Positions 1 through 59,892 of a stretch of DNA of 59,892 bases are shown here, one piece after another. Under the pieces are notes generated by a model. The model ran no database searches, was not told where the DNA came from, and was given only the letters and a program-made list of their open reading frames with translations. The first letter of the stretch is position 1. Each line of letters begins with the position of its first letter. The stretch lies in the IMG/VR virus record IMGVR_UViG_3300031864_000001, positions 1 through 59,892 of that record; one strand, given 5' to 3'. The translations under genes were made by a program, and so were the position numbers. This DNA is from a virus. Lineage: Duplodnaviria; Caudoviricetes.

Positions 1-51
1 ATTCCTCACAAACAGACCATAAAAAAGAAAGGCCCATGATTAAAATTATCG

Positions 52-324
52 TTAGTATTCCTTGTCTAATTGTTTCTTCTTTGTGACCTCTTTTTCATAG
101 AGGCTTGTTGCCCAATTATGAGCATTGGAAAAGTATGCCTGTATTTCCTCAATAAATTCCGCGACACCCTGAGCCTTGAAAATCTCTTCAGATTTATTGG
201 TTGACCTCAATTTCTTATTGACAATGGGGTTCGCATTATCAATGAGCTTTTCAATCGCCTCAAAATCCCCCCTGGCAATAGCCAGCATTTCAGCGGCATC
301 CTCTATTTTCGGTAACCATTTCAT
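52..324 (-). CDS. Small protein downstream of portal (head-module hypothetical)
   Basis: 90-aa ORF overlapping the portal stop (ATGA coupling); positional call only. Confidence 0.6.
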   Translation of the reverse strand: MKWLPKIEDAAEMLAIARGDFEAIEKLIDNANPIVNKKLRSTNKSEEIFKAQGVAEFIEEIQAYFSNAHNWATSLYEKEVTKKKQLDKEY

Positions 325-2423
325 ACCCGTAGTCCTCGACCTTGGATTGTTTGACCGGGTGATTGGCCTTTTGGATTGCCTGCGGCATCAATGGCCGCTG
401 CGGGTGGAATTTCACCGCCTTGCTCGATATTTAATTCTTCCATGGCGGCAGCCTGCATGGCGTCGAGTTCATCATTGCTAAAAAGGATCTTACCCGAATC
501 CATTTTCATGGAATCGAAAGCCTCCCTCAACATATGGGCCCGTCCTTTATCGGAGATTACTTTCCGATCCCAATCATTATTCGTCCTATCCAGCATCTCA
601 GATCGTCTTAACTGGAGCTGTTCAGCAATAAATAATTGTTCGCTCGCCCGCGCTATCACATTGATATCACCTATTTTGTCTATATCCTGGTCGTACAACA
701 TCACATGATTCCAATGCTCTTTAATGCTTGGGCTTATGACCTTTTCGTCAATATGGGCTATTACGCCCTTGAGGGTCTTGCTGGCAGCGTTCATCAGCAT
801 ACTCAAACCGCTGGCCGTCTTGCCCGCGCCTCCGATCTCCTGGGAGCCGTACACATAAGCCGGTATTCCGCTCTGTTCGGAGGCTTGCTTAAAGAAATAC
901 TCATAGACCTTTAACAATATATCAACGATTGGGTCAGGTTGGAAAAAATTCAGAGCCCGATTATCGGCTCCTGTTCCATCATCTACTGTTTTCCAAATCT
1001 TCCATGGGTACATTTCTTCAACGTTTTCAGATGGGTCCATTCGATTCATATAGGCTTCTACCTGTGGTCCAGAAGCTATACCCATGTTATTGACAATTGC
1101 CCGGGCCGTTGCGTTACAAATATCTTGGCAATCGTCCATTAATTCAGGTGGAGACTTACCCCAAATGGAATCATTGACGCTTTCAAAACTTGCCGCATAA
1201 TACGGGCGATGCCCAAGGGGATGCGGATTGAGCCGGGACATAATCACATAATTGCCTATCAACCAGGCTGTGATCTGATAATCAATATCTGTGTCCGGCA
1301 CCTGTTTTCCCGACATACCCCATTCAAGAAGTTTTCTACCCTGGACACTTCCCCAAAATACAAGCACATCAATAGGCGGATCTGGATCATTTTGTTCTTG
1401 TGGCCGATCAAGGGCTGTTGCCATTTGTTGATCTATGGATAGCCATTCACGGAGACCGCCTTCCCCGTATTCGTTCAATACTGCCCTAATAGCTGATTCC
1501 TTGAATCCCGGAACACCGATAAAGGTATTTAATTCAGATCGTCTTACCCGGATGCGTTCAATCAAATATCCATCCTGAATATTCTTTGCGCCAGGGCTCG
1601 GGAAAAGATTAATGCCGGCTACCCTTTGGTATTCTCTGACGGGCTTTATTTCGATTGCAGGCACGTAATTCCCGTTCTGGTCCTCTGTCCAGACCATCTT
1701 TTTCTTGCGCCTGATTACCGGTCCCTTTAGAAAAGCAGTAGGATAAGTAACCAGATCATTTATAAATTCACTTAAAGCCTTGTAATAATTGCCTTCTACC
1801 AATTGATCATTGATATGCTCCTCAAATCTATCGGCAGCCTTTTTGGCCTTCTCTTTTTTCTCTTCCAGGACTTTATCCTGTATTTCCAGCAATCTGTCTT
1901 GAATCTTCTCCGCGCTGACCGATTCAACGCCCTTCATCATCATTAATTGGACGACTTCTTCCTTGACCTGGGTCTGTATTTCAACTTCTTTCCCTTCCGG
2001 AAGGGTTGGAACAGGAGTAGGAGACAAGGCCCATGGCTTCTCGCCAGGGGGCAAGAGAATATCCCGAATCCATGATTCGGCGGCCCTGCATTTAACATTC
2101 GTCAGCTTCATGTAAATTGCTGAACCACCTTGTTTATGGATCTTGGCCAGCTTTTCGGCGGTATACTCTCCGTTGCGCCTATTCAGGCACTCAACAAATC
2201 GTTGCTGAATATTGTTGCCCTGTTTTGCCCGTTTTGCGGCGGACCACGCGCTCTGGATATGATCAGCCAAGGATAACAATTCCGGCTTTTGCTGTTCCTC
2301 TATGGCCTTCTGCCGGTTCTGTTCAGACTTTTCAATATCCTGTAGCTTTGATTCTGGAGTTCGAACCAATAATCCATAACCATGGGCAGGCGTATTTTCT
2401 GTTGGTGAGGCTGTTGGGTTCAT
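321..2423 (-). CDS. Portal protein
   Basis: 700 aa; follows terminase; LADHIQSAWSAAKRAK, TNVKCRAAESW and TASGLSMLMNAASK segments resemble podovirus-type portals. Confidence 0.85.
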   Translation of the reverse strand: MNPTASPTENTPAHGYGLLVRTPESKLQDIEKSEQNRQKAIEEQQKPELLSLADHIQSAWSAAKRAKQGNNIQQRFVECLNRRNGEYTAEKLAKIHKQGGSAIYMKLTNVKCRAAESWIRDILLPPGEKPWALSPTPVPTLPEGKEVEIQTQVKEEVVQLMMMKGVESVSAEKIQDRLLEIQDKVLEEKKEKAKKAADRFEEHINDQLVEGNYYKALSEFINDLVTYPTAFLKGPVIRRKKKMVWTEDQNGNYVPAIEIKPVREYQRVAGINLFPSPGAKNIQDGYLIERIRVRRSELNTFIGVPGFKESAIRAVLNEYGEGGLREWLSIDQQMATALDRPQEQNDPDPPIDVLVFWGSVQGRKLLEWGMSGKQVPDTDIDYQITAWLIGNYVIMSRLNPHPLGHRPYYAASFESVNDSIWGKSPPELMDDCQDICNATARAIVNNMGIASGPQVEAYMNRMDPSENVEEMYPWKIWKTVDDGTGADNRALNFFQPDPIVDILLKVYEYFFKQASEQSGIPAYVYGSQEIGGAGKTASGLSMLMNAASKTLKGVIAHIDEKVISPSIKEHWNHVMLYDQDIDKIGDINVIARASEQLFIAEQLQLRRSEMLDRTNNDWDRKVISDKGRAHMLREAFDSMKMDSGKILFSNDELDAMQAAAMEELNIEQGGEIPPAAAIDAAGNPKGQSPGQTIQGRGLRV

Positions 2424-2424
2424 A

Positions 2425-3111
2425 TTATGTCCATCCCTCAGCGTTTGTTAGCTTGTTTTCAGAGCTTTTGATTATAACCTCGTCACCAGCAAAACCCGTA
2501 ACAGCTTGTATACGCACTGGATTTTTCACTAAGCCGGCTAGTAAATATCGGAGAGCATGAAACGGATAAAATTGATTCGAGGTTATATCGCTCTCTTTGT
2601 TCATTTCATCAAATATCACCCTATCCATCGCGGTAGGGGTCACAAAAGATGATCTGGTTAGGGCTTTTTTAAGGTTCCAATCCTTTATAAGGGAATCCCC
2701 GTAAGCATAATCCTTTACCGAAGGTGCCCCTTTTAATCGCATGGAAGTCCTGTTGTCTGTAAAATATCTCCACAGGTCCCGATAGAACCCTTGAATCTGT
2801 CGCTTATCTTTTGACTGGTCGGCATATACCGTCGTCGCCTTCATCCGGGTACCGTCCTCCAAGACTTTTTTAAATAATTCCTCTTGAGAATGGCTTTCTC
2901 CTTCGACCAGAAACAGAAGGGGGTTTTTTTCAAAAATATTAGGCTCCCTTTGTATGCCTATAAACAGATAATATCCGGGATTATTATCTACCGGCTTTAC
3001 GATTGCCCCTCTAGCCTCATAAATGGCTATTTGCTGTTTGACGCCCGTATCATTAATGCAGTGCGCCAAAAATCCATCTGCAAAAGGCATTACGTAAAGA
3101 ACTTCTTTCAT
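2425..3111 (-). CDS. Hypothetical protein, possibly a degenerate terminase RNase H-like nuclease domain
   Basis: 228 aa between terL and portal; TVYAD and C-terminal FHALRYLLAG recall the DALRY motif of terminase nuclease domains. Confidence 0.5.
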   Translation of the reverse strand: MKEVLYVMPFADGFLAHCINDTGVKQQIAIYEARGAIVKPVDNNPGYYLFIGIQREPNIFEKNPLLFLVEGESHSQEELFKKVLEDGTRMKATTVYADQSKDKRQIQGFYRDLWRYFTDNRTSMRLKGAPSVKDYAYGDSLIKDWNLKKALTRSSFVTPTAMDRVIFDEMNKESDITSNQFYPFHALRYLLAGLVKNPVRIQAVTGFAGDEVIIKSSENKLTNAEGWT

Positions 3112-3113
3112 TC

Positions 3114-4739
3114 TTATCCCTGAAATCTTGGTTGTGGGGTGCTCATCCTGGCCATAGCCTCATAACATTGAGCCAGCCTGAAATGATCCGGGCCCCCTAG
3201 TTTCGGTACATAGATATATCTCAACTGCCCTGTCTGTTCATCCTCCACTAATTTCTTGGCCGTGGCATGACAATGAGCAGCAAATTGTTCTATCAATCCC
3301 GTTCTGCGCGGGATCTCCACTAAACCGTCAGATAATTCCTTGTGTGAGGCGTCCATGGCCTCTGTCCGGTAAGAGGTTACGGTGTAATCCTTTTCATTCC
3401 ACGCATACGAGCCTTTCTGGTGTTCTGAAAAATAAGAGAGAAAGACTTTCCCGGGGAACCTATGAGCAAACTTTCGGGCATCGTTTTGGTTTGGCAGCCC
3501 ATCAATAACGCATCGTGCCACATGAAACCTTTGCATCAAGGCATCCAGCTCTGACCAGCCCTTTTCAATGGTGATATGGACTATCTTTCCGTCTTTATCC
3601 GCTGCAGGGTGCTTTTTGCCAATTACGATATGGAATAAATCCTGCTCGCCTCCGCCCTGGTCAATACCCATAAAGCAAGGTCCGGGATCCGAAGAGGCGA
3701 TCCCGTCCAGGCCACAGCAATCATAAATGTCTTGCTCTGACAATCGATTTTCCGCTTCGATATATGCCCGGCCAAGCCGTAGCCGGATAAAATTCGCCCG
3801 GTCAATATTTGGATTTTCCCATTGGTTCAAGAGTGATTTAACATCAATCCAACCATAAGACGGGTGGCCAATAGTAAAACCGATAATGTCTTTCTCCATG
3901 GGTCTGGCTGACACCCATTCACCGAACCGGGGATCCAGCTCCCGGCCACAATGCCGACATGCACGGATAACAGAGCCGTCTTTCTGTCGCTTTAATACGG
4001 CACACTCCTTATTTGGATCCCAATATTCCTCCAAGTCCAGACAGGTATACCAGCCGCAATGCTGGCACTTGACATGCCAATATTCCTGGTCTGAGTCCTG
4101 AAATTTTCGGTCAATCCCGTAATCCGGTAAGGTCGGATTCGCTAAGTAGGATCTAGTATGGATAGGAGATTTCGAAAGCCGGCCGGCGACAAACTCATCA
4201 ATCCCAGGGTGCATTTCATCGTATTCGTCATGCACAGCATGGTCTGCTGGATCGCCTTTAAGAGCCGAGCTGGTCTTCATCTCCTTTTTCAGATCCTGAC
4301 CTAGCCGGCCAGACCTGAAATAAAGAAACCCGGAGCCGATCCGTTTGAGGGTAGCGGAGTCGGTATCTCGAACGAATCGGCCTATTGTCTCCGGATTTTC
4401 CTGGATGAGAGGTCTAAAGCGGGACTTGGAAAACTCTGAAACCTTCTCGCGGTTAGGGAAAAGATAATATACTCCACTAGGATAATAGCCATAAATCATA
4501 CCGTTAAGCGTATTGAGGACCTCGCCTTCGGTGAAGGTTCCCTGGGTTCCTTTCTTGATCACTTTAATCGGAGGCCTGATACTCATTGGCCGGACCTGAA
4601 ATTCGTGTTGATTCAAGATAAAGGGCCCGGGCACCAATTTAATCCCTCTTGTATAAGCCCAATACCAGGGATTACAGGCGCAAAGAGCCTCTTCAGCTCC
4701 CGGACTTAATATCTCTGCGGTGTTCGTTAAGGATTGCAT
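3114..4739 (-). CDS. terL: Terminase large subunit, GpA-like
   Basis: KGTQGTFTE P-loop variant, HDEYDEM Walker B, ANPT coupling motif, CQHCG/CRHCG Zn pairs, GIDQG nuclease Asp. Confidence 0.88.
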   Translation of the reverse strand: MQSLTNTAEILSPGAEEALCACNPWYWAYTRGIKLVPGPFILNQHEFQVRPMSIRPPIKVIKKGTQGTFTEGEVLNTLNGMIYGYYPSGVYYLFPNREKVSEFSKSRFRPLIQENPETIGRFVRDTDSATLKRIGSGFLYFRSGRLGQDLKKEMKTSSALKGDPADHAVHDEYDEMHPGIDEFVAGRLSKSPIHTRSYLANPTLPDYGIDRKFQDSDQEYWHVKCQHCGWYTCLDLEEYWDPNKECAVLKRQKDGSVIRACRHCGRELDPRFGEWVSARPMEKDIIGFTIGHPSYGWIDVKSLLNQWENPNIDRANFIRLRLGRAYIEAENRLSEQDIYDCCGLDGIASSDPGPCFMGIDQGGGEQDLFHIVIGKKHPAADKDGKIVHITIEKGWSELDALMQRFHVARCVIDGLPNQNDARKFAHRFPGKVFLSYFSEHQKGSYAWNEKDYTVTSYRTEAMDASHKELSDGLVEIPRRTGLIEQFAAHCHATAKKLVEDEQTGQLRYIYVPKLGGPDHFRLAQCYEAMARMSTPQPRFQG

Positions 4740-5184
4740 CTACCACCTTGTTGGCTGTATTGGTTAATAACTCCCGATCTGCCTCGCCTAATTTTGGTAT
4801 GACTTGAAGAGCGCCGGATATGTCATGTTTCTCAGCAGGATAATCCCCGCGGAGCTTATGAACATCCATCCTGGCTTTCTGGCTGGTCCCGATTAGATGA
4901 ACTTTGTACTGGACGATAGTTTCGCCATCACTGTAAAAACTAACGTCTTCATCCCCTTCTTTCCGGTGCTGTATTACTCCGGTGGACGCGATCACTTTAA
5001 AACCAGCCGGGAGGTCCTCAGGGTTAATCGCACCTTTGACTTTTATGATCTTCGGTTCCTTAGCCCTGAATTCCCTCTTTAACTGCCTGATCAAAAAATC
5101 ATCATCTATTCCACCTTTGATGAGAGTATCCTTGAAAGGATTCAGTAAATCTTCAGCGAGCTCTTCTGATGTCACTGTTTCCAT
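4693..5184 (-). CDS. Putative terminase small subunit
   Basis: 163 aa directly upstream of and overlapping terL; helical C-terminal region. Confidence 0.55.
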   Translation of the reverse strand: METVTSEELAEDLLNPFKDTLIKGGIDDDFLIRQLKREFRAKEPKIIKVKGAINPEDLPAGFKVIASTGVIQHRKEGDEDVSFYSDGETIVQYKVHLIGTSQKARMDVHKLRGDYPAEKHDISGALQVIPKLGEADRELLTNTANKVVDAILNEHRRDIKSGS

Positions 5185-5194
5185 ATTGGTAACT

Positions 5195-5224
5195 ATTATA
5201 AATCATTAAATAAATAGAGAGCAA
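5195..5224 (-). promoter_or_regulatory. Putative late promoter (TTGCTC-N18-TATAAT)
   Basis: Perfect TATAAT on - strand at 5195-5200, ~10 nt before the terS start. Confidence 0.5.
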
Positions 5225-5231
5225 CATCTGG

Positions 5232-5288
5232 TTAAGAAGGTATGGCTAAAAGGGGTATGATTAAGAAGGTATGATTAAGAAGGTATGA
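5232..5288. repeat. Four tandem ~14-bp repeats (TTAAGAAGGTATGA)
   Basis: Copies at 5232, 5246 (variant), 5261, 5275; intergenic, upstream of terS. Confidence 0.9.
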
Positions 5289-5300
5289 TTTTCACAAAAA

Positions 5301-5543
5301 TTAACTTTTTTTACTTTTTTCAAATCTTAGTTTAAATGAGAGCAGAAGGTGTTTATAGGTATAATATCTGTCTACTTTTTCACCACCTTTAGGCACCTTA
5401 CGTCTATTCACATACTTTCTTTCAAATAGAATTGGGTCAAGGTATGGTCTCACGTTTCGATAAAAACAATCCTTTGTCATATGTGGATCCCAAAACGCCA
5501 TTATCTCTGGAATTCCGTTTAATATTTCTAAATCCTGGTTCAT
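5301..5543 (-). CDS. Small putative winged-helix/Xis-like DNA-binding protein
   Basis: LNGIPEIMAF...CFYR pattern resembles excisionase/MerR-like HTH; basic C-terminus. Confidence 0.45.
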   Translation of the reverse strand: MNQDLEILNGIPEIMAFWDPHMTKDCFYRNVRPYLDPILFERKYVNRRKVPKGGEKVDRYYTYKHLLLSFKLRFEKSKKS

Positions 5544-5578
5544 ACATTGCTCTCTATATAATAATATATATAATACTA

Positions 5579-5980
5579 CTACTCAGTAGATACTATGTTA
5601 GTATGTGAGAGAAAATCCTCCGGTTTATATTCTTTTATCCGTGGGCTCCACCTCATAGCTTTACCGCCTCTTTTCAATTTTACTTTACGCCAGCCGATCA
5701 GTAACAGCCGGCCGCCGTTTTGAATCCATTGCAGGGCTTTGGGCGCCACCTCGGGATCCTCGGTTATTTTTTTATTGTGCTCACTGAAGGCCTGGCCGCA
5801 GGATTGTATGGCGATAATTGAGTTTTCACCCATGGCCACGATGTCACCGAAACCGAACATGTCTTTTCGTTTTCCGAATTTCCCCGCGTATGGATTGAAC
5901 TGTTCGACCTTGTCGGCTACCCAGCCTTGAGACCTGATATATTCAAAAGTCCGTGATGTATTGCTTATGCCTTTAGCCAT
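5579..5980 (-). CDS. PD-(D/E)XK nuclease, Holliday junction resolvase-like
   Basis: GWVADKVE...DMFGFGDIVAM...AIQ pattern; located after the replication genes. Confidence 0.7.
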   Translation of the reverse strand: MAKGISNTSRTFEYIRSQGWVADKVEQFNPYAGKFGKRKDMFGFGDIVAMGENSIIAIQSCGQAFSEHNKKITEDPEVAPKALQWIQNGGRLLLIGWRKVKLKRGGKAMRWSPRIKEYKPEDFLSHTNIVSTE

Positions 5981-6672
5981 TTATATTTCCCCCCTAGAAT
6001 TGCTAAAAACTTACTCTCAGTTATTAAAAAATCAAAATCAGCCTGCCAGTTGCGATCATTCTCGCCCATCAAAAAAGGCCGTTCTTTTATTATTTCAAAA
6101 TAATCCCTCCACCATTCAAGGGACTGTGTCTTTTCCGATTCAAGCCATCGAGCCTTTAAATGCTTTTTTCGGGTTTCTGATATTTTAACTACCCTCGGTA
6201 GTTCGGGTAGGATCTCATGGTATAAATCTACAATCTCCTGATAGGGAACTTTCACTATATTCTTTCTTTCTTTTGTAATACTTTCTTTTGTGGGTGACTG
6301 TTTAGATGACACCTCTATCGTCTGTTTAGATGACACTTTTGGGCTTGTCGTCTGTTTAGATGACACCCTCCATTGCTCATAATTCTTATTAAATCCATAT
6401 CTTATCCGACCTCTGTCATCTGTTTGGATGACTGTCATCTGTTTAGATGACAGTTTCTTTAATGTTCTATGTACAGCCCGACGATCCATTCCTGTCATTT
6501 TTGCGAACTGAGAAAGGGCTATCCAATCCGTTTTTTTCTGGAATCCGTATGTTTTTCTGAATATCGCCCATATTACCTGTATCTCTGCCCCTGATAGGTT
6601 CACCCTCATAAGTGCGTCAACAATTTCATTCGCAATCGGCGTGTATCCATCTTCAACCTGGGGGTTTGCCAT
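5965..6672 (-). CDS. Phage replication initiator (lambda O-like N-terminus)
   Basis: GYTPIANEIVDAL...IFRKTYGFQKKTDWIALSQF; internal iterons; C-terminal WQADFDFL...GKY. Confidence 0.88.
   Translation of the reverse strand: MANPQVEDGYTPIANEIVDALMRVNLSGAEIQVIWAIFRKTYGFQKKTDWIALSQFAKMTGMDRRAVHRTLKKLSSKQMTVIQTDDRGRIRYGFNKNYEQWRVSSKQTTSPKVSSKQTIEVSSKQSPTKESITKERKNIVKVPYQEIVDLYHEILPELPRVVKISETRKKHLKARWLESEKTQSLEWWRDYFEIIKERPFLMGENDRNWQADFDFLITESKFLAILGGKYKWLKA
6298..6453. repeat. Replication origin iterons (CTGTTTAGATGACA x5)
   Basis: Copies at 6298, 6322, 6352, 6420 (variant), 6439; 6432-6453 is a palindrome with 9-bp arms; AT-rich tract at 6250-6290. Confidence 0.85.
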
Positions 6673-6673
6673 A

Positions 6674-7972
6674 TCATAAACTCACATCTTTTTTTAAGGA
6701 TTTTTCGGGCCTCTCACCCTCGCTAAACCTCTGAAAATTCCCGTTAAACTCTAACCACTGGCTGAATCGCTCCTGGTCCTTGCCCTTCGCCAGGAAAGCC
6801 TCAACCGGATAAATCGTTTTGTCATCGTTCGGTGCGTAGAGAAATAAGATGTTGTCCGATAGGGTCCTGATATCTCCGGATTCCTTTAAATCGTCTAAAT
6901 TGGGGCGACCGACCACATCCTTCCGTAGCTGGCAGGCATAGATCACGGGGACATCGAGGTCCTTGGCCAGTTGCTTAAATAGGTTGACTATATAACTAAT
7001 TTCGTGGTGGCGTGTGTTATGCTTTTTCCTTGATGACATAAGCTGAAGGAAATCAATCATAATCGCTGAAACATCGTGCTGTAAGGCGTAGCTCTCCGCA
7101 TGGGCGCACAGACGTTCAACCTCCTGAAAAGCGCTGTTGTCTATTAGTATCAACCGGCTATTAACCAGCTCATTAATTCCATCAAGGATTTTTTCTTCTT
7201 GATCAGGACCGGTAAAACTGGACTTATTGAGCCGCGTAAGGGCAACCGCAGAATATCTGGCAATCTGTCGCGTGGCCAGCCTCTCCCGGGTGGATTCCAT
7301 AGAGTAGAATAAAACCGGACCGTATTGCCGGGAGATATTATCCCCTACCTGTAAGAGAAAGGCGCTTTTCCCCGTACCGGACTTCGCGGCTACCGCGTGA
7401 ATATACCCCTTTTCGAAATATATCTTATCCTTCAGGCAGGAAATACCGGAGTACAGCCCGGGCTCCTGTTTTTCATAGATTTTATGATATACCACATCAT
7501 ATAGACGCTGATTATCATCAACTTCAGTGTAATTGTGTCGCTCAATCAGGCGTATATTTTCTTTGAGTTTTTGCAGTAGGTTATCGGGTATTTCGGTATA
7601 TCCTTCTTGTGCTACGTCCATACCCAGAATAATTATCTTGCGTTGATCGGACCTTTCCTTGATTATGTGGACATGCGCCTGCCAGCCGGCAGAGGTACTG
7701 GTAACATCACTTAAAGACGTGATGTAATCATCCCCGCCGACTCTCTGATAGTTCTCAGCGAGCGCATCTTTCAATGTAACAAAATCTATCCGGATCTTTT
7801 TGTTATACAGGGCTATCATGGCTTCAAATATGAGCTGGTGGGCTTCCCGGTAGAAATCCTCCGGGCCTATGTCCTGCAGGACCTGGATAATTATCTGAGG
7901 CTTAATCAGGCAGGAGCATAAGAGGGCTTGTTCACCTTCGATTGAGTGGGGTAGGATTTTAATTTGATTCAT
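6674..7972 (-). CDS. dnaB: Replicative DNA helicase, DnaB family
   Basis: PHSIEGEQALL N-domain, AAKSGTGKS Walker A, SMES, IDFLQLM, QL...RPNLDDLKESG. Confidence 0.92.
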   Translation of the reverse strand: MNQIKILPHSIEGEQALLCSCLIKPQIIIQVLQDIGPEDFYREAHQLIFEAMIALYNKKIRIDFVTLKDALAENYQRVGGDDYITSLSDVTSTSAGWQAHVHIIKERSDQRKIIILGMDVAQEGYTEIPDNLLQKLKENIRLIERHNYTEVDDNQRLYDVVYHKIYEKQEPGLYSGISCLKDKIYFEKGYIHAVAAKSGTGKSAFLLQVGDNISRQYGPVLFYSMESTRERLATRQIARYSAVALTRLNKSSFTGPDQEEKILDGINELVNSRLILIDNSAFQEVERLCAHAESYALQHDVSAIMIDFLQLMSSRKKHNTRHHEISYIVNLFKQLAKDLDVPVIYACQLRKDVVGRPNLDDLKESGDIRTLSDNILFLYAPNDDKTIYPVEAFLAKGKDQERFSQWLEFNGNFQRFSEGERPEKSLKKDVSL

Positions 7973-7975
7973 TCT

Positions 7976-9247
7976 CTATTTCCTTATCCATTCGATTACT
8001 TTTTCGGGTGCATTAAGATTATTTAATATTTCTTTCTGAATATCAGAGGCCGGGATTTGGTCTTTAATCTCAAAATTAAAAATTATATCAAAACCCGGAT
8101 AATATTTTTTGAAAAAGCTATTTACTATGAATTTTGTTGCGTAACTAATTTCTACCCTCAAATCAAATCTACCGTTTCGGATTACAGCACTATCTAGTTT
8201 TTCTATATGGTTTGTTGTGGCAAATAAAATCCTCCCATGGACGGTTATTATGCCGTCAAGAGCATTTAGAACATCACTAATATTGGATAGAGTAAAATAA
8301 TGATGATGCTCTTCTGGTTTGGCTTGATTTGAGGTCGTTTTTTTTGGTTTTTCTTTAGATTCTCTTGGTTCTTTCTCTCTTTTATAAACCACGGGGTCTG
8401 AATCAATGTCTTCAATGAGCAAAATAGAATTATCTGGTAATTCCATTAAGGCCGTGTCTATCTCATGTAAATCACTTGCGCTTAATATATATAGACTTTT
8501 ATTATATTCAGATGCTATTGCCTTTATTAAGCTGGTCTTGCCGCAACCGGGATAACCATATAATAAAATTCCAGTCTGGTAAGGAATTCCGTGCTCAAGA
8601 CACCAAAGCTCATTCTGTAAAAATTGGTCTATATGAGAAATTATTTTATCTTTAACACGGGTATCTAAAAAGACGGTTTCTAAATTCCGTTTCGTTTGGT
8701 CTGTTACTTTTCTCCAATAATCTTTATTGAATTTATAAACCCTAATCTTATTCTTGGGGGCTCTCGCCTCTTTTTTTATTTCTTCAAACAAAGAGTCAAA
8801 GAATTTGTGTGATCTGCCTAAGATAGTTAGGGTAATTTCGTCGCGCTCCATTGTAGAAATGGTATTATCTATCTTTCGCATATCTACTTTCATGGGCACC
8901 CAACGATAAAAGAAAAAATGATTACCGTATCCTATCATTTTAACGGCCTCATCATCGCCCCACCTGCCCGATGAAACCTTTAATTTCCGTGCTTTGTTTA
9001 CATAACCTTGTTTATAAAACCATATAGCAAAATTATGGTAAGCCTGGCTTGAGCTTATTAGTATCATAGAGGTAGTGCTTTGTTTGGCTACAATAGCCCA
9101 AATTTTCCCCGGAACATTTCTTCCAAAATAAGACAAAACACCAAGGCCCCACAGGCTGATCGCACCGGCAATAACTTGATTGCTTTGGGCGTAAGTGTTG
9201 AAATTGCTTATCAATGTATTTACTATGTTTATTAGCCAATCTATCAT
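7976..9247 (-). CDS. BCS1-like membrane-anchored AAA+ ATPase
   Basis: N-terminal TM; GILLYGYPGCGKTS, LLIEDID, VLNALDG, TTNHIEKLDSAVIRNGRFD. Confidence 0.82.
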   Translation of the reverse strand: MIDWLINIVNTLISNFNTYAQSNQVIAGAISLWGLGVLSYFGRNVPGKIWAIVAKQSTTSMILISSSQAYHNFAIWFYKQGYVNKARKLKVSSGRWGDDEAVKMIGYGNHFFFYRWVPMKVDMRKIDNTISTMERDEITLTILGRSHKFFDSLFEEIKKEARAPKNKIRVYKFNKDYWRKVTDQTKRNLETVFLDTRVKDKIISHIDQFLQNELWCLEHGIPYQTGILLYGYPGCGKTSLIKAIASEYNKSLYILSASDLHEIDTALMELPDNSILLIEDIDSDPVVYKREKEPRESKEKPKKTTSNQAKPEEHHHYFTLSNISDVLNALDGIITVHGRILFATTNHIEKLDSAVIRNGRFDLRVEISYATKFIVNSFFKKYYPGFDIIFNFEIKDQIPASDIQKEILNNLNAPEKVIEWIRK

Positions 9248-9918
9248 GTGCTTATTTCCTTTATCGCCTCCATAATCGGCTTTGCTGAATTCGCAATTTC
9301 ATCCATTTCTAAATATCGCTGATAAAGTTTAGGAAAATCAGACTTAAGTATTTCAATTCTTTTCTTGCCTGCATTTGGGCAGCAAAAACAAGATACACGA
9401 TTAAATACGTCATAAAGACCGCCCCAATTATAACCAAGGGATTTACAATAAGAGAGGGCATCGGACTCTGAAAATCCGTATTCTATGAGAGGGAAACGAA
9501 CGCGCCACTTTTTCTTATTAAATGATGGCCTTTTTGCCCTCTTAATTTCGTTAGTAGTATAACCAATACATTCTACCGTGCCATAAGTATATCGAATATA
9601 TTTATTACAATTATCTCTCTTAGCACCATTACACCATCCTGGGAGCCCTGGTTTTTTGTCTCCGGGCCAGCCCATCTTAGAAAGCATTTCATCAAAATAC
9701 CTGTAATGCCGGATCCGTATTATTTTTAATCCTGTCTTTTTTTGGACTTGTTTTATGTGATCTTCCATCTGTGGAAAATCCCACCCGGTCTCAAAAAACA
9801 AAATTTCATCTATCTGCTCACCCTTTTCGAGCATTAAATGAATCATAGCGGTTGAATCTTTTCCAAACGAAGATGAGATAATTACTTTTTTATTCATGTT
9901 CTTCTTCCCATTATCCAT
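9244..9918 (-). CDS. PAPS reductase family protein
   Basis: PP-loop SFGKDS, GWC, RFPL, RVSCFCCP. Confidence 0.85.
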   Translation of the reverse strand: MDNGKKNMNKKVIISSSFGKDSTAMIHLMLEKGEQIDEILFFETGWDFPQMEDHIKQVQKKTGLKIIRIRHYRYFDEMLSKMGWPGDKKPGLPGWCNGAKRDNCNKYIRYTYGTVECIGYTTNEIKRAKRPSFNKKKWRVRFPLIEYGFSESDALSYCKSLGYNWGGLYDVFNRVSCFCCPNAGKKRIEILKSDFPKLYQRYLEMDEIANSAKPIMEAIKEIST

Positions 9919-10498
9919 TTCCTTTATCGCCTTTCTCTAGCAACCTTAATCCGTATCTACAAATTTTTATTTGTAATTTTGTTCTGTCGGCGGCCCGGGC
10001 GGCATAGGCGGCATCGGCGGCGGCATAGGTGGCGGCATCGGCATAGGCGGCATAGGCGGCATGGGCGGCATAGGCCGCCCGTGCCGCCCGTGCGACATAG
10101 GCGGCGGCACAGGCGGCATAGGCGGCCCGGGCGGCATAGGCGGCGGCATAGGCGGCATGGGCGGCATCGGCGGCGGCATAGGCGGCCTCTTTATTCTTCT
10201 TGGTTGGGTTTTTAATATATTTTTCAACCGCCTTTATCGCTTTTCGTGGTCTATCATCATTAGGATATTCCTCTTCAAATAAACCCAATACCTGCTTTGC
10301 TGCATAAACCGCATAGCGCACCTTATCAATTCTCTTTAACTTTCGTGATAAAAACCAATTACCCCATTCTAATGGTTGATTTTCTTTTATAAGAGCCCTT
10401 AATAAGGCTCGTGGCTCTCTATTTTTCTGCGTGAGAAACCAGTCTATACCTTCCCAGCATGCTTGTTGCCCTATTAACCATCGTTTTGTAATAATCAT
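9911..10498 (-). CDS. Imm5-like protein with Ala-rich (AAYAAA) repeats
   Basis: EEYPNDDRPRKAI motif followed by AAY/AAD/AAR repeats; start moved to ATG 10498. Confidence 0.7.
   Translation of the reverse strand: MIITKRWLIGQQACWEGIDWFLTQKNREPRALLRALIKENQPLEWGNWFLSRKLKRIDKVRYAVYAAKQVLGLFEEEYPNDDRPRKAIKAVEKYIKNPTKKNKEAAYAAADAAHAAYAAAYAARAAYAACAAAYVARAARAAYAAHAAYAAYADAATYAAADAAYAARAADRTKLQIKICRYGLRLLEKGDKGNG
9988..10188. repeat. GC-rich 9/12-bp coding repeat (GGCGGCATA and variants)
   Basis: About 20 degenerate units seen directly. Confidence 0.9.
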
Positions 10499-10499
10499 T

Positions 10500-11744
10500 T
10501 TATATCCCCTGTTTTTGATTTCCTTCCTTTGAAGCATTGATCTCCTTAAAGGGTAAAACCGTCTGATCCAACCCTTTCGTTGACATTTCACAATATTCAG
10601 AGTTTAAATCTATCAATATCGCTTTCCGGTTGAGCCTTTTCGCTACCCTTGCAGTCGTCCCACTTCCGCCAAAAGGGTCTAAAACAGTATCCCCTATCCG
10701 TGAACCTGCTTTGATACATGGTTCTATTAGCTTCTCAGGAAAGACGGCAAAGTGGGCGCCTGGGAATTGCTGTGTAGCGATTGTCCAGACGGAGCGTTTG
10801 TTGCGACCTTTTTCTGGATTTACAAAAGTTTTTGACCTATACCACGATGGTTTGTCCGCTTTTATTTTTTCTGGTGATTCATTATTAAAATATTTACTAT
10901 GATTTTTGCCTTGAGTATGCCTGCCTGTTGCATTTCTTCCGTCATTTAATGTGCTTTCAGCTAATTCCTCCCTTATCGCATCCGCATCGTAATAATATTT
11001 CTGAGATTTAGTGAGCAGGAATAGATACTCATGGCTTCGGGTGGGCCTATCTGTTACACTTTCAGGCATGGGATTAGGCTTTGACCAGATAATATCAGAA
11101 CGCAACCACCAGCCATCGGCTTGAAGGGATAGGGCTACACGCCAAGGGATGCCTACAAGGTCTTTGGGTTTGAGGCCATTCACCGCCGGCATATTACCCC
11201 CGCCCCAACGGCCGCTTCCTCTTGGTATCCTTTTCCCTTTGGGTAGAACTTCAGCCCTATCTCTACGAAAAGATACGCTGCCCGGATTACTTGCATAACT
11301 ATCCCCCAAATTCAAAAAGCATACCCCATCCTTTTTCAGAACCCGCCGGACCTCCCTGAAAATATCGGTTAAATGTTTGATAAATAATTCCGGTGTGGGC
11401 TCAAGGCCCAGCGATCCACGCCATGCCCCACATAGTTGGCAGAATTGGCCTTGAGAAATATCTGTTTTATGAGGTCCATTGCCTTGATAGTTTCCTTTTC
11501 TTCCGCCTATGTCACGGCCTCCATCATTTCTACCGGCTTCGGATATTGTTTCATCTCCCCACTCATGCACACATCCATCAACCGAATCCCAAATCTGAGG
11601 CGGTAATCCATAATCCCTTAATCCCCAGTATGGAGGGCTAGTTACGCACATCTGGACGGATTCGGGTTCTAAATAAGGTAATTCATTCAGCACGTGGCCT
11701 TGAATAATTGTAATTCCGTTATGATCATAGTAAGGCTTAATCAT
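10500..11744 (-). CDS. DNA methyltransferase, N4-C/N6-A (beta class)
   Basis: VTSPPYWGLRDY catalytic motif, HFAVFP, VLDPFGGSGTT; start ATG 11744. Confidence 0.93.
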   Translation of the reverse strand: MIKPYYDHNGITIIQGHVLNELPYLEPESVQMCVTSPPYWGLRDYGLPPQIWDSVDGCVHEWGDETISEAGRNDGGRDIGGRKGNYQGNGPHKTDISQGQFCQLCGAWRGSLGLEPTPELFIKHLTDIFREVRRVLKKDGVCFLNLGDSYASNPGSVSFRRDRAEVLPKGKRIPRGSGRWGGGNMPAVNGLKPKDLVGIPWRVALSLQADGWWLRSDIIWSKPNPMPESVTDRPTRSHEYLFLLTKSQKYYYDADAIREELAESTLNDGRNATGRHTQGKNHSKYFNNESPEKIKADKPSWYRSKTFVNPEKGRNKRSVWTIATQQFPGAHFAVFPEKLIEPCIKAGSRIGDTVLDPFGGSGTTARVAKRLNRKAILIDLNSEYCEMSTKGLDQTVLPFKEINASKEGNQKQGI

Positions 11745-11884
11745 GTGCTTATTATCCTCAACTGCCCACAGCCGAGGCACTCGAACGCATTGCCCTTAAT
11801 GCGCCAATACATCCGCTCTCTCCGGCATATCCGGCAGTAAAGCCGCACAAAGCGCTGTGGTTTATTTGGGAGTACGGCCGCCAT
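11741..11884 (-). CDS. Small zinc-ribbon protein (47 aa, not in ORF track)
   Basis: MAAVLPNK...CRIC...CLGCG; GAGG RBS; ATGA-coupled to the MTase. Confidence 0.65.
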   Translation of the reverse strand: MAAVLPNKPQRFVRLYCRICRRERMYWRIKGNAFECLGCGQLRIIST

Positions 11885-11901
11885 TTATCCTCTTGCTATA
11901 T

Positions 11902-12522
11902 TTACTCGTCCTTACAGTTTTGCAAGAAACCATCAATATCCCCTTGGATTTGATCACGATACCCCAAGATTATAAGTACCCGAGCCAGTGCCTTCGCTTC
12001 CTTTAATGTCTCCCGAAAGATTTCAATAACCGATCTTCCTTTATATGTAAGGTCGTATACGTTTTGCGAGTGTCTTGGGGCTCGCGGCCCTTCTTCGGTT
12101 TTCTTGCGCGGCCGCCCCCTTTTTTTCTTCGGGTTTTCAGTTTTTCTTACAGTTATTTTAGATTTATTGCATATTGAACACTGATCTCTTATAAGTCCGT
12201 GCTCACAGCGCTCTTCCTCACCCTTCTTTTTATACCGTCTACAATTTATGTTACAGCCAGACATTGAGGTGTTTGCCCTTGCCGCACTGTCTAAGCATTC
12301 TTGATAATGTTCACAGTCCGTCATTCTCATGTTGTTCTTGTGCTCCCAATAGCCACCGATCCTTTTCGGTGGTAGGGCTCCTTTTGATTCAAGATCTTTA
12401 TAAATTCGTCGTACGGTCTCATTTGCAATTCCGACTATTTTTGATGTCTCTCTCTGGCTTTTTCCTTCCTTTAAGAGATTGACCGCTTGAAGATATTTCG
12501 GCTTTGATATAAAATTCGCCAT
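11902..12522 (-). CDS. HTH DNA-binding protein with Cys clusters and AT-hook-like motif
   Basis: GKSQRETSKIVGIANETVRRI HTH; CEHG...CSIC; KKRGRPRKK. Confidence 0.65.
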   Translation of the reverse strand: MANFISKPKYLQAVNLLKEGKSQRETSKIVGIANETVRRIYKDLESKGALPPKRIGGYWEHKNNMRMTDCEHYQECLDSAARANTSMSGCNINCRRYKKKGEEERCEHGLIRDQCSICNKSKITVRKTENPKKKRGRPRKKTEEGPRAPRHSQNVYDLTYKGRSVIEIFRETLKEAKALARVLIILGYRDQIQGDIDGFLQNCKDE

Positions 12523-12652
12523 TTATTGACTTCCTGCATTTTTGCTCGTTTCTCTTATAAAACCCACGCCAATCACTTCCTTTAATGTGGGAGCGATGAT
12601 TTTTGACCTTGGGCATCCTGTTATTTTTCCTCTTGGGCTTCACGCTGATTCC

Positions 12653-13021
12653 TTAAAAAATAAACCCTCGTGGATAAGGATCTTTATCTTCCGTGATATA
12701 ATGAATCGGCTTACCCAGTGAGGCCGCCGTAATAATTTCCATTTCCACACCCTTTGATTCTTCCCATCCGTCTAATTGTAAGACCCAGAGCTCATCACAA
12801 TCCCTTAAAAACGCGAGGTCTTGAATAAGCCAAAACTTATAATTTGTTTTATTGTCTGGTCTGGTATATAGCGATATAGGGTGACTGTGGCTTATAGGAC
12901 TGAAGACTGCATATCCTTGTTGCATAAGTTCGGCAGCCTTTTTGTTTGCCTCTTCAAACCTCTTTACCCTTATGGCCGGATCTTTATGTTTGTATGGACA
13001 AGCCAGATATATTTTTGTCAT
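12653..13021 (-). CDS. DUF1937/nucleoside deoxyribosyltransferase-like protein
   Basis: KIYLACPY, VFSPISHSH, CDELWVL.LDGWEESKGV.MEI. Confidence 0.8.
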   Translation of the reverse strand: MTKIYLACPYKHKDPAIRVKRFEEANKKAAELMQQGYAVFSPISHSHPISLYTRPDNKTNYKFWLIQDLAFLRDCDELWVLQLDGWEESKGVEMEIITAASLGKPIHYITEDKDPYPRGFIF

Positions 13022-13088
13022 TCCCCACCCTCCCCAACATCCCATCCATCATTGGTTGTAGTCATGCAGTTGGATTATTCGGAGCCTG

Positions 13089-13268
13089 TTATCCATTGTC
13101 TTTTCCTTGATTAAGGGCTTTTTCTGTAACATTAAAACCCTCCTCCAAATTATCAGCGATAACTTGGAGTAAACTACTTAATGATCTTTTTCCTTCCTGA
13201 AATTCGTAAAAGGCATTGTTGTCAGCCCTTAAATGGCCTTTAATCTTGATTTTGAGTAGATCGTTCAT
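13089..13268 (-). CDS. Hypothetical protein (59 aa, not in ORF track)
   Basis: Manual translation MNDLLKIKIKG...QGKDNG; fills an operon gap. Confidence 0.5.
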   Translation of the reverse strand: MNDLLKIKIKGHLRADNNAFYEFQEGKRSLSSLLQVIADNLEEGFNVTEKALNQGKDNG

Positions 13269-13515
13269 TTTCTTGTGGTTTCATAAAATGATACATTTTC
13301 ATTAATTCATGGTTTATCCAGGCATCCCTTGCCTTTTGTAAACAAGTTGCCAACCCATCTTCCCTGTTATGCCAAAACTGACAAAGTTCTTTTTCGTTTA
13401 TCCTAAGAGAATATCTACACCTGCCAGTAGGCTTGGGATTCTTAGTTATGTTGACTATTGCTATCATTCCATTTACGCTGTAATATCGTTCTGTATTATA
13501 ACGGCAACAAAGCAT
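13240..13515 (-). CDS. Hypothetical protein
   Basis: ORF in operon orientation; true start possibly 13467. Confidence 0.55.
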   Translation of the reverse strand: MLCCRYNTERYYSVNGMIAIVNITKNPKPTGRCRYSLRINEKELCQFWHNREDGLATCLQKARDAWINHELMKMYHFMKPQENERSTQNQD

Positions 13516-13555
13516 TCGGGATTTTCAGCAAATGTTGAAATAGGTGAATTTGCCA

Positions 13556-13843
13556 TTATTCCTCCAGCTCAAATATAATTTCCTCTTCTGGATATTCTTC
13601 TTCTATCCTCCGATAATACTCTTCTTCCTCTCTGATATACTTTTCCCAAAATTCAGCATCATCCTCTTTTTCAGGGAGTAGGGCTTTTAAAATGGCGGAT
13701 TTAATAAAACTGGAACGACTAAGAGAAAGGCTTTTATTGACCCTTTCATCAACAAGCTGGACTATCCAGCCAGGGAGAGAAACCGGTACATTTTCAGATT
13801 TGTCGTTGTTCATTTTTGGTATTGACTTTATGTCCCAAAACAA
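13556..13843 (-). CDS. Ribbon-helix-helix regulator (CII-position gene)
   Basis: VPVSLP...LVDE...SRSSFIKSAI RHH signature; acidic tail. Confidence 0.7.
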   Translation of the reverse strand: MFWDIKSIPKMNNDKSENVPVSLPGWIVQLVDERVNKSLSLSRSSFIKSAILKALLPEKEDDAEFWEKYIREEEEYYRRIEEEYPEEEIIFELEE

Positions 13844-13917
13844 TGATATTGGGCAGGACAGGTTCAGGTTGCCGTCTGATTTAACTGTCCTGCCCTGTGG
13901 GGCACGGTGGCCCCGTG

Positions 13918-14106
13918 TTATTTCTTGTAAAGCAGTTCCATGCGAGAAACTTCTCCATCTGTCGCCCTTTCAATTCGTTCTGCATTTTCTGGGGACAAAC
14001 GCCGACCAGCAAGATAACGGCTGATAACAGAGGGTGAAATGGAGTGTTTTAAGGCCCAAGGTGTGGGCTTAAATTCGTTTTTGGCTAAATAAGTTTTGAG
14101 ATTCAT
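13918..14106 (-). CDS. Cro-like HTH regulator
   Basis: MNLKTYL...SPSVISRYLAGRRLSPENAERIERATDGEVSRMEL; first gene of the leftward arm. Confidence 0.85.
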   Translation of the reverse strand: MNLKTYLAKNEFKPTPWALKHSISPSVISRYLAGRRLSPENAERIERATDGEVSRMELLYKK

Positions 14107-14112
14107 GGGGGT

Positions 14113-14141
14113 ATAATTGCACAGATGAAAGAAAATGTCAA
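14113..14141 (-). promoter_or_regulatory. Leftward early promoter (TTGACA-N17-AATTAT)
   Basis: Perfect -35 at 14136-14141; TG-extended -10; overlapped by an operator-like site. Confidence 0.65.
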
Positions 14142-14472
14142 GAGGGAAAATGCACTTTTGCAATTAGTGGAAAGACGTATGTTTCAGTTAGAAGTAAACA
14201 CTAATTCAGAACCAGAAAAGCCTTATCTATCTACCCACATATGAAGGCTGTCTGTGAAAGGGCAAATGAATTAGCTGAAAAGCAAATCCCACCGATAGAG
14301 TGTTTACAAATAATGATTAACCTCTTAAATGGATTTCTTATCGAGTTTAAGGCAATCCCACCGCAAAAAGACAAGTCCTAATATCCTGAAATTCCCATAA
14401 AAGTATTTTTTTTGAAAAAATAATTGCATTTCTGCATTTTGGGGGTTGACTTTTAATTTCGCTTATGCAATA
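14115..14472. promoter_or_regulatory. Four operator-like sites (AAAATGCA-N4-TGCAATT)
   Basis: 14147-14165 and 14422-14440 (inverted) share both arms; weaker copies at 14115-14133 and 14454-14472. Confidence 0.7.
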
Positions 14473-14474
14473 CT
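14446..14474 (+). promoter_or_regulatory. Rightward early promoter (TTGACT-N17-AATACT)
   Basis: Sigma70-like hexamers, TG extension, AT-rich upstream region. Confidence 0.7.
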
Positions 14475-14800
14475 GTCCCCGAACAATCAAAGGATCGCAC
14501 CTTATCTGCCCAGCTTGTCGCACTAAATAAGAAGGAAACAACTTTTTCCTTAAAAAATTTAACCTTCAGCGACGGCCAGGGCGGAGGGTGCGTGAAGCCA
14601 AACCTCGAAGCCGCGAGTCCTTAATGCCATAAAGAGCATAGGCCGGATCTGATAGGGGAGGCGAGGAAGAGAAAGAGACTTATCGAATTTCCCGGGGATC
14701 TCCCGGGTGGTAGCGGGGCGCAATTCAGAATCATCAAATCTTAGAGCAACCTTTCTGCTCCCTCCGGGGCAATCGGAAACCTGTGAGTAAAGGAGGGGAG

Positions 14801-15112
14801 ATGACAGAACATACGAAATTACCGTGGAAAATAGATGAAGAATTGGAAGGGGAAGTAATTCTTGGTCCTGATGATTGCATGGTAGCTGATTGTGCAATAG
14901 TTGACATGTCTTCTCGCATGACTTCTCGGCGACCTCAAGAAGTTAACAAAGCCAATGTTAAATTTATCGTAAAGGCTTGTAATTCCCATCACATCTTATT
15001 AGGGGCCTGTGAAAGAGTATTAAGAGCATGTAAAAATTCTGTGCTTCCACGGGACATAATACGTGCGGATATGGAGAATGTTATTGCTAAGGTCACAGGA
15101 AACAGTAAGTAG
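14801..15112 (+). CDS. Phage early hypothetical protein
   Basis: Strong RBS AAAGGAGG; HT.LPW and ANVKFIVKACN motifs common in phage early genes. Confidence 0.75.
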   Translation: MTEHTKLPWKIDEELEGEVILGPDDCMVADCAIVDMSSRMTSRRPQEVNKANVKFIVKACNSHHILLGACERVLRACKNSVLPRDIIRADMENVIAKVTGNSK

Positions 15113-15118
15113 CGGTGT

Positions 15119-15193
15119 CGCGGCGTAGAGCAGCAGTAGCTCGCCAGGCCCATAACCTGGAGGTCCCCGGTGCAATTCCGGGCGCCGCTACCA
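15119..15193 (+). tRNA. tRNA-Met(CAT), initiator-like
   Basis: Acceptor CGCGGCG/CGCCGCT with 1:72 mismatch; anticodon arm CCAGG-CCCATAA-CCTGG; T arm CCCGG-TGCAATT-CCGGG; encoded CCA. Confidence 0.92.
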
Positions 15194-15204
15194 AGTTCTT
15201 TGAA

Positions 15205-15465
15205 ATGCTTGCGGGTGCATCGAGGGCATTCTTTCGGTGAGAACATTGTTCAAGAATCCCTGCCGTAACCATAAGAACACGGTGTGTAGAATGAGCGACC
15301 TGGACACCCGCAAGAACAATCGTGTGCTGATAGTAGAAAACCAGAGAAAAGACTCTCGCATGTAGTCGCAGGATTGGTCGTCAGTTAATCATGCCAACAG
15401 AGACGTGCTACCAGCACACACTCCCGGCGAACGGCCTCCGTGACCAGAGAGGGTTATACGGGCTA
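15205..15465 (+). ncRNA. Putative structured RNA domains after the tRNA
   Basis: Closing stems CTTGCGGGTG/CACCCGCAAG and GTGTGCTG/CAGCACAC with internal stems; no ORF. Confidence 0.5.
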
Positions 15466-15510
15466 ATAGGGAACTTATTATGAATTTACAACTAAAAAGG
15501 AGAAGAAGAA

Positions 15511-15732
15511 ATGCCAGAAGAAAAATTGTACATTGGAGCAAAGCTTATTCTTGCTTATCCCCTTGATGAGTGTTCGTTTCTGAAAGAGTTCAAGGGACAA
15601 AATGTAACAAACCGTGAAACAAGACCTGGATATTTTGTAAAATACCCAGATGGATATACATCCTGGTCACCAAAAGAAACATTTGAAATTGCGTACCGAG
15701 AGGTAACGGAGTCCGAAAAGAGGATGATTTAA
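15511..15732 (+). CDS. Small conserved phage protein (SWSPK..FE.AY domain)
   Basis: YIGAKLILA...GYFVKYPDGYTSWSPKETFEIAY; this domain is often fused to DUF2829. Confidence 0.75.
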   Translation: MPEEKLYIGAKLILAYPLDECSFLKEFKGQNVTNRETRPGYFVKYPDGYTSWSPKETFEIAYREVTESEKRMI

Positions 15733-15852
15733 AAGGCTCCCCCAGCGATTTTGAAACAGAAATTGAAGACCCAAAACATTTTTTTATTCAAAATGAAATT
15801 GAGAATCAAAACCATGTCTACGTCGGCACTCCACCGTTTTAGGAGGGGTTTT

Positions 15853-15930
15853 ATGACAACCGAAATCCTCAAAGCCTTATGCGTCCTCTGGCTTCTGGCC
15901 GTGGGAATCTTAATCCTGGGGGTCTTATGA
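15853..15930 (+). CDS. 25-aa membrane peptide
   Basis: RBS AGGAGG; MTTEILKALCVLWLLAVGILILGVL. Confidence 0.6.
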   Translation: MTTEILKALCVLWLLAVGILILGVL

Positions 15931-16040
15931 GAGATATTTGTATCTTTATATCCGATCACATTACATGGATTGGGCCAGCGGCAATATTGGTTATCATATA
16001 TTTCCTGGCCCTGTTAATCGAAGAGATCAAAAAGGGGTAG
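15927..16040 (+). CDS. 37-aa membrane peptide
   Basis: ATGA-coupled; MRDICIFISDHITWIGPAAILVIIYFLALLIEEIKKG. Confidence 0.55.
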   Translation: MRDICIFISDHITWIGPAAILVIIYFLALLIEEIKKG

Positions 16041-16042
16041 CC

Positions 16043-16273
16043 ATGAAATCAAAAAAAGTCAGGGTATGCGTTTATATCTTTGGGGTACTCGCAAAAGACG
16101 AAACATGGGAAATCTGCCGTAAGTCTTTTAATAAATTACTGAACAAAATTCCACGGGATAGGCTGAAAAAGAGAGCGCAGGGACTTCAAATATCTTCCTG
16201 GGGCTCCAAGCAGGACGTTATTGACCGCATATATAGGGATCCGCGAACGTGTACGATAATAGCAAGGATATGA
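16043..16273 (+). CDS. SAP-like domain protein
   Basis: LKKRAQGLQISSWGSKQDVIDRI; start moved to ATG 16043. Confidence 0.55.
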   Translation: MKSKKVRVCVYIFGVLAKDETWEICRKSFNKLLNKIPRDRLKKRAQGLQISSWGSKQDVIDRIYRDPRTCTIIARI

Positions 16274-16274
16274 A

Positions 16275-16493
16275 ATGTCCGACTTTATCCATTTAATGGG
16301 GGCAGAAGATGTGTCAAGGGCTGGATCGGCTATGCGACAAGCCGCTGAAGAGATGCGATCTACCGCCTCTATGATTGAGGATTCGCTACAAAGGCATAGA
16401 ATATTTTTAGATGAATGGCTTTTTAGGTTTGAGGAAGCCATGAAGGAGGATCGAAATGGAAGGGACAATAAAAATCAGCAAAGAGGAAGTTAG
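16275..16493 (+). CDS. Hypothetical protein
   Basis: Helical 72-aa ORF with RBS. Confidence 0.7.
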   Translation: MSDFIHLMGAEDVSRAGSAMRQAAEEMRSTASMIEDSLQRHRIFLDEWLFRFEEAMKEDRNGRDNKNQQRGS

Positions 16494-16671
16494 GGAAATG
16501 GTAACGGATTGGGTAAAGAACAAGGCTTTAACCACGGGCAATATAATAATTAATCAGATTAAAATCGATGGATATGCCAACAGAGAACCCGCACTGGAAA
16601 TTGAATTTACAAACCAACCATTAACACCACCCATAGAACCCAAGGAGGTTCAAGATGGAAATCAAACTTAA
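16456..16671 (+). CDS. Hypothetical protein
   Basis: RBS AAGGAGG; overlapping operon gene. Confidence 0.7.
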   Translation: MEGTIKISKEEVREMVTDWVKNKALTTGNIIINQIKIDGYANREPALEIEFTNQPLTPPIEPKEVQDGNQT

Positions 16672-18586
16672 ATCATTAAGGTTAGAGAACTTCAAGGGGG
16701 TCCGGGATTTCATCCTTCAAGCCCATGGAGAGAATTGCGTCATTAAAGGCATCAATGGCGCCGGTAAAACAAGCATCATGGATGCGTTCCTCTGGCTCCT
16801 GTTTGACAAGGACTCCCGGGGAAACGCTCAATTCTCCATAAAGACCCTTGATGCCAAGGGTGAAGCCCTGCACGACCTTGAACACAGCGTTGAGGGTGTC
16901 CTCAATATTGATGGCGAGGATCTCGTACTTAAAAAGGTCTATAAAGAGATTTGGCGGACGAAACGGGGAAGCCGGAAATCGGAGTTTTCAGGCCATACCA
17001 CAGATTACTACATTGATGAAGTCCCGGTCCAGAAAAAGGAATGGGATAAGCGGATATCCGAGATTATTGATGAGGAAACCTTTAAACTGCTTACCTCTCC
17101 CACTTCCTTTAATTCCCTACGCTGGCAAAAACGCCGCGAGATCCTGCTTGATGTGTGTGGGGATATCTCTATGACCGAGGTCATCGATTCAAACAATGAG
17201 CTTTCTGGCTTAGTGACTATCTTGAATGGCCATAAAGTTGATGAGCAGAAAGCCATTATCACCGGCAAAAAGAAGAAAATCAACGATAGGCTCAAGGAAA
17301 TACCGGCTAGGATAGACGAACTGGATAAAAGCCTTGCCGATGTATCAGGTTATGACAAACAGGCTATTGAGGGGCGGATTTCGGAGCTCAATAAGGAGAT
17401 CCGGGCCATTCAGGACAATGCCGAGGTAGCAAATCTCCGAAAGAAGAAGGCCGAATTACAGGCAAACTTAGCTGAATTCAACATGAACCAAGCAGGGACG
17501 CATAACCGCAATGTGATGGTATATAACGAAAAGAAGGGGGACCTAGAAACAGAGATCAATAAAAAGAAAGCCAGCCTTAAGGAAATAGACGAACGAATCT
17601 GGGAGCTTAAAGCTAGAATCACAAAGAATGAAACGAAAATGGTGAGGCTCCGAGAGGACTTTGAAAATATTGATAAAATGAAGGCGCCTTTTCCTGACAA
17701 ACCACCAGATAGAAGTGAGATTACAAATAAATGTTATGCCTGCGGTCAGGATTTACCGGAAGAACAAGTCCACGAATCCTTTGATAAGGCATTGGCCAAA
17801 TATAATAAAGACGTTGCTGAATTCAACCAGCAGCAGGCCGAAAAGCTGGCCGAGATTAACGCGGAAGGCAAAAAACTGAAAACTGAAAATGAGGAAAAAG
17901 CAGAGACCATCAAGGGCATGGAAAAGACCCTGAAAGAAACAGGGGTCGAGATCCAGAACCTTGAAAAAGAACTATCCGAGGTACATGAACCCGTTAAACC
18001 GGAAGATACTCAATTAATAAAGGATGCCAAGGCTCAAATAAAAGACGTTGAAGAGGCTATTGAATTCAAAACAGAGAATTTGCCTGATACCGGTATCCTT
18101 GAAGCCCAAAAGAAAGCGGAACAAACCAAGCTCGCGGAGATTGAGGCCGCCAAGAAGACTAAGGACCGGGTAAAGGAACTCGGGGCTGAGGAAAAGAAGC
18201 TGGCCGAGGAATATGAGGAACTGGAAAGACAGACATATTTGATTGAGCAATTCATCGTGTCAAAGGTCAACCTCTTAGAGGAAAAGATAAACAGCAAGTT
18301 TGAGCTCGCACGGTTCAGACTTTTCAATATCCTGGTCAATGGTGGCGTCGAGGAAACCTGTGTGACCACCTATAACGGCGTGAGCTATGGGGATGCACTA
18401 AATACCGGTGCAGAAATCAATGTCGGTCTGGATATTATCAAAACCCTTTCAGAACACTATGGGATAAAGGCTCCGGTATTTATCGATCACGCGGAATCAA
18501 TATCAGAGATCCTTGACCCCGGGATGCAGACAATTAAGCTGTTTCAAGATGAAAACTTTAAGGAATTGGAGGTAGTTTCAGAATAA
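16655..18586 (+). CDS. SbcC/SMC-like ATPase
   Basis: LENFKG, GINGAGKTS Walker A, long coiled coil with CYACGQ hook, PVFIDHAES. Confidence 0.9.
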   Translation: MEIKLKSLRLENFKGVRDFILQAHGENCVIKGINGAGKTSIMDAFLWLLFDKDSRGNAQFSIKTLDAKGEALHDLEHSVEGVLNIDGEDLVLKKVYKEIWRTKRGSRKSEFSGHTTDYYIDEVPVQKKEWDKRISEIIDEETFKLLTSPTSFNSLRWQKRREILLDVCGDISMTEVIDSNNELSGLVTILNGHKVDEQKAIITGKKKKINDRLKEIPARIDELDKSLADVSGYDKQAIEGRISELNKEIRAIQDNAEVANLRKKKAELQANLAEFNMNQAGTHNRNVMVYNEKKGDLETEINKKKASLKEIDERIWELKARITKNETKMVRLREDFENIDKMKAPFPDKPPDRSEITNKCYACGQDLPEEQVHESFDKALAKYNKDVAEFNQQQAEKLAEINAEGKKLKTENEEKAETIKGMEKTLKETGVEIQNLEKELSEVHEPVKPEDTQLIKDAKAQIKDVEEAIEFKTENLPDTGILEAQKKAEQTKLAEIEAAKKTKDRVKELGAEEKKLAEEYEELERQTYLIEQFIVSKVNLLEEKINSKFELARFRLFNILVNGGVEETCVTTYNGVSYGDALNTGAEINVGLDIIKTLSEHYGIKAPVFIDHAESISEILDPGMQTIKLFQDENFKELEVVSE

Positions 18587-18609
18587 ATTTTAATTAAAAG
18601 GAGGATCTG

Positions 18610-18888
18610 ATGGAAGTAAAAGAAACCAAAAAACATTTACCGTGTGAATTGACAGAAGAAGAAATCGGTGTATTGGCTCGGAAGATTCAAAATGGCTATG
18701 AATTCCGCGATGTAGATTGCGAAATTCAATTTTTAGAAAACGAAAAAGCCGTACAGATCGTTCGACTCGATACGGGGCAAGTTATTGAGAAAAGAGCAAT
18801 GACGCCCGATGAATTACAGAAGAATCTTTTTGAAGAAGAACCCCCCGAAGAAGGGTTTGAAGAAGAAAAGGAGGCAAACCATGAGTAA
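18610..18888 (+). CDS. Hypothetical protein
   Basis: RBS AAGGAGG; LPCELTEEE...RLDTGQVI..RAMT. Confidence 0.7.
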   Translation: MEVKETKKHLPCELTEEEIGVLARKIQNGYEFRDVDCEIQFLENEKAVQIVRLDTGQVIEKRAMTPDELQKNLFEEEPPEEGFEEEKEANHE

Positions 18889-20011
18889 ACCACAAGAAAA
18901 ATTACCAGCAACACAGCAAGGAGAGAGGGGCTTACCCGTAAAGAATGAGACCATTGACGCGGTAAGCAACCGTATCAAGGTCTTGCAAAACTCCGGAGAG
19001 CTACACTTCCCACCGGATTATAGCCCACAGAACGCCTTGAAATCAGCGTGGCTGATTCTGCAAAACGTAGTGGATAGGAATCAGAAGCCAGCATTACAGG
19101 TATGCACAACGGCCAGCATATATAACGCGCTCCTGGACATGGTAATCACCGGCCTCAATCCGGCGAAGGCTCAAGGTTATTTTATCGTGTACGGCAATCA
19201 GCTCGTATTCCAGCGATCTTATTTTGGAACGCAGGCACTAGCCAAGAGGGTGAATTCCGATATTGAGGATATTACAGCCGTGGTCGTGTATAAAGGCGAT
19301 GAATTCGAGTACAGGCTCAGTAAGGGAAAAAGGATTGTGTCAAGGCATACACAGAAACTTGAAAACATTAATTCCAAGAATATCGTTGCCGCTTATTGCG
19401 AGGTCTATAATCACGAAGGGGAAATAATAGCTTCTGATATTATGACCATGGATGAAATCAAGAAGGCTTGGGCAATGAGCAAAATAAAACCGATTACTGA
19501 GAAGGGCGATATCAAGAAAGGTTCTACCCACGATGAATTCACCGAGGAAATGTGCAAGAGGACAATCATAAACCGAACCTGTAAACCGATTATCAACAGT
19601 TCGGATGATAAGCACCTTAAGCTGGCCGCCAGTCGTTCCGAGGTTGTCCGCACGGAAAATGCAATAGAGGAAGAAATTGAGGAACACGCCAATCAAGACT
19701 TTATAGACGTTGATGAGGTAAAAGAGACATCCGGCCAGGAAGAACCCCGGGAAGAACAGGCAAAAGAAGACGCGCCGGACAATGAAGAAAAAGCCTCAGA
19801 TAATAACGGCTCTGGTCGCGTGTATGTTCATTGCGAAAATCCAGATGCCAAAAGCTATTTCAAAAAAAGAATCGCCATAGAGGTCTGTGAGAATAATTGC
19901 AGATTTTTCCCTAAGTGTGAGACGGCCCAGGATGCGCTTAAAAAGGCCATGCCAGGGACAGAGACGGGGGAAGGCGAGGATGGTCAGAAGAAGCTAGGAC
20001 CGGATTTTTAA
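18881..20011 (+). CDS. recT: RecT family ssDNA annealing protein with C-terminal Cys4 module
   Basis: NALKSAWL, GLNPAKAQGYFIVYGNQL.FQRSYFG, EMCKRTII; start ATG 18881. Confidence 0.9.
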   Translation: MSKPQEKLPATQQGERGLPVKNETIDAVSNRIKVLQNSGELHFPPDYSPQNALKSAWLILQNVVDRNQKPALQVCTTASIYNALLDMVITGLNPAKAQGYFIVYGNQLVFQRSYFGTQALAKRVNSDIEDITAVVVYKGDEFEYRLSKGKRIVSRHTQKLENINSKNIVAAYCEVYNHEGEIIASDIMTMDEIKKAWAMSKIKPITEKGDIKKGSTHDEFTEEMCKRTIINRTCKPIINSSDDKHLKLAASRSEVVRTENAIEEEIEEHANQDFIDVDEVKETSGQEEPREEQAKEDAPDNEEKASDNNGSGRVYVHCENPDAKSYFKKRIAIEVCENNCRFFPKCETAQDALKKAMPGTETGEGEDGQKKLGPDF

Positions 20012-20046
20012 TAAATCTTTTAGTGGGTTTAATGAAAGGATATAAG

Positions 20047-20748
20047 ATGGATCAAATTAAAATAAGTGCAAAAAATCTTGGGCAAATAGCCCTTGATGAT
20101 TTCTGTCCAAGGTGTTTCTGGATCAAGCTCAAGGTTAATAATAAACTTCCTTGGCAGATTTTTCCCGGCATCTTTAGCTCTATTGATTCTTATACTAAGA
20201 AATGTACCCATATTCTCATTGATAAGGGATTACAGGATTTGCCGTGGCTATCAACTTTGGGTGAGATAACGAAATATCATAAAACACCTCATTGGTCTAA
20301 ATTTACAACCGATTTCCCGGAGCTTGCTATCACGCTCAATGGTTCAATGGATGATATTTTTGAACTTCAATCAGAGGCCTTTGTGATTGCGGATTACAAA
20401 ACATCAAGATATACGCCCAACCAAGATAAACTTTTGCCATTATATAGAATCCAGCTTAACGGCTATAAAATAATTGCGGAAAGATGTGGGTTTAAAGATG
20501 TTTCAGGTCTTTGGCTTATATATTTTGAACCAGCCACGGAAGAAGGGGATGCAGAGCAGAGGGCTTATCCGAACGGGTTTGATATGAGATTTAATGCAAA
20601 ACCTATTCAAATAGAAATCGATGATTCCTTAATCATAGCAGCCCTAGAAAAAACAAGAGAAATATACGAATTGCCATTGGCTCCAAGGGGCGTAGAGGGG
20701 TGCAAGGATTGTCAAAACCTTAATCCAATAATTGATATGTTTTCATAA
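20047..20748 (+). CDS. PD-(D/E)XK (Cas4/RecB-like) exonuclease
   Basis: CPRCFW, GSMDD, IADYKT, QLNGY, CKDC. Confidence 0.85.
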   Translation: MDQIKISAKNLGQIALDDFCPRCFWIKLKVNNKLPWQIFPGIFSSIDSYTKKCTHILIDKGLQDLPWLSTLGEITKYHKTPHWSKFTTDFPELAITLNGSMDDIFELQSEAFVIADYKTSRYTPNQDKLLPLYRIQLNGYKIIAERCGFKDVSGLWLIYFEPATEEGDAEQRAYPNGFDMRFNAKPIQIEIDDSLIIAALEKTREIYELPLAPRGVEGCKDCQNLNPIIDMFS

Positions 20749-20755
20749 CAGACCA

Positions 20756-21478
20756 ATGAACATCAACATTTACCATAGTTCGAGCGCCAGCAATGTATAT
20801 AGGATAGATGACGGCAACACGCCTATCTTATTAGAAGCTGGCGCTCCTATTAAAAAGATTAAAGAAGCACTCAATTACAAACTATCCAATATCGCAGGGT
20901 GTCTTATATCACACTCTCACATGGACCACGCCAAAGGATTAAAGGACCTCCTGCAATGCGGGGTAGATTGTTACGTGAGCCCTGAAACGGCCCAGGCTTT
21001 GGATTTATCAGGCCACAGGCTACATATTATCAAACCCATGGAGCAGTTCAAGATCGGAACCTGGACGATAAAGGCATTTTATCAGGCTATTACCGATGAA
21101 AAGGGAGAAATTAAACATTTACACGATGCCCCCTGTCTCGGTTTTCTCATGGTATCAGGAGAGAATAAGGTGCTTTTTGCGATTGACACCAATTATATCC
21201 CCTATAGGTTCCGGGGACTGACCCACATAATGCTCGGTGTAAATTATGACAATGAGATCCTTATGGACAACGTCACGCTCGGTCATATTCACCCTGAACT
21301 GACAAAAAGAATACTTAAAAACCACATGAGCCTGAGAACGGCTAAAAACTTTTTTAGGGCAAATGATATGAGTAAGGTCCGGGAGATATACTTACTGCAT
21401 TTATCAGATGGTAACAGTAACGCGGAAAGATTCAAAACGGAGATACAACAGATCACAGGGAGGCCGGTATATGTATAA
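20756..21478 (+). CDS. Metallo-beta-lactamase-fold hydrolase
   Basis: SHSHMDH, HDA, IDT, NHMS, LLHLSDGN. Confidence 0.9.
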   Translation: MNINIYHSSSASNVYRIDDGNTPILLEAGAPIKKIKEALNYKLSNIAGCLISHSHMDHAKGLKDLLQCGVDCYVSPETAQALDLSGHRLHIIKPMEQFKIGTWTIKAFYQAITDEKGEIKHLHDAPCLGFLMVSGENKVLFAIDTNYIPYRFRGLTHIMLGVNYDNEILMDNVTLGHIHPELTKRILKNHMSLRTAKNFFRANDMSKVREIYLLHLSDGNSNAERFKTEIQQITGRPVYV

Positions 21479-21521
21479 CCTTATGAGATATATTGAGAGC
21501 CGTAGATGAAAGGAGAGAAGG

Positions 21522-21698
21522 ATGAAAAAGATAAGGATATTATGGCGATATAGGGAAGATAAAAATACTTCATTTATGGAGGGTTATGTAGAAGAATCAA
21601 ATGATGATTTTTTGTATATTTCCCCAATATCTACGTGGCAAAGTGGGGCATGGTATAAACGAGACGAGATTGAATATTGGGTTATGGGGGAAAAATGA
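21522..21698 (+). CDS. Hypothetical protein (58 aa)
   Basis: Manual translation; RBS AAGGAG. Confidence 0.6.
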   Translation: MKKIRILWRYREDKNTSFMEGYVEESNDDFLYISPISTWQSGAWYKRDEIEYWVMGEK

Positions 21699-21850
21699 AA
21701 GAAATAAACTGGGAAAGTAGATTGTGGAAGGTGAGTGATGCTAAAACAGACAAAGCATTTTTAAACCGTCTATCTAAATGGGTCTTTGACCTGACGGGAA
21801 ATGTCAATGTTACAATGAGATTAAAAACATTATCAATTAAGGAAAAATGA
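21695..21850 (+). CDS. Hypothetical protein (51 aa)
   Basis: Manual translation; ATGA coupling at both ends. Confidence 0.6.
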   Translation: MKEINWESRLWKVSDAKTDKAFLNRLSKWVFDLTGNVNVTMRLKTLSIKEK

Positions 21851-21984
21851 TTTACCTAACCTGCAAACATAGAAGAAATCACCCTAGAGTAAGCATTAGA
21901 GTGTGTGAGAAGTGCCGATACCGAAAGAAGTGTAAAGAGTATCAGGGGTATTTGAGAGAGAGAGAAAATGATTCAGGAAGATGA
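21847..21984 (+). CDS. 45-aa Cys4 protein resembling the RecT tail
   Basis: MIYLTCKHRRNHPRVSIRVCEKCRYRKKCKEYQ. Confidence 0.65.
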   Translation: MIYLTCKHRRNHPRVSIRVCEKCRYRKKCKEYQGYLRERENDSGR

Positions 21985-22123
21985 AATCACAACCTGTGAT
22001 ATATGCGGGAAACAGATATGGTTTAGTGAGGGACTTATTTTTTACATAAACGGTGAACCCCGGCTGTTGTGTAAAAACTGTCAAAAGAAACATGAAAGCA
22101 ATATCATTCAGGAGAAGCCATGA
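21968..22123 (+). CDS. 51-aa zinc-finger protein
   Basis: CDICG...LCKNCQ. Confidence 0.65.
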   Translation: MIQEDEITTCDICGKQIWFSEGLIFYINGEPRLLCKNCQKKHESNIIQEKP

Positions 22124-22293
22124 CAAAATTAGACCAACAGAAAAAAGAAAACTTTTGGAAAGAAAACTTTTGGTACTGTGCCCTTGAAGATGCTATTTTT
22201 TGGATAGGGGAAAACTTAAAACCGGAAGACGTATTTAGCTTCGATAAATTGAAACTATGGGCAAAAAATCATGGATATAAGGAGAAGCCATGA
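22120..22293 (+). CDS. Hypothetical protein (57 aa)
   Basis: Manual translation; flanked by AGGAGAAGCCATGA repeats; internal 15-bp tandem duplication at 22144-22173. Confidence 0.6.
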   Translation: MTKLDQQKKENFWKENFWYCALEDAIFWIGENLKPEDVFSFDKLKLWAKNHGYKEKP

Positions 22294-22478
22294 AAATGCC
22301 TTTTGGAAAATATAAGGGCCATGATATTTGTTTTATCAATTCAGGTTATCTTAGGTGGCTCTTAGATCAGGATTGGTTTTTGCGAAGGGATGAAAACGAG
22401 ATCCTAGCCATAGAAAAGGAGCTTGAATTGAGGGATATGGATAGCTCACATTTTTATGAGGATAAAATAAATGTATAA
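22290..22478 (+). CDS. DUF3820-like protein
   Basis: MPFGKYKG...YLRWL. Confidence 0.8.
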   Translation: MKMPFGKYKGHDICFINSGYLRWLLDQDWFLRRDENEILAIEKELELRDMDSSHFYEDKINV

Positions 22479-23202
22479 ACGAGGCTGGATATTTCAAGGC
22501 TGGGGAATACGGGCTATTCTTGCGGGTCAAAAGACCATGACGAGAAGGATTCAGGGGTTAGAGTATATCAATAAAGAGCCCGATAATTGGGAACTAATAT
22601 CACCTGAAACGATTCCTTATGTTATGGGTGCTACATTCCGAAGCAAGCAAGACGCCTCTATAGTGAACATGAAATGCCCCTACCAAGTCGGTGACATACT
22701 TTGGTTGAGGGAGACATTTTGTTATGCTAAACCATTTGGCTATGATGCCCGTGATGACGGGGGAGAAATTTGGTATCGGAGTACAGATCAAAATGTATGT
22801 GAGGGTCCCTGGAAACCTTCTATCTTCATGCCTCAACGAGCCTCCCGGATTGATGTCGAGATAACAGGCATTAAAGCACCCGAAAGGGTGCAGAGTATAC
22901 CGGAAGACGATGCGATTAGGGAAGGGTTTGAACCAGATGCTAAAGAGATATGGTGGCAAGGATATAGAGAAATGGATTATAAAAATGGACAAACCGACCT
23001 TGTTCATCAGGAATATATTGGAGATGAACCTCCTTCGTGGATGATAGAACCACATAAAATGTTAGATAAACCTTGGCCAAGGTTTTCTGCAAAACTGAAA
23101 TTTGAAAATAAATGGATCGAAATCCACGGCCCCGGAGCATGGAGGCGGAACGACTGGGTATGGCCGTATGAGTTCAGCTTGATCACTTTAATCGGAGGAT
23201 AA
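22471..23202 (+). CDS. ASCH/PUA-like phage protein
   Basis: AILAGQKTMTRR, CPYQVGDILWLRETF, WKPSIFMP, WVW. Confidence 0.8.
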   Translation: MYKRGWIFQGWGIRAILAGQKTMTRRIQGLEYINKEPDNWELISPETIPYVMGATFRSKQDASIVNMKCPYQVGDILWLRETFCYAKPFGYDARDDGGEIWYRSTDQNVCEGPWKPSIFMPQRASRIDVEITGIKAPERVQSIPEDDAIREGFEPDAKEIWWQGYREMDYKNGQTDLVHQEYIGDEPPSWMIEPHKMLDKPWPRFSAKLKFENKWIEIHGPGAWRRNDWVWPYEFSLITLIGG

Positions 23203-23206
23203 AGCC

Positions 23207-23602
23207 ATGACAAACGAACAACTTGACCGATGGTTGGCTGAGGCTGAGAATGTGATGGGATGGATTTTATCATCGTATAGTAAACTGTTTTGGCATGTCA
23301 AAACGGGTCTAACAACAGGTTTTAGTAATAGTAAGGTTGGGGGAATGGATAATCTTTGGCATCCCACGACCTCAATCGAACAGGCGATGATGTGTGCTGA
23401 AAAATTAAGGCTAACAGGATATAAGATTACTTTATGGGGAAACCCACCAGAGGCAGTAAAGACAGATTCGGGTGGTAAGGCCGGATATCATTGTAGAATT
23501 ATTCCTTATGGGCAGGGTATGGAAAAGTCAATCCATGCCAAAACCCCTGAACTAGCAATATGCAAGGCAATCTATGAAGCACTAAATGACACAAAAGAGT
23601 AA
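23207..23602 (+). CDS. Phage ABA-sandwich domain protein
   Basis: VMGW...WHPTTSIEQAM..AEKL...TPELAICKA. Confidence 0.75.
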   Translation: MTNEQLDRWLAEAENVMGWILSSYSKLFWHVKTGLTTGFSNSKVGGMDNLWHPTTSIEQAMMCAEKLRLTGYKITLWGNPPEAVKTDSGGKAGYHCRIIPYGQGMEKSIHAKTPELAICKAIYEALNDTKE

Positions 23603-23783
23603 AGCCATGACCGCCCTATACGAAGAAATAGACAGGTTGAAAAGGGAAAACGGAGACCTGAAATATCACTTACGGACAATAGAACAGAAAGCCATTAGCC
23701 TATTAAGCGGTGGGCCTATTGGGCAAATTGTTGACATACGAGATATAGCAAGAGAAGCCCCGAAAAGAGGGAAGGATGAATAA
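23586..23783 (+). CDS. Hypothetical coiled-coil protein
   Basis: ORF in operon orientation. Confidence 0.6.
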   Translation: MTQKSKAMTALYEEIDRLKRENGDLKYHLRTIEQKAISLLSGGPIGQIVDIRDIAREAPKRGKDE

Positions 23784-23946
23784 TCCAGATGCAATAATAG
23801 CCAATGCTACATGGGGTGCTTGTTGGTATTGCAAGTTTTTTGATAGCAAGGGTGGTTGTGGGGTGGCTAGTAGTCCAGAAGATTTTGAATATGACCCCCT
23901 TTTAGAATCTTTTGTTTGTAAATTATATGAACAAGAGGAAAAATAA
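23776..23946 (+). CDS. 56-aa Cys-rich protein
   Basis: Manual translation; CWYC...C...C. Confidence 0.55.
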   Translation: MNNPDAIIANATWGACWYCKFFDSKGGCGVASSPEDFEYDPLLESFVCKLYEQEEK

Positions 23947-23992
23947 TTGACCCATCTCCCCCAAATAGATAATATCCCCCAAAAGGGGGTGA
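23947..23992 (+). promoter_or_regulatory. Recombinase promoter and RBS-occluding hairpin
   Basis: TTGACC-N17-TAATAT followed by CCCCC-AAAA-GGGGG hairpin covering the SD. Confidence 0.55.
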
Positions 23993-23997
23993 TAGAA

Positions 23998-25047
23998 TTG
24001 AGCAATAGATGTCGGATTGTCTATCTCAAGGACAGGAAAGAGTATGCACTCAGGCTTTACTGGAAGGGGAAGGAGTATCACAGGGGACACTATGACAACC
24101 GATTAAGGCTTATTTATAAGAAGCTCGCTGAACGCCTGCAATCAGCCATTAATCAGGACATAGACGACAAGGGAGAGGATTTCGACCCCCGGATGTGGTT
24201 TGTGTCAGACCGGGAGCTACAATTCTCATACGCTGTGGACGAATGGTATAAGACAAAGGAATACGCCCCGGGGACTATTAGAAACGTGGAATCAGCCATA
24301 GCAAGGGCAAAAGAGTATTTTGGGGATACCAATATCAAAACCATCCGCAAGGCTCATATCAAAAAATTCGTGGACACCCTGCCTCAATCCCCGAATACCA
24401 AGAGGGCAATCTTAAGCTACCTGAAATCGGCCTTAAATGATATATGCGATGACTGGCACTTGATGAGGATACCCTTTCCCTTTATTACCATACCCTACAG
24501 CGAACAGAAGTGGCTAAAAAGAGAACAGCAGGATAAGCTAATAAACCTTATCCCTGATTATAATTACCCGATATTCAGGCTAATGCAAGCCTATGGTTGC
24601 CGAACCTCTGAGGCGTGTGCCTTGATGTGGGATTGTGTGGATTGGGAAGAAAGGACAGTCTTTTTCAAGAGAACATTCTCAGCCCAGACTATTTTAAGGG
24701 AAACGACTAAAACGGGATATTATAGGAAGGTTCCACTGACAGACAATATCATAATCCTGCTTAGACCCTTACGCTTGGATATTAGCAATCAGTTTGTTTT
24801 TAAGAACCTCTTGGGTGAGCCGTACAGACAGCAAACAGTATGGCAGATATGGAATAGGATATTAAAGAGAAACGACATAGAGCATATATCAGTTAAGAAC
24901 GCCTTTAGGCATAGCAAGGTAAGCCAATTAGAGGAGGCGGGGTATTCCCTAGAAGAACGTCAGAGATTTATGGGACATAGGAATCCGAACACGACACAGA
25001 TTTATTCACATAAAGATGTGCAAGAATTGAAAGGAATGGTGGGATGA
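23998..25047 (+). CDS. Tyrosine recombinase/integrase
   Basis: GCRTSE, TKTG, NAFRHS (His of HxxR replaced), MGH, TQIY; N-terminal arm-binding-like region; probable TTG start at 23998. Confidence 0.9.
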   Translation: MSNRCRIVYLKDRKEYALRLYWKGKEYHRGHYDNRLRLIYKKLAERLQSAINQDIDDKGEDFDPRMWFVSDRELQFSYAVDEWYKTKEYAPGTIRNVESAIARAKEYFGDTNIKTIRKAHIKKFVDTLPQSPNTKRAILSYLKSALNDICDDWHLMRIPFPFITIPYSEQKWLKREQQDKLINLIPDYNYPIFRLMQAYGCRTSEACALMWDCVDWEERTVFFKRTFSAQTILRETTKTGYYRKVPLTDNIIILLRPLRLDISNQFVFKNLLGEPYRQQTVWQIWNRILKRNDIEHISVKNAFRHSKVSQLEEAGYSLEERQRFMGHRNPNTTQIYSHKDVQELKGMVG

Positions 25048-25244
25048 TGTTCGTTGTTAGAAAATATTTAGCATACCTTGTTTTTGATGAATCTGAGGGG
25101 ACTGATAGTCCAACAATCGCCATCGAACCATTAAATAATTTAGTAACACCTGCTATTTTTGAAGAGCAACGCTATGGAAAAAATCCATTAGATGCTTATA
25201 GAATGGCGAGAAAAATAGCGAAAGATCTTAATAATAAAGAATGA
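25044..25244 (+). CDS. Hypothetical protein
   Basis: ATGA-coupled to the recombinase. Confidence 0.6.
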   Translation: MMFVVRKYLAYLVFDESEGTDSPTIAIEPLNNLVTPAIFEEQRYGKNPLDAYRMARKIAKDLNNKE

Positions 25245-25277
25245 AAAAGTACGAAAGTGATACGAGAGGGAGAAAAA

Positions 25278-25478
25278 ATGGCACATTCTGAAGTATGTCC
25301 GGTTTGTCGTGGTAGGGGTATAGTTGAGGCTCACCCTGAATGGCAAACAGACATAAACGCCTCAACACCAAAGCCCTGTCATGGATGTGGTGGATTAGGT
25401 TGGGTAAGTGTTCAAGATGAATCTATTACAAAATTAATTCATGGTCATATTCCAACAGCAACAGATGGGCAGAGATAA
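25278..25478 (+). CDS. DnaJ-type zinc finger protein
   Basis: CPVCRGRG and CHGCGGLG. Confidence 0.75.
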   Translation: MAHSEVCPVCRGRGIVEAHPEWQTDINASTPKPCHGCGGLGWVSVQDESITKLIHGHIPTATDGQR

Positions 25479-25480
25479 AT

Positions 25481-25759
25481 AACCCTCCCCGCCGGAAATG
25501 GCAATAGACATATGTGAAGATTTTATAAAATATACATTTGGAAAGGAAAACAATGCGGGTTTGTAGTTTTTGTGGCAATACTGAAGCAGAGGTCGAAGTT
25601 ATAATTGCGGGGCCGTCTGGACTTTTTATCTGTGAGACCTGCGTTGAGTTATGTTGGGAAATAGTTAAAGATCGAAAAGGAGCTCGTCTTATAAAAGAAA
25701 TTGAACAAGAGAAGTTTAATGAATTATGGGGCACAGACTAACAACCCTCCCCGCCGGAA
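25481..25759 (+). repeat. 17-bp direct repeat A (AACCCTCCCCGCCGGAA) x2
   Basis: 25481-25497 and 25743-25759, flanking one gene. Confidence 0.9.
25553..25741 (+). CDS. Stand-alone ClpX-type C4 zinc finger
   Basis: CSFCG...IIAGP...FICETCVELC.EI. Confidence 0.85.
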   Translation: MRVCSFCGNTEAEVEVIIAGPSGLFICETCVELCWEIVKDRKGARLIKEIEQEKFNELWGTD

Positions 25760-25778
25760 GGGGAAAGGAGAGAGTGAT

Positions 25779-26063
25779 ATGGAAAGACCTAAAGAAAAAT
25801 ACAATGAAGAGTATGACCTTCATTATTATGATGATTATGAAGCAGACCAATATATGGACGACCTCGAATCCCGCCTCAAGAAAGTGGAGGCGAGAATGGA
25901 GGAAGCAAGGGAATCTTTAGAAACCGACCCCGATTATGATACAGGACTCATTAATGACTATGGTGGTGGCAATATCGGGTGGTGGCAGGATTACATACGG
26001 TCAGAGATTGAAAGATGCAATGAATATTGGAAGGAAAGAATAGAACAAGCCCTCAAGGAATAG
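25779..26063 (+). CDS. Hypothetical protein (paralog of next gene)
   Basis: MERP...LESRLKK...ALKE. Confidence 0.7.
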   Translation: MERPKEKYNEEYDLHYYDDYEADQYMDDLESRLKKVEARMEEARESLETDPDYDTGLINDYGGGNIGWWQDYIRSEIERCNEYWKERIEQALKE

Positions 26064-26082
26064 GGCAATAAAAGGAGAGAAG

Positions 26083-26397
26083 ATGGAGAGACCAAATATA
26101 TACAGTGAAAAATACCAAGGAATGCCGTCTGCCGTTATAGAAGATCAAGAAGAATATATCAATTACCTCGAATCCCGCCTCAAGAAAGCAGAGGCGAAGG
26201 TGGAGAAAGCCATTACCATTACCGTTGAAGATTGCGAAAATTGGGTCTGTTTTTCAAAAGTAAGAGGTCATAATTGTTATGCTTGCTCCATGAGAAAGGG
26301 TTATCCATTCAGGGGACAACCGGACAATAAGCGTGAAAGATTTAAATTAAAACAAACCCTTAAGGAGGACGACCATGAAAAAGAAGAAGGTCATTAG
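26083..26397 (+). CDS. Hypothetical protein (paralog of previous gene, Cys-rich variable part)
   Basis: MERP...LESRLKK...TLKE. Confidence 0.7.
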   Translation: MERPNIYSEKYQGMPSAVIEDQEEYINYLESRLKKAEAKVEKAITITVEDCENWVCFSKVRGHNCYACSMRKGYPFRGQPDNKRERFKLKQTLKEDDHEKEEGH

Positions 26398-26566
26398 ATT
26401 TTTAAAAGATGTCATAGTTAATCATGAGTATTGGGCATGGCGATTTAAAAAATACCCGAAACTTGAAAAGAAATATGTCGCCACAGGTGAGTGGGATGAT
26501 GCAAAAATGCAAAGGAAGCATGTTAAGCGATATAAGCAAATCATAAGTTACATAAAAAAATTATAG
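26375..26566 (+). CDS. Basic hypothetical protein
   Basis: RBS AAGGAGG. Confidence 0.65.
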   Translation: MKKKKVIRFLKDVIVNHEYWAWRFKKYPKLEKKYVATGEWDDAKMQRKHVKRYKQIISYIKKL

Positions 26567-26953
26567 GGCAACAACCCCTTCACTCGGCTAGGTGGGGTTG
26601 GGGTGAGGAAAGGAGGAAGCACGAGAGTGTGTAGAGAAAATCAAAGTTTATGGAAAGGAATAGCCTTGTGTTTTAATGGCTTTGATAAATGGTATTATCT
26701 TAAAAGATTGTTTCGGCTTGTCTTTTATGGTAATGGATATTTCTGGCATGACACGCTAGGAAGGTATATTAATCGATGGTTCATTTGTCCTTTAATCGGA
26801 CATAGAAATATTCGCTATCTTGATAATGGTGGTTGTCGTGGGGAGCAACCTTATTATCATTGTTTTGATTGTGAACAGAGAATTAACTTAAAGAAAATTT
26901 AACCCCTAGACAGTAGGGCAACAACCCCTTCACTCGGCTAGGTGGGGTTGGGG
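26564..26953 (+). repeat. 40-bp perfect direct repeat B with hairpin, x2
   Basis: TAGGGCAACAACCCCTTCACTCGGCTAGGTGGGGTTGGGG at 26564-26603 and 26914-26953; CAACCCC/GGGGTTG stem. Confidence 0.95.
26603..26902 (+). CDS. Hypothetical protein (C...GH...CxxC type)
   Basis: ICPLIGH...CFDCE; lies between the B repeats. Confidence 0.65.
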   Translation: MRKGGSTRVCRENQSLWKGIALCFNGFDKWYYLKRLFRLVFYGNGYFWHDTLGRYINRWFICPLIGHRNIRYLDNGGCRGEQPYYHCFDCEQRINLKKI

Positions 26954-26967
26954 AGAAAGGAAAAATT

Positions 26968-27384
26968 ATGGATAGAAGAAAAGCAATAAAACATATAATA
27001 AGTATAATAGGGGGCGTACCTATAATATCAAAATTAGGTATTTGTGGAAACAAAGATGATGAACCATTAATTTGTAAACAAAAGTTTTTTAGAGGTCAAA
27101 CCGTCAAAATAATAAGAGCCCTTCCTGCCGATATGAATCATTTTGAACCTGGTGTAAGGGCCATTATTGAGTATAGCTATTCGGATCGTTATGGCGGAAA
27201 CGACACTGGAAGTTATTCCTTATTGCTTTTAGAGCCTTATCCTCATTCTGTAGCATGGTATGAAGAAAATCAACTTATACTTATTAATTCAGATCGGGGT
27301 ATAGGAGAAAAAATATTACAAAATTATAAAGAGAATAATTTACGGCGGTATATTCAATATGTTTATCGTATGACGGCACAGTGA
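26968..27384 (+). CDS. Hypothetical protein with twin-arginine-like N-terminus
   Basis: MDRRKAIK plus hydrophobic stretch; VAWYEENQL SH3-like region. Confidence 0.65.
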   Translation: MDRRKAIKHIISIIGGVPIISKLGICGNKDDEPLICKQKFFRGQTVKIIRALPADMNHFEPGVRAIIEYSYSDRYGGNDTGSYSLLLLEPYPHSVAWYEENQLILINSDRGIGEKILQNYKENNLRRYIQYVYRMTAQ

Positions 27385-27421
27385 GTCTAGTTTCACGCCT
27401 GCAAGATGAAAGGAGACGGAG

Positions 27422-27844
27422 ATGAAAAAGATAATATTTGTTTTGGTAATGTTAATGATAGCAAGTTTTTCTTTCGGAAAAGCATATAACTGGAAATTAC
27501 CAGATAATTCGATTCCCAAAGAATACCCCGATTACCTTTTGGTAATTAGATATTGGGGCTCAAAGCTTCAACAAGAAGGGGATATAGCATATTCTATACA
27601 GACATGGATATATTCTTATGAAGTCTATGATAGCCTTGATGAAGTGATAAATCGCTTAAATACTTATTGTGGACAAGGGATGACGGCAGAAGACAAAGAA
27701 ACAGATTTAGTTGGTTTATGGAGACTAGGCGGGCAAGAGCAGAATATATTAGATAAGGTTATCCAAATAGACGAAATCCCTCATGAAAAAGAAGTTAAAA
27801 TTGAAACCCGTGAATGGATAGAGTATCAATGGAAAAAGAAATAG
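27422..27844 (+). CDS. Secreted hypothetical protein
   Basis: Sec signal MKKIIFVLVMLMIASFSFG; RBS AAAGGAG. Confidence 0.75.
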   Translation: MKKIIFVLVMLMIASFSFGKAYNWKLPDNSIPKEYPDYLLVIRYWGSKLQQEGDIAYSIQTWIYSYEVYDSLDEVINRLNTYCGQGMTAEDKETDLVGLWRLGGQEQNILDKVIQIDEIPHEKEVKIETREWIEYQWKKK

Positions 27845-27895
27845 TGCAGGCCCCCTAGAGGCGGTATATTCAACTAGGTTTTACGCCTGCAAGAT
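27845..27895. terminator. Hairpin at the convergence of the two transcription arms (repeat C)
   Basis: TGCAGGC/GCCTGCA and CCTAG/CTAGG arms; no U-tract, so terminator function is inferred from position. Confidence 0.5.
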
Positions 27896-28053
27896 TATCC
27901 CTTTAATGATTTGCCTACCGCAACACCGAATAACCCTGTCAATGCACTTTGAACGAGTCCCAATGCTTCAACGCTTGGATTCGCAAATATAGCACATAGA
28001 CAGATAATAACAGTTGCCCCAATAACGAGATCTTTATCATCCAAATCTGGCAT
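27895..28053 (-). CDS. 52-aa two-TM holin-like protein
   Basis: Manual translation MPDLDDKDLVIGATVIICLCAIF...GLFGVAVGK; RBS GAGGAGG. Confidence 0.65.
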   Translation of the reverse strand: MPDLDDKDLVIGATVIICLCAIFANPSVEALGLVQSALTGLFGVAVGKSLKG

Positions 28054-28055
28054 TT

Positions 28056-28235
28056 TTATTCCTCCTCATAGGTATCCGGATGAGGAACCCTGTCTGCCAA
28101 GGCCCGGATATCCTCCGCAGTAGGATTATCGGTTTCAAGGGCCGCTAAGATTTTTAAGGTTGCTGGAACACCATATTTTAAAACAAGTTCCAGTATTGTC
28201 ATGCCGACAGTTATTCTCTCTTCTATTTTTCCCAT
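28056..28235 (-). CDS. 59-aa lysis-cassette protein
   Basis: Manual translation ...LVLKYGVPA...PTAEDIRAL; RBS GGAG. Confidence 0.6.
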   Translation of the reverse strand: MGKIEERITVGMTILELVLKYGVPATLKILAALETDNPTAEDIRALADRVPHPDTYEEE

Positions 28236-28237
28236 GA

Positions 28238-28603
28238 CTAATCTCCCTTCAAAAACGGCTGAATATATTTTGTAAGAGTATTAAGGCATTTAATAGCTTC
28301 ATTAATAGCTACATTTACCTTTTCTCTGTTCTCAGCCGAATTAAATGAATCGTAAGCCTCTAATGCCCTTTCTGCTGAATGATAAGCAGCCCAATATTTC
28401 ACGGCTAAATCATAACCCTTTTCTTTATCCGCGTCAGATATCAAACCTTTCTTATGTAATTCAAGAAAAGCTGGATAACCTTCTTCATAGCCTGTTGCGG
28501 CTATATCTAAAGTTTGGTACGATGCAGCCCGGAAATTTGATGCGCAGGCCATTAAGAAAAATACGAAAAATAAAAACATTGTATAAAATTTCAATTTCCT
28601 CAT
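28238..28603 (-). CDS. Lipoprotein, spanin candidate
   Basis: Lipobox LMAC after a hydrophobic signal; helical body; follows the endolysin. Confidence 0.7.
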   Translation of the reverse strand: MRKLKFYTMFLFFVFFLMACASNFRAASYQTLDIAATGYEEGYPAFLELHKKGLISDADKEKGYDLAVKYWAAYHSAERALEAYDSFNSAENREKVNVAINEAIKCLNTLTKYIQPFLKGD

Positions 28604-28646
28604 GGTTCTTTTCCTCCTATGTTAAAAGATTAATTTGTCTTCGATA

Positions 28647-29231
28647 TCATTGTCTAAACGGATCAATAAAACCCTTGATTCCGGTTCTGGTACGAAAAGG
28701 CCGGATCTTGATATATGCGTTCTGGTCAATAGCCTCTTTTTCCGACTTCGTCCCGCTACCTCCGCCAGAAGCACCTATTGAAAGTTCATTGTTAATGCAA
28801 ATCTCAACATGAATCGCCTTATTAGAATCGTTTTGCCAAAACACGAGGCAACCAGACCGGGGCTTTTGCACTTCTTTATCTTTTAATAATTCCCATAAGC
28901 CCTGTGCTGTCCAGTCTCCCCCTCTAGGCAAAACATCAACGCTTTTAAGTAGCTCAATAGCATAGCCTGAACAATCAAAGCCCTGCATAGGATCATCACC
29001 ACCCCAATAATAGGGCTTGCCTAAATAAGCCCATGCTATTTTAATGGCTATATCTCTTTTTTCTTCCATTGTTATCATGTATCTCTTTAGCCTCCTTATT
29101 GTTTTCAGCATTGCATTGGCATGCTCTTCGGCTTTGTCCGATGCTCCATTTTCCAAGCAAAGCAGAATTAACTTGATCGAATACTCAAAATGAGAAATTA
29201 GATTGCTGTATTGTCGAACAGCCATTATCAT
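28647..29231 (-). CDS. NlpC/P60 peptidase (endolysin candidate)
   Basis: YLGKPYYWGG, GFDCSG, LVFW, HVEI. Confidence 0.85.
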   Translation of the reverse strand: MIMAVRQYSNLISHFEYSIKLILLCLENGASDKAEEHANAMLKTIRRLKRYMITMEEKRDIAIKIAWAYLGKPYYWGGDDPMQGFDCSGYAIELLKSVDVLPRGGDWTAQGLWELLKDKEVQKPRSGCLVFWQNDSNKAIHVEICINNELSIGASGGGSGTKSEKEAIDQNAYIKIRPFRTRTGIKGFIDPFRQ

Positions 29232-29518
29232 TCTTTTTCTAATTGGGTTTTAATCACTGCAATATCGGTCTTCATCTCTCCGAATTCCGACAAGATCTCC
29301 TTATTGGAACCATAGAGAAGGGTGAATAATGTACCCATCAAGCCGAACATAATAACAATTACCGTAACCATTACAGCCCAGGAAGCCTTCTTGCTTATTG
29401 CGGACCATAAATGTTCAAGGGTGCCATTAGGATCAGTCATCTTTGTTTTCCAATTACACAATTCAACCACCTTTTGTTTGATCCCACCCCATTGTTGGAC
29501 GATCTCTTGGTTATCCAT
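29228..29518 (-). CDS. Holin-like single-TM protein
   Basis: One TM (WAVMVTVIVIMFGLMGTLFTLLY); upstream of endolysin. Confidence 0.55.
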   Translation of the reverse strand: MDNQEIVQQWGGIKQKVVELCNWKTKMTDPNGTLEHLWSAISKKASWAVMVTVIVIMFGLMGTLFTLLYGSNKEILSEFGEMKTDIAVIKTQLEKE

Positions 29519-29519
29519 T

Positions 29520-32500
29520 TCACTTTCCTCCAGCTAATTGGGCTTTAAGGTTGTCAATTTCTGCCTGCTGGTCTTGGATTAATTGATATAGTTGCTGTAT
29601 CGCCACGACATTCATACTTATTGAAGCCCCCAGGTCCCTTCTCTCTTCCGTTTCTGTTCCTAAATAGATTTCCTGATAGACCACGCCATCTTCCTTGCGG
29701 AGCATCCCATCACCGGCCTTTTGATAGAGCTTTCCAGTATCTCGGTCAAAATAAACATCTTTTTTTAATTGCGTCTCAGGAACCATTTCTGTCTGATAAA
29801 CAGGTTCTCGCCTGGTTCTCTCGATAACCTCACCGTCCTCTATCGTATAACCTTCGGAGATTTCGTCATAGCCTAATAATACTGGCTCTCTTTCGATTCT
29901 TCTCTCACCACTTTCCTCATTAATAACCTCTTTTTCTTCTAATACATTCCTTTCCACATAAGCGGTCTCAAAAGCCTCATTACTTGATATTTCTTGAAGT
30001 TCTACGTCCTCAAAAATTGGTTTCACTCCTGAATGTCTTACAAACTCAGGTAAGGTCGAATGATCTATTTGTCTGCCCTTACCTCTTATCTTAGCAATCT
30101 CACTGAGGGCATCACCTTCAAAATAAGGTGTTCTATCAGTGATTGGATCTCCTGATATTTCTCCAGTGCCATATACAAGTCCTTGAAAATAGCCTGCATA
30201 ATTGGTAGTTGCCCCTTGCGCCACTGCGTATACACCATAATTGGTAGTGCCAGCCCCTGTCGCCGTTCCATATAATGCAGTATTGTTTGAACCCGCTCCC
30301 AACTGTTGGGCATATATTGCAGTTGAACCATTGCTAGAAGTAGAGCCCATAATAGCCCCTGTGCCGTCCGCTATAACATCAAGAGCATACTCGGGTGTAG
30401 TATCGCCGATGCCGACGTTACCTAATGTGCTTCCACCTTCAATTGTTAATACTGGGGTATTAGCAGAGCCGTGTGCGATAGTAAAGTCTCTTGCTCCGGT
30501 TTGGTCACGAGTATTATAATGAATCGTTGTCTGTTTTCCACCTTCAAAATGGCTAAACCCGTTAGTATCTGTTCTCATTCCTGTAATATCCGAGTGGGAT
30601 TCTGATAACAATTGATCTGAATTTGTATTGAACCCGACATATTTCGCACTTTCAGGAGATTTAATCACAAGCCCAAGCCCCGGACTCGTCGTCCCGATGC
30701 CGACCCTGCCACCGTTGAAATATGAATCACCAGAACCAAGTAAACGTATTGTTTCTGTTTCGGAAGAATCATAAATACTAACTCTTCCGTGATTTGAGTT
30801 AGTTGAAACTACAAAAATTTGTCTATTTGAATTATCAGAATTTTTAATCTGAATCATTCCCGATGATACTGGAGCAATAACTCTAAGCAAACCGCCAATT
30901 ACATCCAACTTTGCCCCCGGACTCGTCGTCCCGATGCCGACGTTGCTCGTTGTACTAATATCTCCATTAGTCGAATCAAATGTCCATCCATCAGCACCAG
31001 AGACACCCATGAAGCCGCCGTCGGGAATGTAGAGGTTGGCAAAAGTAGGGCTTGCATCAGTCGTCAAATCCTGATTAAGCAAAGAGGCACTTTCGACTGT
31101 CAACCCACCAGACAAGGAAATGGTTTGTCCCTGAACACTTGTTAAATTGGCAAGCGTGTCTATCGCCGGTTCAATTTCAGCTTCCGTATCAAGAGTACCA
31201 GCACCACTCAGAGAATCATGATCTATTTCACCATCTTGCACAACTCCAGAGATTAAAGGAGTTCCATCATCATAAGTGAAAACGATCTCCCCTACTGTGC
31301 CATCATCAAGATTAAGGCCTACCGCATCCTGGGCCTCTTCATCTGTATATGCTCCTGGTCCGGCATCAAACACAAATTCTCCTGCTATATCATCCCACAT
31401 GAGATATTCGTCAGCGTCAGGATCGGCAGGGAAGATAGTATCAGAGCCACCTACTTCCAGGATGGATTCATCTATATCGAAAGTGCCATCACTTGCTATA
31501 GAGCCATCTCCTGCAAATAAAACAGGGTTGAAATTAGCGCCATCAGCAACAAGAATGTTTCCGTCATAATTAGTGTGCATAGTGAGATCGTTACCATCTA
31601 TTGTCAAATCTCCACCAAGCCAAGTGTTGCCTGTCCCTCCATCTACCACCAGAGCATCTGTATGTGTATTGGATTCCACCCGGAAATCTATGTCCCTTCC
31701 CTGCCCATTGATGGTTACTTCACCTTCACCCACAGAACCATTATAGCCTGATATCTCAAACAAATTGGCTTCAGTGTCGTCAATGGCCACCATGAAAGTA
31801 AAACCACCGGCCCTGTCCCCGTTTGTGACATCCTTTGTTTCGCCCAGGAGATATCCATACCGTTCTTTGACGCTTGTGGAGGTTTCACCATAAATATCTA
31901 TGGCCATAACATCATCATCGTCTGCCGGACTGGCTGAATTCTTATAAAACTGGATAGAGGTAAGATTCGGGTCCGCATTAGTGTTTTCGAGTTTTATTAT
32001 AGGCTCATTCGGGTCGCTGCTGAATAGAGATAATTCAGTCCCCATTATGACATCACCGGAAACAGTGAGGTCCCCTTCTATATATCCGTCTCCATCAACT
32101 TCCAGATCATCTTTTATTAAAAGGTCATCTGTGCCGTCTATGCTTGTAACTGTGCCACCACCCACATCAAGGGTTGCAGCCGGCGTAGCATCTCCAATTC
32201 CAACGTTACCCGTAGCACCGTCAATAACAAAGGCATTAGCAGAACCGGATGCTTCTATTCTGAAATCCCTATCGGCTCCGCTTTCATTTAATACTATTTC
32301 TCTTGCAGACATTTTGATGGCAGTTTCAAGTTCACCATTTCTTGCAACCTCATAAAGAACAGCCCCCTCTTCTTCCCCATCAGTAATGTCCTCCGCTATA
32401 ATGGTAGTACGCGCATATTCGTAAGAATCATTATTATCGTTATTCATCCGATACCAAATATACATCGTGTCATTATTTGTAGGCGTGTCTCTTTTTCCTT

Positions 32501-33068
32501 CTAAATTAAGGATAGAAACATTCGCATTATCTTCTATATTTAATATATGAAGGGTAGCTGTGGGAAGCTCTGTTCCTATACCAATATTGTTTGTTAGTTG
32601 GAATATTAAACTATCAGCCAAAGCCCCTATACCGACATAAGGTAAATATCCATCTGTTAAACCGGTTAGATCCAGGCCTGCAAATGTAGGAGAAGCATCT
32701 GTAGTGTAATCCTGATCTAATGTGCTTATTGACTCAACAGTCAACCCGTCAAGTAAGGATATAGTTTGACCTTGAATACTGGTAAGATTAAGAAGGGTAT
32801 CAATAGCGGGTTCTATCTCTGCTTCGGTGTCTAATGTTCCTGCACCCGTAATATCGTCGTGATCTAAGGCAGATTCCAGAGTATTCTCTGTAGTGCCGTC
32901 AATATTATCCAAACCGTTTAGGTGGCTATCCCCCTGCATATCTAAGCTAATAACATCTATTGCTTTAGCTGTTGCCCCTTCGACGACTAATTGTCCATCA
33001 TCACAAAAGGCTGGAGTAGAAAAGAGAAGCAAAAACAGTAAAATTATAAATGATTTAAATTTATCCAT
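29520..33068 (-). CDS. Tail fibre/adhesin with VGIGT repeats and C-terminal chaperone-like domain
   Basis: Five (V/I)GIG(T/D) repeats; C-terminal TDRTP...IDHSTLPEF...coiled coil resembling peptidase S74; N-terminal signal-like peptide. Confidence 0.8.
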   Translation of the reverse strand: MDKFKSFIILLFLLLFSTPAFCDDGQLVVEGATAKAIDVISLDMQGDSHLNGLDNIDGTTENTLESALDHDDITGAGTLDTEAEIEPAIDTLLNLTSIQGQTISLLDGLTVESISTLDQDYTTDASPTFAGLDLTGLTDGYLPYVGIGALADSLIFQLTNNIGIGTELPTATLHILNIEDNANVSILNLEGKRDTPTNNDTMYIWYRMNNDNNDSYEYARTTIIAEDITDGEEEGAVLYEVARNGELETAIKMSAREIVLNESGADRDFRIEASGSANAFVIDGATGNVGIGDATPAATLDVGGGTVTSIDGTDDLLIKDDLEVDGDGYIEGDLTVSGDVIMGTELSLFSSDPNEPIIKLENTNADPNLTSIQFYKNSASPADDDDVMAIDIYGETSTSVKERYGYLLGETKDVTNGDRAGGFTFMVAIDDTEANLFEISGYNGSVGEGEVTINGQGRDIDFRVESNTHTDALVVDGGTGNTWLGGDLTIDGNDLTMHTNYDGNILVADGANFNPVLFAGDGSIASDGTFDIDESILEVGGSDTIFPADPDADEYLMWDDIAGEFVFDAGPGAYTDEEAQDAVGLNLDDGTVGEIVFTYDDGTPLISGVVQDGEIDHDSLSGAGTLDTEAEIEPAIDTLANLTSVQGQTISLSGGLTVESASLLNQDLTTDASPTFANLYIPDGGFMGVSGADGWTFDSTNGDISTTSNVGIGTTSPGAKLDVIGGLLRVIAPVSSGMIQIKNSDNSNRQIFVVSTNSNHGRVSIYDSSETETIRLLGSGDSYFNGGRVGIGTTSPGLGLVIKSPESAKYVGFNTNSDQLLSESHSDITGMRTDTNGFSHFEGGKQTTIHYNTRDQTGARDFTIAHGSANTPVLTIEGGSTLGNVGIGDTTPEYALDVIADGTGAIMGSTSSNGSTAIYAQQLGAGSNNTALYGTATGAGTTNYGVYAVAQGATTNYAGYFQGLVYGTGEISGDPITDRTPYFEGDALSEIAKIRGKGRQIDHSTLPEFVRHSGVKPIFEDVELQEISSNEAFETAYVERNVLEEKEVINEESGERRIEREPVLLGYDEISEGYTIEDGEVIERTRREPVYQTEMVPETQLKKDVYFDRDTGKLYQKAGDGMLRKEDGVVYQEIYLGTETEERRDLGASISMNVVAIQQLYQLIQDQQAEIDNLKAQLAGGK
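30678..30941. repeat. 27-bp perfect direct repeat in the fibre gene
   Basis: CCCCGGACTCGTCGTCCCGATGCCGAC at 30678-30704 and 30915-30941; 11-bp core again at 30408-30418. Confidence 0.92.
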
Positions 33069-33077
33069 AATAACCCC

Positions 33078-33407
33078 CTATTGATTTGATGATCGTGATT
33101 CTTCCGAGCACGAATTCACACCATCACAGATTAAACGTAGTTTGCTTTTTCCCGTAAGAACAAAATCGAGTCCCCTCAACAGATCAAATTTAGCTCCGTC
33201 CTTCACAGTTATAGTATCTCCTGCGTCAGCCTCCAGGGTCACTTCCTCCCCTTCAGATAAGCCAACTATCTGGTCGAGATCGTCTTCTACGCCTGCTTCC
33301 GCACATAACGTTATTTTGCCCGGGCCTGTTACCGTCGCCACATCATCTGAAATCGTTACAATTTGGTTGTCCGACGTATAAGCCAGCTTTTTCCATGTAA
33401 CAGCCAT
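33078..33407 (-). CDS. Small virion/fibre-associated protein (MAVTWKKLAY family)
   Basis: First 10 aa identical to 33708..34169. Confidence 0.65.
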   Translation of the reverse strand: MAVTWKKLAYTSDNQIVTISDDVATVTGPGKITLCAEAGVEDDLDQIVGLSEGEEVTLEADAGDTITVKDGAKFDLLRGLDFVLTGKSKLRLICDGVNSCSEESRSSNQ

Positions 33408-33412
33408 ATCTG

Positions 33413-33697
33413 TTATTTCCCCTTGCCAAAATATCCTTCCTTTATTTGCTCTAATGCTTCGGTTTTTAACAAATCTAAGACTGTTACTACATGGACTAAG
33501 GGAAGCTGAGAAGTCGCAATAAATACCTCAATCCTGCGGTATAAAAGCTGCATTTGCTTCTCCAGCACATCTTCATATGCCTTGGTTAGATCCCTTATCT
33601 TGATTATCTGTTCATCAGCTTGCTTAATCGGATCAGGCTCAACAGGTGCCTTCTTGCCTTTTTGAGCAGGGACTTTTCGCGCCGCTTTTTGTACCAT
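33413..33697 (-). CDS. Hypothetical protein
   Basis: 94-aa ORF in the late operon. Confidence 0.65.
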   Translation of the reverse strand: MVQKAARKVPAQKGKKAPVEPDPIKQADEQIIKIRDLTKAYEDVLEKQMQLLYRRIEVFIATSQLPLVHVVTVLDLLKTEALEQIKEGYFGKGK

Positions 33698-33707
33698 TAT
33701 AGTTCCC

Positions 33708-34169
33708 TTACGCTGCCACAGTACAGATATACACCGCTAATTCATCTACCTGAAAAACAGCCTTTCCAACAACGGGATCTTCAGCGTCTCGGGCGTCTGA
33801 ATCCGCAACATTATGGATCACAAAATCTGTAAGTTGCTGATCATTGAGATTAAAAGCCGCCGCCGCTTGGCCGCTAAGGTCAGCGAGAACCTCGGAATAT
33901 GATTTGCCCTCAAGACCATTAGCTGTCCATTTAGCATAGTCATCATCCGCTACGGAATCTGAATCAACCTGGACAATATTGTCGTCCGAGATACCAATAG
34001 CAATACCATCTATATTACCGCCGGTCAGACGGCCCACAACTTCCTGTTCAGCAATCGTAAGAGCTAAAGGCGTATTATCGTCATTAGCCGCCAAGATGGT
34101 ATTGGCATCGAAATCAGCCTCAAGGACAACATCATCCTCATATGCCAACTTTTTCCATGTTACTGCCAT
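33708..34169 (-). CDS. Small fibre-like protein (MAVTWKKLAY family)
   Basis: VVGRLTGG; C-terminal VYICT motif shared with 34399..34845. Confidence 0.65.
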   Translation of the reverse strand: MAVTWKKLAYEDDVVLEADFDANTILAANDDNTPLALTIAEQEVVGRLTGGNIDGIAIGISDDNIVQVDSDSVADDDYAKWTANGLEGKSYSEVLADLSGQAAAAFNLNDQQLTDFVIHNVADSDARDAEDPVVGKAVFQVDELAVYICTVAA

Positions 34170-34395
34170 TTTCGTTCTCCTTTCTTAGTTTTTTTAAAGC
34201 ATGGTAATTTCTCATATACTTATCAAAAGTGTTTTTCATTAGGACCTCAACGCTATTAAAACCTCTTTCCAGAGCCATATTAGACGCATCTTCATAAGTC
34301 TCGGGCAGAATAGAGAAGGATACGGAATCCTTTTCTTGCTCTTCTGTCTCTTCCGGCTCATTTTCCGGTTCGTCTAAATCCCACATTTTTAACAC
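34138..34395 (-). CDS. Putative ribbon-helix-helix protein
   Basis: RBS AGGAGG; VSFSILPETYE...GFNSVEVLM. Confidence 0.5.
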   Translation of the reverse strand: MLKMWDLDEPENEPEETEEQEKDSVSFSILPETYEDASNMALERGFNSVEVLMKNTFDKYMRNYHALKKLRKENENGSNMEKVGI

Positions 34396-34398
34396 CTC

Positions 34399-34845
34399 CT
34401 ATGAATCATCAGTACAGACATATACGGATTTATCAAGTCCACAGTAATACATGCCCCCCTCTTCATCATTCAAGGCTGCGTCTCTCGGCTCAAGGACAAT
34501 TTGAGGGACCTTTGTTTGTCCGTCATTCCCAAGAACTACGTTATCTATCCATTCGGACAATTCCGCATATTCGTTTTCTGTCAAATGATAAAATTCATCT
34601 ACAGCCCCACCCTGGAGCCCTGATAATTCGTTATGATCAACTGCCTCAGAAAGCGCATTATAAATTGTTTTACTGTTAAGAATTAGGTCTTCAAGGTTTT
34701 CTTCCGTCAGCCATTTATTTGGATATCTTCCTGTGCTATTTTTAGGTCCTCGCTGACCTATCCCAATTTCTGCGATTTCCTTCAAGGCCCTCAAACACGC
34801 CTGAATGTTCTTTGGGTCTGGTATAGATGGGTGCTTGATTTCCAT
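34399..34845 (-). CDS. Tail fibre adaptor-like protein
   Basis: PSIP...LRALKE...GQRG N-terminus; HNELSGLQGG; VYVCT. Confidence 0.6.
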   Translation of the reverse strand: MEIKHPSIPDPKNIQACLRALKEIAEIGIGQRGPKNSTGRYPNKWLTEENLEDLILNSKTIYNALSEAVDHNELSGLQGGAVDEFYHLTENEYAELSEWIDNVVLGNDGQTKVPQIVLEPRDAALNDEEGGMYYCGLDKSVYVCTDDS

Positions 34846-34855
34846 AAATTATGCC

Positions 34856-35440
34856 TTAAGATTGTCTTCGATAAATCAGCTCAATCCCCCAGGTTTTGCT
34901 ATTAGTGTTTGCATAGCTGAAGGTGATAATATCCCCACCATTGAAATAACGACGTTCTGTCCAGGCTTTCCAAATAGAATATTGCACAGCCGTCATATTA
35001 GCCTCGGTATCAAGCTGGACATCCCAGGCAGCACCCTGCGCACTATCAAGATCAATGCTATATGCTTCGGCTGCCCCACCTACCGCAGACAATGTAAGCC
35101 TGATTTCCAGAATTTGGTAATCCTGTATATTTGGATTGATCTGGAAACAGTTTTTATAAGTCTCAGTACCCGCAAGGTTCTCTACAGCGTAAGTCGCGGT
35201 GATATTTATATAATCCGTATCTAGCGATACAATTTCGTGAACGCCATTATAATTGGTTGTACCAGCAAGGATTATAAAATTTCCTTCTGACATGCCGTGG
35301 GCCGTGATAGGGATCTGGACAGTGCCATCTCCATTATCAACCACAGCGGCATTATCAACCGTGCCGTTGATCTTTTTAGTGCCGCTCCAATACTGTTTTT
35401 CCACCACAAATTTGCTTTCATCCCACACATTTGCTCCCAT
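34856..35440 (-). CDS. Virion structural protein
   Basis: TAHGMSEG..I.LAGTTNYNG beta-rich motif; start ATG 35440. Confidence 0.65.
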   Translation of the reverse strand: MGANVWDESKFVVEKQYWSGTKKINGTVDNAAVVDNGDGTVQIPITAHGMSEGNFIILAGTTNYNGVHEIVSLDTDYINITATYAVENLAGTETYKNCFQINPNIQDYQILEIRLTLSAVGGAAEAYSIDLDSAQGAAWDVQLDTEANMTAVQYSIWKAWTERRYFNGGDIITFSYANTNSKTWGIELIYRRQS

Positions 35441-35466
35441 GATATTTTTCTCCTTTAATTGAATTA

Positions 35467-35567
35467 ATAAAAAAGCCTCTTCAGACAAACTCACTTCATC
35501 CAAAGAGGCTCTCGCGTTTTTGGCCTACCTTGTATCGCATCCTTACGGAGTGGATACAGGAGTTATG
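35467..35567 (-). terminator. Intrinsic terminator with conserved upstream RNA element (copy 1)
   Basis: AGCCTCTT/AAGAGGCT stem plus U-tract; homologous to 56509-56619. Confidence 0.8.
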
Positions 35568-35579
35568 TAGTAATGGTCG

Positions 35580-38500
35580 TTATTGATTTACAGTCATAAA
35601 CAGTTTATTAATCCGCATCATTTCATTGTTTATTTTTTGTTGTTCATCTCGTATCTTATTATTTTTTAACCGAATAGGCAACTTGGAACCTTTTATTTGA
35701 TCGATTTTTTCATCAAACCGCTTGATTTTCCTCTTAGCAATATCAACCTTGGTGTCCAGATTTAGTAAATACTTCTTTTTCTGTTCCACCTCTTTGGCTT
35801 CTTCGTCCTTGCCCTGATCTCTTAGGTTTTTGATATCCCGTTCGGCGTATCTGATCTTGGCTAGGTTATTATAATAAGTCATCTCATCGTAATATTCGCT
35901 TGTTTCCCCGTAAACACGCCTGACAATAGGTATTTCGCTTGGTTTTATGTCCTCACCCACGATCAATTTCCACGGATCGGCAACAGTCTGGCTTATTGTG
36001 CGGCCAAGACTGCCTGTAAAAGTGTCCCATACTAAGTCAAGGGCTTCTGGTGATACATTAATGCCCCCGGGTTCTTCACCTGGCTCATTGAAAACATCAT
36101 ATAGCTTCTTGGATATCCACTTTGAAGGCTCCCGGCAACTGCTCCAATATAGCTGATATTCAGGTTTCGGGACATCAAAAGGCTGTTGCTCAGGTTTCAA
36201 CGGTTGGCCTGCAAAGTTCTCGTTGGTCTTCCATTGGATATAAGGATCTATTACCGTGGGAGATATTATTTGAGCTATCGATCCTTCACCACCAAGCGGG
36301 TTAAAGGCTGATATTGCGGCACTTACCATCCTCATTATATATTTTGTTGGTTCATAAGGTTTATCTATTATACCTATGCGATAAGAAAGCGATTCCCCGG
36401 CTATCTGGCCTGCCACATGGAATACGTTGTACCCCCAAGGCATGGGTATTTTGAAATAATCCCCTTCGTTTAACAGGTTAGGAATAATAATATTCCTCTC
36501 CTTAACCCATTCGGGGATTTTGTCATATTTCCATTCATCATCGTCGTCCTGCCCCATCATTAGCCTGCAAGCGATATCCCATAATCCTGCAAATGCCATT
36601 GTTCCTAAAGCCAGCCTTCTGACACTCGGACTTCGATAAAGCGCTGTTATCATCCTGGCCGATCCCTGGATCCCTGCATTATAGAATAGATATAGAGCAT
36701 TAATTGTGGGTCCGGCCATACCTTTCCGATTAAAATTCACCGTGATATTCTTGGCAACACTCATGGCGTTTTGTTCCGTTACACCAATATCTTCTATGAG
36801 ATGCCTGAAGAGAGATAGCCTGACAGCGTTTTCAACCGCTGTATTTTCTTTTGATATTAAATCAAGAATATAGCGCATCCCCCTCATGCTTCTATGGAAC
36901 GGATCACCACCCCGAGCTCTCAGTTCCCTTTCCAGTCTTCGGCGTCTGGTCTCTATATCCTTATAATGGCTTGTCCAACCGGTTTGAGCCCCTGATTTCC
37001 GGTATCTTTCATACCATTGCACCCATTCATTGCCTTCGTCTTTGCCCGCGATGCCTTTACGAATTCCCTGCAAAGCCTTGAATATATCTTTATACATGGC
37101 TTTTCTCAGGTTCTTGCCAACAGTATCGGATATATTATATCCGGCTGTCTGAACGTCTCGTATAAAGTTCGAGAGTATAAATTCTGGACTTCCGCTTGTA
37201 TTGACAAAAGCCAAGAAACGGTTAAAGGTTGCGGCCATTCTTATTAATGCCATAGAATTTGGAGCACCTAAGTTTCTCATGGCCTTCACTGTTCTCATTG
37301 CATGGACATTTTCGGGATTAAACCAGATAGTATGTTCTTCAGCGTTTTCATCCTTTACAAGAAGCACATTATCGGCAAACCTGAACATCGGATCACGGCC
37401 AAACGTGACTTCGTTTAATATTACCGATTGCCCGGTAAGGGGGTCTATCTCTTTCCTTTTTTTCAGATACGCCTTGTGTTCCTCTCTATCCACCTCCCAA
37501 ACGGCTTTATTCGGGTTTTCAGTAGCCAGTTTTAAAAGGGCCCGGCCAACCTTCACCTTTTCTGTTCTGATCAGCGTCGCTTCATGCTGTGCAACAATAT
37601 TTGTCAAGACATTAACAGCCGGCGCATGACTGCCAGAAAGACGCGGGTGGACCTCTTTTCCTCTTATATCTAAACCCCTCCCGCGTTTCGGGGTCCCGGC
37701 CTTTCTTTTTAGAGGAATATAGTATTTATAAGCCTTTTCCCAATTAGCAATCTCTTCCGCTGATACCAAGCCAGACTTTTTTAACGTATTTCTGGTAGCC
37801 TTAGTTATAGTATCGACCATTTCGGCAATCTCTTTTATGTCTGAATTGCCTTTATATTTTTGCAGGATCTTGAGGGCATCTTCATTTTTCATGCCAGATA
37901 GCCACTCATTCTCTTCCCTATCAGGATTCAATCTCTGAAAGCGGGTGTTGGCTTCTGGTGCATGCCGGGCATATAAATATTCTTCAACTTCTTCCAGGGA
38001 TAAACCTGATTCGTGTATTTGATCAAGAAGGGGTTCAACCATGTCCCGATTAAAGTCTTGAATATTGGCCCAAGCCGCCCCGTGCATGGCTTCCTCTACC
38101 TGATATGCGTTGGCCTCGTCTTCTGTTTCCTCACCCCGGGTCATTTCAATAGCTTTTTGGATCCTTGACAAGGAATTCAATCTATCCTGAACCTGCCATT
38201 GGACATAATCAAAGGCCTGGCGTAACGTACTATCATCGCCTATGGTAAATCCATCTGAAAACATGGGTGTTTCGCCGGTCTGTTTATGTGTGGCCATATT
38301 TTTTACGACTTGATCCCGGATGTCTTTATTGGCTCTTGATTTATCCAGAATATCCGCTATCCAGCCCTCCGCCCATTCCTTTGACTTTTCTTTAGGAGCT
38401 GCTCGCTTTTTGCCAAGGGTGATCTCAATGGCTCCGGTTTCACTTTTTAATCTGGTTTTTACATCATTCCAGATATATTTGATAAGATTCCGGATTTTCT

Positions 38501-41500
38501 CCCATACCTCGGAAAAGGAACTTTTCATCTGTCTTGCAAAATCGGAGTATTTTTGATGGCCTTGGTTATAATAATGTGTGCCGACTGTAATGAGATCGTC
38601 ATAAAAAGGAGACTCACTTTTGACTTTTGCCCAGGAGATTGAGCCGCGCTCGTCTTTGAGGCGGGAGGTTACGCGGGATTTGGCTTGGTCTAATAATTCC
38701 TTGTAATCAGGTTGAGCAAGGGCGTATTTGGCTCCAAATCTTACGATTACTTCTTTGTTGGGAATCCCTTGGGTGGCATAGGGAGTTACCATCATTCGGG
38801 CTTGTTCATCAAATTCGGCCCTTGTGGCTACATCCCGAGCCTCAATTTCGCCCGCAAGGTGGAGGTATTGCTTAAATGCCTTATCGGGCAACACCCCCAT
38901 ATCACACCTTCGTAAAGCATCTCTTGTTTGACTATTATTAATATCAAACCCCCGTTGCTTTAAATCATCCATTGCCTGATAAAATTCTTTGTGCATGGGG
39001 CTATTGTTTCTTGTTTCTAAATCTTTATGTGTCATTTTAGATGCTACATATCGTGCCTGTTCATCTTGGAATTCTTTAGAATTTCTTATTTTTTCTGCCT
39101 GCTCAAACCTTATTGACGCTGATACAAAATGTTGCTGTAATATTTCCTTCTCACTTTTGGGTGATCCCCCCCTTGCAAATCCCTCTATTCCCTGAATACT
39201 ATGCTGAATTTCATGGATAAGGTGTTCTTTGGCTTCTTTTATATTTTTACCTCTAATATCTATCTGTGGCTCAAGGTCAAATAATCCTGGCGTAAAAGAC
39301 CCTCCGGGATTTTGCATATTTTTATCAATCATTATATTGATGAGGGTATTTTTAAGCTCAGGGTATGCTTTAAATAGTTCTTTATGTTCAAATATTTCAC
39401 TAAGCGTTGTGTGTCTTTCACCAATGCCCAATGAATCAACCTTTATATTCTTAATTTTTGCTTTTGAATCATCTATCTCATATCGCCATTTATCATCGGG
39501 ACCCAAAAACCAACCCGTGTCCCTACGGATCTCTCCAGCAGATTTACCCCTTTGATTCATTTGTGAGGCAATATCAAGGGCTGTAAGGTCTGCTGTGCGT
39601 GATTCGGGGCCAGCATAGGCGTGTTTTACCAGCCCTTTTGCTCCCCTCGCCCCTCTCTCCCAAACCTCTCCTGTCCTGACCTTCTCAAAGCTCGTCTGCC
39701 AGTTCGGGAAGAAGTTATTTAGTATCTTGTTAAAAAACCTCTTTATTTTCTGAAAGATGGTGTTTTTCTCCTGCTCCGCCTTCCATTTACCATAGGCATC
39801 GGCGGCATTTTCTTCCTTCCCGTGTTTCTTTAAAACACTGGCTCGCTCTTTATTGTTAAGAACCAGGTCCATTGCCGCGTGAAAGGCTTCATGGTCTGTC
39901 TTTTCCTGACCGGCATATTTTGACAGCCACATAAGGCCGTCGGTTCCCACCTGCTTCCATGCCGCTACCGCCACCTCTCCCCTTTTAGCCTTGCGTCCAT
40001 ACCCTATCCTTATCTGCTCAGGATCAGGCCGTATCACGCCCGTATTAGCCATTACGACTATCTGTGACCGGTTGGGCAGGGTAAGATTAAAGATGTCCCC
40101 AGCTTGCTTTATTTTGGCCGTAGGGAAGGCATTTTGAATGATGTCAGGGGTTATCGGTGCTGGCTTAAAGGCTCCCTTACTAAGAGCAAATTCGGGAAAC
40201 AAATTTCCAAGCCTGCCCTCACCAGCAGTTATGATATTCCTGAGAATAGTATTGCTGTTTGCTCCATTTCTTATAAAATGCTCTAAGGTCTTCATTGCTC
40301 TATCAAATAAAGCAGGGGATTCCGAAAAACTTTTCCTAAGTAACGGGGGGGCAAAATGAATTATAGCATCTTTGTATTGTTTTGATGTGCCTATCCATCC
40401 CCTGATAAAATCATCGTAATCCCCCCTTGCCCCTGATTTTTCAAGTTCCTCGGCGTGTGAACTAACATCAATATTGCCGGTACCCAAAACCATTTCGGCT
40501 GTTTTGGGATTATACATGAAACGCTGATTACGAATATTATGAATATCGTAGGGTTGGTTTTTGATAAGCTGAACTTGTCCTGTTATTTTAACAGGTTTAA
40601 TCTCTTTAATTTCAGCAAGGCCATATTTAACCTCTTCTGTGGCTTTCTTGATCTCTATCCCCTTAGCCTCAACCTTTCCCTTGGCTTCCTCGGGGGTCTT
40701 GGTAGGGGCTTGCCCCCCACTCTCCGGGGGGCGGGATGGTTTAGGGAGTTCAAATGTCGATTTTATTTGAGATGGTTCAAAAACAATATATGAATCACCC
40801 CCCAATTCAACAGTGTTGTGATATACTATACCATCATAACCTTTTTCTCTCATTTTGCCCACAATCCATTGATCTAATTCATTGCCCAATTCATGGATTT
40901 TTTCTGAATGATATTTCACCTTTTTTTTATATGCAGTTTCTCCTATTTTATCTCTCAGGCGATCCCACCTTAATTGATTTCCTTCACCCGGTAATCTTAA
41001 GGCTATAGAATTCGTAAAATCTTTTACATCTTTGAAATATTGTGAATATCTTTTATTCCATTCGGATGCTTTTAATATTCTTTTCTTGATCAATTTCTCT
41101 GGTAATGTAGTGAAATCCCATGATCCTAAATCATTGAGTCTTAATGGTTTTTTTAAATTTATATATGCAGATTTTATCTGGACATTTTTTGTAATACTAG
41201 GTAATTGATTTTGTAAGTCATTAATTCTACTTCGCGCACTTTTAATAGTGCCAAAATGTATTCCTATGCCCCTTATATCATTTATGCTAGGTGCTTTTGA
41301 TTCAAAATCACTAAATTCTCTAAAAGTTCCATGATAAACTTTATCCCGTACAACACTTTTCTTAAAAGGATTCCCACCCTCGGGCTTCGGGGTTTCTGCG
41401 GTGGGTATTTTGGCCTTACCCCGTTCTTTTTCCACGGGTTCTACTTTAGCAGATTCAGCTTCCTCTTTCAACTCAGGATATTCGGCTAGCACTTCTTCGG

Positions 41501-44500
41501 GAACGGGTTTGCCTTCGGAGAGGGCTTGTTGGATGAGTGCTTTATGGTTTTTAGCAGAATCAGAAGGAAATCTTTCAATGCCTTTTGCAAAATATTCGGC
41601 TTTTGTCATTTCCCATGGTTCCTTGGCCTTCGCCTTTTCCTCGGGGGTCTTGGGTGCCTTTACTAAAAAACTTTTTTCTATATCTGAATATAGGTTTTTC
41701 GCTTTCTGAAAATCCCCCTTCATTAAACTAAGTATGGCATCCTTCGCCCTTTTTTGATTATCTGTGTTGGTAGGCTGTGATTCATATTGAGATATAAGTC
41801 GAAACAACTTTTCAGGCTCGTATTTTCTAGCAGCTTCCAAGCTATCATCTGGATGATTTATTCCTTCCATATCATCCATGTTTTTCAAAACACGATTTAT
41901 TTTCTCGCTTATATATCCTGGATCTGGATGCTCTTTTTGGATTTCCCTTAAAACATCACCAGCAGATTCTAATATATACCGTGGTGAATTAGCCTTATCC
42001 CAATCTTCATGCACCGTTTTTTCGGGATAGGTTTCTTGGTATGTCCTCGGCTCTAATTTAGTATTAGTTTTCCAAGGTTCTTCCTCAACCTCCCCTAATA
42101 TCTTCTTTTTCTCAAACTCTTCCGGCTTTTCCTCAGCAATTTCCTTTGTCTGATCCCCTTCTTTCAGCCAGGTCTTAAATTCATCCATGGTCATGGCCTG
42201 AATGGAGCCCAGACCTTTCCAGCCACGTTCATAATTGGCCAAATACCCTACCCGAGCCTGTTTCTCCGTGGGAAATCCAAGCATCACTTTATGCTCATCA
42301 AAGTCTCCAGTAGCCGGATCTATCTGATTTATTACGTACACGTTCTCACTTTCCATGTCTGGACCGACAAATACATCAACCTGGTCCCCATCTTTGTCCT
42401 CTGTTCTCCTGATATAGCCATAGTGATGTTTTAAGACACTCTCCCATCTCTTCCTTTTTCTTGAGATTCCGGTTCGAGTAGATCCCTTGGGGTTCTCTAT
42501 GGAAATATCAAGTCCTTGAACATTGATATGGGCCTTTTTGTAGTTTCCGGCTTCAATCTGGGCCTCGGTAGGTTCTGTTTCGGCTTCCCCAGCTATTGCT
42601 TCATCAAGGGCAGTTTCTTCTTCTAGTCTTTGCCCGGGCCTACCGGGTTCTCCGGGTTTTTGCTGTTGTGGATACGCGCCGCCTTTCGCTGGGCGTTGTC
42701 GTATAATCTGTCCCTCGTAGCCTTCGACATATTGTCCCTCGGGTGCTTGTCCTCCCAATTCCCCTTCTTTTCCTCGAAGAATTTGTCTCTCATGCGTTCG
42801 TATGCTCTCGGCATCGGTTATATCCTCCCATCCTTCTTCTAATAATGTTTCATTATTGACCAATAGATTGAGTTGCTCGGTTTCCTGGGGGCTCAACCCC
42901 TTTAAATCAACCGCTTCTCCTAACAGGATCTTGCCTGCCAAGTCTTTTAGTTTCTCGTTTTTTAATGCTTGGGTAGTAAAGTCTTTTTGTTTCTGCCTTT
43001 CCTCTACTCTTTCACCCACTTCCGCGATTCCACTAGGAGCAGTTTCTTTTTCAGATATTTCAGCAGTAAGTTCTTTTAATTGCTTTTTCTCTTTCTCTGT
43101 TAAGCCCTTGGTGCTAATCTTCTGACCCATCAGCTTTTTGGCCGCTAAGTCAGACACTCGGTCAGTCGCCTCTACTGCCAACCCTTCTTCCCTTAATCCT
43201 TTGCCTTCCCCCCTGATTAGATTATCCAAGGCCCGTTTCGCTTTTGCGCGGGCCGTCATTATCGGCCTAGATACCGGTTCCCCTAAGTCTATAGGTTCCG
43301 TGGTAGCCTTTACCTCGGCCAAGAGCTTATCGATTTCTTTTATTAAGGGATGGCCTGCAGGAGCGTTACTTTTTAAATCCTCTAAATCTGTGATGGATAA
43401 TTGCCCATTATTGTAAGCGTAAAGGACTTGGGCCGTGGCTTCTTTCTGCTGTTTCTTTTCTTCTTCAAGGAGATCTGTTTCTTCCTGGAGTCCTTGTTTG
43501 GGACGACGGATATTGGCACCACCACTTAAACCAAGCGTAAATAGAGTTAATACAGTAGTCGGGCCAAGAACCTGAAAAGCCTCTTTAATTGGACTAGCTT
43601 CAGGCCGAATCCCTGACACCTTTTCCGTAATGGCTTGCCCAAATTGCTGACCGAATTCCGTTGCGTTTTCCACGACCCATGTTTTAAAGAAGTCTTTTAC
43701 TAACTGCCATAAGCCTCTTCTTGCAGCGGCGACTTCATCAAGTCCCATTAATTTGCCTAAATATTTAGTGCCAAAATATTCCCCGACAGCTTCAATAATG
43801 CCATCAAAAAGAGGACCAAATGTTGCATTTCGTAGTTTTTCTGCTTCTTCCCCTTTTCCCTCTAATTCTAATTGTTCCGCTCTTTGAGCGGCCATATCAA
43901 CCGCCTCTTGCGCTTGAGAACCACCATACATCGCGGCTATCGCTCCACTCACCGCCTTATTCACTTGGCTCGCTGTCTTTTTAGCCTGTGATAAAAGTTT
44001 TGTGGCTTCTGCTGTTTTCCCAGCAGCCTGAGCAGCCTTGGCAGCCTTTACCGTTTTATTTACACCACCAAGCAGTTGAAAACCTTTAGTAAATGCTATT
44101 TGAGGTACAATAGAAGGACCTGTCATTTTTAAGCCTTCATAAATTGCCCATTCAGGTGTCCAGGCTTTAAGCTCTGGCTCTGGTCCATACATTTTTTCGC
44201 CGATTTGCTCAGCTTTCTCTTTTACGGCTTTTCCTGTGGCTGCTAATACTTTCCCTGCAATTTGCTGTGGATAATGCACGGCCTTCTGTAAAGGGTAGAA
44301 GATATCAGCCATTTCTTCTTTTTCGGCTTTCTTAACAGGCTTAGCGGCGGTTTCACCTACATATTGAGCCATACCACCTAACATAGACGGGAATTCCTTT
44401 GTGACTCCTTCCGCTAAACCACGCAAGCCATATTTGACCAGGTTAGCGGATTCCTTTTTCTCTTCAGTCTCTATATCTTCCCATTCATCCTCTTCTTGTC

Positions 44501-44618
44501 CAATCGAAGATAATGTCAGTCCCGCCGTATTCAGACCATATTGGCCTGCCTGATATCCCTGGCTACTAGGAATATCTTCCCAATCACTATCGTTATATGT
44601 GTAAGCATTTAAAGGCAT
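35580..44618 (-). CDS. Giant polyvalent protein (InPase, ART-like, zincin, LPD23, LPD38-like domains)
   Basis: InPase-like GNYKK...HYGYI...DGD.VDVF...FDEHK (~42170-42590); ART-like VYHGT...GYDG...FEPSQIKS (~40760-41345); HEAFH; LPD23-like TGWF...WRYEIDDS; HEIQH...GEIEAR; LPD38-like C-terminus. Confidence 0.88.
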   Translation of the reverse strand: MPLNAYTYNDSDWEDIPSSQGYQAGQYGLNTAGLTLSSIGQEEDEWEDIETEEKKESANLVKYGLRGLAEGVTKEFPSMLGGMAQYVGETAAKPVKKAEKEEMADIFYPLQKAVHYPQQIAGKVLAATGKAVKEKAEQIGEKMYGPEPELKAWTPEWAIYEGLKMTGPSIVPQIAFTKGFQLLGGVNKTVKAAKAAQAAGKTAEATKLLSQAKKTASQVNKAVSGAIAAMYGGSQAQEAVDMAAQRAEQLELEGKGEEAEKLRNATFGPLFDGIIEAVGEYFGTKYLGKLMGLDEVAAARRGLWQLVKDFFKTWVVENATEFGQQFGQAITEKVSGIRPEASPIKEAFQVLGPTTVLTLFTLGLSGGANIRRPKQGLQEETDLLEEEKKQQKEATAQVLYAYNNGQLSITDLEDLKSNAPAGHPLIKEIDKLLAEVKATTEPIDLGEPVSRPIMTARAKAKRALDNLIRGEGKGLREEGLAVEATDRVSDLAAKKLMGQKISTKGLTEKEKKQLKELTAEISEKETAPSGIAEVGERVEERQKQKDFTTQALKNEKLKDLAGKILLGEAVDLKGLSPQETEQLNLLVNNETLLEEGWEDITDAESIRTHERQILRGKEGELGGQAPEGQYVEGYEGQIIRQRPAKGGAYPQQQKPGEPGRPGQRLEEETALDEAIAGEAETEPTEAQIEAGNYKKAHINVQGLDISIENPKGSTRTGISRKRKRWESVLKHHYGYIRRTEDKDGDQVDVFVGPDMESENVYVINQIDPATGDFDEHKVMLGFPTEKQARVGYLANYERGWKGLGSIQAMTMDEFKTWLKEGDQTKEIAEEKPEEFEKKKILGEVEEEPWKTNTKLEPRTYQETYPEKTVHEDWDKANSPRYILESAGDVLREIQKEHPDPGYISEKINRVLKNMDDMEGINHPDDSLEAARKYEPEKLFRLISQYESQPTNTDNQKRAKDAILSLMKGDFQKAKNLYSDIEKSFLVKAPKTPEEKAKAKEPWEMTKAEYFAKGIERFPSDSAKNHKALIQQALSEGKPVPEEVLAEYPELKEEAESAKVEPVEKERGKAKIPTAETPKPEGGNPFKKSVVRDKVYHGTFREFSDFESKAPSINDIRGIGIHFGTIKSARSRINDLQNQLPSITKNVQIKSAYINLKKPLRLNDLGSWDFTTLPEKLIKKRILKASEWNKRYSQYFKDVKDFTNSIALRLPGEGNQLRWDRLRDKIGETAYKKKVKYHSEKIHELGNELDQWIVGKMREKGYDGIVYHNTVELGGDSYIVFEPSQIKSTFELPKPSRPPESGGQAPTKTPEEAKGKVEAKGIEIKKATEEVKYGLAEIKEIKPVKITGQVQLIKNQPYDIHNIRNQRFMYNPKTAEMVLGTGNIDVSSHAEELEKSGARGDYDDFIRGWIGTSKQYKDAIIHFAPPLLRKSFSESPALFDRAMKTLEHFIRNGANSNTILRNIITAGEGRLGNLFPEFALSKGAFKPAPITPDIIQNAFPTAKIKQAGDIFNLTLPNRSQIVVMANTGVIRPDPEQIRIGYGRKAKRGEVAVAAWKQVGTDGLMWLSKYAGQEKTDHEAFHAAMDLVLNNKERASVLKKHGKEENAADAYGKWKAEQEKNTIFQKIKRFFNKILNNFFPNWQTSFEKVRTGEVWERGARGAKGLVKHAYAGPESRTADLTALDIASQMNQRGKSAGEIRRDTGWFLGPDDKWRYEIDDSKAKIKNIKVDSLGIGERHTTLSEIFEHKELFKAYPELKNTLINIMIDKNMQNPGGSFTPGLFDLEPQIDIRGKNIKEAKEHLIHEIQHSIQGIEGFARGGSPKSEKEILQQHFVSASIRFEQAEKIRNSKEFQDEQARYVASKMTHKDLETRNNSPMHKEFYQAMDDLKQRGFDINNSQTRDALRRCDMGVLPDKAFKQYLHLAGEIEARDVATRAEFDEQARMMVTPYATQGIPNKEVIVRFGAKYALAQPDYKELLDQAKSRVTSRLKDERGSISWAKVKSESPFYDDLITVGTHYYNQGHQKYSDFARQMKSSFSEVWEKIRNLIKYIWNDVKTRLKSETGAIEITLGKKRAAPKEKSKEWAEGWIADILDKSRANKDIRDQVVKNMATHKQTGETPMFSDGFTIGDDSTLRQAFDYVQWQVQDRLNSLSRIQKAIEMTRGEETEDEANAYQVEEAMHGAAWANIQDFNRDMVEPLLDQIHESGLSLEEVEEYLYARHAPEANTRFQRLNPDREENEWLSGMKNEDALKILQKYKGNSDIKEIAEMVDTITKATRNTLKKSGLVSAEEIANWEKAYKYYIPLKRKAGTPKRGRGLDIRGKEVHPRLSGSHAPAVNVLTNIVAQHEATLIRTEKVKVGRALLKLATENPNKAVWEVDREEHKAYLKKRKEIDPLTGQSVILNEVTFGRDPMFRFADNVLLVKDENAEEHTIWFNPENVHAMRTVKAMRNLGAPNSMALIRMAATFNRFLAFVNTSGSPEFILSNFIRDVQTAGYNISDTVGKNLRKAMYKDIFKALQGIRKGIAGKDEGNEWVQWYERYRKSGAQTGWTSHYKDIETRRRRLERELRARGGDPFHRSMRGMRYILDLISKENTAVENAVRLSLFRHLIEDIGVTEQNAMSVAKNITVNFNRKGMAGPTINALYLFYNAGIQGSARMITALYRSPSVRRLALGTMAFAGLWDIACRLMMGQDDDDEWKYDKIPEWVKERNIIIPNLLNEGDYFKIPMPWGYNVFHVAGQIAGESLSYRIGIIDKPYEPTKYIMRMVSAAISAFNPLGGEGSIAQIISPTVIDPYIQWKTNENFAGQPLKPEQQPFDVPKPEYQLYWSSCREPSKWISKKLYDVFNEPGEEPGGINVSPEALDLVWDTFTGSLGRTISQTVADPWKLIVGEDIKPSEIPIVRRVYGETSEYYDEMTYYNNLAKIRYAERDIKNLRDQGKDEEAKEVEQKKKYLLNLDTKVDIAKRKIKRFDEKIDQIKGSKLPIRLKNNKIRDEQQKINNEMMRINKLFMTVNQ
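42623..42814 (-). CDS. Overprinted small basic protein inside the giant gene (+1 frame)
   Basis: GGGAGG SD 9 nt before ATG; MPRAYERMRDKF...AQRKAARIHNSKNP. Confidence 0.6.
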   Translation of the reverse strand: MPRAYERMRDKFFEEKKGNWEDKHPRDNMSKATRDRLYDNAQRKAARIHNSKNPENPVGPGKD

Positions 44619-45811
44619 TATTCCTCTTTTAACCCTTTTGTAACAAGCACCCATTGGCCTGTCTGTTCATCTTTTCTATACTCAATAACCTGGCCATTCT
44701 GAATAGCTTTCCTTCGTAACTCTCCGGTTTTAGCATCTTTATACTCGACGTAATTTTTATTGGGTATATTACCAATAGTTCCTTTAGGACTTTCCTGCCT
44801 GTTAATAGATTGTCGGACATGCTGTCGTTTTATGTTACCCTGGTGGTCATATTCGATTATGGTGCCGTCGCTATATATCTCCCGGATATCCCCGGTCTTT
44901 TTATTGCGTTGGGTCTTTATGACTGTTTTTTGTGGTCCTGTCTGTCGAGCCACTTCGCCTCCTTGTGGTGCAGGAATTCCTTTTTCAGGTAATCCAAAAC
45001 CCCCAGGGGCCGCCTGATCACCGGAAACAAGGTTGATATAGTTCCTTATATATTCCTCTTTAGCTATATATTCAGGCATATCAGGATCATCACTTATAAC
45101 CCCGTTTTTAATGTCGGCGCTGTATTGCTTGGTTGCATCTTCCCTGATACCGCTCATTTCTTTCGTTGTGAGGCGTTCTTCCTGCTGTCTTAAAATAGTC
45201 TCGGCAGGCAATAGTAATTTTTCAATCGCATCCTGCGCGGATTCAAAAGTCTCTGATTGATTTTCCCCAAAATTGACGATTATTTTACCTTCCGGAGTCC
45301 TCTCAATCTCTTGAATACTCACGCCTGCGGTTCCGTATCTATCAAAATACTGCTTTACGGATTCAGTATCGCCCAAGTAAAATCCCCTCATGGCATCATT
45401 TAAGGCATCCTTACGTGTTGCCACGCTCTGGGTAGCAGCTAAACCTGTTGCTTTCTCAGCCCGTTCCTCGGCTAATCCAATTCTTGTATCATACCCTTCC
45501 ATACGTTGCTGGTAGGTATCTTCTTCTATTCCCTTAGTTTGAGCCCTTGTAAGGTCACGATTAACGGCATTGGTCAGGACTGCTTCCCTTAAATCTTGTT
45601 CTTGCTTCTGGATATCCAATTCCGCCGCCTTTCGATTAAGGGCTTCCTCAACAGCCTTTGCCCTGATATCTTCGGCACTCTGATAATTACCAAGTTTAGT
45701 TGATCCGCCTATTGGTCTACGATTTCTTAAAGATTCAAGTTGCTCGAATCGCGCTTCTTTTTGTCTGAGTCCTAGACCATATCCAGACGCATAATCACTT
45801 CCCATAGACAT
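44618..45811 (-). CDS. Internal virion/ejection protein candidate
   Basis: Helical, Gln/Ala-rich; precedes the giant gene. Confidence 0.6.
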   Translation of the reverse strand: MSMGSDYASGYGLGLRQKEARFEQLESLRNRRPIGGSTKLGNYQSAEDIRAKAVEEALNRKAAELDIQKQEQDLREAVLTNAVNRDLTRAQTKGIEEDTYQQRMEGYDTRIGLAEERAEKATGLAATQSVATRKDALNDAMRGFYLGDTESVKQYFDRYGTAGVSIQEIERTPEGKIIVNFGENQSETFESAQDAIEKLLLPAETILRQQEERLTTKEMSGIREDATKQYSADIKNGVISDDPDMPEYIAKEEYIRNYINLVSGDQAAPGGFGLPEKGIPAPQGGEVARQTGPQKTVIKTQRNKKTGDIREIYSDGTIIEYDHQGNIKRQHVRQSINRQESPKGTIGNIPNKNYVEYKDAKTGELRRKAIQNGQVIEYRKDEQTGQWVLVTKGLKEE

Positions 45812-45813
45812 TT

Positions 45814-46806
45814 TTAAGTTCCTCCATAAGTATTTGATCTTAATTTGGTATCATCATCATCTTTCAAACCTATCCCCGAATAAGTCGGTAAGGTTATATC
45901 GCTAACATCTTGGCCAGCCGCTTCTTTTAATCCCAACATGGTCATTCCTGCGGATCCATAATCCCTGCCGACATCCGTTATTTGTCCCGCAATATCCGCT
46001 TTAGTTTTAGCGATTTGGGTCCGGGCCGCAATATCCGCTTCAGCCAGCCCAGCCCGTGTTTGGGTTAATCCGGTTCTTAATCCCTGAATATTTGAGGCAA
46101 TTTGGGCTGATTGTGTAGGATCTATAAGCTGTAATCCCCTTTCAGTGATGTCGGTTATTCTTTCCTTTTCCCCGCGCCTTGCCAGATTCATAGCAATAGC
46201 TTCATTTCGGGCCTGGGTTAAATAATCAGGCTTGGTTAATGCCCCGAATTTTCCAGAGGTCGGATCTACTCCATAGGACATCATTTCTCTAGCGCCTGCC
46301 TGTCGTGCCCGTTCGCTCGCACCTCTCACGTCTGTGGCAGCCCTTCCGGTTACACCCTCATAATCAGGTGTCGCAAGCCCCATATATTGACCGGTCAATT
46401 TTCTACGAGCCTGTAAATCCGCCAAAGCCGACTTTATTGCCCCTGATTCAAGCCCTCCATATTGCTTGTTAAATTGTTTAGATTGGGCTTTTACATCGCT
46501 TATCAGGTCAGCTATTTGTTCACTACCGGCATAGGCTTGCCCACTATCCAGGCTTTTCAAGGTATCTGTGAGGCTGGAAAGTGTAGCCTCATTAATGTCT
46601 CCCCATTGCTGGAGAAATTGCTGGGTTATTCGCGAAGTTGCCTGACTTGATTTTATGGCTGCCTTGCTGGTTCCATACGTAGCATCCCATGCATCATCTG
46701 CTGCCCTCGCCGCTTCTAGGGTTGGATATGACTTACCATCTTTCCCGTAATAGGTATATCTGGGAAGATTACCACTACCTTTATTTTCGAGAACTTTTGT
46801 TGCCAT
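45814..46806 (-). CDS. Internal virion/ejection protein candidate
   Basis: Ala/Gly-rich; SYGVDPTSGKF motif. Confidence 0.65.
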   Translation of the reverse strand: MATKVLENKGSGNLPRYTYYGKDGKSYPTLEAARAADDAWDATYGTSKAAIKSSQATSRITQQFLQQWGDINEATLSSLTDTLKSLDSGQAYAGSEQIADLISDVKAQSKQFNKQYGGLESGAIKSALADLQARRKLTGQYMGLATPDYEGVTGRAATDVRGASERARQAGAREMMSYGVDPTSGKFGALTKPDYLTQARNEAIAMNLARRGEKERITDITERGLQLIDPTQSAQIASNIQGLRTGLTQTRAGLAEADIAARTQIAKTKADIAGQITDVGRDYGSAGMTMLGLKEAAGQDVSDITLPTYSGIGLKDDDDTKLRSNTYGGT

Positions 46807-46819
46807 TTATCTTTCTCCC

Positions 46820-47353
46820 TTAATCTTTATCCTTTTCCTTTATGATTTGTTTTAATTCATCCATGGAGTCTGCCATAACAAATTTTTTAACCCTGACATT
46901 GCCTTCAATTTGCACCTCAAATAGCGTGCCCCTTACCCCTCCGGGTATTCTAAAAGGCTTATTCAGGGCGTATATTTCCTTAGTAAAATGAAGGACACCG
47001 TCTATATAAAACTTAACTTGAAGGTTAAAATCTCCTGAATATTCAGATACAGTCGGAACTTCTTCGAGCTCATCCCCGTCGATCTCGATATCCTCTCCTA
47101 TAGAACCTTCTCCTATGGCTCCCTCGACGGCATTAGCCGAGATCCTAGCGTTATTCCGTCTAATAATCCTTTTGCGCTCCTCTAAGTCATTGTAATATTC
47201 TTCCCTGTCGTCCGTTACTGCTATAACAACAGCACAATTAAAGGTTTTTTCATAAGGAATCAGGTATTTACGGCTTCTCCATATAAAATTAACGGGATAA
47301 GGCTGTGTATCATCGCCTTCCCATTCGTAAACTGTATTTCGAAATCGTGACAT
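46820..47353 (-). CDS. Probable C-terminal part of tail nozzle/stabilisation protein
   Basis: VYEWEG...WRSRKY, FRIPGG...FEVQIEG; same frame as the upstream gene, separated by TAA TGA. Confidence 0.65.
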   Translation of the reverse strand: MSRFRNTVYEWEGDDTQPYPVNFIWRSRKYLIPYEKTFNCAVVIAVTDDREEYYNDLEERKRIIRRNNARISANAVEGAIGEGSIGEDIEIDGDELEEVPTVSEYSGDFNLQVKFYIDGVLHFTKEIYALNKPFRIPGGVRGTLFEVQIEGNVRVKKFVMADSMDELKQIIKEKDKD

Positions 47354-47356
47354 TCA

Positions 47357-49381
47357 TTAATCCGTTGCATACCATATTTGATAATCATGGGCCGCATCAG
47401 GGTCCGTTTCAAACTGGATAGTGTCATATGTTGTACTGATTGTCTGAGAGGATACATCGCTATCATCTTCATCAATATTTACCTTTATAACGTCGCTCTC
47501 ATCATCAATCGCATTGCCAAAGCCGAACTTTTTGCCCCATCCTACGTCAAGTTTATCGGCGGCAGCCCCGCCAGATACGGAATCAACGGTTATCGAATCA
47601 ATATGCGCCCACGCTTTATTCAGGTCATAACTACCAGCAGCAATTTCAGTGCAAACCTCTGTCTGCTCCGTTTCGCCCGTTGCCAAAATCCCGGTGATTG
47701 TTACCTGTAGGGCTGTCAATGAAGCATTGGCATCGGTTATGGTTAATACCAGATTTCGCGGATAATCAGGTTGTGATATTCCTTCTAGGGCCCCCGTCGC
47801 GTCTAAATCAAATTGCGTAGCCTTTCCGGAAGTGCTTCTTGCGTCAGGATTCAATAATCTTTCATTAAAAAGAGACATTTCATTACTCCTCAAAAAATAT
47901 AATGTATCTGTTTTTGGATCGACAAATATAGCTGAACTATAAAAATTCAAAGTGGTTATAACTCCTGTAATCAAATCAATGACAATACCTCCCTCATTGC
48001 CGCCGGAGCTATAAAACCCGAAATACTTATTGCCATGGACAACGCCATGTATGGTGGATGGATAAAGATCTTTCCATTCCTTTGTTGAATAATACTCCTG
48101 TGTAAGCAAAAGGTTTTCTTCAAGATTGACCATCCTAAGCCCGTCGGCGGCTGGATATACACAACCTCCTTTATAAGCTATGGCCCCCCGTTTTGATAAA
48201 CAGGCCCTGGATTCAGGGAAAGGTTCTATTGTTATAGATCCTGGCGCTGTCCCCACAAGCATATAAGGTTCGTTCTCCGTCGTAATAATGGCTTGATTTG
48301 CTCCGATAGGCGTAATTGCAACTATGCTGGAGGATAAAGATTGCATATACGCCGTCGGCCAGGCCCAAGGTCGGTAAGCAATAGATGCGTATAAATCTTT
48401 GCCATTAAAGGCCAATAAAATACCGTTTCCCAAATAACAAAGCCCCTGTAATTCGTCTATCGGCGGATCCCAATCCTGATCAGCGCTTCCCCCTGAATTT
48501 TCACTCAAGGAAGGACATGCAGAACTTAATTCGCTGTCTGTTTTGGTATCATCATAACTGGTAGCGGCTATTGCTATTTCATCAACATATTCATAATTGG
48601 CATATTCATTGCCTGTGTTAAGCCTGTATATTCTTTTTACTGAAAGAATGTTTTTATAACATCTCCATATTACTGTATTATCAATGGTATTGCCATCCAC
48701 GGTTTGTATCCATGTCGGCTCAGCGGCTCCTGATGTGCCAGGCTGCACGCACTTATAAACATAGGTTCCCCCCTCGTCAGCTACTTCAAACACGAAATTT
48801 CCTACGGTATAAGCCTTCCCAGCCTGCCATTCCATAGTCATATTGGAAAGACTGACCTTTTCGCCGTTTTTGGCCGTCACCACGGCTGAAGCATTACTTG
48901 GATAGCCTTCTTCTCCCCAATCGGTTACGATTGTCCAAATATAGGTTATTTCCCGATCATCCCCTGATCCTGCTGGAGGAGGGTTCGCTGCGGCTGTGGG
49001 TGCCACGGCAGGGATAGGGACCATTAAGGGATAAAAATTGATCGGCATAGCTCCAGAACCTGTTATGATTTCGTCAAGGTCGCTTTTTTTAGGAATTCCA
49101 TCACCGGTATAATAAATCTTGGATTCCGTATCTCCTGAAACCGGGGCAGGAACTATGTCAACATCGGCTTCCCATTCCAGCCAATATTCGTCTTCATAGA
49201 GATAGACAGTTTTTACAGTACCTTTATATTCGAGCAATTCAGTTAAAAGGTAATTATCCCAGGGATTCAAATGTCCCTTGTCCAGATAACAATTTTCAGC
49301 TGTTTGAGCTTCGTTTTCTCCTATAAGCTCAGCTTCTAGCAATGGCCGTATGCCTTTGAATATAGGGATAGAAACAATCAT
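47357..49381 (-). CDS. Tail nozzle/stabilisation-type protein with appended 173-aa domain
   Basis: FKGIRP, AENC, IYYTGDG.PK, PWAWP, ACLSKR, VYPAADGL; start ATG 49381. Confidence 0.75.
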   Translation of the reverse strand: MIVSIPIFKGIRPLLEAELIGENEAQTAENCYLDKGHLNPWDNYLLTELLEYKGTVKTVYLYEDEYWLEWEADVDIVPAPVSGDTESKIYYTGDGIPKKSDLDEIITGSGAMPINFYPLMVPIPAVAPTAAANPPPAGSGDDREITYIWTIVTDWGEEGYPSNASAVVTAKNGEKVSLSNMTMEWQAGKAYTVGNFVFEVADEGGTYVYKCVQPGTSGAAEPTWIQTVDGNTIDNTVIWRCYKNILSVKRIYRLNTGNEYANYEYVDEIAIAATSYDDTKTDSELSSACPSLSENSGGSADQDWDPPIDELQGLCYLGNGILLAFNGKDLYASIAYRPWAWPTAYMQSLSSSIVAITPIGANQAIITTENEPYMLVGTAPGSITIEPFPESRACLSKRGAIAYKGGCVYPAADGLRMVNLEENLLLTQEYYSTKEWKDLYPSTIHGVVHGNKYFGFYSSGGNEGGIVIDLITGVITTLNFYSSAIFVDPKTDTLYFLRSNEMSLFNERLLNPDARSTSGKATQFDLDATGALEGISQPDYPRNLVLTITDANASLTALQVTITGILATGETEQTEVCTEIAAGSYDLNKAWAHIDSITVDSVSGGAAADKLDVGWGKKFGFGNAIDDESDVIKVNIDEDDSDVSSQTISTTYDTIQFETDPDAAHDYQIWYATD

Positions 49382-49385
49382 TAGT

Positions 49386-50792
49386 TTATGCTCCACCATT
49401 AGAGGACAGCATACAATGTGGAAGCCCACTCGCTCCATATGGCACGGCACAAAACTTTGAAATAGAGGGAGCCCAACAAATGCCTTGCCACCGTTCATCG
49501 GCTGAATGCGGTGTCTCTCTTAATGTCCAAGTTATACCATCGGGAGAAGTCATACACGCGAAGTCTTGGCTTTCGGCAGCGACTGCAACAAATAGATTTT
49601 TCTCTGGTGACCAACAAACAGATTTCCACAGATAAGCGGCCGCAGGTATCCTTGGTGTCCAGGTTACAGCATCGGGAGAGGTAGCAACATCATTATCTCC
49701 CACGGCAACAAATAGATCGAGCTCCGGAGACCAGCAAACGCTATAACCCTTAAATCCAAGGGTCCGTAAAGTCCAATTAGCCCCGTCGGGACTTGTCATA
49801 CAGCCTTTTCCGTCAACTAACAAGCCAACCGCACAAAGCAGAGAAAGATCCGGGGACCAGCATATAGATTCCCAATTATACTGATTCTCTGGAGAGTCCC
49901 CCAGTTCCCAATTTACTCCGTCTGCAGAAAGAGTAATAACATTTGCTTTATTGACATTGTTGTCTGATACAGCTACAAACTTCGTTAAGCTCGCTGCCCA
50001 ACACACAGAAGACCATGAATGTGAAAAAGTTATTCCCGCTCCACTGCCTGTCCATGTTTCTCCATCGGGGCTTGAATAGAACTTATCATCCCCTGCTCCA
50101 CCTACAATTTGTATGGCAACAAATAGATCGAGCTCCGGAGACCAGCAGACACATTGAAAAGAAAGGCCTGGCATAGGGACCGGGGTCCAATCAATTCCAT
50201 TATCAGAACAAACTATCCCTTGGCTGCCAACAGCACAAAATAATTCCAGAGCCGGGGACCAGCATATACCTCGTAAACTAATAGATGCGTAGGATATCGG
50301 GTCATAAGGATATGCTAGCCATCCAGCTAAAGAGCCGGCTATCGCCTGCCAAATAGTTCCTGTCTTATTTTTCCACCATATTCTTTGGTTCAACGATTGA
50401 TACACTTTCTCTCCCGGGTAATCCGCAGTAAGTATGCTATTCGGATTATAATAAACTTCTCTGAAAGCCTCTCTCTGAATAAACCCCTCAAGGTTTGCGG
50501 CAACAAGCCTTTGGGTTATAATTGCACCAGATTTCCATTCTTGAGCAACGCTTCCATCTTGCCCACGTTGAACAGTTAGAGTATCTCCAGAAATACCCGT
50601 AACCTTTACAATCTCAATGTCCGCTTCCGCATTGGTGATCGTGGCATAAAACTCTTTCCCTGATACCCACCCAGCTAAAAATATCTGTGCGTGCCCGGGA
50701 TAGAGCTCTATTGATGTCGCGGCATCCGAGATTCCGGCTTTTATTCTGGCATAGGCTTCATTATTGAATATATGTTCGGTATTGGCTGCCAT
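49386..50792 (-). CDS. Tail fibre/receptor-binding protein with CWSPEL beta-propeller repeats
   Basis: EIVKVT...LTVQRGQDG N-domain; ~7 CWSP(E)L.LF.AV repeats; 33-bp DNA repeat at 49704-49736 and 50115-50147. Confidence 0.75.
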   Translation of the reverse strand: MAANTEHIFNNEAYARIKAGISDAATSIELYPGHAQIFLAGWVSGKEFYATITNAEADIEIVKVTGISGDTLTVQRGQDGSVAQEWKSGAIITQRLVAANLEGFIQREAFREVYYNPNSILTADYPGEKVYQSLNQRIWWKNKTGTIWQAIAGSLAGWLAYPYDPISYASISLRGICWSPALELFCAVGSQGIVCSDNGIDWTPVPMPGLSFQCVCWSPELDLFVAIQIVGGAGDDKFYSSPDGETWTGSGAGITFSHSWSSVCWAASLTKFVAVSDNNVNKANVITLSADGVNWELGDSPENQYNWESICWSPDLSLLCAVGLLVDGKGCMTSPDGANWTLRTLGFKGYSVCWSPELDLFVAVGDNDVATSPDAVTWTPRIPAAAYLWKSVCWSPEKNLFVAVAAESQDFACMTSPDGITWTLRETPHSADERWQGICWAPSISKFCAVPYGASGLPHCMLSSNGGA

Positions 50793-51244
50793 TAAACCAC
50801 TAAATACTTCTTTCTATTAGTTAATTGATCCATTAATTGAGTCGATACATCAAAGGCCATTGTTCCGATTATTTCATAATGACAGGCCCTTTTTTCTTCC
50901 ATGTCGCTTCTTTTATGTTGTGGGCCTATTAAATGAACAACCTCATGTGATATAAATGCTAAAAGATCTCTAAAGGCTATTCTTTTATCCATCCAGATAT
51001 AAAGCGACTGAGGCTCGCGCCGCGTAAATCCCCATATTTTGTTTCGTTTCATAAAGTTGACCAATTTCTTAGGGGATATTTTCCATTGTTTGCCACCGTC
51101 TCCCCAGCCTTGAATTTTGTCAATGCCAGATAAATCACTTACTTGTATAAGCTCTTTTATAAGATCTTCTGGCTTACTATATATATACAATGGTATTTTT
51201 GTTTTTTTACGGCCATCTTTTAAAACTATCTGTTTTTCAATCAT
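50792..51244 (-). CDS. HExxH metallopeptidase-like protein
   Basis: ISHEVVH...EEKRA; AT-rich insert in the tail module. Confidence 0.55.
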   Translation of the reverse strand: MIEKQIVLKDGRKKTKIPLYIYSKPEDLIKELIQVSDLSGIDKIQGWGDGGKQWKISPKKLVNFMKRNKIWGFTRREPQSLYIWMDKRIAFRDLLAFISHEVVHLIGPQHKRSDMEEKRACHYEIIGTMAFDVSTQLMDQLTNRKKYLVV

Positions 51245-51253
51245 TTTTCCCCT

Positions 51254-51517
51254 TTATTCATCAAACTCTTGTATCTCAGCATCTAGCTCAAAAAGGCCGA
51301 GCATATCGTGTTCTAATCTGACAAGGGTCATAAACATATGAGGATCATTGGCACCGATAAAATATGTTCGAGTGGTCTTTTCATTTTTCCTTCTAAAAGC
51401 AAGCATACAGCATTGAATATTCCCATTTCGATATTCACTCATAAGCTCGGAGATATTTTTCAAAAACCCATCCGGGCTATCAGGAATTAACTGTTTTATC
51501 TTATTGTTCTCTGCCAT
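51254..51517 (-). CDS. Hypothetical protein
   Basis: 87-aa ORF in operon orientation. Confidence 0.6.
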   Translation of the reverse strand: MAENNKIKQLIPDSPDGFLKNISELMSEYRNGNIQCCMLAFRRKNEKTTRTYFIGANDPHMFMTLVRLEHDMLGLFELDAEIQEFDE

Positions 51518-51518
51518 T

Positions 51519-51950
51519 TTATGAACTCATCAATTTCCAAGTTGTTCCAGTACAGTGCTTATACCAAAGATCATTGGTCGAATCGTAGACCTCTTCTCCA
51601 GTATAATTGGCTACCAATAATCCATCCGGGCTTCCGTCATATTCCCGATACACCCCTTTTTGTAAGAAGGTTCCAAGGATCGTTGCGTTCAAAACTAACT
51701 TAACCGAGCTTCCGTCCGGGAAGCTATATGAATCAGTGCGTGTAACTGTCAGCGTATCAGTAGCCCGGCTGGTGCAAGTCATATATGCCTGGTTTCCGCC
51801 GCCAACAACCAATATAATAAAGGCTTCCCCTGCTCCCGGGTTTGGATATAGGGACCCGTCACCAGATTGAACAGACAATGTTGCGTCTCCTCCACCTATG
51901 GCCTCGTTTAATGTCGATTCCGCATTGTTTTCAAATAGATATTCTGTCAT
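51519..51950 (-). CDS. Short fibre-anchor paralog
   Basis: Aligns by eye with the N-terminal ~150 aa of 49386..50792. Confidence 0.7.
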   Translation of the reverse strand: MTEYLFENNAESTLNEAIGGGDATLSVQSGDGSLYPNPGAGEAFIILVVGGGNQAYMTCTSRATDTLTVTRTDSYSFPDGSSVKLVLNATILGTFLQKGVYREYDGSPDGLLVANYTGEEVYDSTNDLWYKHCTGTTWKLMSS

Positions 51951-52630
51951 TATACCCACTCCCTCATTTTAACCCGAAGGGGTCTCTTGGTTGCCCCGGT
52001 TATCTTCTTAGTCTTTGTATTATTACAAGCAGTTATGAATTTTAGAAAATAATCCTTCGCCTGATTAGGGTCATACCAATCCATAGCCTTGCGTCCGAAT
52101 AAATCAGCCAGGGCTCCATAACCTATTTCCTGGACATAATCATCATAGAGAAAGTCTGGAACAGTATCGCAGGTATTGGTAGGCTTTAGGTTCACTTTTA
52201 TAAGTAAACCCTCGTCGCTATCTTCTGTGGGGATAGGAAGCAGATGAAGGTTTTTATCAACGATATCTACCCAAAATTCAGAAGGCATTGGACCAGTTGT
52301 ATATCTCCATGCGCCAGAGGGATCTTCTAGGTCCTTCTGATTTTCCGAGATAGGATCAATGAAAGCGAATTGATCATCGTCTTTGCCGTCCTGCTTATAT
52401 TTAACGCTGTCAACGGAGATAATTCTCCCATACTGGTCTGCCGGCACTGTTAAGGCATAGCTCTGTTCTGTTGCAACTACGTCAATTCGCTCTAGGTCAT
52501 AGGTCCAGAGAAGGGTCTTCCTGCAAAAATCTATCGCAGCGCGCCTAATTGCTATTTTTATAGCCGGGACAGGCGCAGAAGGGATATCGGGTAAAATCTC
52601 TGGAGACCAATCTGTTAAATCTGTTGCCAT
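51950..52630 (-). CDS. Head-tail adaptor/tail tubular-type protein
   Basis: AIRRAAIDFCRKT.LW, LKPT, IGYGALA.L. Confidence 0.7.
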   Translation of the reverse strand: MATDLTDWSPEILPDIPSAPVPAIKIAIRRAAIDFCRKTLLWTYDLERIDVVATEQSYALTVPADQYGRIISVDSVKYKQDGKDDDQFAFIDPISENQKDLEDPSGAWRYTTGPMPSEFWVDIVDKNLHLLPIPTEDSDEGLLIKVNLKPTNTCDTVPDFLYDDYVQEIGYGALADLFGRKAMDWYDPNQAKDYFLKFITACNNTKTKKITGATKRPLRVKMREWV

Positions 52631-52647
52631 TTAAAGCCTCCATAGCT

Positions 52648-53277
52648 TTAACCCTTTAAAAATAGCGTCTCGTAATCCGTCTCTCTTTGCTTGCTACCTG
52701 GAAAATCAGAGTCCTTTTTATAGGCCAGAGCTAATATACCGTTTACCAATCGATCTATGGCATGATCAGCAACCCCTACCAGGGCAGTTTCCCAATGTCC
52801 GTCCTCATCCCAGCTTATCTCCGTAGGTGCTTTAGAGTATTCCTCTAATACATACCCTGTACCATCTGAGGGAGGATACGTATAAAAAACAGCGGGATTT
52901 ACCCTGTCCGGCATAACATTTAATATATTTTGAGCTGCCGTGGCATTGCTCCAATTCCTATCAAAGCTCTGAATGGCCTCAAGTGAACAAGAATTAATGC
53001 CTTCACCAGGGGTCTCCCCATCTAGGCCCATATTTTTCAGAAGGGTGACAAAGGCTATTCCACCGCTTGGGATATAATGCTTTGATCCTTCAGCCAGTTT
53101 GACAGATTCTATAACCGCGTTAGTCGTGGGGTCCAAAACAACAATTCTTCTGGTCGTGAGGTTATAATAATCTACCAGCTCGGATTCAGTCCAATGGCGG
53201 TCATCCTCCTCCGTAGCCTCATCCTGCAGGATCCCGGCTACGATATCTAGTATATGCTTGACGGTTACGTTCGCCAT
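52648..53277 (-). CDS. Head-tail adaptor protein
   Basis: ILQD...WTESELVDYYN, FYTYPP, AYKKDSD. Confidence 0.7.
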   Translation of the reverse strand: MANVTVKHILDIVAGILQDEATEEDDRHWTESELVDYYNLTTRRIVVLDPTTNAVIESVKLAEGSKHYIPSGGIAFVTLLKNMGLDGETPGEGINSCSLEAIQSFDRNWSNATAAQNILNVMPDRVNPAVFYTYPPSDGTGYVLEEYSKAPTEISWDEDGHWETALVGVADHAIDRLVNGILALAYKKDSDFPGSKQRETDYETLFLKG

Positions 53278-53282
53278 CGGGT

Positions 53283-53774
53283 TTAAGCCTCAAAAAGTCG
53301 CTCGGTTCTCAGGTGAATTGCCCTATCTTTTAGATCGTCCAGGTCGTGCCGCCTGTCGATGTCCTCGCCAAATTCCTGGAGAACATAATCCTCTACATCT
53401 TTTTTATCGACCATGGCCTTGATCTTGATTATATCCGGATCTTTATCAATTATCTCCTGACGTCTCTCGGCTTCAATTTGTTCCGGAGTTTTTGGTTTCT
53501 CTTTTTCCTTCGCGCCAGCACTCTTTGCAGCCTGTTTCGTCTCGGTTTCCTTGATCTTCTTCTCCACTTCTGCCAATTCAGCCGATTCATCCAATGCCTT
53601 TTTATCCACAGAAGGAATCACGGGGGCATCTTCCAGCTCTTCCAATCGTTTTTTCGCTGCTTCCAGCCTTTTTTTGGCTATATCCGGATCGTACTCTGTC
53701 ATATCCTTTCGTGCGGCCAAAATCTTAGTCCAAGCATATATTCTACCGGTGATTAATTGCCTCAGTAGTTTCAT
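53283..53774 (-). CDS. Hypothetical head-module protein
   Basis: LRQ..TGRIYAWT..LA.RKDM N-terminus; charged coiled coil. Confidence 0.7.
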   Translation of the reverse strand: MKLLRQLITGRIYAWTKILAARKDMTEYDPDIAKKRLEAAKKRLEELEDAPVIPSVDKKALDESAELAEVEKKIKETETKQAAKSAGAKEKEKPKTPEQIEAERRQEIIDKDPDIIKIKAMVDKKDVEDYVLQEFGEDIDRRHDLDDLKDRAIHLRTERLFEA

Positions 53775-53849
53775 GGCGTTATCTCCTTTTTAAGGGCCCC
53801 GGGGATGTATAATGTCCCCGGGGTGGGTTTATCAATTTACACTGGAAAT

Positions 53850-54374
53850 CTAAGCATCAATGGCACTGGCCATATATCCTTCAACCCAAAAATCCACGAC
53901 GGCCGTTTCTGTGTCCGCGCTATTAAACAGGACATTTATATTGCCGTCGGTGATGAAAAGCTGGCCCATCATATTGTCCGAGCCAAATTCATCGGCATCA
54001 AGGGTATAAAGCATGACACCTGCTGTCTGAATCGATCCGGCCGCCTCCCATCCATCATCATTCGCAGCTAGGCTATGGGTTGATGTTGCTGAATTAACGC
54101 CTATATCGATTGTGCATGCCGCACCCTCGCCGGTCACCACATATAACCCTACCCTCTTTATCAAAGCGCCTTTCGGCACCTGAAAGAGCTCCAGGGTATC
54201 GGTTGCGGCAAATCCGGTAGACGGCAAGTTTACTGGCGTACCCGGCGCCGACGTGAGGGCCAGTTTGGCATTAGCTACCAGGTCCGGGATATCAAGCCGC
54301 CTTTTCATAAAAGGATTTCCTCCTGAAGTATAGGGAACCCCAGCGCCTTCTTTATAGAATTCATAATCGGCCAT
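53850..54374 (-). CDS. Capsid decoration/cement protein candidate
   Basis: Follows MCP; DTLELFQVPKGA...TIDIG beta-rich. Confidence 0.65.
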   Translation of the reverse strand: MADYEFYKEGAGVPYTSGGNPFMKRRLDIPDLVANAKLALTSAPGTPVNLPSTGFAATDTLELFQVPKGALIKRVGLYVVTGEGAACTIDIGVNSATSTHSLAANDDGWEAAGSIQTAGVMLYTLDADEFGSDNMMGQLFITDGNINVLFNSADTETAVVDFWVEGYMASAIDA

Positions 54375-54433
54375 AACAAAATTCCTCCTTTGATTGTTGT
54401 GTGGGCCTGTTTGTTCACAGGCCCGGGTTTTTA

Positions 54434-55357
54434 TTAGCCGCCGTTGCGGACATACAGGTCAATAAGCGCTTCACCCTTCAGCACCTTATCCCCGTACACA
54501 TTAAGGCCCCTTACCAGATTCCCGAAGGTCCTGGACGTTCTAAGGGTCTCCATCTTGGTCATTTGGGCCGCGAAACACAGGGCGCTTATCTGGCCAAAAA
54601 TCGAGTGATAACAGGTATTGCCCGTGTCCGTGACAGAGGTTAAAAGGTTGGATTCATAGAGCGTTATATCGGCTATTTTGCCGATACGGCCATTGCGGAG
54701 AATGGATGTCCCATCTCCAGCAAGAGAGGCATCCTTGAGATCCGATTTAAGAATCATGCCGCTCATCCATTCCGGGATAACGCCCCAGCGATTATTCTTG
54801 GGGACGCTCTGTTCACCTAAAACAGTGCGGCAATCTACAATCTTATCAAGGATATTGGCCTTGGTAACGGCCACCGGGGTTCCGGTAGTCCCCAATGCGA
54901 TATCGCCCGAAACCTTACCAGCGCTATTCCCGGCGTTGTGGGTGTCGGCATCTGCGTAAATATCGCCCAATATTCCGGTATCTATCTTGATTGACATCTG
55001 CTCACCGGCATCATCTGACCAGCTATCCATCAGCTTGACATCGGTCTGATATGCGTCAATATCATCACAAATAAAATTGAAGTATTTGGCCTTATCAATA
55101 AGAAGCTCTATGTTCGCAGATTCCGGCCTCTCGATTTCAAGGTCTTGCCCTTTGACGTAATCGTTAATGGTGATATCAGGAACGGTCCGGATTATGACCT
55201 TATCGCCCTTGTTTTTGATCTCTCCCGCATACTCTGTATTGGAAATAGCGGCAATTACTGTGGCATCATAAAACTTAACCAACAGATTGCCCGACCAGAT
55301 CTCCGGGATAAAAGTTCCACTATACTGCGGTATTCCCGCTGCTACTTCGACTGCCAT
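54434..55357 (-). CDS. Major capsid protein
   Basis: FIPEIWSG, Y.GEIK..GDKV.I, LLIDKAKYF, NGRIG, VRGLNVYG.KV. Confidence 0.9.
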   Translation of the reverse strand: MAVEVAAGIPQYSGTFIPEIWSGNLLVKFYDATVIAAISNTEYAGEIKNKGDKVIIRTVPDITINDYVKGQDLEIERPESANIELLIDKAKYFNFICDDIDAYQTDVKLMDSWSDDAGEQMSIKIDTGILGDIYADADTHNAGNSAGKVSGDIALGTTGTPVAVTKANILDKIVDCRTVLGEQSVPKNNRWGVIPEWMSGMILKSDLKDASLAGDGTSILRNGRIGKIADITLYESNLLTSVTDTGNTCYHSIFGQISALCFAAQMTKMETLRTSRTFGNLVRGLNVYGDKVLKGEALIDLYVRNGG

Positions 55358-55412
55358 AGCGTTTCCTCCTCTAAGTTAAATAAAAAGGGAGAGATCAAGG
55401 GCCTAAACGTCC

Positions 55413-56414
55413 CTAAACCTTTCCCTTTTTGATTGATCGTTGAAAAGCCAAGGAGATTTTATCGAACTCCTCTTTGGTAATTCTTTTATCGATATAATCT
55501 TTGCTGGCTTTTTGAAATTGAGCCCTAGTTACGGTTTCGTCTTCCGGTTGAATCGCTCCACCACCACCTGTTTCATCAGGGGTTATTTCATCCTCTAATG
55601 AAGGTGTGATTTCATCGCCACCGCCTTCGGGCTGGTACCCTGTTTCTTTGATAAACGAATTAAACCAATGCGCTACCCGGGCCACATCACCTTTTTGATG
55701 AGCATCATCAAGTAAACGCTGTCTCTGTATGCCGGTCCCTGCGTCTATTTGAGCCAGATAATTATGCCAACGTGGGTCTTTATTTATCGACCTCCACTTC
55801 TTGACCTTTTTGGTGAGCACATCATAAAACCGCTCACTGGCATCTTTTTCAACGGTCTCGCCAATGCTCTTAACCTGGGTACCCACTTCGCCATATTTGG
55901 CTTTTAATTCTTGGTTTTCCTTAAGTAAGGCATTAACGGTATCCACCATATCGGTCATTTCTTCGCCATAAGCCTGAAAATCCTCTTTCTTTAATTCTTT
56001 CGTGGGTATGACTTTTGGTTTAGCTCCCTCGTCTTCTTCGGTATCAACATCAACTCCAGAAGGCTGCTTTTGCTGAGCAACGATTATATCGTTGAGGTTC
56101 GATATGGTAGCGTTGGCCTGGCTTAACAGAGACCTGGCCTCTTCCAACTCACTTCTAAGATCCCCCACCTCTTTATTATATTTACCCCGCAGGACCTTAA
56201 AACTATGCTCATAGTCCTTTGGTTTCTGTGGAGGTTGGGGTTCCTTTCCTTGTTCGAGAGTCTGCGCCGGTGTTTCAATTACTTGGTCTTTCGGCTGATC
56301 TTTGCCTTCGGCCTCATCATCGATCACGGTTACAGGTATTCCCTCGGCAATTTTGCCTTGAAGATCCTTTGCAGCATCACCTTGTTTTTGAACTGCTGTT
56401 GGTATTCCTGCCAT
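55413..56414 (-). CDS. Scaffolding protein
   Basis: Upstream of MCP; FKVLRGKYN.EV, coiled coil, W..IN.DP.W. Confidence 0.75.
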   Translation of the reverse strand: MAGIPTAVQKQGDAAKDLQGKIAEGIPVTVIDDEAEGKDQPKDQVIETPAQTLEQGKEPQPPQKPKDYEHSFKVLRGKYNKEVGDLRSELEEARSLLSQANATISNLNDIIVAQQKQPSGVDVDTEEDEGAKPKVIPTKELKKEDFQAYGEEMTDMVDTVNALLKENQELKAKYGEVGTQVKSIGETVEKDASERFYDVLTKKVKKWRSINKDPRWHNYLAQIDAGTGIQRQRLLDDAHQKGDVARVAHWFNSFIKETGYQPEGGGDEITPSLEDEITPDETGGGGAIQPEDETVTRAQFQKASKDYIDKRITKEEFDKISLAFQRSIKKGKV

Positions 56415-56508
56415 TTTGGATTCCTCCTTTCGAGCCGCCTTAAACGGTCTTCGGGTTTACTGTTATGCTTGAGAGCTCGGCATTTGCCGGTATTCCCAAG
56501 CGCCTATA

Positions 56509-56619
56509 AATAAAAAAGCCCCGTTGGATGAAACATTTCCGAATCATCCAACGAGGCTTTGATACGCTGTTGGCTTACCCTAATGCGTTTCCGCGTGGGA
56601 GAGACAAAAGGGCGTTATG
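56509..56619 (-). terminator. Intrinsic terminator with conserved upstream RNA element (copy 2)
   Basis: AGCCTCGTTGGATGA/TCATCCAACGGGGCT stem plus U-tract. Confidence 0.85.
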
Positions 56620-56699
56620 TGATTTATTCAAATTTTAGTCTTTCAATTATATCCTTTATCCTGTTATTCCAATAATTTACATTAAAAAGCTCTCTTGTT

Positions 56700-56888
56700 T
56701 CAAATGAAGCGTGGTTCATATAAATCACAAATATAATCGTGTTCTACTTCTTTCCTCTCTGCTGAATCAGGAGAAATTTTTTTATTCTCACATTCAAAAT
56801 CTTCTTCATTTATCCCACAATCAAAAGAAAATCTGCAATTCGCACAAGTTCTTACCTGCCTATAATTATGCTTTTTAAGAGGATCCAT
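56700..56888 (-). CDS. Small Cys-rich protein
   Basis: CANC...C...C...ICD. Confidence 0.6.
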   Translation of the reverse strand: MDPLKKHNYRQVRTCANCRFSFDCGINEEDFECENKKISPDSAERKEVEHDYICDLYEPRFI

Positions 56889-57100
56889 TACTTTTCAAAC
56901 AACTCCCGGATAGTATTCCTTCTTCTCTTAGCGTAGGAGCTAATCGTTTTCTTGGCCCCCGATACGCTTACTACATCCTTTTTCTTTTTGGGACAGGGTT
57001 CTCCTGCCTGCTGCCTTTTGCCTTCCTTGGCCGTTTTATTCTGGTAACTGCCTGCATACGTCCCTGTGCCATCTCGGTCTCCCGGTGTCTTTTTGCCCAT
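56888..57100 (-). CDS. Small basic protein
   Basis: PGDRDGTG motif; Lys/Arg-rich. Confidence 0.6.
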   Translation of the reverse strand: MGKKTPGDRDGTGTYAGSYQNKTAKEGKRQQAGEPCPKKKKDVVSVSGAKKTISSYAKRRRNTIRELFEK

Positions 57101-57111
57101 TTTTTAAACCT

Positions 57112-57594
57112 TTAAACCGGAATATTCGTAATAACCAGCCATTGTATCCGGCTCATTACAATGATTCTGGAATCCCGTGATTTCCCCGTCTTTTGGGCTA
57201 TTGCATCACTTAAAAAATATGAGATCTCATTTCCGTGCCTGAAATAAAACCCGGAAACAAGCTGCATATTGGTACCCTTATACTCCCTGTGCTCAATCCA
57301 GATATCGTGGTCTTTATAAATCTTATCTATGCGCTCCTTCTTTGTTTCCTTAGTAAGTCCTGCATTTTGAGCTATTTCCATGACCTTATCAGCATTAACG
57401 CCTAATTTCCTGAGAGCTATGTTATGGGCATGACGTAGGAAATTATTGGCCTCTTTTTGAGTATCAAACCGATATGGCTTACATTCGTCCATTACAAGCT
57501 GGAAATTATCCACATTCCGGGATCTGATTTCTCCCAGCGTCAGATTAGCTGTTGCATCTCTGATTTCAGCCATGTTCACCCGTATAAATCCCAA
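57112..57594 (-). CDS. Hypothetical protein
   Basis: ORF in operon orientation. Confidence 0.65.
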   Translation of the reverse strand: MGFIRVNMAEIRDATANLTLGEIRSRNVDNFQLVMDECKPYRFDTQKEANNFLRHAHNIALRKLGVNADKVMEIAQNAGLTKETKKERIDKIYKDHDIWIEHREYKGTNMQLVSGFYFRHGNEISYFLSDAIAQKTGKSRDSRIIVMSRIQWLVITNIPV

Positions 57595-57988
57595 AAAGCA
57601 AAATTTTATTCTTATAAATTTTTGTCTTCAACAATCTAACCACAAAATAATCCCAGCTAGCCTTGTTTTTTATAAGATGATCAGCGACTATATTCCCTAA
57701 TTTATTTGAGATTCCCCATAGTCTTGATTCCCTGATAATACCTTTCTCAATAAGATCAAGGTCGTTGTTGAGATCCATTAATACAGTGAGGGCTTTATTT
57801 AAAATGATGGCCTCACCATGAAAATCAACTTCATCTCCTATCTCCGTGGGATTACCTGTATAGTCTAATTCCGTTTTATGTTTCTCAAAAATTGGAGCAA
57901 GGGCATCATATGTTCTATTAAGAGTATAATACAGCAATAATTCTGGTATAAACGGCATACTATAATCCTTTTTTTTAATCTCCGGCAT
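57566..57988 (-). CDS. Hypothetical protein
   Basis: ORF in operon orientation. Confidence 0.6.
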   Translation of the reverse strand: MPEIKKKDYSMPFIPELLLYYTLNRTYDALAPIFEKHKTELDYTGNPTEIGDEVDFHGEAIILNKALTVLMDLNNDLDLIEKGIIRESRLWGISNKLGNIVADHLIKNKASWDYFVVRLLKTKIYKNKILLFGIYTGEHG

Positions 57989-58292
57989 ACTCGGCTACCC
58001 CCAAAAACCTAATCCCCCTACGGCCTCGGTTCCTGACATCATATACCCTATAAGCACACCCGTTTATTAAGAAAACAAAGTCCCTGCGTGAGAGCGGATC
58101 AATAAACCCTTTGGCTGGCTTCCGTATTCTCACGACTTCCGTTTTACCGGCCTCTTCTTTTTCCTGGTCTTGTTCAGGTATGGGCTCTTCGACAACTTCA
58201 GGTTCAAGATTTTCCACGCCTTCCTCGTTAATATCCTCGGCTGGTTTATCCTGTCCTTCGGCCAAACCCTTGAAAGAGCTTTCCTGTTGCAT
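57975..58292 (-). CDS. Hypothetical protein
   Basis: Acidic N-terminus, beta-rich C-terminus. Confidence 0.6.
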   Translation of the reverse strand: MQQESSFKGLAEGQDKPAEDINEEGVENLEPEVVEEPIPEQDQEKEEAGKTEVVRIRKPAKGFIDPLSRRDFVFLINGCAYRVYDVRNRGRRGIRFLGVAEYAGD

Positions 58293-58315
58293 TATATTGT
58301 CCCCCTTTTATGCTT

Positions 58316-58528
58316 TCATCCGCCATTCCCTTTTTTAGGCTTAAACTTACCGCACCAATCATATTCTTTTACGATAGGCCAAGTACCATTCCGGCTCCCT
58401 TTTATTATAGGCGAGTTTTTTCTGCAAATCCCTGAATAATACCCGTCAATATTTTTAGTTTTAGGCCATATCTCAAAAAATCTACAGTGTTCACATTTTC
58501 TTTCAATCATATTGGGGTATTTATACAT
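58316..58528 (-). CDS. Small Cys4 protein
   Basis: CEHCRFF...GICRKNSP...WP.V...DWCGKF. Confidence 0.7.
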   Translation of the reverse strand: MYKYPNMIERKCEHCRFFEIWPKTKNIDGYYSGICRKNSPIIKGSRNGTWPIVKEYDWCGKFKPKKGNGG

Positions 58529-58656
58529 TATATTTCCCCCCCTCGAAGTACCTTCTCCAATAAGGAGATGGTAAACCTCAGGCCCCTGATAAGGGCACGG
58601 ATTATTTGACTGTTAGATATGTTATCAGATTTAGGCATTTATTATGTCAATATGTT

Positions 58657-58680
58657 CCAAAAGGAACCTTAAAGGGTTCC
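58657..58680 (-). terminator. Putative intrinsic terminator
   Basis: GGAACC/GGTTCC stem followed by TTTT on the - strand. Confidence 0.55.
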
Positions 58681-58749
58681 TGGGAAGGCCGACCGGGAGA
58701 CCAGCCTTGTCGCTCGGGGAAACAAGCTATCCCATGAAGATTAAATTGT

Positions 58750-59781
58750 TTAAGTAATAACGCCAAGTCCACCAGCTATTACAGCTTGCGGGACATGCAC
58801 GCTGACGTTTGCCGCCCTATCTGACCAACTCGTAAATCCATAATTCATCGAGCAGTTTCCTTTAATAACGATCTGATGCGTTGAGGTACACGCATCCCTG
58901 AAAACATAAGTAGGCCCAGTCCCAAGGTTCTCGGTGAAATTATAGAACGAGCAATCCTCGAACTCCAGTTCACGGTCAACGGCATAATCAGCAAGAAGTT
59001 GAATAAGGCCAACGCTGTTATTTGTGGCTACCTCAATCCTGGTTGAAAAACGGGTATTCTTGAACTTCATTCCGAAACCCGCTGCCGCCCCGCCGATAAA
59101 TTGAACGCATCCAGGGCCATAAGTCCTTTTGGTGTTTCCAGAACTTCCGATAACGCTCTCCTCGATCAGCATCCCGTTACCGGCACCTGCCACGCTGGTA
59201 TCAACGATAAGTGGAACTCCAGCTCCTACTGTGGATAATTGCAAGGCGCCATCACCACCGCGCAAAGATATCCGCTTTCCGTAAAAGTTTTTACCAGATA
59301 TCCTTATATCACAATAGTTATCCACGGCACTAAAGACATTCCGCGTCCCGATACCATACATCGTTACAGAATGACCAGTAAAGTTAATGATCTCGCCTAT
59401 ACTGGTAGTCGCACAAGATATACGCACTTGGCCGCCAGGGAGTGTTCCAGGCTGATATGCCTGATTAATACTTCCTGCCCCGATAATTGAGGTATCATGT
59501 TTTGCCCATGTAAGGGATTCTGTCTGGATATGATCCCCAGGCCATACATAAACCCTGTCACCCTGATCGCTCGCCATATTTGTGTAGGCACTGGCAAGAG
59601 TGGCAAAAATCCTCTGATCATTCACACCGTTTTTTCTAAGCATCTCATAATACAGGTTAGTTCCAACTTTGCTTGTAACCAGATGAAATACCTCGCCTCC
59701 GACCCCTTGGTTTACCCCAAAACCTTGCAATGAACACTTGTTTACCGTTAACTCGTTAATCGTCATTTGTTCTCTACGCAT
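58750..59781 (-). CDS. Right-handed beta-helix-like protein
   Basis: TLASAY...GDRVYVWPG.H pectin-lyase-like cap; F.NT.F and FEDCSF repeats. Confidence 0.65.
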   Translation of the reverse strand: MRREQMTINELTVNKCSLQGFGVNQGVGGEVFHLVTSKVGTNLYYEMLRKNGVNDQRIFATLASAYTNMASDQGDRVYVWPGDHIQTESLTWAKHDTSIIGAGSINQAYQPGTLPGGQVRISCATTSIGEIINFTGHSVTMYGIGTRNVFSAVDNYCDIRISGKNFYGKRISLRGGDGALQLSTVGAGVPLIVDTSVAGAGNGMLIEESVIGSSGNTKRTYGPGCVQFIGGAAAGFGMKFKNTRFSTRIEVATNNSVGLIQLLADYAVDRELEFEDCSFYNFTENLGTGPTYVFRDACTSTHQIVIKGNCSMNYGFTSWSDRAANVSVHVPQAVIAGGLGVIT

Positions 59782-59892
59782 GATAATTCTCCTTTATGTT
59801 AAATTATTTTTCGCCCAACGCTTCCATTCTCTCCCTATGAGAGATAGCGGAGCGGTATTATAATATCATCCTCGTTATCTCTTTAAATTCAG

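Follow-up and report, generated by a model that had tools for sequence, protein, structure and literature searches.

Single genes bracketed by short direct repeats form a cassette-like, variable array at the 3′ end of a salt-marsh phage early operon

The sequence analysed here (the window, 59,892 nt) is a metagenome-derived 59.9-kb record of a salt-marsh phage. At the 3′ end of its rightward early operon lies an array of small plus-strand genes, mostly of unknown function, separated by short repeated spacers. Seven of the ten proteins of the array region have no Pfam match at E ≤ 0.1, and a PHROGs search of the array proteins returned weak or functionless matches only, the ClpX-finger families excepted. 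The features of the operon are given below, some of them with reference to a metagenome contig, L080, that carries part of the same array.

18809–20011, + strand: RecT-family annealing protein (Pfam PF03837, 1.6e-31)
20023–20748, + strand: PD-(D/E)XK nuclease (PF12705, 2.2e-5)
23947–25047, + strand: tyrosine integrase (PF00589, 8e-27), on the same strand as the array
25239–25277, + strand: spacer from stop codon to Shine-Dalgarno before gene 25278, common to other gene contexts
25278–25478, + strand: ORF for a 66-aa CXXC zinc-finger protein (DnaJ_CXXCXGXG at 22.8 bits, under the 32.7 cut-off)
25467–25504, + strand: repeat A1 (core 25481–25497), by repeat comparison
25553–25741, + strand: stand-alone ClpX-type C4 zinc finger of 62 aa, the cassette between A1 and A2 (PF06689, 4e-16, 59.1 bits against a cut-off of 27)
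25729–25766, + strand: repeat A2 (core 25743–25759), then GGGGAAAGGAG and the start codon at 25779
25779–26063, + strand: 94-aa gene, paralogue of 26083–26397 and of L080 729–1025
26049–26072, + strand: small hairpin GCCCT/AGGGC spanning the stop codon, with the TAGGGCAATAA stub (−8.1 kcal/mol, z −2.1); a haplotype breakpoint
26083–26397, + strand: 104-aa paralogue whose C-terminus runs through a former spacer into the start of the next gene
26375–26566, + strand: 63-aa gene (ORF) upstream of B1, 100% identical in L080
26564–26606, + strand: repeat B1, by repeat comparison
26627–26902, + strand: 91-aa Cys-rich protein of no known family, the cassette between B1 and B2, 100% identical in L080
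26902–26919, + strand: small hairpin CCCTA/TAGGG after the stop codon (fold z −2.56), at the right end of the block in common with L080
26914–26956, + strand: repeat B2, by repeat comparison
26968–27384, + strand: 138-aa gene (ORF) downstream of B2, with an N-terminal hydrophobic segment (by eye)
27344–27407, + strand: repeat C1, a 14-mer within the 3′ end of the gene plus an 18-mer past its stop codon
27422–27844, + strand: last cassette gene (ORF), 140 aa, with a signal-peptide-like N-terminus (by eye)
27845–27895, + strand: repeat C2, in a long hairpin TGCAGGC...GCCTGCA, adjoining the stop of a converging minus-strand gene

Each of the three repeat pairs, A, B and C, brackets exactly one small plus-strand gene and has no copy elsewhere in the record; the first-pass annotation had described single genes between such direct repeats, and all of the repeats are where it placed them. 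The A cores are identical over 17 nt (25481–25497 and 25743–25759) within a similarity that stretches over 38 nt at 82%. B is exact over 40 nt (26564–26603 and 26914–26953) and reaches 43 nt with one mismatch, while C pairs 18 nt with one mismatch (27390–27407 and 27878–27895) and has an additional exact 14-nt copy at 27344 and 27860. The 18-mer and 14-mer pairs together indicate that C2 is a copy of the 3′ end of gene 26968–27384 plus its trailer, with about 28 nt missing. Could such pairs be due to chance? Allowing up to three mismatches, A has two matches in the window, as it also did in one of 100 shuffles; B has two matches, a number reached in 0 of 100 shuffles, and two matches of C were given by one shuffle in 100. 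Exact direct repeats of at least 14 nt within 1 kb number 39 in the window, mostly in two coding tandem tracts, and four of them fall in the 2.4-kb array; across 100 block shuffles of the window the mean was 0.31 and the highest value 2.

The position of the repeats relative to the genes is precise. Stop codons abut or lie in them, as had been claimed: the TAG at 26564–26566 forms the first three bases of B1, and the TAA codons at 25476–25478 and 25739–25741 stand 2 nt and 1 nt ahead of the A cores. The end of B directly precedes the own Shine-Dalgarno of each downstream gene, and within B there is an inverted repeat, CAACCCC/GGGGTTG, with a 7-bp stem and a 15-nt loop. A pattern CAACCC...CGG...GGGG proposed as common to A and B is found in A2 and in B but not in A1, which has TAACCC and no G tract; across the array, where every repeat has two copies, there is no consensus past a loose (T/C)AACCC...GGGG pattern. 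The stub reported at 26061 is indeed there as TAGGGCAA, an 8-mer that occurs six times in the window, three of them in the array, and is weak evidence alone. Gene 25779–26063 shares 63 nt at 81% with 26148–26210, and the proteins of the paralogues can be aligned too.

Is the array variable in natural populations? Assembled contigs from four salt-marsh metagenome runs, X4 to X7, of one year and possibly of a single campaign, show polymorphism gene by gene, with breakpoints at the spacers. One X6 contig joins 26563 to 26914, which is the exact 350-bp B-to-B deletion that the first-pass annotation had suggested looking for, with one B left. This joint skips 350 nt, has at least 91 nt on either side and 40 nt that fit both sides, and is seen in a single contig of depth about 4 from which gene 26627 is missing; X6 depth over 26612–26825 is 0. 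Missing cover was read as informative for this gene in X6 only, as a contig joins across it. Overlapping X4 contigs (26574–26630, 26601–26943 and 26924–27379) run from B through gene 26627 to B, and a loose end before 26563 in the same run places a different, third gene end ahead of B. The neighbours of B are consequently 26627 and 26968 downstream, and 26375, 26627 and the third gene end upstream. Three different sequences lead into the spacer at 25239, as is seen from loose ends before 25239, 25241 and 25250 in runs X4, X5 and X7. At the other end of the array, the commoner form in these three runs joins 27444 to 27846, keeping 27422–27444 and all that follows from 27846, and lacking the body of gene 27422–27844, whose depth in X4 is 6.8 against 21–24. 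Contigs of X4 and X5 stop at 26070, where X4 depth drops from 25.2 to 8.5, and the X4 blocks 26071–26563 and 27351–27848 are at about one third of the flanking depth. All ten of the listed joints lie between 25269 and 27846, most ends being in spacers or in the first codons of genes; several joints other than that of X6 have 20–31 nt on the shorter side and an inner sequence given as ‘not known’. No back-joint, of the kind that an excised mini-circle would give, is listed for the contigs. These data support a cassette-like, hypervariable stretch, as judged from the array itself. The outcome named beforehand as refuting the proposal, with B always beside the same gene and no cassette polymorphism, is not what was found.

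Might the repeats and the order of the genes stem from strain mixtures collapsed into a chimeric metagenome contig? The window is a metagenome-derived record, and single runs contain more than one haplotype side by side; the 40-nt B, moreover, is longer than the 31-letter contig word, so phasing across B is impossible from these contigs. Repeats A and C, on the other hand, are shorter than the word and are spanned by contigs, and a single 3815-nt X4 contig covers the A-region sequence through 26070. The overlapping contigs of B, gene 26627 and B come from an independent run, X4, which carries no flag as a possible source, and L080 independently has gene 26375, B and gene 26627. An assembly artefact is hardly credible.

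How far do the repeats and their genes extend beyond this phage? The exact 29-mer of B has 0 matches in IMG/VR and 0 in genome_contigs, and the 28-mer of A with its Shine-Dalgarno has 0 in genome_contigs. The 17-mer of the A core hit four loci in IMG/VR (L003–L006), all in GC-rich unrelated contexts and judged to be chance. A RecT search gave 73 loci, among them L007, a 99%-identical 4-kb fragment that ends short of the array, the others being at most 62% identical; a B-like pattern was found in 0 of 77 loci besides the window's own, and tblastn of ten array proteins against the loci matched the integrase only (10 loci, 21–35% identity). No relatives of the integrase appeared in IMG/VR or genome_contigs, and blastn against the ‘phages’ collection gave no match. 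For the paralogue family, 389 pattern matches in IMG/VR yielded 0 confirmed members. The search for relatives of gene 26627 found none, and in the ESM Atlas its best score was 0.88, with no family. Gene 26968 has one homologue, 45% identical, in an unrelated 59.7-kb phage contig (L081) in which comparable repeats are absent. Exact look-up of the array proteins returned 1–7 contigs each, too few for interpretation.

The single metagenome-contig match for the B 29-mer is L080, whose ORFs are mostly unrelated to the window: two of its eleven ORFs have a match anywhere in the 59.9-kb window and nine have none. A search for relatives of its DUF5675 protein led to one unrelated contig only (L082). 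With the window, L080 has in common 564 bp at 100% identity (26355–26918), a gene–B–gene block made up of 26375, B and 26627. An identical 564 bp together with only two matching ORFs out of eleven points to different phages having recently exchanged a block bounded by spacers. L080 also has one A only, and this A is chimeric, its left part being A1 exactly for 23 nt and its right part like A2; the ClpX-zinc-finger gene is absent. A single chimeric A is the product expected of recombination between A1 and A2, and L080 has the ‘empty site’ for A. The position of gene 25278–25478 is occupied in L080 by two other genes, L080 154–188 resembles the spacer 25239–25277 (36 nt at 91.7%), and at the place matching the former spacer of 26083–26397 it has TAA followed by CAACCCTTAAGGAGG.

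The other end of the block calls for a different kind of joining. Identity with L080 stops at 26918, and the right end of the block shares only five nucleotides (TAGGG) with B, so that this junction needs microhomology or illegitimate joining. It speaks for regarding the repeats as passive footprints: illegitimate or microhomology joining would take place anywhere, selection would keep the intergenic junctions, and the repeats would be what unequal crossovers between close relatives had left behind, the spacers having no particular role or function. Selection for intact genes alone would equally leave breakpoints between genes. Repeats of two copies only, a C2 that is a degraded partial copy, and hairpins, promoters and terminators that do not rise above chance all fit this account as well. 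Random joining, however, would not predict junction sequences that are used again. The same 40-nt B and the same A occur in the otherwise unrelated L080, B is preceded by at least three different neighbours and followed by two, and the 36-nt spacer at 25239 recurs in three further contexts. We consider purely passive footprints unlikely.

What could the spacers be doing, if not recombining? Every one of them has a small GC-rich stem-loop at or just past the stop codon, in a region of 38% GC. C-tract/G-tract stems are present in A2, in B, in the two small stop-codon hairpins and in C2, with energies mostly within the range of shuffles: the hairpins of A, B and C give z values of −1.18 to +0.58 and the long hairpin of C2 folds no better than its shuffles (z about −1). 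The two small hairpins at 26049 and 26902 do fold better than most shuffles. A sigma-70-like scan of 23500–28600 gave 15 promoter-like sites, against 15.6 ± 4.0 by chance, none of them within A, B or C. Terminator-like sites in the same interval number 8, a weak excess over the 4.1 ± 2.2 of shuffles, and six of the eight are on the minus strand inside the array. Around the cassette genes the scan found no promoter-like site of their own and no plus-strand terminator-like site, and Rfam had no match to the stretch at E up to 1. The 20 runs listed for the stretch include no RNA runs.

On a regulatory explanation the spacers would mainly serve expression, for instance as hairpins that stabilise or process mRNA, as insulators of translation, or as terminators that stop antisense read-through coming from the late operon on the converging strand; they would travel with the genes and recombination would be incidental. 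The ubiquity of the stem-loops, the two better folds and the minus-strand bias of the terminator-like sites speak for it, as does C2, whose long hairpin is followed by a T-rich run on the minus strand exactly at the meeting point of the two operons, where it may act as a terminator. Set against these are the weakness of the terminator excess, the ordinary folds of A, B and C, and the lack of covariation, the only relative, L080, being identical across B. As the main explanation it is improbable, yet it is compatible with shuffling and does not exclude it.

A tyrosine recombinase precedes A1 by 430 bp on the same strand, which invites comparison with integrons; in that case the adjacent enzyme would insert and excise circular cassettes site-specifically at the repeats. 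Integron parts are reported from some phages (PMC9892861). Like integron cassettes, the units here are promoterless single genes in one orientation, with a structured repeat after each, a tyrosine recombinase nearby and a content that differs between relatives; the 7-bp inverted repeat in B adds to the likeness. There are also differences. The recombinase belongs with the generic phage tyrosine integrases and not with the IntI type: its identity as an integron integrase was rejected on scores far under the cut-offs (24.8 bits against 265 for TIGR02249 and 16.7 against 435 for PRK15417), from matches confined to the C-terminal ~55 residues. It overlaps its neighbours, is separated from A1 by two genes, is not divergent from the array and has no attI-like gap beside it; the attI and Pc arrangement of integrons is missing. 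The repeats do not resemble attC sites either. A and C have no inverted arms, and the arms of B are 15 nt apart, whereas the cores of tyrosine recombinases have spacers of 6–8 bp. Where attC sites are imperfect palindromes of similar structure whose sequence differs between cassettes, each pair here consists of two near-identical direct copies, the three kinds are unrelated, and A, B and C have no site architecture in common. Three different sequences, each near-identical within its pair, bear the signature of homology-based duplication and deletion rather than that of one recombination site used throughout. Homology, as opposed to a defined crossover site, is also what the chimeric A and the 40 nt of overlap at the B deletion point to. 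In L080, which has A and B, the ~190 bp ahead of the array contain no recombinase gene (a weak point, the contig being short) and no ORF of at least 40 aa on that strand, and the array does not begin directly past a gene. An integron-like system is very improbable. The proposed tie between the array and the upstream recombinase is not supported, given the shared strand, the two genes before the first repeat and the dissimilar start of the L080 array. The broader proposal, of an integron-like but non-integron platform for gene capture and shuffling at the end of the early operon, survives in its cassette polymorphism, its location at the operon 3′ end and its non-integron nature, whereas site-specific capture is not supported.

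How, then, would genes be gained and lost? On balance we lean towards homology-driven shuffling at short spacers composed of stop codon, stem-loop and Shine-Dalgarno, with the PeSL cassettes of T4-type phages as the analogue, from which the array would differ in being promoterless. The stretch would be the hyperplastic accessory-gene end of the early operon of a temperate-type phage, and each short GC-rich spacer would begin at the stop codon of the preceding gene, take in a C-tract/G-tract stem-loop and end just ahead of the ribosome-binding site of the following one. As the same spacers adjoin different genes in co-occurring phages, they may act as homology patches. Recombination between two spacer copies in one genome would delete the gene and leave one spacer, sometimes chimeric, and the reverse event or an unequal exchange between genomes would add or swap a gene, bracketed by direct repeats. 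The genes would ride on the operon transcript, with no promoter in the spacers. Shuffling is favoured by three independent one-gene repeat pairs, by the ‘empty sites’ of B and A and by the varied neighbours of B. It is also favoured by the RecT and PD-(D/E)XK nuclease that the phage encodes, plausibly its own recombination pair for this purpose; pairs of the RecT/nuclease type recombine via a few tens of bases of homology. It is weakened by A, whose 17 exact nucleotides are short for efficient homologous recombination, and by the two copies per repeat and the X6 deletion resting on one contig. Any function that would conserve the spacers is hypothetical, as hairpins and promoter-like sites are at chance level and Rfam gives no match, and contigs cannot tell rates or direction (gain versus loss). 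We infer that the spacers bring about the exchanges and are not simply markers of them; either the phage RecT/nuclease pair or host recombination would carry them out, and regulatory use would conserve the stem-loops.

PeSL (promoter-early stem-loop) cassettes were described in T4-type phages (Arbiol et al. 2010, PMC2839356; Comeau et al. 2014, PMC4122927). The elements are short and intergenic, extend from the upstream stop codon to the downstream Shine-Dalgarno with a G/C-tract stem-loop, and are clustered where small genes without known function make up a hyperplastic region, all of which applies here. The PeSL stem-loop acts as a terminator or attenuator, a role that would be hypothetical for the array. 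Their topology, in which an ORFan that lies between two elements in one phage is matched in a relative by one chimeric element (PMC2839356), finds its counterparts in the X6 joint for B and the chimeric A of L080. The mechanism proposed for them, homologous recombination between elements through circular intermediates, may by analogy apply to the array. In contrast to the PeSL elements, which contain a strong sigma-70-like early promoter, A, B and C have none and the genes would depend on operon read-through. The repeats here measure 17–43 nt in two copies each, against a PeSL homology over ~100 bp and ~50 copies per genome, and the carrier is a 59.9-kb integrase/RecT phage, not a T4-type myovirus.

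An older parallel is found in lambdoid phages, with the ‘linker’ or boundary sequences between modules and the moron concept that are reportedly due to Susskind and Botstein, Clark et al. in 2001 and Juhala et al. in 2000. There too, short boundary sequences are said to have been proposed as crossover points between dissimilar phages, and single accessory genes sit between neighbours. Here, unlike in the lambdoid linkers, the boundary sequences are duplicated in one genome around single genes, and whereas morons reportedly bring their own promoter and terminator, neither is evident around the cassette genes in the site scan.

To our knowledge, gain and loss of small accessory genes in phages is usually ascribed to rare illegitimate recombination plus selection or, in T4-type phages only, to PeSL recombination. 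A PeSL-like topology (repeat-bracketed genes, empty sites with a single chimeric spacer in the case of A, and an identical block in a foreign genome) is now seen in a very different phage, integrase-bearing and RecT-encoding, with evidence straight from natural populations. A more far-reaching version, which we offer tentatively and would not bet on, is that the spacers are a working promoterless cassette-exchange system, in which phages of one salt-marsh community take part although they are otherwise unrelated. Genes would travel singly or as two-gene blocks from one genome to another, and would enter or leave the array, through annealing at stem-loop spacers of 17–40 nt; the catalyst would be the phage's RecT/nuclease pair, with the adjacent integrase as a less likely candidate, and the 564-bp substitution-free block amid foreign sequence would be a transfer caught in progress. 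If the spacers do drive exchange, spacer-mediated shuffling would be a general promoter-independent route of gene flow among phages, and such spacers could be used for finding exchangeable accessory genes in viromes. Among the cargo of this array are a stand-alone ClpX zinc finger, zinc proteins of the CXXC type and proteins predicted to be secreted.

What lies between the repeats of the small-gene array at 25481-27895? Repeat comparison within the window showed that the three direct-repeat pairs A, B and C proposed in the first-pass annotation are all real and correctly placed, and its claim of single bracketed genes holds for 3/3 pairs, each of which encloses exactly one gene.

Repeats of the array and the genes between them
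25481 and 25743, + strand: repeat A (A1, A2), 17 nt exact, with similarity reaching 38 nt at 82%
between A1 and A2, + strand: 62-aa stand-alone ClpX-type zinc finger (PF06689, 4e-16)
26564 and 26914, + strand: repeat B (B1, B2), 40 nt exact, or 43 nt with one mismatch
between B1 and B2, + strand: gene 26627, 91 aa, Cys-rich, without known family
27390 and 27878, + strand: repeat C (C1, C2), 18 nt with one mismatch, plus an exact 14-mer at 27344 and 27860
within pair C, + strand: 140-aa protein with a signal-peptide-like start

Two matches were attained in 0/100 shuffles for B and in 1/100 for each of A and C. The 2.4-kb array holds four exact direct repeats of at least 14 nt within 1 kb, against a mean of 0.31 and a maximum of 2 per shuffled window. 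A third copy of A, B or C was not found in the window with up to 3 mismatches allowed. A further repeat, the fourth (63 nt at 81%), falls in coding sequence and belongs to the paralogous genes 25779 and 26083, which have their N-terminal 45 residues in common. Stop codons abut the repeats or fall within them, and the repeated part of B stops just 5' of each downstream gene's own Shine-Dalgarno sequence.

Do these genes vary between phages? The stretch is contained in 20 public runs, every one labelled salt-marsh metagenome, 3/20 being a possible source of the window. Contigs of four other runs (X4-X7, none flagged as such a source, possibly from one campaign) were compared over 24900-28100. 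They are built from 31-letter words, from which phasing across the 40-nt B is impossible; at many joints the shorter side is only 20-31 nt, with the inner letters left unspecified. One X6 contig, of depth ~4 and with flanks of 91 nt or more, joins 26563 straight to 26914, skipping exactly 350 bp; 40 nt at the joint fit either side, and X6 depth is 0 over 26612-26825. This contig is a single-B form without gene 26627. In the independent sample X4, overlapping contigs (26574-26630, 26601-26943 and 26924-27379) confirm that B-gene-B is continuous; that the arrangement is an artefact is hardly credible. X4 depth is 25 until 26070, 8.5 over 26041-26593, ~30 over 26601-26943, 6.8 over 27351-27848 and 21 beyond. 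A 3815-nt X4 contig terminates at 26070, just past the stub (a short B-like piece at 26061), and a loose end brings a different sequence, with a terminal stop codon, immediately 5' of B at 26563. This loose end indicates that the commoner X4 form has other DNA between stub and B1. Joints of 27389 to 27422 and of 27444 to 27846 recur in X4, X5 and X7 alike; the commoner form keeps the first 23 nt of the last gene and carries a different body from there to the C2 hairpin. Contigs of X5 (26359-26918) and X7 (26574-26918) both depart from the window inside B2, past TAGGG.

Hardly any close relatives turned up in the collections searched, and a single metagenome scan for B returned only L080, a contig of 3817 bp. 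Window positions 26355-26918 (564 bp: gene 26375, B, gene 26627 and its 3' hairpin) are 100% identical there. Downstream of gene 26627 come a different 125-nt spacer and different genes; the - strand genes of L080, a DUF5675 protein among them, are missing from the window. In total, 2/11 L080 ORFs match the window (tblastn, E up to 0.01). An identical block of two genes, together with the short spacers seen in the window, thus stands in an otherwise different phage. L080 lacks the ClpX-finger gene and has a single A, which matches A1 exactly over its left 23 nt and resembles A2 in its right part; downstream of it comes a third member of the 25779 paralogue family. The anticipated cassette polymorphism is thus borne out by this absence and by that of gene 26627 from X6, and B is not bound to one gene, as its X4 neighbour attests. 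A 36-nt spacer resembling 25239-25274 precedes two different L080 genes. One encodes a 69-aa HNH endonuclease (485-694; PF01844, 2.3e-8) with its 3' end inside the A element; a homing-type nuclease adjoining a swap point could also favour local exchange. The final ~15 codons of gene 26083 (26350-26397) correspond to a spacer at L080 1020-1050 (TAA then CAACCCTTAAGGAGG); the window lacks that TAA, and the ORF extends 23 nt into the next gene.

How might such genes move? Single genes within direct repeats, matching one-spacer 'empty sites' (chimeric for A) and the 40-nt overlap zone at the B deletion all point to recombination between repeated spacers. We hold, with little better than even confidence, that array genes are exchanged in this way; that the repeats are a passive footprint is possible, if doubtful. 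Recombination of spacer with spacer inside one genome would lose a gene and yield a circular product, and recombination between genomes, or of circle with genome, would add or swap one. The phage encodes a RecT/nuclease pair, and pairs of this type work on short homologies (a few tens of bases), which makes it the likeliest, putative enzyme for spacer recombination. At the right end of the L080-shared block only five bases overlap with B, so microhomology joining appears to contribute too.

The first-pass annotation called the array 'integron-like but non-integron', and the second half of this label stands. Integron membership fails on integrase-model scores, on integrase strand and position, and on repeat type. 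On two integron-integrase models with cut-offs of 265 and 435, the integrase reaches 24.8 and 16.7 bits, it lies on the array's strand and is not adjacent to the first repeat, and the repeats form three direct pairs, near-identical within a pair and unrelated between pairs, rather than attC-like palindromes; integron-like site-specific recombination is therefore very improbable. A closer parallel is offered by the promoter-early stem-loop (PeSL) cassettes of T4-type phages; passages on those of phages phi1 and RB49 draw the same recombination model (PMC2839356, PMC4122927). The array shares their position, stem-loop content and two-element versus one-element topology. However, the PeSL-defining promoter is missing from its repeats in a sigma-70-like site scan, its elements are much shorter and fewer, and the phage is not T4-type. 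By analogy, the array works like PeSL cassettes yet is not a member.

Each spacer has a small C-tract/G-tract stem, although the array is AT-rich (GC 38% versus 42.8% overall).

Stems of the array
in A2: CCCC-7-GGGG
in B: CAACCCC-15-GGGGTTG
at the stub, over the stop of gene 25779: GCCCT-8-AGGGC
3' of the gene 26627 stop: CCCTA-5-TAGGG
around C2: TGCAGGC...GCCTGCA

The stub (TAGGGCAA) can be taken for a piece of B and equally, given the stop-codon hairpin, for that hairpin's 3' arm. Is the role of the repeats mainly regulatory? This is improbable, and would be compatible with exchange between spacers. Over 23500-28600, 8 terminator-like sites were counted (shuffles: 4.1 +/- 2.2), of which 6 lie on the - strand within the array. 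Fold energy beats most shuffles solely for the two smallest hairpins (z -2.1 and -2.56); the B, A and C hairpins fold no better than shuffles (z -1.18 to +0.58). No sigma-70-like site falls inside any repeat, their total is at chance level, and an Rfam search gave no match at E up to 1.

In the window record (59,892 bp, completeness rated 100%, no end repeats found), two gene runs converge at the array.

~13.7 kb to 27,844, + strand: run including an SMC-like ATPase, RecT, a PD-(D/E)XK nuclease, a metallo-beta-lactamase-fold protein and a tyrosine integrase
from 27,895 onward, all genes - strand: NlpC/P60 enzyme, 1182-aa fibre-like protein and 3024-aa protein

The array is thus the 3' end of a rightward operon, meeting converging - strand genes. 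The 3024-aa protein comes from a single - strand ORF (35580-44654), a very long reading frame for a phage genome of 60 kb. The early region includes a tRNA-Met (CAT) gene (15119-15193), and a dense GGC/GGCAT-rich coding tract at 9989-10190, in - strand ORF 9911-10591, probably encodes a glycine-rich or collagen-like segment. A word of 14-19 nt (TCTGTTTAGATGACA...) occurs four times at 6298-6453, spaced by 24, 30 and 87 nt, in or beside - strand ORF 5965-6672; the copies resemble repeated binding sites of the iteron or operator kind. A short tandem repeat of period 14 nt (TTAAGAAGGTATGA) occupies 5232-5290, between ORFs 4693-5184 and 5579-5980. Non-coding gaps are few near the integrase; one of them, the 74-nt spacer following A1, contains an AT-rich palindrome, TGAAGATTTTATAAAATATACA, at 25505-25552. 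Upstream of the array, an exact 14-nt repeat, AGGAGAAGCCATGA (22110-22123 and 22280-22293), comprises a Shine-Dalgarno sequence and start codon before small ORFs 22120-22293 and 22290-22478, and may be another duplicated translation-start spacer.

Follow-up and report, generated by a model that had tools for sequence, protein, structure and literature searches.

Short, weakly palindromic repeats on either side of a small gene (g140) in a temperate phage genome of 59.9 kb are best read, with modest confidence, as linkers between gene cassettes that serve as boundaries for recombination, and not as an attachment site. The repeat is referred to below as element C. Exchange points in mosaic phage genomes are rarely caught fresh. 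Here g140 is found in three states: nearly unchanged between unrelated flanks in another phage, which carries a homologous, longer form of the element; replaced at the copies of the element in close relatives; and flanked in the present genome by two decayed linker copies. The phage, its relatives and the unrelated phage (phage X) all come from salt-marsh metagenomes. On the favoured reading they would provide a concrete and testable case of single genes being shuffled under the guidance of linkers in temperate phages, beyond the T4-type phages in which the principle was first described, and would correct the tempting misreading of such repeats as att sites.

The window, by which we mean the whole stretch of DNA that was analysed, is a linear virus record from IMG/VR, 59,892 nt long and estimated by CheckV to be 100% complete, and it is a whole temperate phage. 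A block of genes on the - strand spans the ends of the record and terminates at 27895. It encodes a DnaB-like helicase, the large terminase, portal/adaptor, major head and internal virion proteins, ORFs of 3024 aa and 1182 aa, and an NlpC/P60 endolysin; because the endolysin-like gene lies at 28647-29231, the block ends in lysis genes. The opposing + strand block, from about 15.9 kb to 27844, encodes an SbcC-like protein, a RecT-like annealing protein, a hydrolase and a tyrosine integrase, and eight small co-oriented ORFs lie downstream of the integrase gene. The genes that matter for the argument are as follows.

18809-20011, + strand, RecT-like single-strand annealing protein (phrog_148, E 2.8e-62)
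23947-25047, + strand, tyrosine integrase at the head of the small-gene array, start codon uncertain (phrog_1, E 4.5e-49)
26603-26902, + strand, g8, an ORF of up to 99 aa with an uncertain start, between two exact copies of repeat B
26968-27384, + strand, g138, 138 aa, a small widespread family without a Pfam name
27408-27421, + strand, ribosome-binding stretch GAAAGGAGACGGAG 5' of g140
27422-27844, + strand, g140, 140 aa, swappable cargo with a hydrophobic, signal-like N-terminal helix
27895-28053, - strand, 52-aa ORF, the last gene on this strand, its stop overlapping the final base of element C
28647-29231, - strand, NlpC/P60 endolysin-like gene (PF00877, E 1.3e-10)

Searches of Pfam and PHROG assigned no family to g8, g138, g140 or the 52-aa ORF. 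The tRNA is the sole Rfam match in the window at the gathering threshold, and 25000-28100 gave no Rfam match at E<=1. A distant blastn search of the phage GenBank collection with 25400-28700 found no match, and a scan of IMG/VR for relatives of the integrase found none. The RecT-like protein has 73 loci in IMG/VR, of which L009 alone is close (99%); the others are at most 62% identical and were excluded from the comparison of junctions.

Element C occurs twice in the window, and a small hairpin nearby has to be kept apart from it.

27344-27407, + strand, internal copy of element C, long form without part a
27845-27895, no strand assigned, junction copy of element C, short form (from the sequence, ORFs, folds and alignment A5)
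26903-26918, + strand, small hairpin CCCCTAGACAGTAGGG directly 3' of the g8 stop, containing the 8-nt CCCCTAGA

The junction copy fills the entire 50-nt gap between the stop codon of g140 (27842-27844) and that of the 52-aa ORF (27895-27897). It consists of part a (27845-27859, TGCAGGCCCCCTAGA), part b (27860-27873) and part d (27874-27895). The internal copy is made of b (27344-27357), c (27358-27386) and d' (27387-27407), with b and c extending over the final 13 codons of g138 and its stop. The window has exactly two occurrences of the 14-mer GGCGGTATATTCAA, at 27344 and 27860, and exactly two of the 13-mer ACGCCTGCAAGAT, at 27395 and 27883. When the 51 nt of the junction (27845-27895, directly behind 27844) were compared with the rest of the window by gapped local alignment, the best match was 27344-27407 with a score of 47.4. 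None of 100 first-order Markov sequences reached this score (26.3 +/- 2.2, maximum 33.2), and the two-piece relation through b and d is therefore real.

The initial annotation had described the junction as an intact terminal hairpin whose second copy was split into three pieces by insertions. The letters that it quoted are all in place, and two of the three pieces, GGCGGTATATTCAA and the roughly 21-nt CTAG..ACGCCTGCAAGAT, do recur in the same order at 27344-27407. The third piece, the 8-nt CCCCTAGA at 26903, has to be dropped. It has three matches in the window against 1.97 expected, at least three were seen in 32 of 100 shuffles, and the gapped alignment stops short of it. The octamer is instead the 5' arm of the separate hairpin CCCCTAGACAGTAGGG, a 16-mer identical to nucleotides 1-16 of the metagenome contig L005. 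Scans of IMG/VR for exact C patterns yielded no further copies of the element, and a short-word blastn search with C and two other linkers (B and D9, described below) against 79 loci gave matches only in L003, L004 and L005, so that the known copies of C total three.

These three contigs form the lineage that we call phage X, their mutual overlaps being 99.5-99.9% identical. The DNA of g140 in phage X is 98.5-99.8% identical to that in the window (1 mismatch in 454 positions for L003, 3 in 461 for L004 and 6 in 409 for L005). The match is confined to 27411/27418-27871, that of L005 ending at 27819. A tblastx comparison of the 4229-nt L003 with the window at E<=1e-4 found nothing else in common, and the convergent genes of L003 are phage-like and different: a DUF1353 protein (PHROG label tail assembly chaperone), an SLT transglycosylase and an LRR protein. 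The left edge of near-identity, at 27411-27418, falls in the ribosome-binding stretch of g140. On the upstream side of g140, C is absent from phage X and near-identity ends at the ribosome-binding site, and therefore not every boundary lies in a repeated linker.

In phage X the order is g140, the element in the form a+b+c+d, a ribosome-binding site and an 82-aa gene. The full element measures about 80 nt and is composed of a (TGCAAGCCCCCTAGA), b (GGCGGTATATTC), c (31 nt) and d (CTAGGATTTACGCCTGCAAGAT). The internal copy of the window is 85.5% identical to positions 831-906 of L004 over 76 columns. In the three-way alignment A5 the internal copy is b+c+d without a, the junction copy is a+b+d without c, and the 29 nt at 27358-27386, which had been called an insert, align with the 31-nt c part of phage X. 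As judged from this alignment, the c parts of the two phages are homologous. Because the long form in phage X holds the homologous 31 nt, the 29 nt are an old part of the element and not an insertion that split it. It follows that the supposedly intact junction copy is the shortened one, probably through deletion of c, a direction assigned by parsimony from two lineages.

Element C is one of several repeated linkers in the small-gene array, the others being the following.

25467-25504, + strand, linker D9 copy 1, ahead of the 67-aa ORF at 25538-25741
25729-25766, + strand, linker D9 copy 2, behind the same 67-aa ORF
26564-26606, + strand, repeat B copy 1, linker ahead of g8
26914-26956, + strand, repeat B copy 2, linker ahead of g138, 40 nt exact against copy 1

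The two copies of D9 are 82% identical over 38 nt. The start GGGCA..ACAACCC is common to D9 copy 2 and both copies of B, and D9 copy 1 has GGGCA and the variant AATAACCC. An IMG/VR scan for repeat B found none. Three successive genes lie between direct linker repeats, namely the ORF at 25538-25741 (D9), g8 (B) and g140 (C). The block of repeat B plus gene, which had been taken as an insertion separating the pieces of the hairpin, is simply the next cassette.

The same design is found with another linker in a further lineage, L006/L007. Here the homologue of g140 is 52% identical and is flanked by AAGGCCGCCCCGG(A/G)GGA... L007 has three copies of this linker, which are placed on the two sides of an 88-aa ORF and of the g140 homologue. 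Only from the first base of the linker onward do L006 and L007 agree with each other, at 99.86% identity, and their terminal linker copy forms a clean GC hairpin with TTTTT behind it on the - strand. Six proteins of the g140 family were found, including that of the window (alignment A2), and a metagenome scan with this alignment returned six loci; no member was found in the scan of IMG/VR for relatives or in genome_contigs.

The relatives of the window phage in salt-marsh samples allow the exchange to be followed at the same position. At least part of 26400-28600 is contained in 22 salt-marsh metagenome runs, 13 of which contain at least half of the sampled words. Contigs, not reads, from four runs were placed on 13500-30000 at a likeness of at least 88%. 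The breakpoints depend on this cut-off, the joints and loose ends are those listed only, and stretches that lack contig cover in some runs were excluded. Two of the four runs, X4 and X8, each have one contig with matches to 26914-27389 and to 27846-29852. The X8 contig has 488 nt between the two matches; because only 23 of these (27422-27444, the start of g140) fit the window, g140 is replaced in it. Judged by these contigs, the X4/X8 relatives carry an unlike sequence of similar length in place of g140. The breakpoints of the replacement, 27389 and 27846, lie inside the internal copy of C and in the first bases of the junction copy, respectively.

Similar observations were made at the neighbouring linkers. 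In X4 and X8 a joint runs from 26388 to 26914, the base with which repeat B copy 2 begins. A further X8 contig has its only match at 26564-26918, which comprises B copy 1, g8 and the small hairpin; it departs from the window at 26918, where L005 begins to differ as well. In L009, the close relative with the 99% identical RecT, one gene is absent and a methyltransferase-like ORF replaces two small ORFs. At a joint from 22109 to 22280 (X4 and X8), 14 letters fit both sides and consist of a repeated ribosome-binding site plus ATG, and at this joint short-homology exchange, as read from the contigs, is visible elsewhere in the population.

g140 is present in the window, absent at the same place in close relatives and common to the unrelated phage X. 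When boundaries were compared in related phages, as the initial annotation had proposed, the replacement of g140 in X4/X8 was seen to break at the C copies. What survives of its recurrent insertion target is the coincidence of both copies with breakpoints of gene exchange, with phage X and at 27389 and 27846 in the relatives; insertions into the hairpin itself are not supported. The breakpoints in or beside C fall at four places (27389, about 27411, 27846 and 27871), and four different breakpoints fit homologous rather than site-specific exchange.

The initial annotation had also proposed the hairpin as a possible attP. The point where lysis genes and an integrase block converge is a common place for attP on temperate phage maps. 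Element C lies where the lysis genes and the integrase-bearing block converge, and the junction is an imperfect palindrome. It is nevertheless extremely unlikely that the junction hairpin serves as attachment site and that the internal copy is left over from a previous one. In phage X the element stands between two co-oriented genes, and the convergent junction of phage X has no spacer of any kind. The element is duplicated within the window phage and is separated from the integrase gene by 2.8 kb and eight ORFs. No arm-type repeats were found within 250 nt of the site, the only repeats in 27600-28150 being a 9-nt direct repeat that lies wholly on the right of the site and a 9-nt inverted repeat on the left. 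None of the joints and loose ends listed for the contigs of the four runs falls at 27845-27895. The search for a bacterial att core, also proposed earlier, gave 0 exact matches for the central 24-mer of the element in species-representative bacterial genomes (genome_contigs), a weak negative from one 24-mer matched exactly. The integrase gene has a repeat cluster of its own directly upstream, at 23890-23995; these repeats and the ORF-free stretch behind the tRNA, at 15194-15510, are alternative candidates for attP.

A different role for the integrase is suggested by the layout of the array. In integron arrays, a tyrosine recombinase gene lies beside small co-oriented ORFs that lack promoters and have an imperfect palindrome behind each of them, and integron cassettes are common to unrelated genomes. 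The present phage is alike in having a recombinase gene directly upstream of a co-oriented array of eight small ORFs with palindromes, and cassettes that occur in unrelated genomes. The direct repeats that flank the cassettes are what a single crossover with a circle would give. Moreover, the unit common to the window and phage X can be read as ribosome-binding site + g140 + a+b+(c)+d, ending ..GCAAGAT in both phages (A5), and several boundaries lie at TAGGG (26564, 26914 and 26918). The array might then be a phage-borne platform for cassette capture, in which single genes with their palindromic linker move as circles that the tyrosine recombinase at the head of the array inserts site-specifically at the linker. 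If this were true, insertion would take place preferentially at the terminal hairpin of the operon, each event leaving a decayed copy of the linker. The adjacent recombinase might catalyse the capture, the array would be an integron analogue in a temperate phage, and the L006/L007 design would be its second instance.

We consider such a platform very unlikely. The integrase fails the integron-integrase model, with 24.8 bits against TIGR02249 where the cut-off is 265; its best NCBIfam match is of the XerA type (74.8 against a cut-off of 220). Inspection of the linkers by eye revealed no R''/R' core, the inverse core of the attC type. Breakpoints around C are not at a fixed position, as a site-specific reaction at the linker would have it, but at the four places given above. 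Finally, the integrase module is missing or unlike in the contigs of most relatives, as dips in depth indicate, yet their cassettes vary.

A serious rival to the linker reading, although an unlikely one in our judgement, is passive hitch-hiking: the C copies would be leftover flanks, carried along in random illegitimate joining and followed by selection for joints that fall between genes. Breakpoints at gene edges are also expected from random joining with selection for viability, which we counted against the linker reading. The left boundary with phage X, at a ribosome-binding site where no copy of C is present, would fit hitch-hiking, as would the unremarkable folds and the small number of known C copies; the latter two points, folds no better than shuffles and three copies in all, also weigh against the linkers. 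Random joining does not predict direct repeats around genes, however, and the repeats therefore speak against it: three successive genes are each flanked by a repeated linker (D9, B with 40 nt exact, and C), the genes of L007 are likewise flanked by a different one, and one joint has 14 letters common to both sides.

The folds themselves were compared with shuffled sequence. The stem of the hairpin described in the initial annotation is present but weak, with -16.2 kcal/mol on the + strand (z -0.93, equalled by 39 of 200 shuffles) and -17.4 on the - strand (z -1.26, equalled by 26 of 200). The internal copy lacks the 5' arm, and shuffled sequence folds equally well (z +0.80). Over the whole range, from z -1.26 to +0.80, none of the folds of the element beats shuffled sequence.

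Such values bear on the idea that the element is functional RNA punctuation only, be it a terminator, an attenuator or a processing site, with the recombination boundaries incidental to it. This is quite unlikely, since an internal copy that has lost its 5' arm and folds at z +0.80 argues against it, as does the outer stem of the element in phage X, which has a mismatch that no compensating change makes good (A5). The genes before and after the element differ, and the element has no Rfam match. The idea draws on the - strand, where the junction stem is followed by a T-rich run, where the terminal copy of L006/L007 is a GC hairpin with TTTTT and where several linkers were flagged as terminator-like. 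Because the terminator scan did not flag the junction, we go no further than to say that the junction copy, with its - strand stem followed by CTATTTCTTTTT, may also terminate transcription of the late (lysis) operon.

The proteins encoded on both sides of the internal copy were also considered. The conserved domain of g138 covers approximately residues 37-122, and residues 126-138 are encoded by sequence of element C. Of 149 homologues, 127 have an alignment that extends to residue 110; in these the tail has a median length of 5 aa, and it is at most 6 aa long in 71 and at least 16 aa long in 38. An abnormal extension of g138, or its fusion into the element, was rejected as an account of the 16-aa tail on these counts; such tails are common in the family, and the tail by itself is therefore no evidence of fusion. 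Plain tandem gene duplication was likewise rejected, because g138, g140 and g8, when compared with each other, are not paralogues. The structure model of g140 (pLDDT 76.6, pTM 0.59) had no match in the PDB at E<=0.001, the best TM-score being about 0.2.

How would inter-cassette linkers of this kind bring about the exchanges? On the linker reading, the + strand block would end in an array of small accessory genes behind the integrase gene, with linkers made of a weak palindrome and a ribosome-binding site and repeated on both sides of individual genes. From a full element a+b+c+d of about 80 nt, the internal copy would have lost a and run into the end of g138, and the junction copy would have lost the 31-nt c. 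The linkers, together with similar ribosome-binding sites and gene starts of the MKK... type, would provide brief stretches of homology. When two phages infect the same cell, or a phage meets a prophage, recombination could then add, remove or replace one gene and leave its neighbours undamaged. We infer that the homology of the linkers causes the exchanges and that RecT takes part in them. The RecT-like annealing protein of the phage itself is a candidate catalyst of short-homology exchange and would probably drive it; that the phage encodes both RecT-like and SbcC-like proteins was counted in favour of the linker reading.

Relaxed homologous recombination by Rad52-like/RecT recombinases of phages has been described (De Paepe et al. 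2014, PMC3945230). In the part of that study used here, the system is similar to ours in that a temperate phage with a single-strand annealing protein undergoes mosaic exchange at short patches of similarity. The patches of homology in the present phage are, in comparison, very short (14-40 nt), and the role of RecT in it is putative.

The closest parallel is with the promoter-early stem-loop (PeSL) regulatory cassettes of T4-type phages (Arbiol et al. 2010, PMC2839356; Comeau et al. 2014, PMC4122927). From what the consulted portions of these two papers describe, PeSLs and the present linkers are both short intergenic motifs that are repeated and do not exceed about 100 bp. In each, the stop codon of the upstream gene leads into a stem-loop, which is followed by a Shine-Dalgarno sequence and the next gene's start. 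The genes that they flank are small, without known function and located in variable regions, insertions, deletions and replacements among relatives are bounded by the motifs, and the mechanism proposed is recombination between flanking copies (PMC2839356, PMC4122927). Unlike PeSLs, C, B and D9 contain no sigma-70-type promoter, with the qualification that the promoter type of the host may differ: the promoter scan gave 16 matches against 15.2 expected, none of them in the short form of C, in B or in D9, and the only + strand match touching C, at 27406-27435, runs over the start of g140. The stem-loops here are weak and the linker sequences are unrelated to PeSLs. Whereas T4-type phages carry PeSLs, the present phage is temperate, integrase-bearing and not T4-like. 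Mini-circles belong to the PeSL system; the present linkers were analysed in contigs. The analogy suggests a known principle, that of PeSL-like linkers, now operating at single genes in a temperate phage.

g140 also has features of a moron. Morons are described as independent transcription units ('The moron comes of age', PMC3594210). As far as the part of that article used here goes, g140 resembles them as a single accessory gene between or behind resident genes near the end of the late/lysogeny block, with horizontal spread among unrelated phages and, in g140, a small cargo with a signal-like N-terminus (PMC3594210). Unlike a moron, g140 has no promoter of its own that we could find, and its terminator would be the stem and T-run that are present on the - strand only.

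In both lineages, that of the window and that of L006/L007, the stem is better preserved in the copy at the convergent junction than in the internal copies, which are decayed.

Contigs of relatives from the salt-marsh metagenome runs X4 and X8 (aligned to window positions 13500-30000 with a likeness of at least 88%) lack 170 nt of the window, skipping from 22109 to 22280. The 14 letters at this joint, a repeated ribosome-binding site with its ATG, match both sides, so the gap is a short-repeat deletion that took out one small gene. A comparison was also made between positions 1440-3490 of L009, an IMG/VR locus closely related to the phage, and window 20011-21840. RecT is 99% identical in the two, the gene encoding 241 amino acids at window 20023-20748 is absent from L009, and a methyltransferase-like ORF in L009 stands at the place of the window's small ORFs.

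Over window 23969-25621, which holds the tyrosine integrase gene and the next two small genes, the depth of the relatives' contigs drops steeply in three of the four salt-marsh runs whose contigs were aligned. Judged from these contigs, the integrase module appears to be variable within the population. In the region immediately 5' of the integrase gene (23890-23995), TTGACC-17-TAATAT has a sigma-70-like form, the direct repeat AT(C/A)TCCCCCAAA is present twice, and there is also an inverted repeat of 14 nt; these features could be operators or attP-arm sites. In the array of small plus-strand accessory ORFs behind the integrase gene, two adjacent genes share a 63-nt stretch (25844-25906 and 26148-26210) that is 81% identical, and they are thus local paralogues.

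The X4 and X8 contigs cease to match the window at 29852, inside an ORF of 1182 aa (29520-33068) placed between the virion and lysis genes of the minus-strand block, so that only about its last 110 codons are shared. No family match was found for this ORF. The loss of match at 29852 may represent a host-range module swap. Among the virion genes, 35580-44654 is occupied by a single minus-strand ORF of 3024 aa.

A tRNA-Met gene and the ORF-free stretch directly after it (about 320 nt) occupy window 15119-15510. The tRNA encodes its CCA and has a mismatched first acceptor pair; by eye it looks initiator-like. The ORF-free stretch holds one long-range inverted repeat with arms at 15208-15217 and 15305-15314 and a second with arms at 15322-15333 and 15408-15419. 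One X8 contig leaves the window at 15205.

Four copies of a repeat of about 19 nt, CTGTCATCTGTTTAGATGA, adjoin the DnaB-like helicase gene at 6315-6456. The copies resemble iterons and could indicate a replication origin. A GGC-rich array with a period of 9 nt (9989-10213) lies within the minus-strand ORF 9911-10591.

Follow-up and report, generated by a model that had tools for sequence, protein, structure and literature searches.

The window, by which we mean the whole 59.9-kb stretch of viral DNA analyzed here, carries on its minus strand a giant gene whose neighbors encode internal-virion and tail-fibre-like proteins (Table 1). Pfam matches above the cut-offs placed four domains along its product: InPase at residues 697-831, ART-PolyVal at 1105-1300, LPD23 at 1679-1734, and LPD38 at 2709-2911. 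With several unrelated effector and LPD domains and a virion-gene neighborhood, the giant is a phage-type polyvalent protein. The initial annotation had described the main frame just before InPase as a low-complexity linker. Consistent with that description, AlphaFold2 modeling of residues 560-835, with an alignment three rows deep over the linker, gave pLDDT values of 31-48 at residues 607-694, all below 50, and of 83-97 on both sides. The middle of this spacer (42624-42815, about giant residues 614-677) is the alternative reading of a small gene. Distant relatives of the giant at 32 loci (L001-L032) matched its InPase part alone, and none of them contained a member of the small gene's family.

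Table 1. Coordinates of the giant gene, its spacer, and the candidate nested gene within the window
Feature	Position	Strand	Details
Giant polyvalent-protein gene	35580..44654	-	3024 aa; among internal-virion and tail genes
Giant spacer, residues 607-694	42573..42836	-	G/E/P/Q/A/R-rich; predicted disordered
Shine-Dalgarno-like GGGAGG	42824..42829	-	9 nt before the ATG, within the giant coding sequence
TAA in the small-gene frame	42818..42820	-	One codon ahead of the ATG; stop-free stretch from 42817
Candidate nested small gene (ORF63)	42623..42814	-	63 codons plus TAG; +1 frame of the giant gene; ATG 42814-42812, TAG 42625-42623 (ORF translation)
InPase domain of the giant	42162..42566	-	Local profile search; start 39 nt past the small-gene stop

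The small open reading frame, ORF63, begins 1840 nt into the giant ORF and is therefore in its +1 frame. Both elements that had been proposed for this site, a 63-aa ORF in the +1 frame and a GGGAGG Shine-Dalgarno (SD) sequence ahead of it, are present. A TAA closes the small frame upstream, so that its product is not an N-terminal extension. AlphaFold2 predicted this product to be a basic two-helix protein (pLDDT 90.4) with helices at residues 3-23 and 31-52. A profile search of the window for the family described below found the nested ORF alone, the next best segment having E = 1. Other frames are open at the locus too, the +2 frame of the same strand running open for 49 codons and the antisense strand carrying a 70-aa ORF. 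The stretch was contained in 19 DNA sequencing runs of salt-marsh metagenomes, with no RNA run among them. A single natural variant was found within the ORF, G>C at 42632 (contigs of four runs, at low depth), which as read from the sequence is silent in ORF63 and replaces Gln with Glu in the giant.

We dropped ORF length as evidence of coding because shuffled sequences matched 63 codons in 47-56% of trials. Specifically, a +1 ATG-initiated ORF of at least 63 codons arose in 56% of 2000 codon permutations of the giant and in 47% of 2000 synonymous shuffles. Elsewhere in the +1 frame of the giant, another 63 codons run without a stop. An ORF this long being expected (P 0.47-0.56), and other frames being open at the same place, ORF63 could be read as a chance opening in a purine-rich, stop-poor linker, devoid of coding meaning. 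However, it is homology rather than length that sets the small ORF beyond chance. The initial annotation had likened ORF63 to small stand-alone phage proteins; a homolog search found one called 63-aa protein with 74% identity over 62 residues, and of the 84 distinct members of the family, 42 stand alone as genes. The window ORF matched the profile of this family at 80.7 bits (E = 1.1e-23). Furthermore, substitutions between the window and the stand-alone relative L033 were wobble-biased, numbering 16, 13, and 33 by codon position. Homology, the substitution pattern, and the neutral simulation presented below refute the chance reading, to which we assign next to no probability.

The family, defined here by the motif MPxxYExMRDKF...KAARIxNS, consists of small two-helix basic proteins. 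Its profile matched 518 clusters of called proteins (24-144 aa), all named 'hypothetical', and a HMMER search of 1.84 billion representatives returned seven proteins at E ≤ 1e-3. Seven positions (M1, P2, Y5, E6, R9, A45, and A46) did not vary across the 34 members aligned, among them nested ones. Sharing these residues and having a significant profile score, the window ORF can be assigned to the family by its sequence. The family occurs in no cultured phage among 50,697 deposited phage records, where tblastn gave chance matches alone with ORF63 (E about 9) and none with the short form. Searches of Pfam and PHROGs with ORF63 gave no match, and a sequence profile search of the PDB gave 0 matches. 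Foldseek of the small protein against the PDB had 0 matches at E ≤ 0.001 among the 15 listed, and an ESM Atlas search gave no usable match.

A weak local likeness was seen to the uncharacterised Pfam family DUF7218 (PF23855), involving 9 of the 34 members at E ≤ 0.01, with a best member E of 1.5e-4. This likeness spans most of the short-form members, at profile positions of about 9-46 of 47. The four listed member matches scored 13.9-17 bits against a Pfam cut-off of 27, and ORF63 had no match to DUF7218 at E ≤ 1. We rejected membership in DUF7218 given that the listed scores fall below the 27-bit gathering cut-off. No mention of DUF7218 was found in the literature.

Of the 84 distinct proteins obtained in a census of 109 loci, 32 were classed as nested (at least 100 open codons upstream and at least 60 downstream), 42 as stand-alone, 4 as short-covered, and 6 as unclear. 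Stops were looked for in relatives, and all 32 distinct nested members (44-82 aa) were open and intact. Their host open frames extend to more than 2900 codons. The giant lies at offset +2 from the small ORF in all 32, meaning that the small frame is always +1 to the giant, and at same-strand offset +1 no open frame of at least 150 codons covered a family ORF. The host giants are polyvalent proteins with differing domain sets, those outside the window carrying LPD38, ddrB-ParB, RadC, ART-PolyVal, or a methyltransferase with an SNF2 helicase. Among the stand-alone members, 35 have an upstream neighbor ORF, which overlaps the start by 7-55 nt in about 10 cases and is separate in the others. The nearest relative of ORF63 outside the window lineage (L033/L039) is a stand-alone gene.

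Sequence features of initiation accompany the internal start across the nested members. Since the loci are not phylogenetically independent, two of these statistics overstate significance: a strong SD pentamer was found in 30 of 32 nested members versus 88 of 1533 same-frame ATGs (5.7%) in the same giants, and at 30 of 32 loci the region from -30 to +30 folded more weakly than the giant background (mean z +1.20). Purine-rich composition could be a partial cause of the weak folding. The start codon was ATG in 25 nested members, GTG in 5, and ATT in 1, with the remaining member having an ATG a codon upstream; thus a start-capable codon occupies position 1 in 31 of 32. When an SD-like element precedes a shift site, as in prfB and dnaX, it is known to promote frameshifting. 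The SD-like element, together with the constant +1 relation between the frames, would therefore also suit a programmed +1 frameshift, by which the truncated N-terminal module of the giant is fused to the small domain and no free small protein is made. However, the small frame is closed by a stop at a median of 6.5 codons before M1 in nested members, and at one codon in the window. Moreover, the near-universal start-capable first position and a conservation that starts exactly at M1-P2, as it does in the 42 stand-alone genes, speak against a shift. We consider programmed frameshifting very unlikely.

To gauge selection, we ran a neutral simulation on six nested-nested pairs in which a mutation was discarded only when it interrupted the giant frame with a stop. 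An intact ORF survived in 2-6% of runs, and the observed small-frame identity was reached in 0 of 1000 runs for each of the six pairs. In the same simulation, giant-frame identity was that of the null (P 0.26-0.67). Of 78 nested pairs, 76 had a higher identity in the small frame than in the giant frame. A frame-specific comparison of the window with stand-alone L033 likewise placed the constraint on the small frame, where pN was 0.20 and pS 0.80, as opposed to 0.35 and 0.25 in the giant frame. The simulations thus show that the small protein is under more purifying selection than the host frame would account for, and that the giant frame over the small gene drifts as an unconstrained disordered spacer. 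The near-identical L076 and L077 have zero nucleotide differences inside the ORF and are therefore uninformative on recent selection.

These results also bear on whether the ORF might be a decaying relic, that is, a gene recently swallowed by fusion that is untranslated and remains intact for lack of time. That the small frame of the window is poorly adapted in its codon use (0.547) would be compatible with decay. However, nested members have diverged to about 31-47% identity and are nonetheless intact with all invariant residues, an outcome at odds with the low rate of survival in the neutral simulation, where the observed identity was never reached. In addition, the nested ORF is the sole family copy in the window. 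A relic is in our judgment even less probable than a frameshift.

We therefore favor, with a probability of roughly 0.8, the reading that the small gene nested in the giant is functional, lies in the +1 frame, and is independently started. The protein-coding overlap postulated by the initial annotation is upheld by homology and by purifying selection in the nested state. Its statement that the small gene is still expressed is strengthened by that selection, the SD, the start codon, the open start region, and the sole-copy status, from which translation itself can be inferred. Most likely, ribosomes would start independently at the small gene's own SD and ATG within a long late mRNA. To ribosomes translating the giant, these 190 nt would be a disordered G/E/P/Q-rich spacer leading from the N-terminal module to InPase, while the small product would be a 63-residue basic helical hairpin. 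Selection targets the small protein's sequence, with the giant requiring only that the stretch be free of stops. Nesting recurs in many uncultivated phages, and the small gene also occurs in overlapped and in separate form.

How the nested arrangement arose is a separate matter. The initial annotation had supposed that the giant expanded by read-through of a gene already in place. Conversely, the small gene may have been born de novo by overprinting in a polyvalent linker and have later escaped to a stand-alone state, a rival that concerns its origin and not its reality. The window's own long-form clade comprises 13 nested versus 3 stand-alone members, and stand-alone L078 and L044 are placed inside nested groups, with L044 differing from nested L084 mainly by a giant-frame stop. 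Long-term stand-alone members have up to eight giant-frame stops, so that engulfment would need several silent changes first. All of this would agree with overprinting first, but the tree is built on 51 columns and supported branches force 5 of its 14 state changes. Codon usage was equivocal as a test of the older frame: codon adaptation in the window favors the giant frame (0.743 vs 0.547), whereas the pooled values lean slightly toward the small frame, which scores higher at 20 of 32 loci (p 0.048).

In overprinting, an ordered small frame set against a disordered large frame is the usual mark of an older small frame. This is the predicted situation here, where the small protein is modeled as confidently folded and the giant frame as disordered, which favors growth of the giant by reading through an existing gene. 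The weak likeness to DUF7218, a cellular family, would imply an origin outside the giants, although it concerns 9 of 34 members, all below threshold. A widespread, conserved nested gene in a neutral host frame points to engulfment by gene fusion but does not prove it. We regard overprinting first as possible but rather unlikely.

The initial annotation had also suggested that the small gene encodes a regulator or antidote of the effector, and this found no backing because no giant domain co-occurs with it consistently. InPase was present at 9 of the 32 nested loci and at none of the 42 stand-alone ones, and the nested-locus flanks other than InPase were unrelated, with 41 singletons. A role as antitoxin or immunity protein for an effector domain is likewise unsupported, as co-occurrence with one domain fails. 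InPase can lie directly on either side of the small gene, differing by phage. The neighbors of stand-alone members shared no common family, the largest count being 2 of 35. It is doubtful that the small gene is functionally tied to the giant, given that 42 of 74 classified members stand alone with heterogeneous neighbors and that no adjacent domain is consistent.

We nonetheless offer the guess, which will probably prove wrong but has a real chance, that the small protein cooperates with the giant once this is packaged and injected, for example as a co-packaged or assembly helper. Nesting would then ensure co-expression and co-inheritance. An extended version appears unlikely: the small protein would be a dedicated partner of the giant injected cargo (for instance a chaperone, an adaptor for packaging, or a basic protein injected along with it) whose gene is kept in the linkers of unrelated polyvalent genes, and the conserved island would also serve as a homology patch for domain shuffling. 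Were this extended version true, it would amount to an Rz/Rz1-like gene-within-gene system for virion effectors and to a physical driver of polyvalent-protein modularity. Whatever its role, this uncharacterised small protein seems to be kept at some cost by many uncultivated phages, and its being the sole copy here makes it directly testable. Gene callers disallow full nesting on the same strand, rendering the family invisible in such places, where 32 of the 74 members that could be classified are found.

The host gene resembles the polyvalent proteins of phages and conjugative elements described by Iyer et al. 2017 (PMC5512222), being a typical phage-type example with InPase, ART-PolyVal, LPD23, and LPD38. 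The main text of that article contains none of the terms 'overlapping', 'overprint', or 'frameshift' and does not describe a linker-nested gene. We found no published description of this nested gene in the literature, supplements being outside the search.

As in Rz/Rz1, a small gene lies wholly within a larger one, in the +1 frame and with its own start. The two-component spanin genes of lambda and its relatives occur in embedded, overlapped, and separated architectures (PMC6139136), so that one gene pair is embedded, overlapped, or separate depending on the phage; here 32 members are nested and about 10 of 35 overlapped. Unlike Rz/Rz1, the ORF63 family is without cysteine, lipobox, or hydrophobic segment. 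We accordingly rejected a spanin o-subunit (Rz1-like), for which a signal peptide with a lipobox cysteine was sought and neither Cys nor a hydrophobic stretch was found. The host also differs, being a giant polyvalent cargo gene rather than a lysis gene, with a disordered spacer as the overlapped part.

Classical overprinting is represented by phiX174 B in A and E in D. Those genes share with the present case a single stretch of DNA read in two frames, with one product ordered and conserved and the other biased and disordered. In classical cases, however, the nested gene is young and taxonomically restricted, whereas here it is widespread and conserved (518 clusters). Half of the sampled family members stand alone and the host frame is neutral filler, again unlike the classical arrangement. 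The overprinted genes of small viruses and phages have been reviewed (PMC8227390). Against that background, the locus offers a clean natural case in which the conserved gene is the nested one and the host frame is the filler. As such, it bears on the birth of overlapping genes, whether by fusion and engulfment or de novo, and on the growth and shuffling of giant phage effectors.

The initial annotation had placed a 63-aa ORF with a GGGAGG motif in the +1 frame of the giant gene, just before the InPase domain, and its coordinates, frame and domain position were all accurate. The start of this small ORF (ORF63) lies 1840 nt past that of the 9075-nt ORF 35580..44654, and hence in the giant's +1 frame, and it covers giant residues ~614-677. 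The giant ORF product is a phage-type polyvalent protein of 3024 aa. Neighboring genes encode internal-virion-protein and tail-fibre-like products, and the genome, a virus record, is podovirus-like and encodes a terminase as well as a portal or adaptor. Searching all six frames of the window with the family profile returned the nested ORF as the sole family copy (E = 1.1e-23, the next-best segment having E = 1).

Small ORF, its start signals and the Pfam domains of the surrounding giant in the window
Feature	Position	Strand	Basis or remark
Small ORF, 63 codons	ATG 42814-42812, TAG 42625-42623	-	ORF calling
GGGAGG (Shine-Dalgarno-like)	42829-42824	-	9 nt before small-ORF ATG
TAA in small ORF's own frame	one codon upstream of ATG	-	read from sequence
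InPase domain	giant residues 697-831		Pfam
ART-PolyVal domain	giant residues 1105-1300		Pfam
LPD23 domain	giant residues 1679-1734		Pfam
LPD38 domain	giant residues 2709-2911		Pfam

ORF length was rejected as proof of coding because shuffled sequences matched it: a +1 ATG-ORF of at least 63 codons was present in 56% of 2000 codon permutations of the giant and in 47% of its synonymous shuffles (n = 2000). Synonymous shuffling left the precise 63 codons of the small ORF free of +1-frame stops in 5.7% of cases. A second stop-free run of 63 codons is present in the same +1 frame of the giant. Further open frames at the site are a same-strand +2 frame of 49 codons and antisense ORFs of 70 aa (42630-42842, +) and 107 aa (42802-43125, +). 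The evidence that counts for the small ORF is homology between sequences, not length.

Homologs of the small ORF were indeed present. Among 5.8 billion proteins, a word-indexed search found one 63-aa homolog with 74% identity, and HMMER, run against all 1.84 billion representatives, gave seven matches at E ≤ 1e-3, six of which are small proteins (46-69 aa) with the same motifs. The weakest match, the 186-aa protein P0009, has three repeats containing MPQNTYRRYARKREHFF and is probably a chance or repeat-driven hit rather than a family member. A profile built from 34 members recovered 518 clusters of 24-144 aa, all hypothetical or unnamed. Only four longer family proteins (145-230 aa) were found, and the motif there still starts with Met-Pro. 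In the family alignment, residues M1, P2, Y5, E6, R9, A45 and A46 are invariant and D10, F12, A41, K44, I48 and N50 nearly so. Family members come in a long form of ~63 aa, which includes the one in the window, and in short forms of ~45-50 aa. AlphaFold2 with the family alignment confidently modeled the small protein (pLDDT 90.4) as a hairpin of two helices, residues 3-23 and 31-52, with a basic tail after them. Pfam yielded only sub-threshold DUF7218 matches in 9 of 34 members (13.9-17 bits for the four matches listed, against a cut-off of 27), PHROGs essentially no match to the family, the PDB no family match by sequence or, among the matches listed, by fold at E ≤ 0.001, and deposited phage genomes no family member. 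Judged by its sequence, the small ORF is a member of an undescribed protein family.

We compared loci from viral contigs (37) and metagenome contigs (80); after removing 9 viral loci whose small proteins were identical, and adding the window, the final set comprised 109 loci representing 84 distinct small proteins. Thirty-two of these are nested in a same-strand open frame extending at least 100 codons upstream and at least 60 downstream, 42 are stand-alone without a covering open frame of nested-class size, four are covered by shorter frames (cut by contig ends in three of the four), and six are unclear because a contig end is too close to assign a class. The likeness to small stand-alone phage proteins noted initially was borne out in half of the distinct members (42/84). 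Among these is the homolog in the L033/L039 phage, whose portal and other genes are 45-60% identical at the protein level to those of the window. There, ORFs of 142 aa and 181 aa flank the homolog, which is an ordinary gene, and similarity to the window spans exactly the small-ORF ATG to stop.

Open frames of at least 800 codons, some longer than 2900, surround 28 of the 32 nested members. In 32/32 nested cases the giant's frame is offset by +2 relative to the small ORF, which puts the small ORF in the giant's +1 frame, and no open frame of at least 150 codons covers the small ORF at offset +1 in the family loci scanned. Antisense "shadow" frames of 150-444 codons, similar to those in the window, were found in 17 loci; they look compositional and are ordinary. 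For the 35 stand-alone members with an upstream neighbor ORF, this neighbor reaches 7-55 nt into the small ORF in ~10 and abuts it within 0-5 nt in ~10 more. Taken with the nested loci, this varied spacing means that embedded, overlapped and separate architectures all exist. Two loci, L044 and L084 (6001-6189 in each), encode nearly identical small proteins; in L044 a single stop, 44 nt after the small-ORF start, shuts the giant frame, whereas in L084 this frame is open over 624 upstream and 1996 downstream codons, which looks like a recent split, fusion or sequencing error. A three-frame overlap occurs in L067/L147 (5444-8516) and L060 (5489-6389), where an upstream ORF at offset +1 enters the small ORF and the open stretch of a downstream ORF at offset +2 already begins ahead of it. 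A frameshift within the overlap that broke up a giant could account for this.

The proposed frame-specific comparison of substitutions, made between the window and stand-alone L033, gave low pN relative to pS in the small frame (0.20 versus 0.80; 16/13/33 differences by codon position) and the reverse in the giant frame (0.35 versus 0.25; three stops in L033). Between the window and nested L041, amino acid identity was 69% in the small frame versus 46% in the giant frame, and the small frame was the more identical in 76 of 78 nested pairs. We simulated six nested-nested pairs to their observed nucleotide divergence, rejecting only giant-frame stop mutations. The simulated small ORF was intact in only 2-6% of runs, observed small-frame identity was reached in 0/1000 runs per pair, and giant-frame identity equaled the null expectation (P = 0.26-0.67). 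This outcome implies that giant residues drift freely in the overlap and that the small protein is conserved. The main frame is a low-complexity linker here, as originally described: G, E, P, Q, A and R make up 72% of the giant's reading of the overlap, which was modeled at pLDDT 31-48 versus 83-97 in the flanks, with a thin alignment over the linker. The giants of 13 loci have a semi-conserved spacer peptide, A-x-x-[IL]-R-x-D-E-G-Q-[IV], in the overlap (window 42780-42813 and equivalents) because the small protein's N-terminus is conserved.

A strong SD pentamer accompanies 30 of 32 nested members and 32 of 42 stand-alone members, against a background of 88/1533 same-frame ATGs in the same giants. 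Nested start codons are ATG (25), GTG (5) and ATT (1), with an ATG one codon upstream in the remaining case (n = 32). Folding of the RNA from -30 to +30 around the start is weaker than the background of the giant in 30/32 loci (mean z = +1.20), although, with related loci and a purine-rich region, the nominal p-value exaggerates this effect. Independent internal initiation on the giant's late mRNA is the most likely source of the small protein, predicted to be a small basic helical hairpin, and ribosomes translating the giant would read the same DNA as a flexible spacer. A minor alternative is a programmed +1 frameshift that would join the small domain to the N-terminal module; against it, the small frame has a stop upstream of the start (a median of 6.5 codons before it in nested members), the first codon is start-capable, and conservation begins exactly at Met-Pro. 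Two nested or covered loci, L126 and L153, have A-rich leaders without any SD. The start regions of L126 and L133 are 33-34% G+C, and L133 keeps its SD despite being AT-rich. A-rich leaders without an SD occur in hosts not using SD, and the SD-less leaders here raise the possibility that the family spans hosts with different initiation signals.

How nesting arose is less straightforward. The initial annotation had the giant expanding by readthrough of a gene already present, which fits the folded small protein, the disordered host frame and a slight advantage of the small frame in pooled codon adaptation (0.687 in the small frame versus 0.635 in the giant; small frame higher in 20/32 loci, p = 0.048). 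Three observations run contrary to it: codon adaptation in the window is 0.743 for the giant frame versus 0.547 for the small frame, the window's clade is 13/16 nested with stand-alone members inside it, and as many as 8 stops interrupt the giant's frame in long-standing stand-alone members. A tree from 51 columns, leaving out 10 unclassified rows, needs 14 state changes, at least five of them forced by supported branches. Transitions between nested and stand-alone states were clearly repeated and may have run in either direction.

The host giants are polyvalent proteins with differing domain sets, such as LPD38 in L065, ddrB-ParB, RadC and ART-PolyVal in L075, and a methyltransferase and SNF2 helicase in L051. 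At E < 1e-6, the 250-aa flanks of the nested site fell into a single InPase cluster with 9 members, plus six pairs and 41 singletons, making the small gene a conserved island in otherwise unrelated surroundings. The idea that the small protein is an antidote of the effector found no consistent co-occurrence behind it, with InPase in 9/32 nested loci and the other flanks unrelated. Our best guess, with about one chance in three, is a partner or co-packaged protein of the giant, since the genes that host it encode virion cargo. It is at least as likely that its role does not depend on the giant, given that 42/74 classified members are stand-alone with heterogeneous neighbors.

InPase lies 14-254 nt from the small ORF in eight of the nine nested loci that bear it, downstream in the window (small gene and InPase together spanning 42162-42814), L080 and L086, and upstream in L045 (the pair spanning 5538-6195), L046, L068, L085 and L092. 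This swapped order, together with an N-terminal module (window giant residues ~73-400) common to the window and L045/L046, suggests local module shuffling around the small-gene island. Near-identical metagenome relatives L076 and L077 align to the window with 96-99.7% identity to either side of 43484-44572, a ~1.1-kb part of the giant's N-terminal region without a blastn match in either, so that a block inside the giant gene has been replaced. In L138 (975-1439), an InPase-like stretch downstream of the nested small ORF has 2 stop codons, possibly marking a decaying giant or a poor contig. The window segment 42975-43300 (giant residues ~450-560), which lies before the nested gene, contains two similar motifs, KGLTEKEKKQLKEL and KGLSPQETEQLNLL, within a helical region; these may be an internal repeat.

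Comparative sequence evidence confirmed that the small ORF is a genuine nested gene; it belongs to an undescribed family and recurs in polyvalent genes. The terms "overlapping", "overprint" and "frameshift" are absent from the main text of the polyvalent-protein paper (PMC5512222), and we found no account of such a nested gene in the literature searched. In architecture the family matches the Rz/Rz1 spanin genes, whose embedded form is also in the +1 frame. An account of these genes includes embedded, overlapped or separated architectures (PMC6139136), the same range as in the small-ORF family. However, the small protein has neither Cys nor a hydrophobic segment and is not a spanin. In contrast to classical overprinting, the nested gene here is the widespread, conserved partner.
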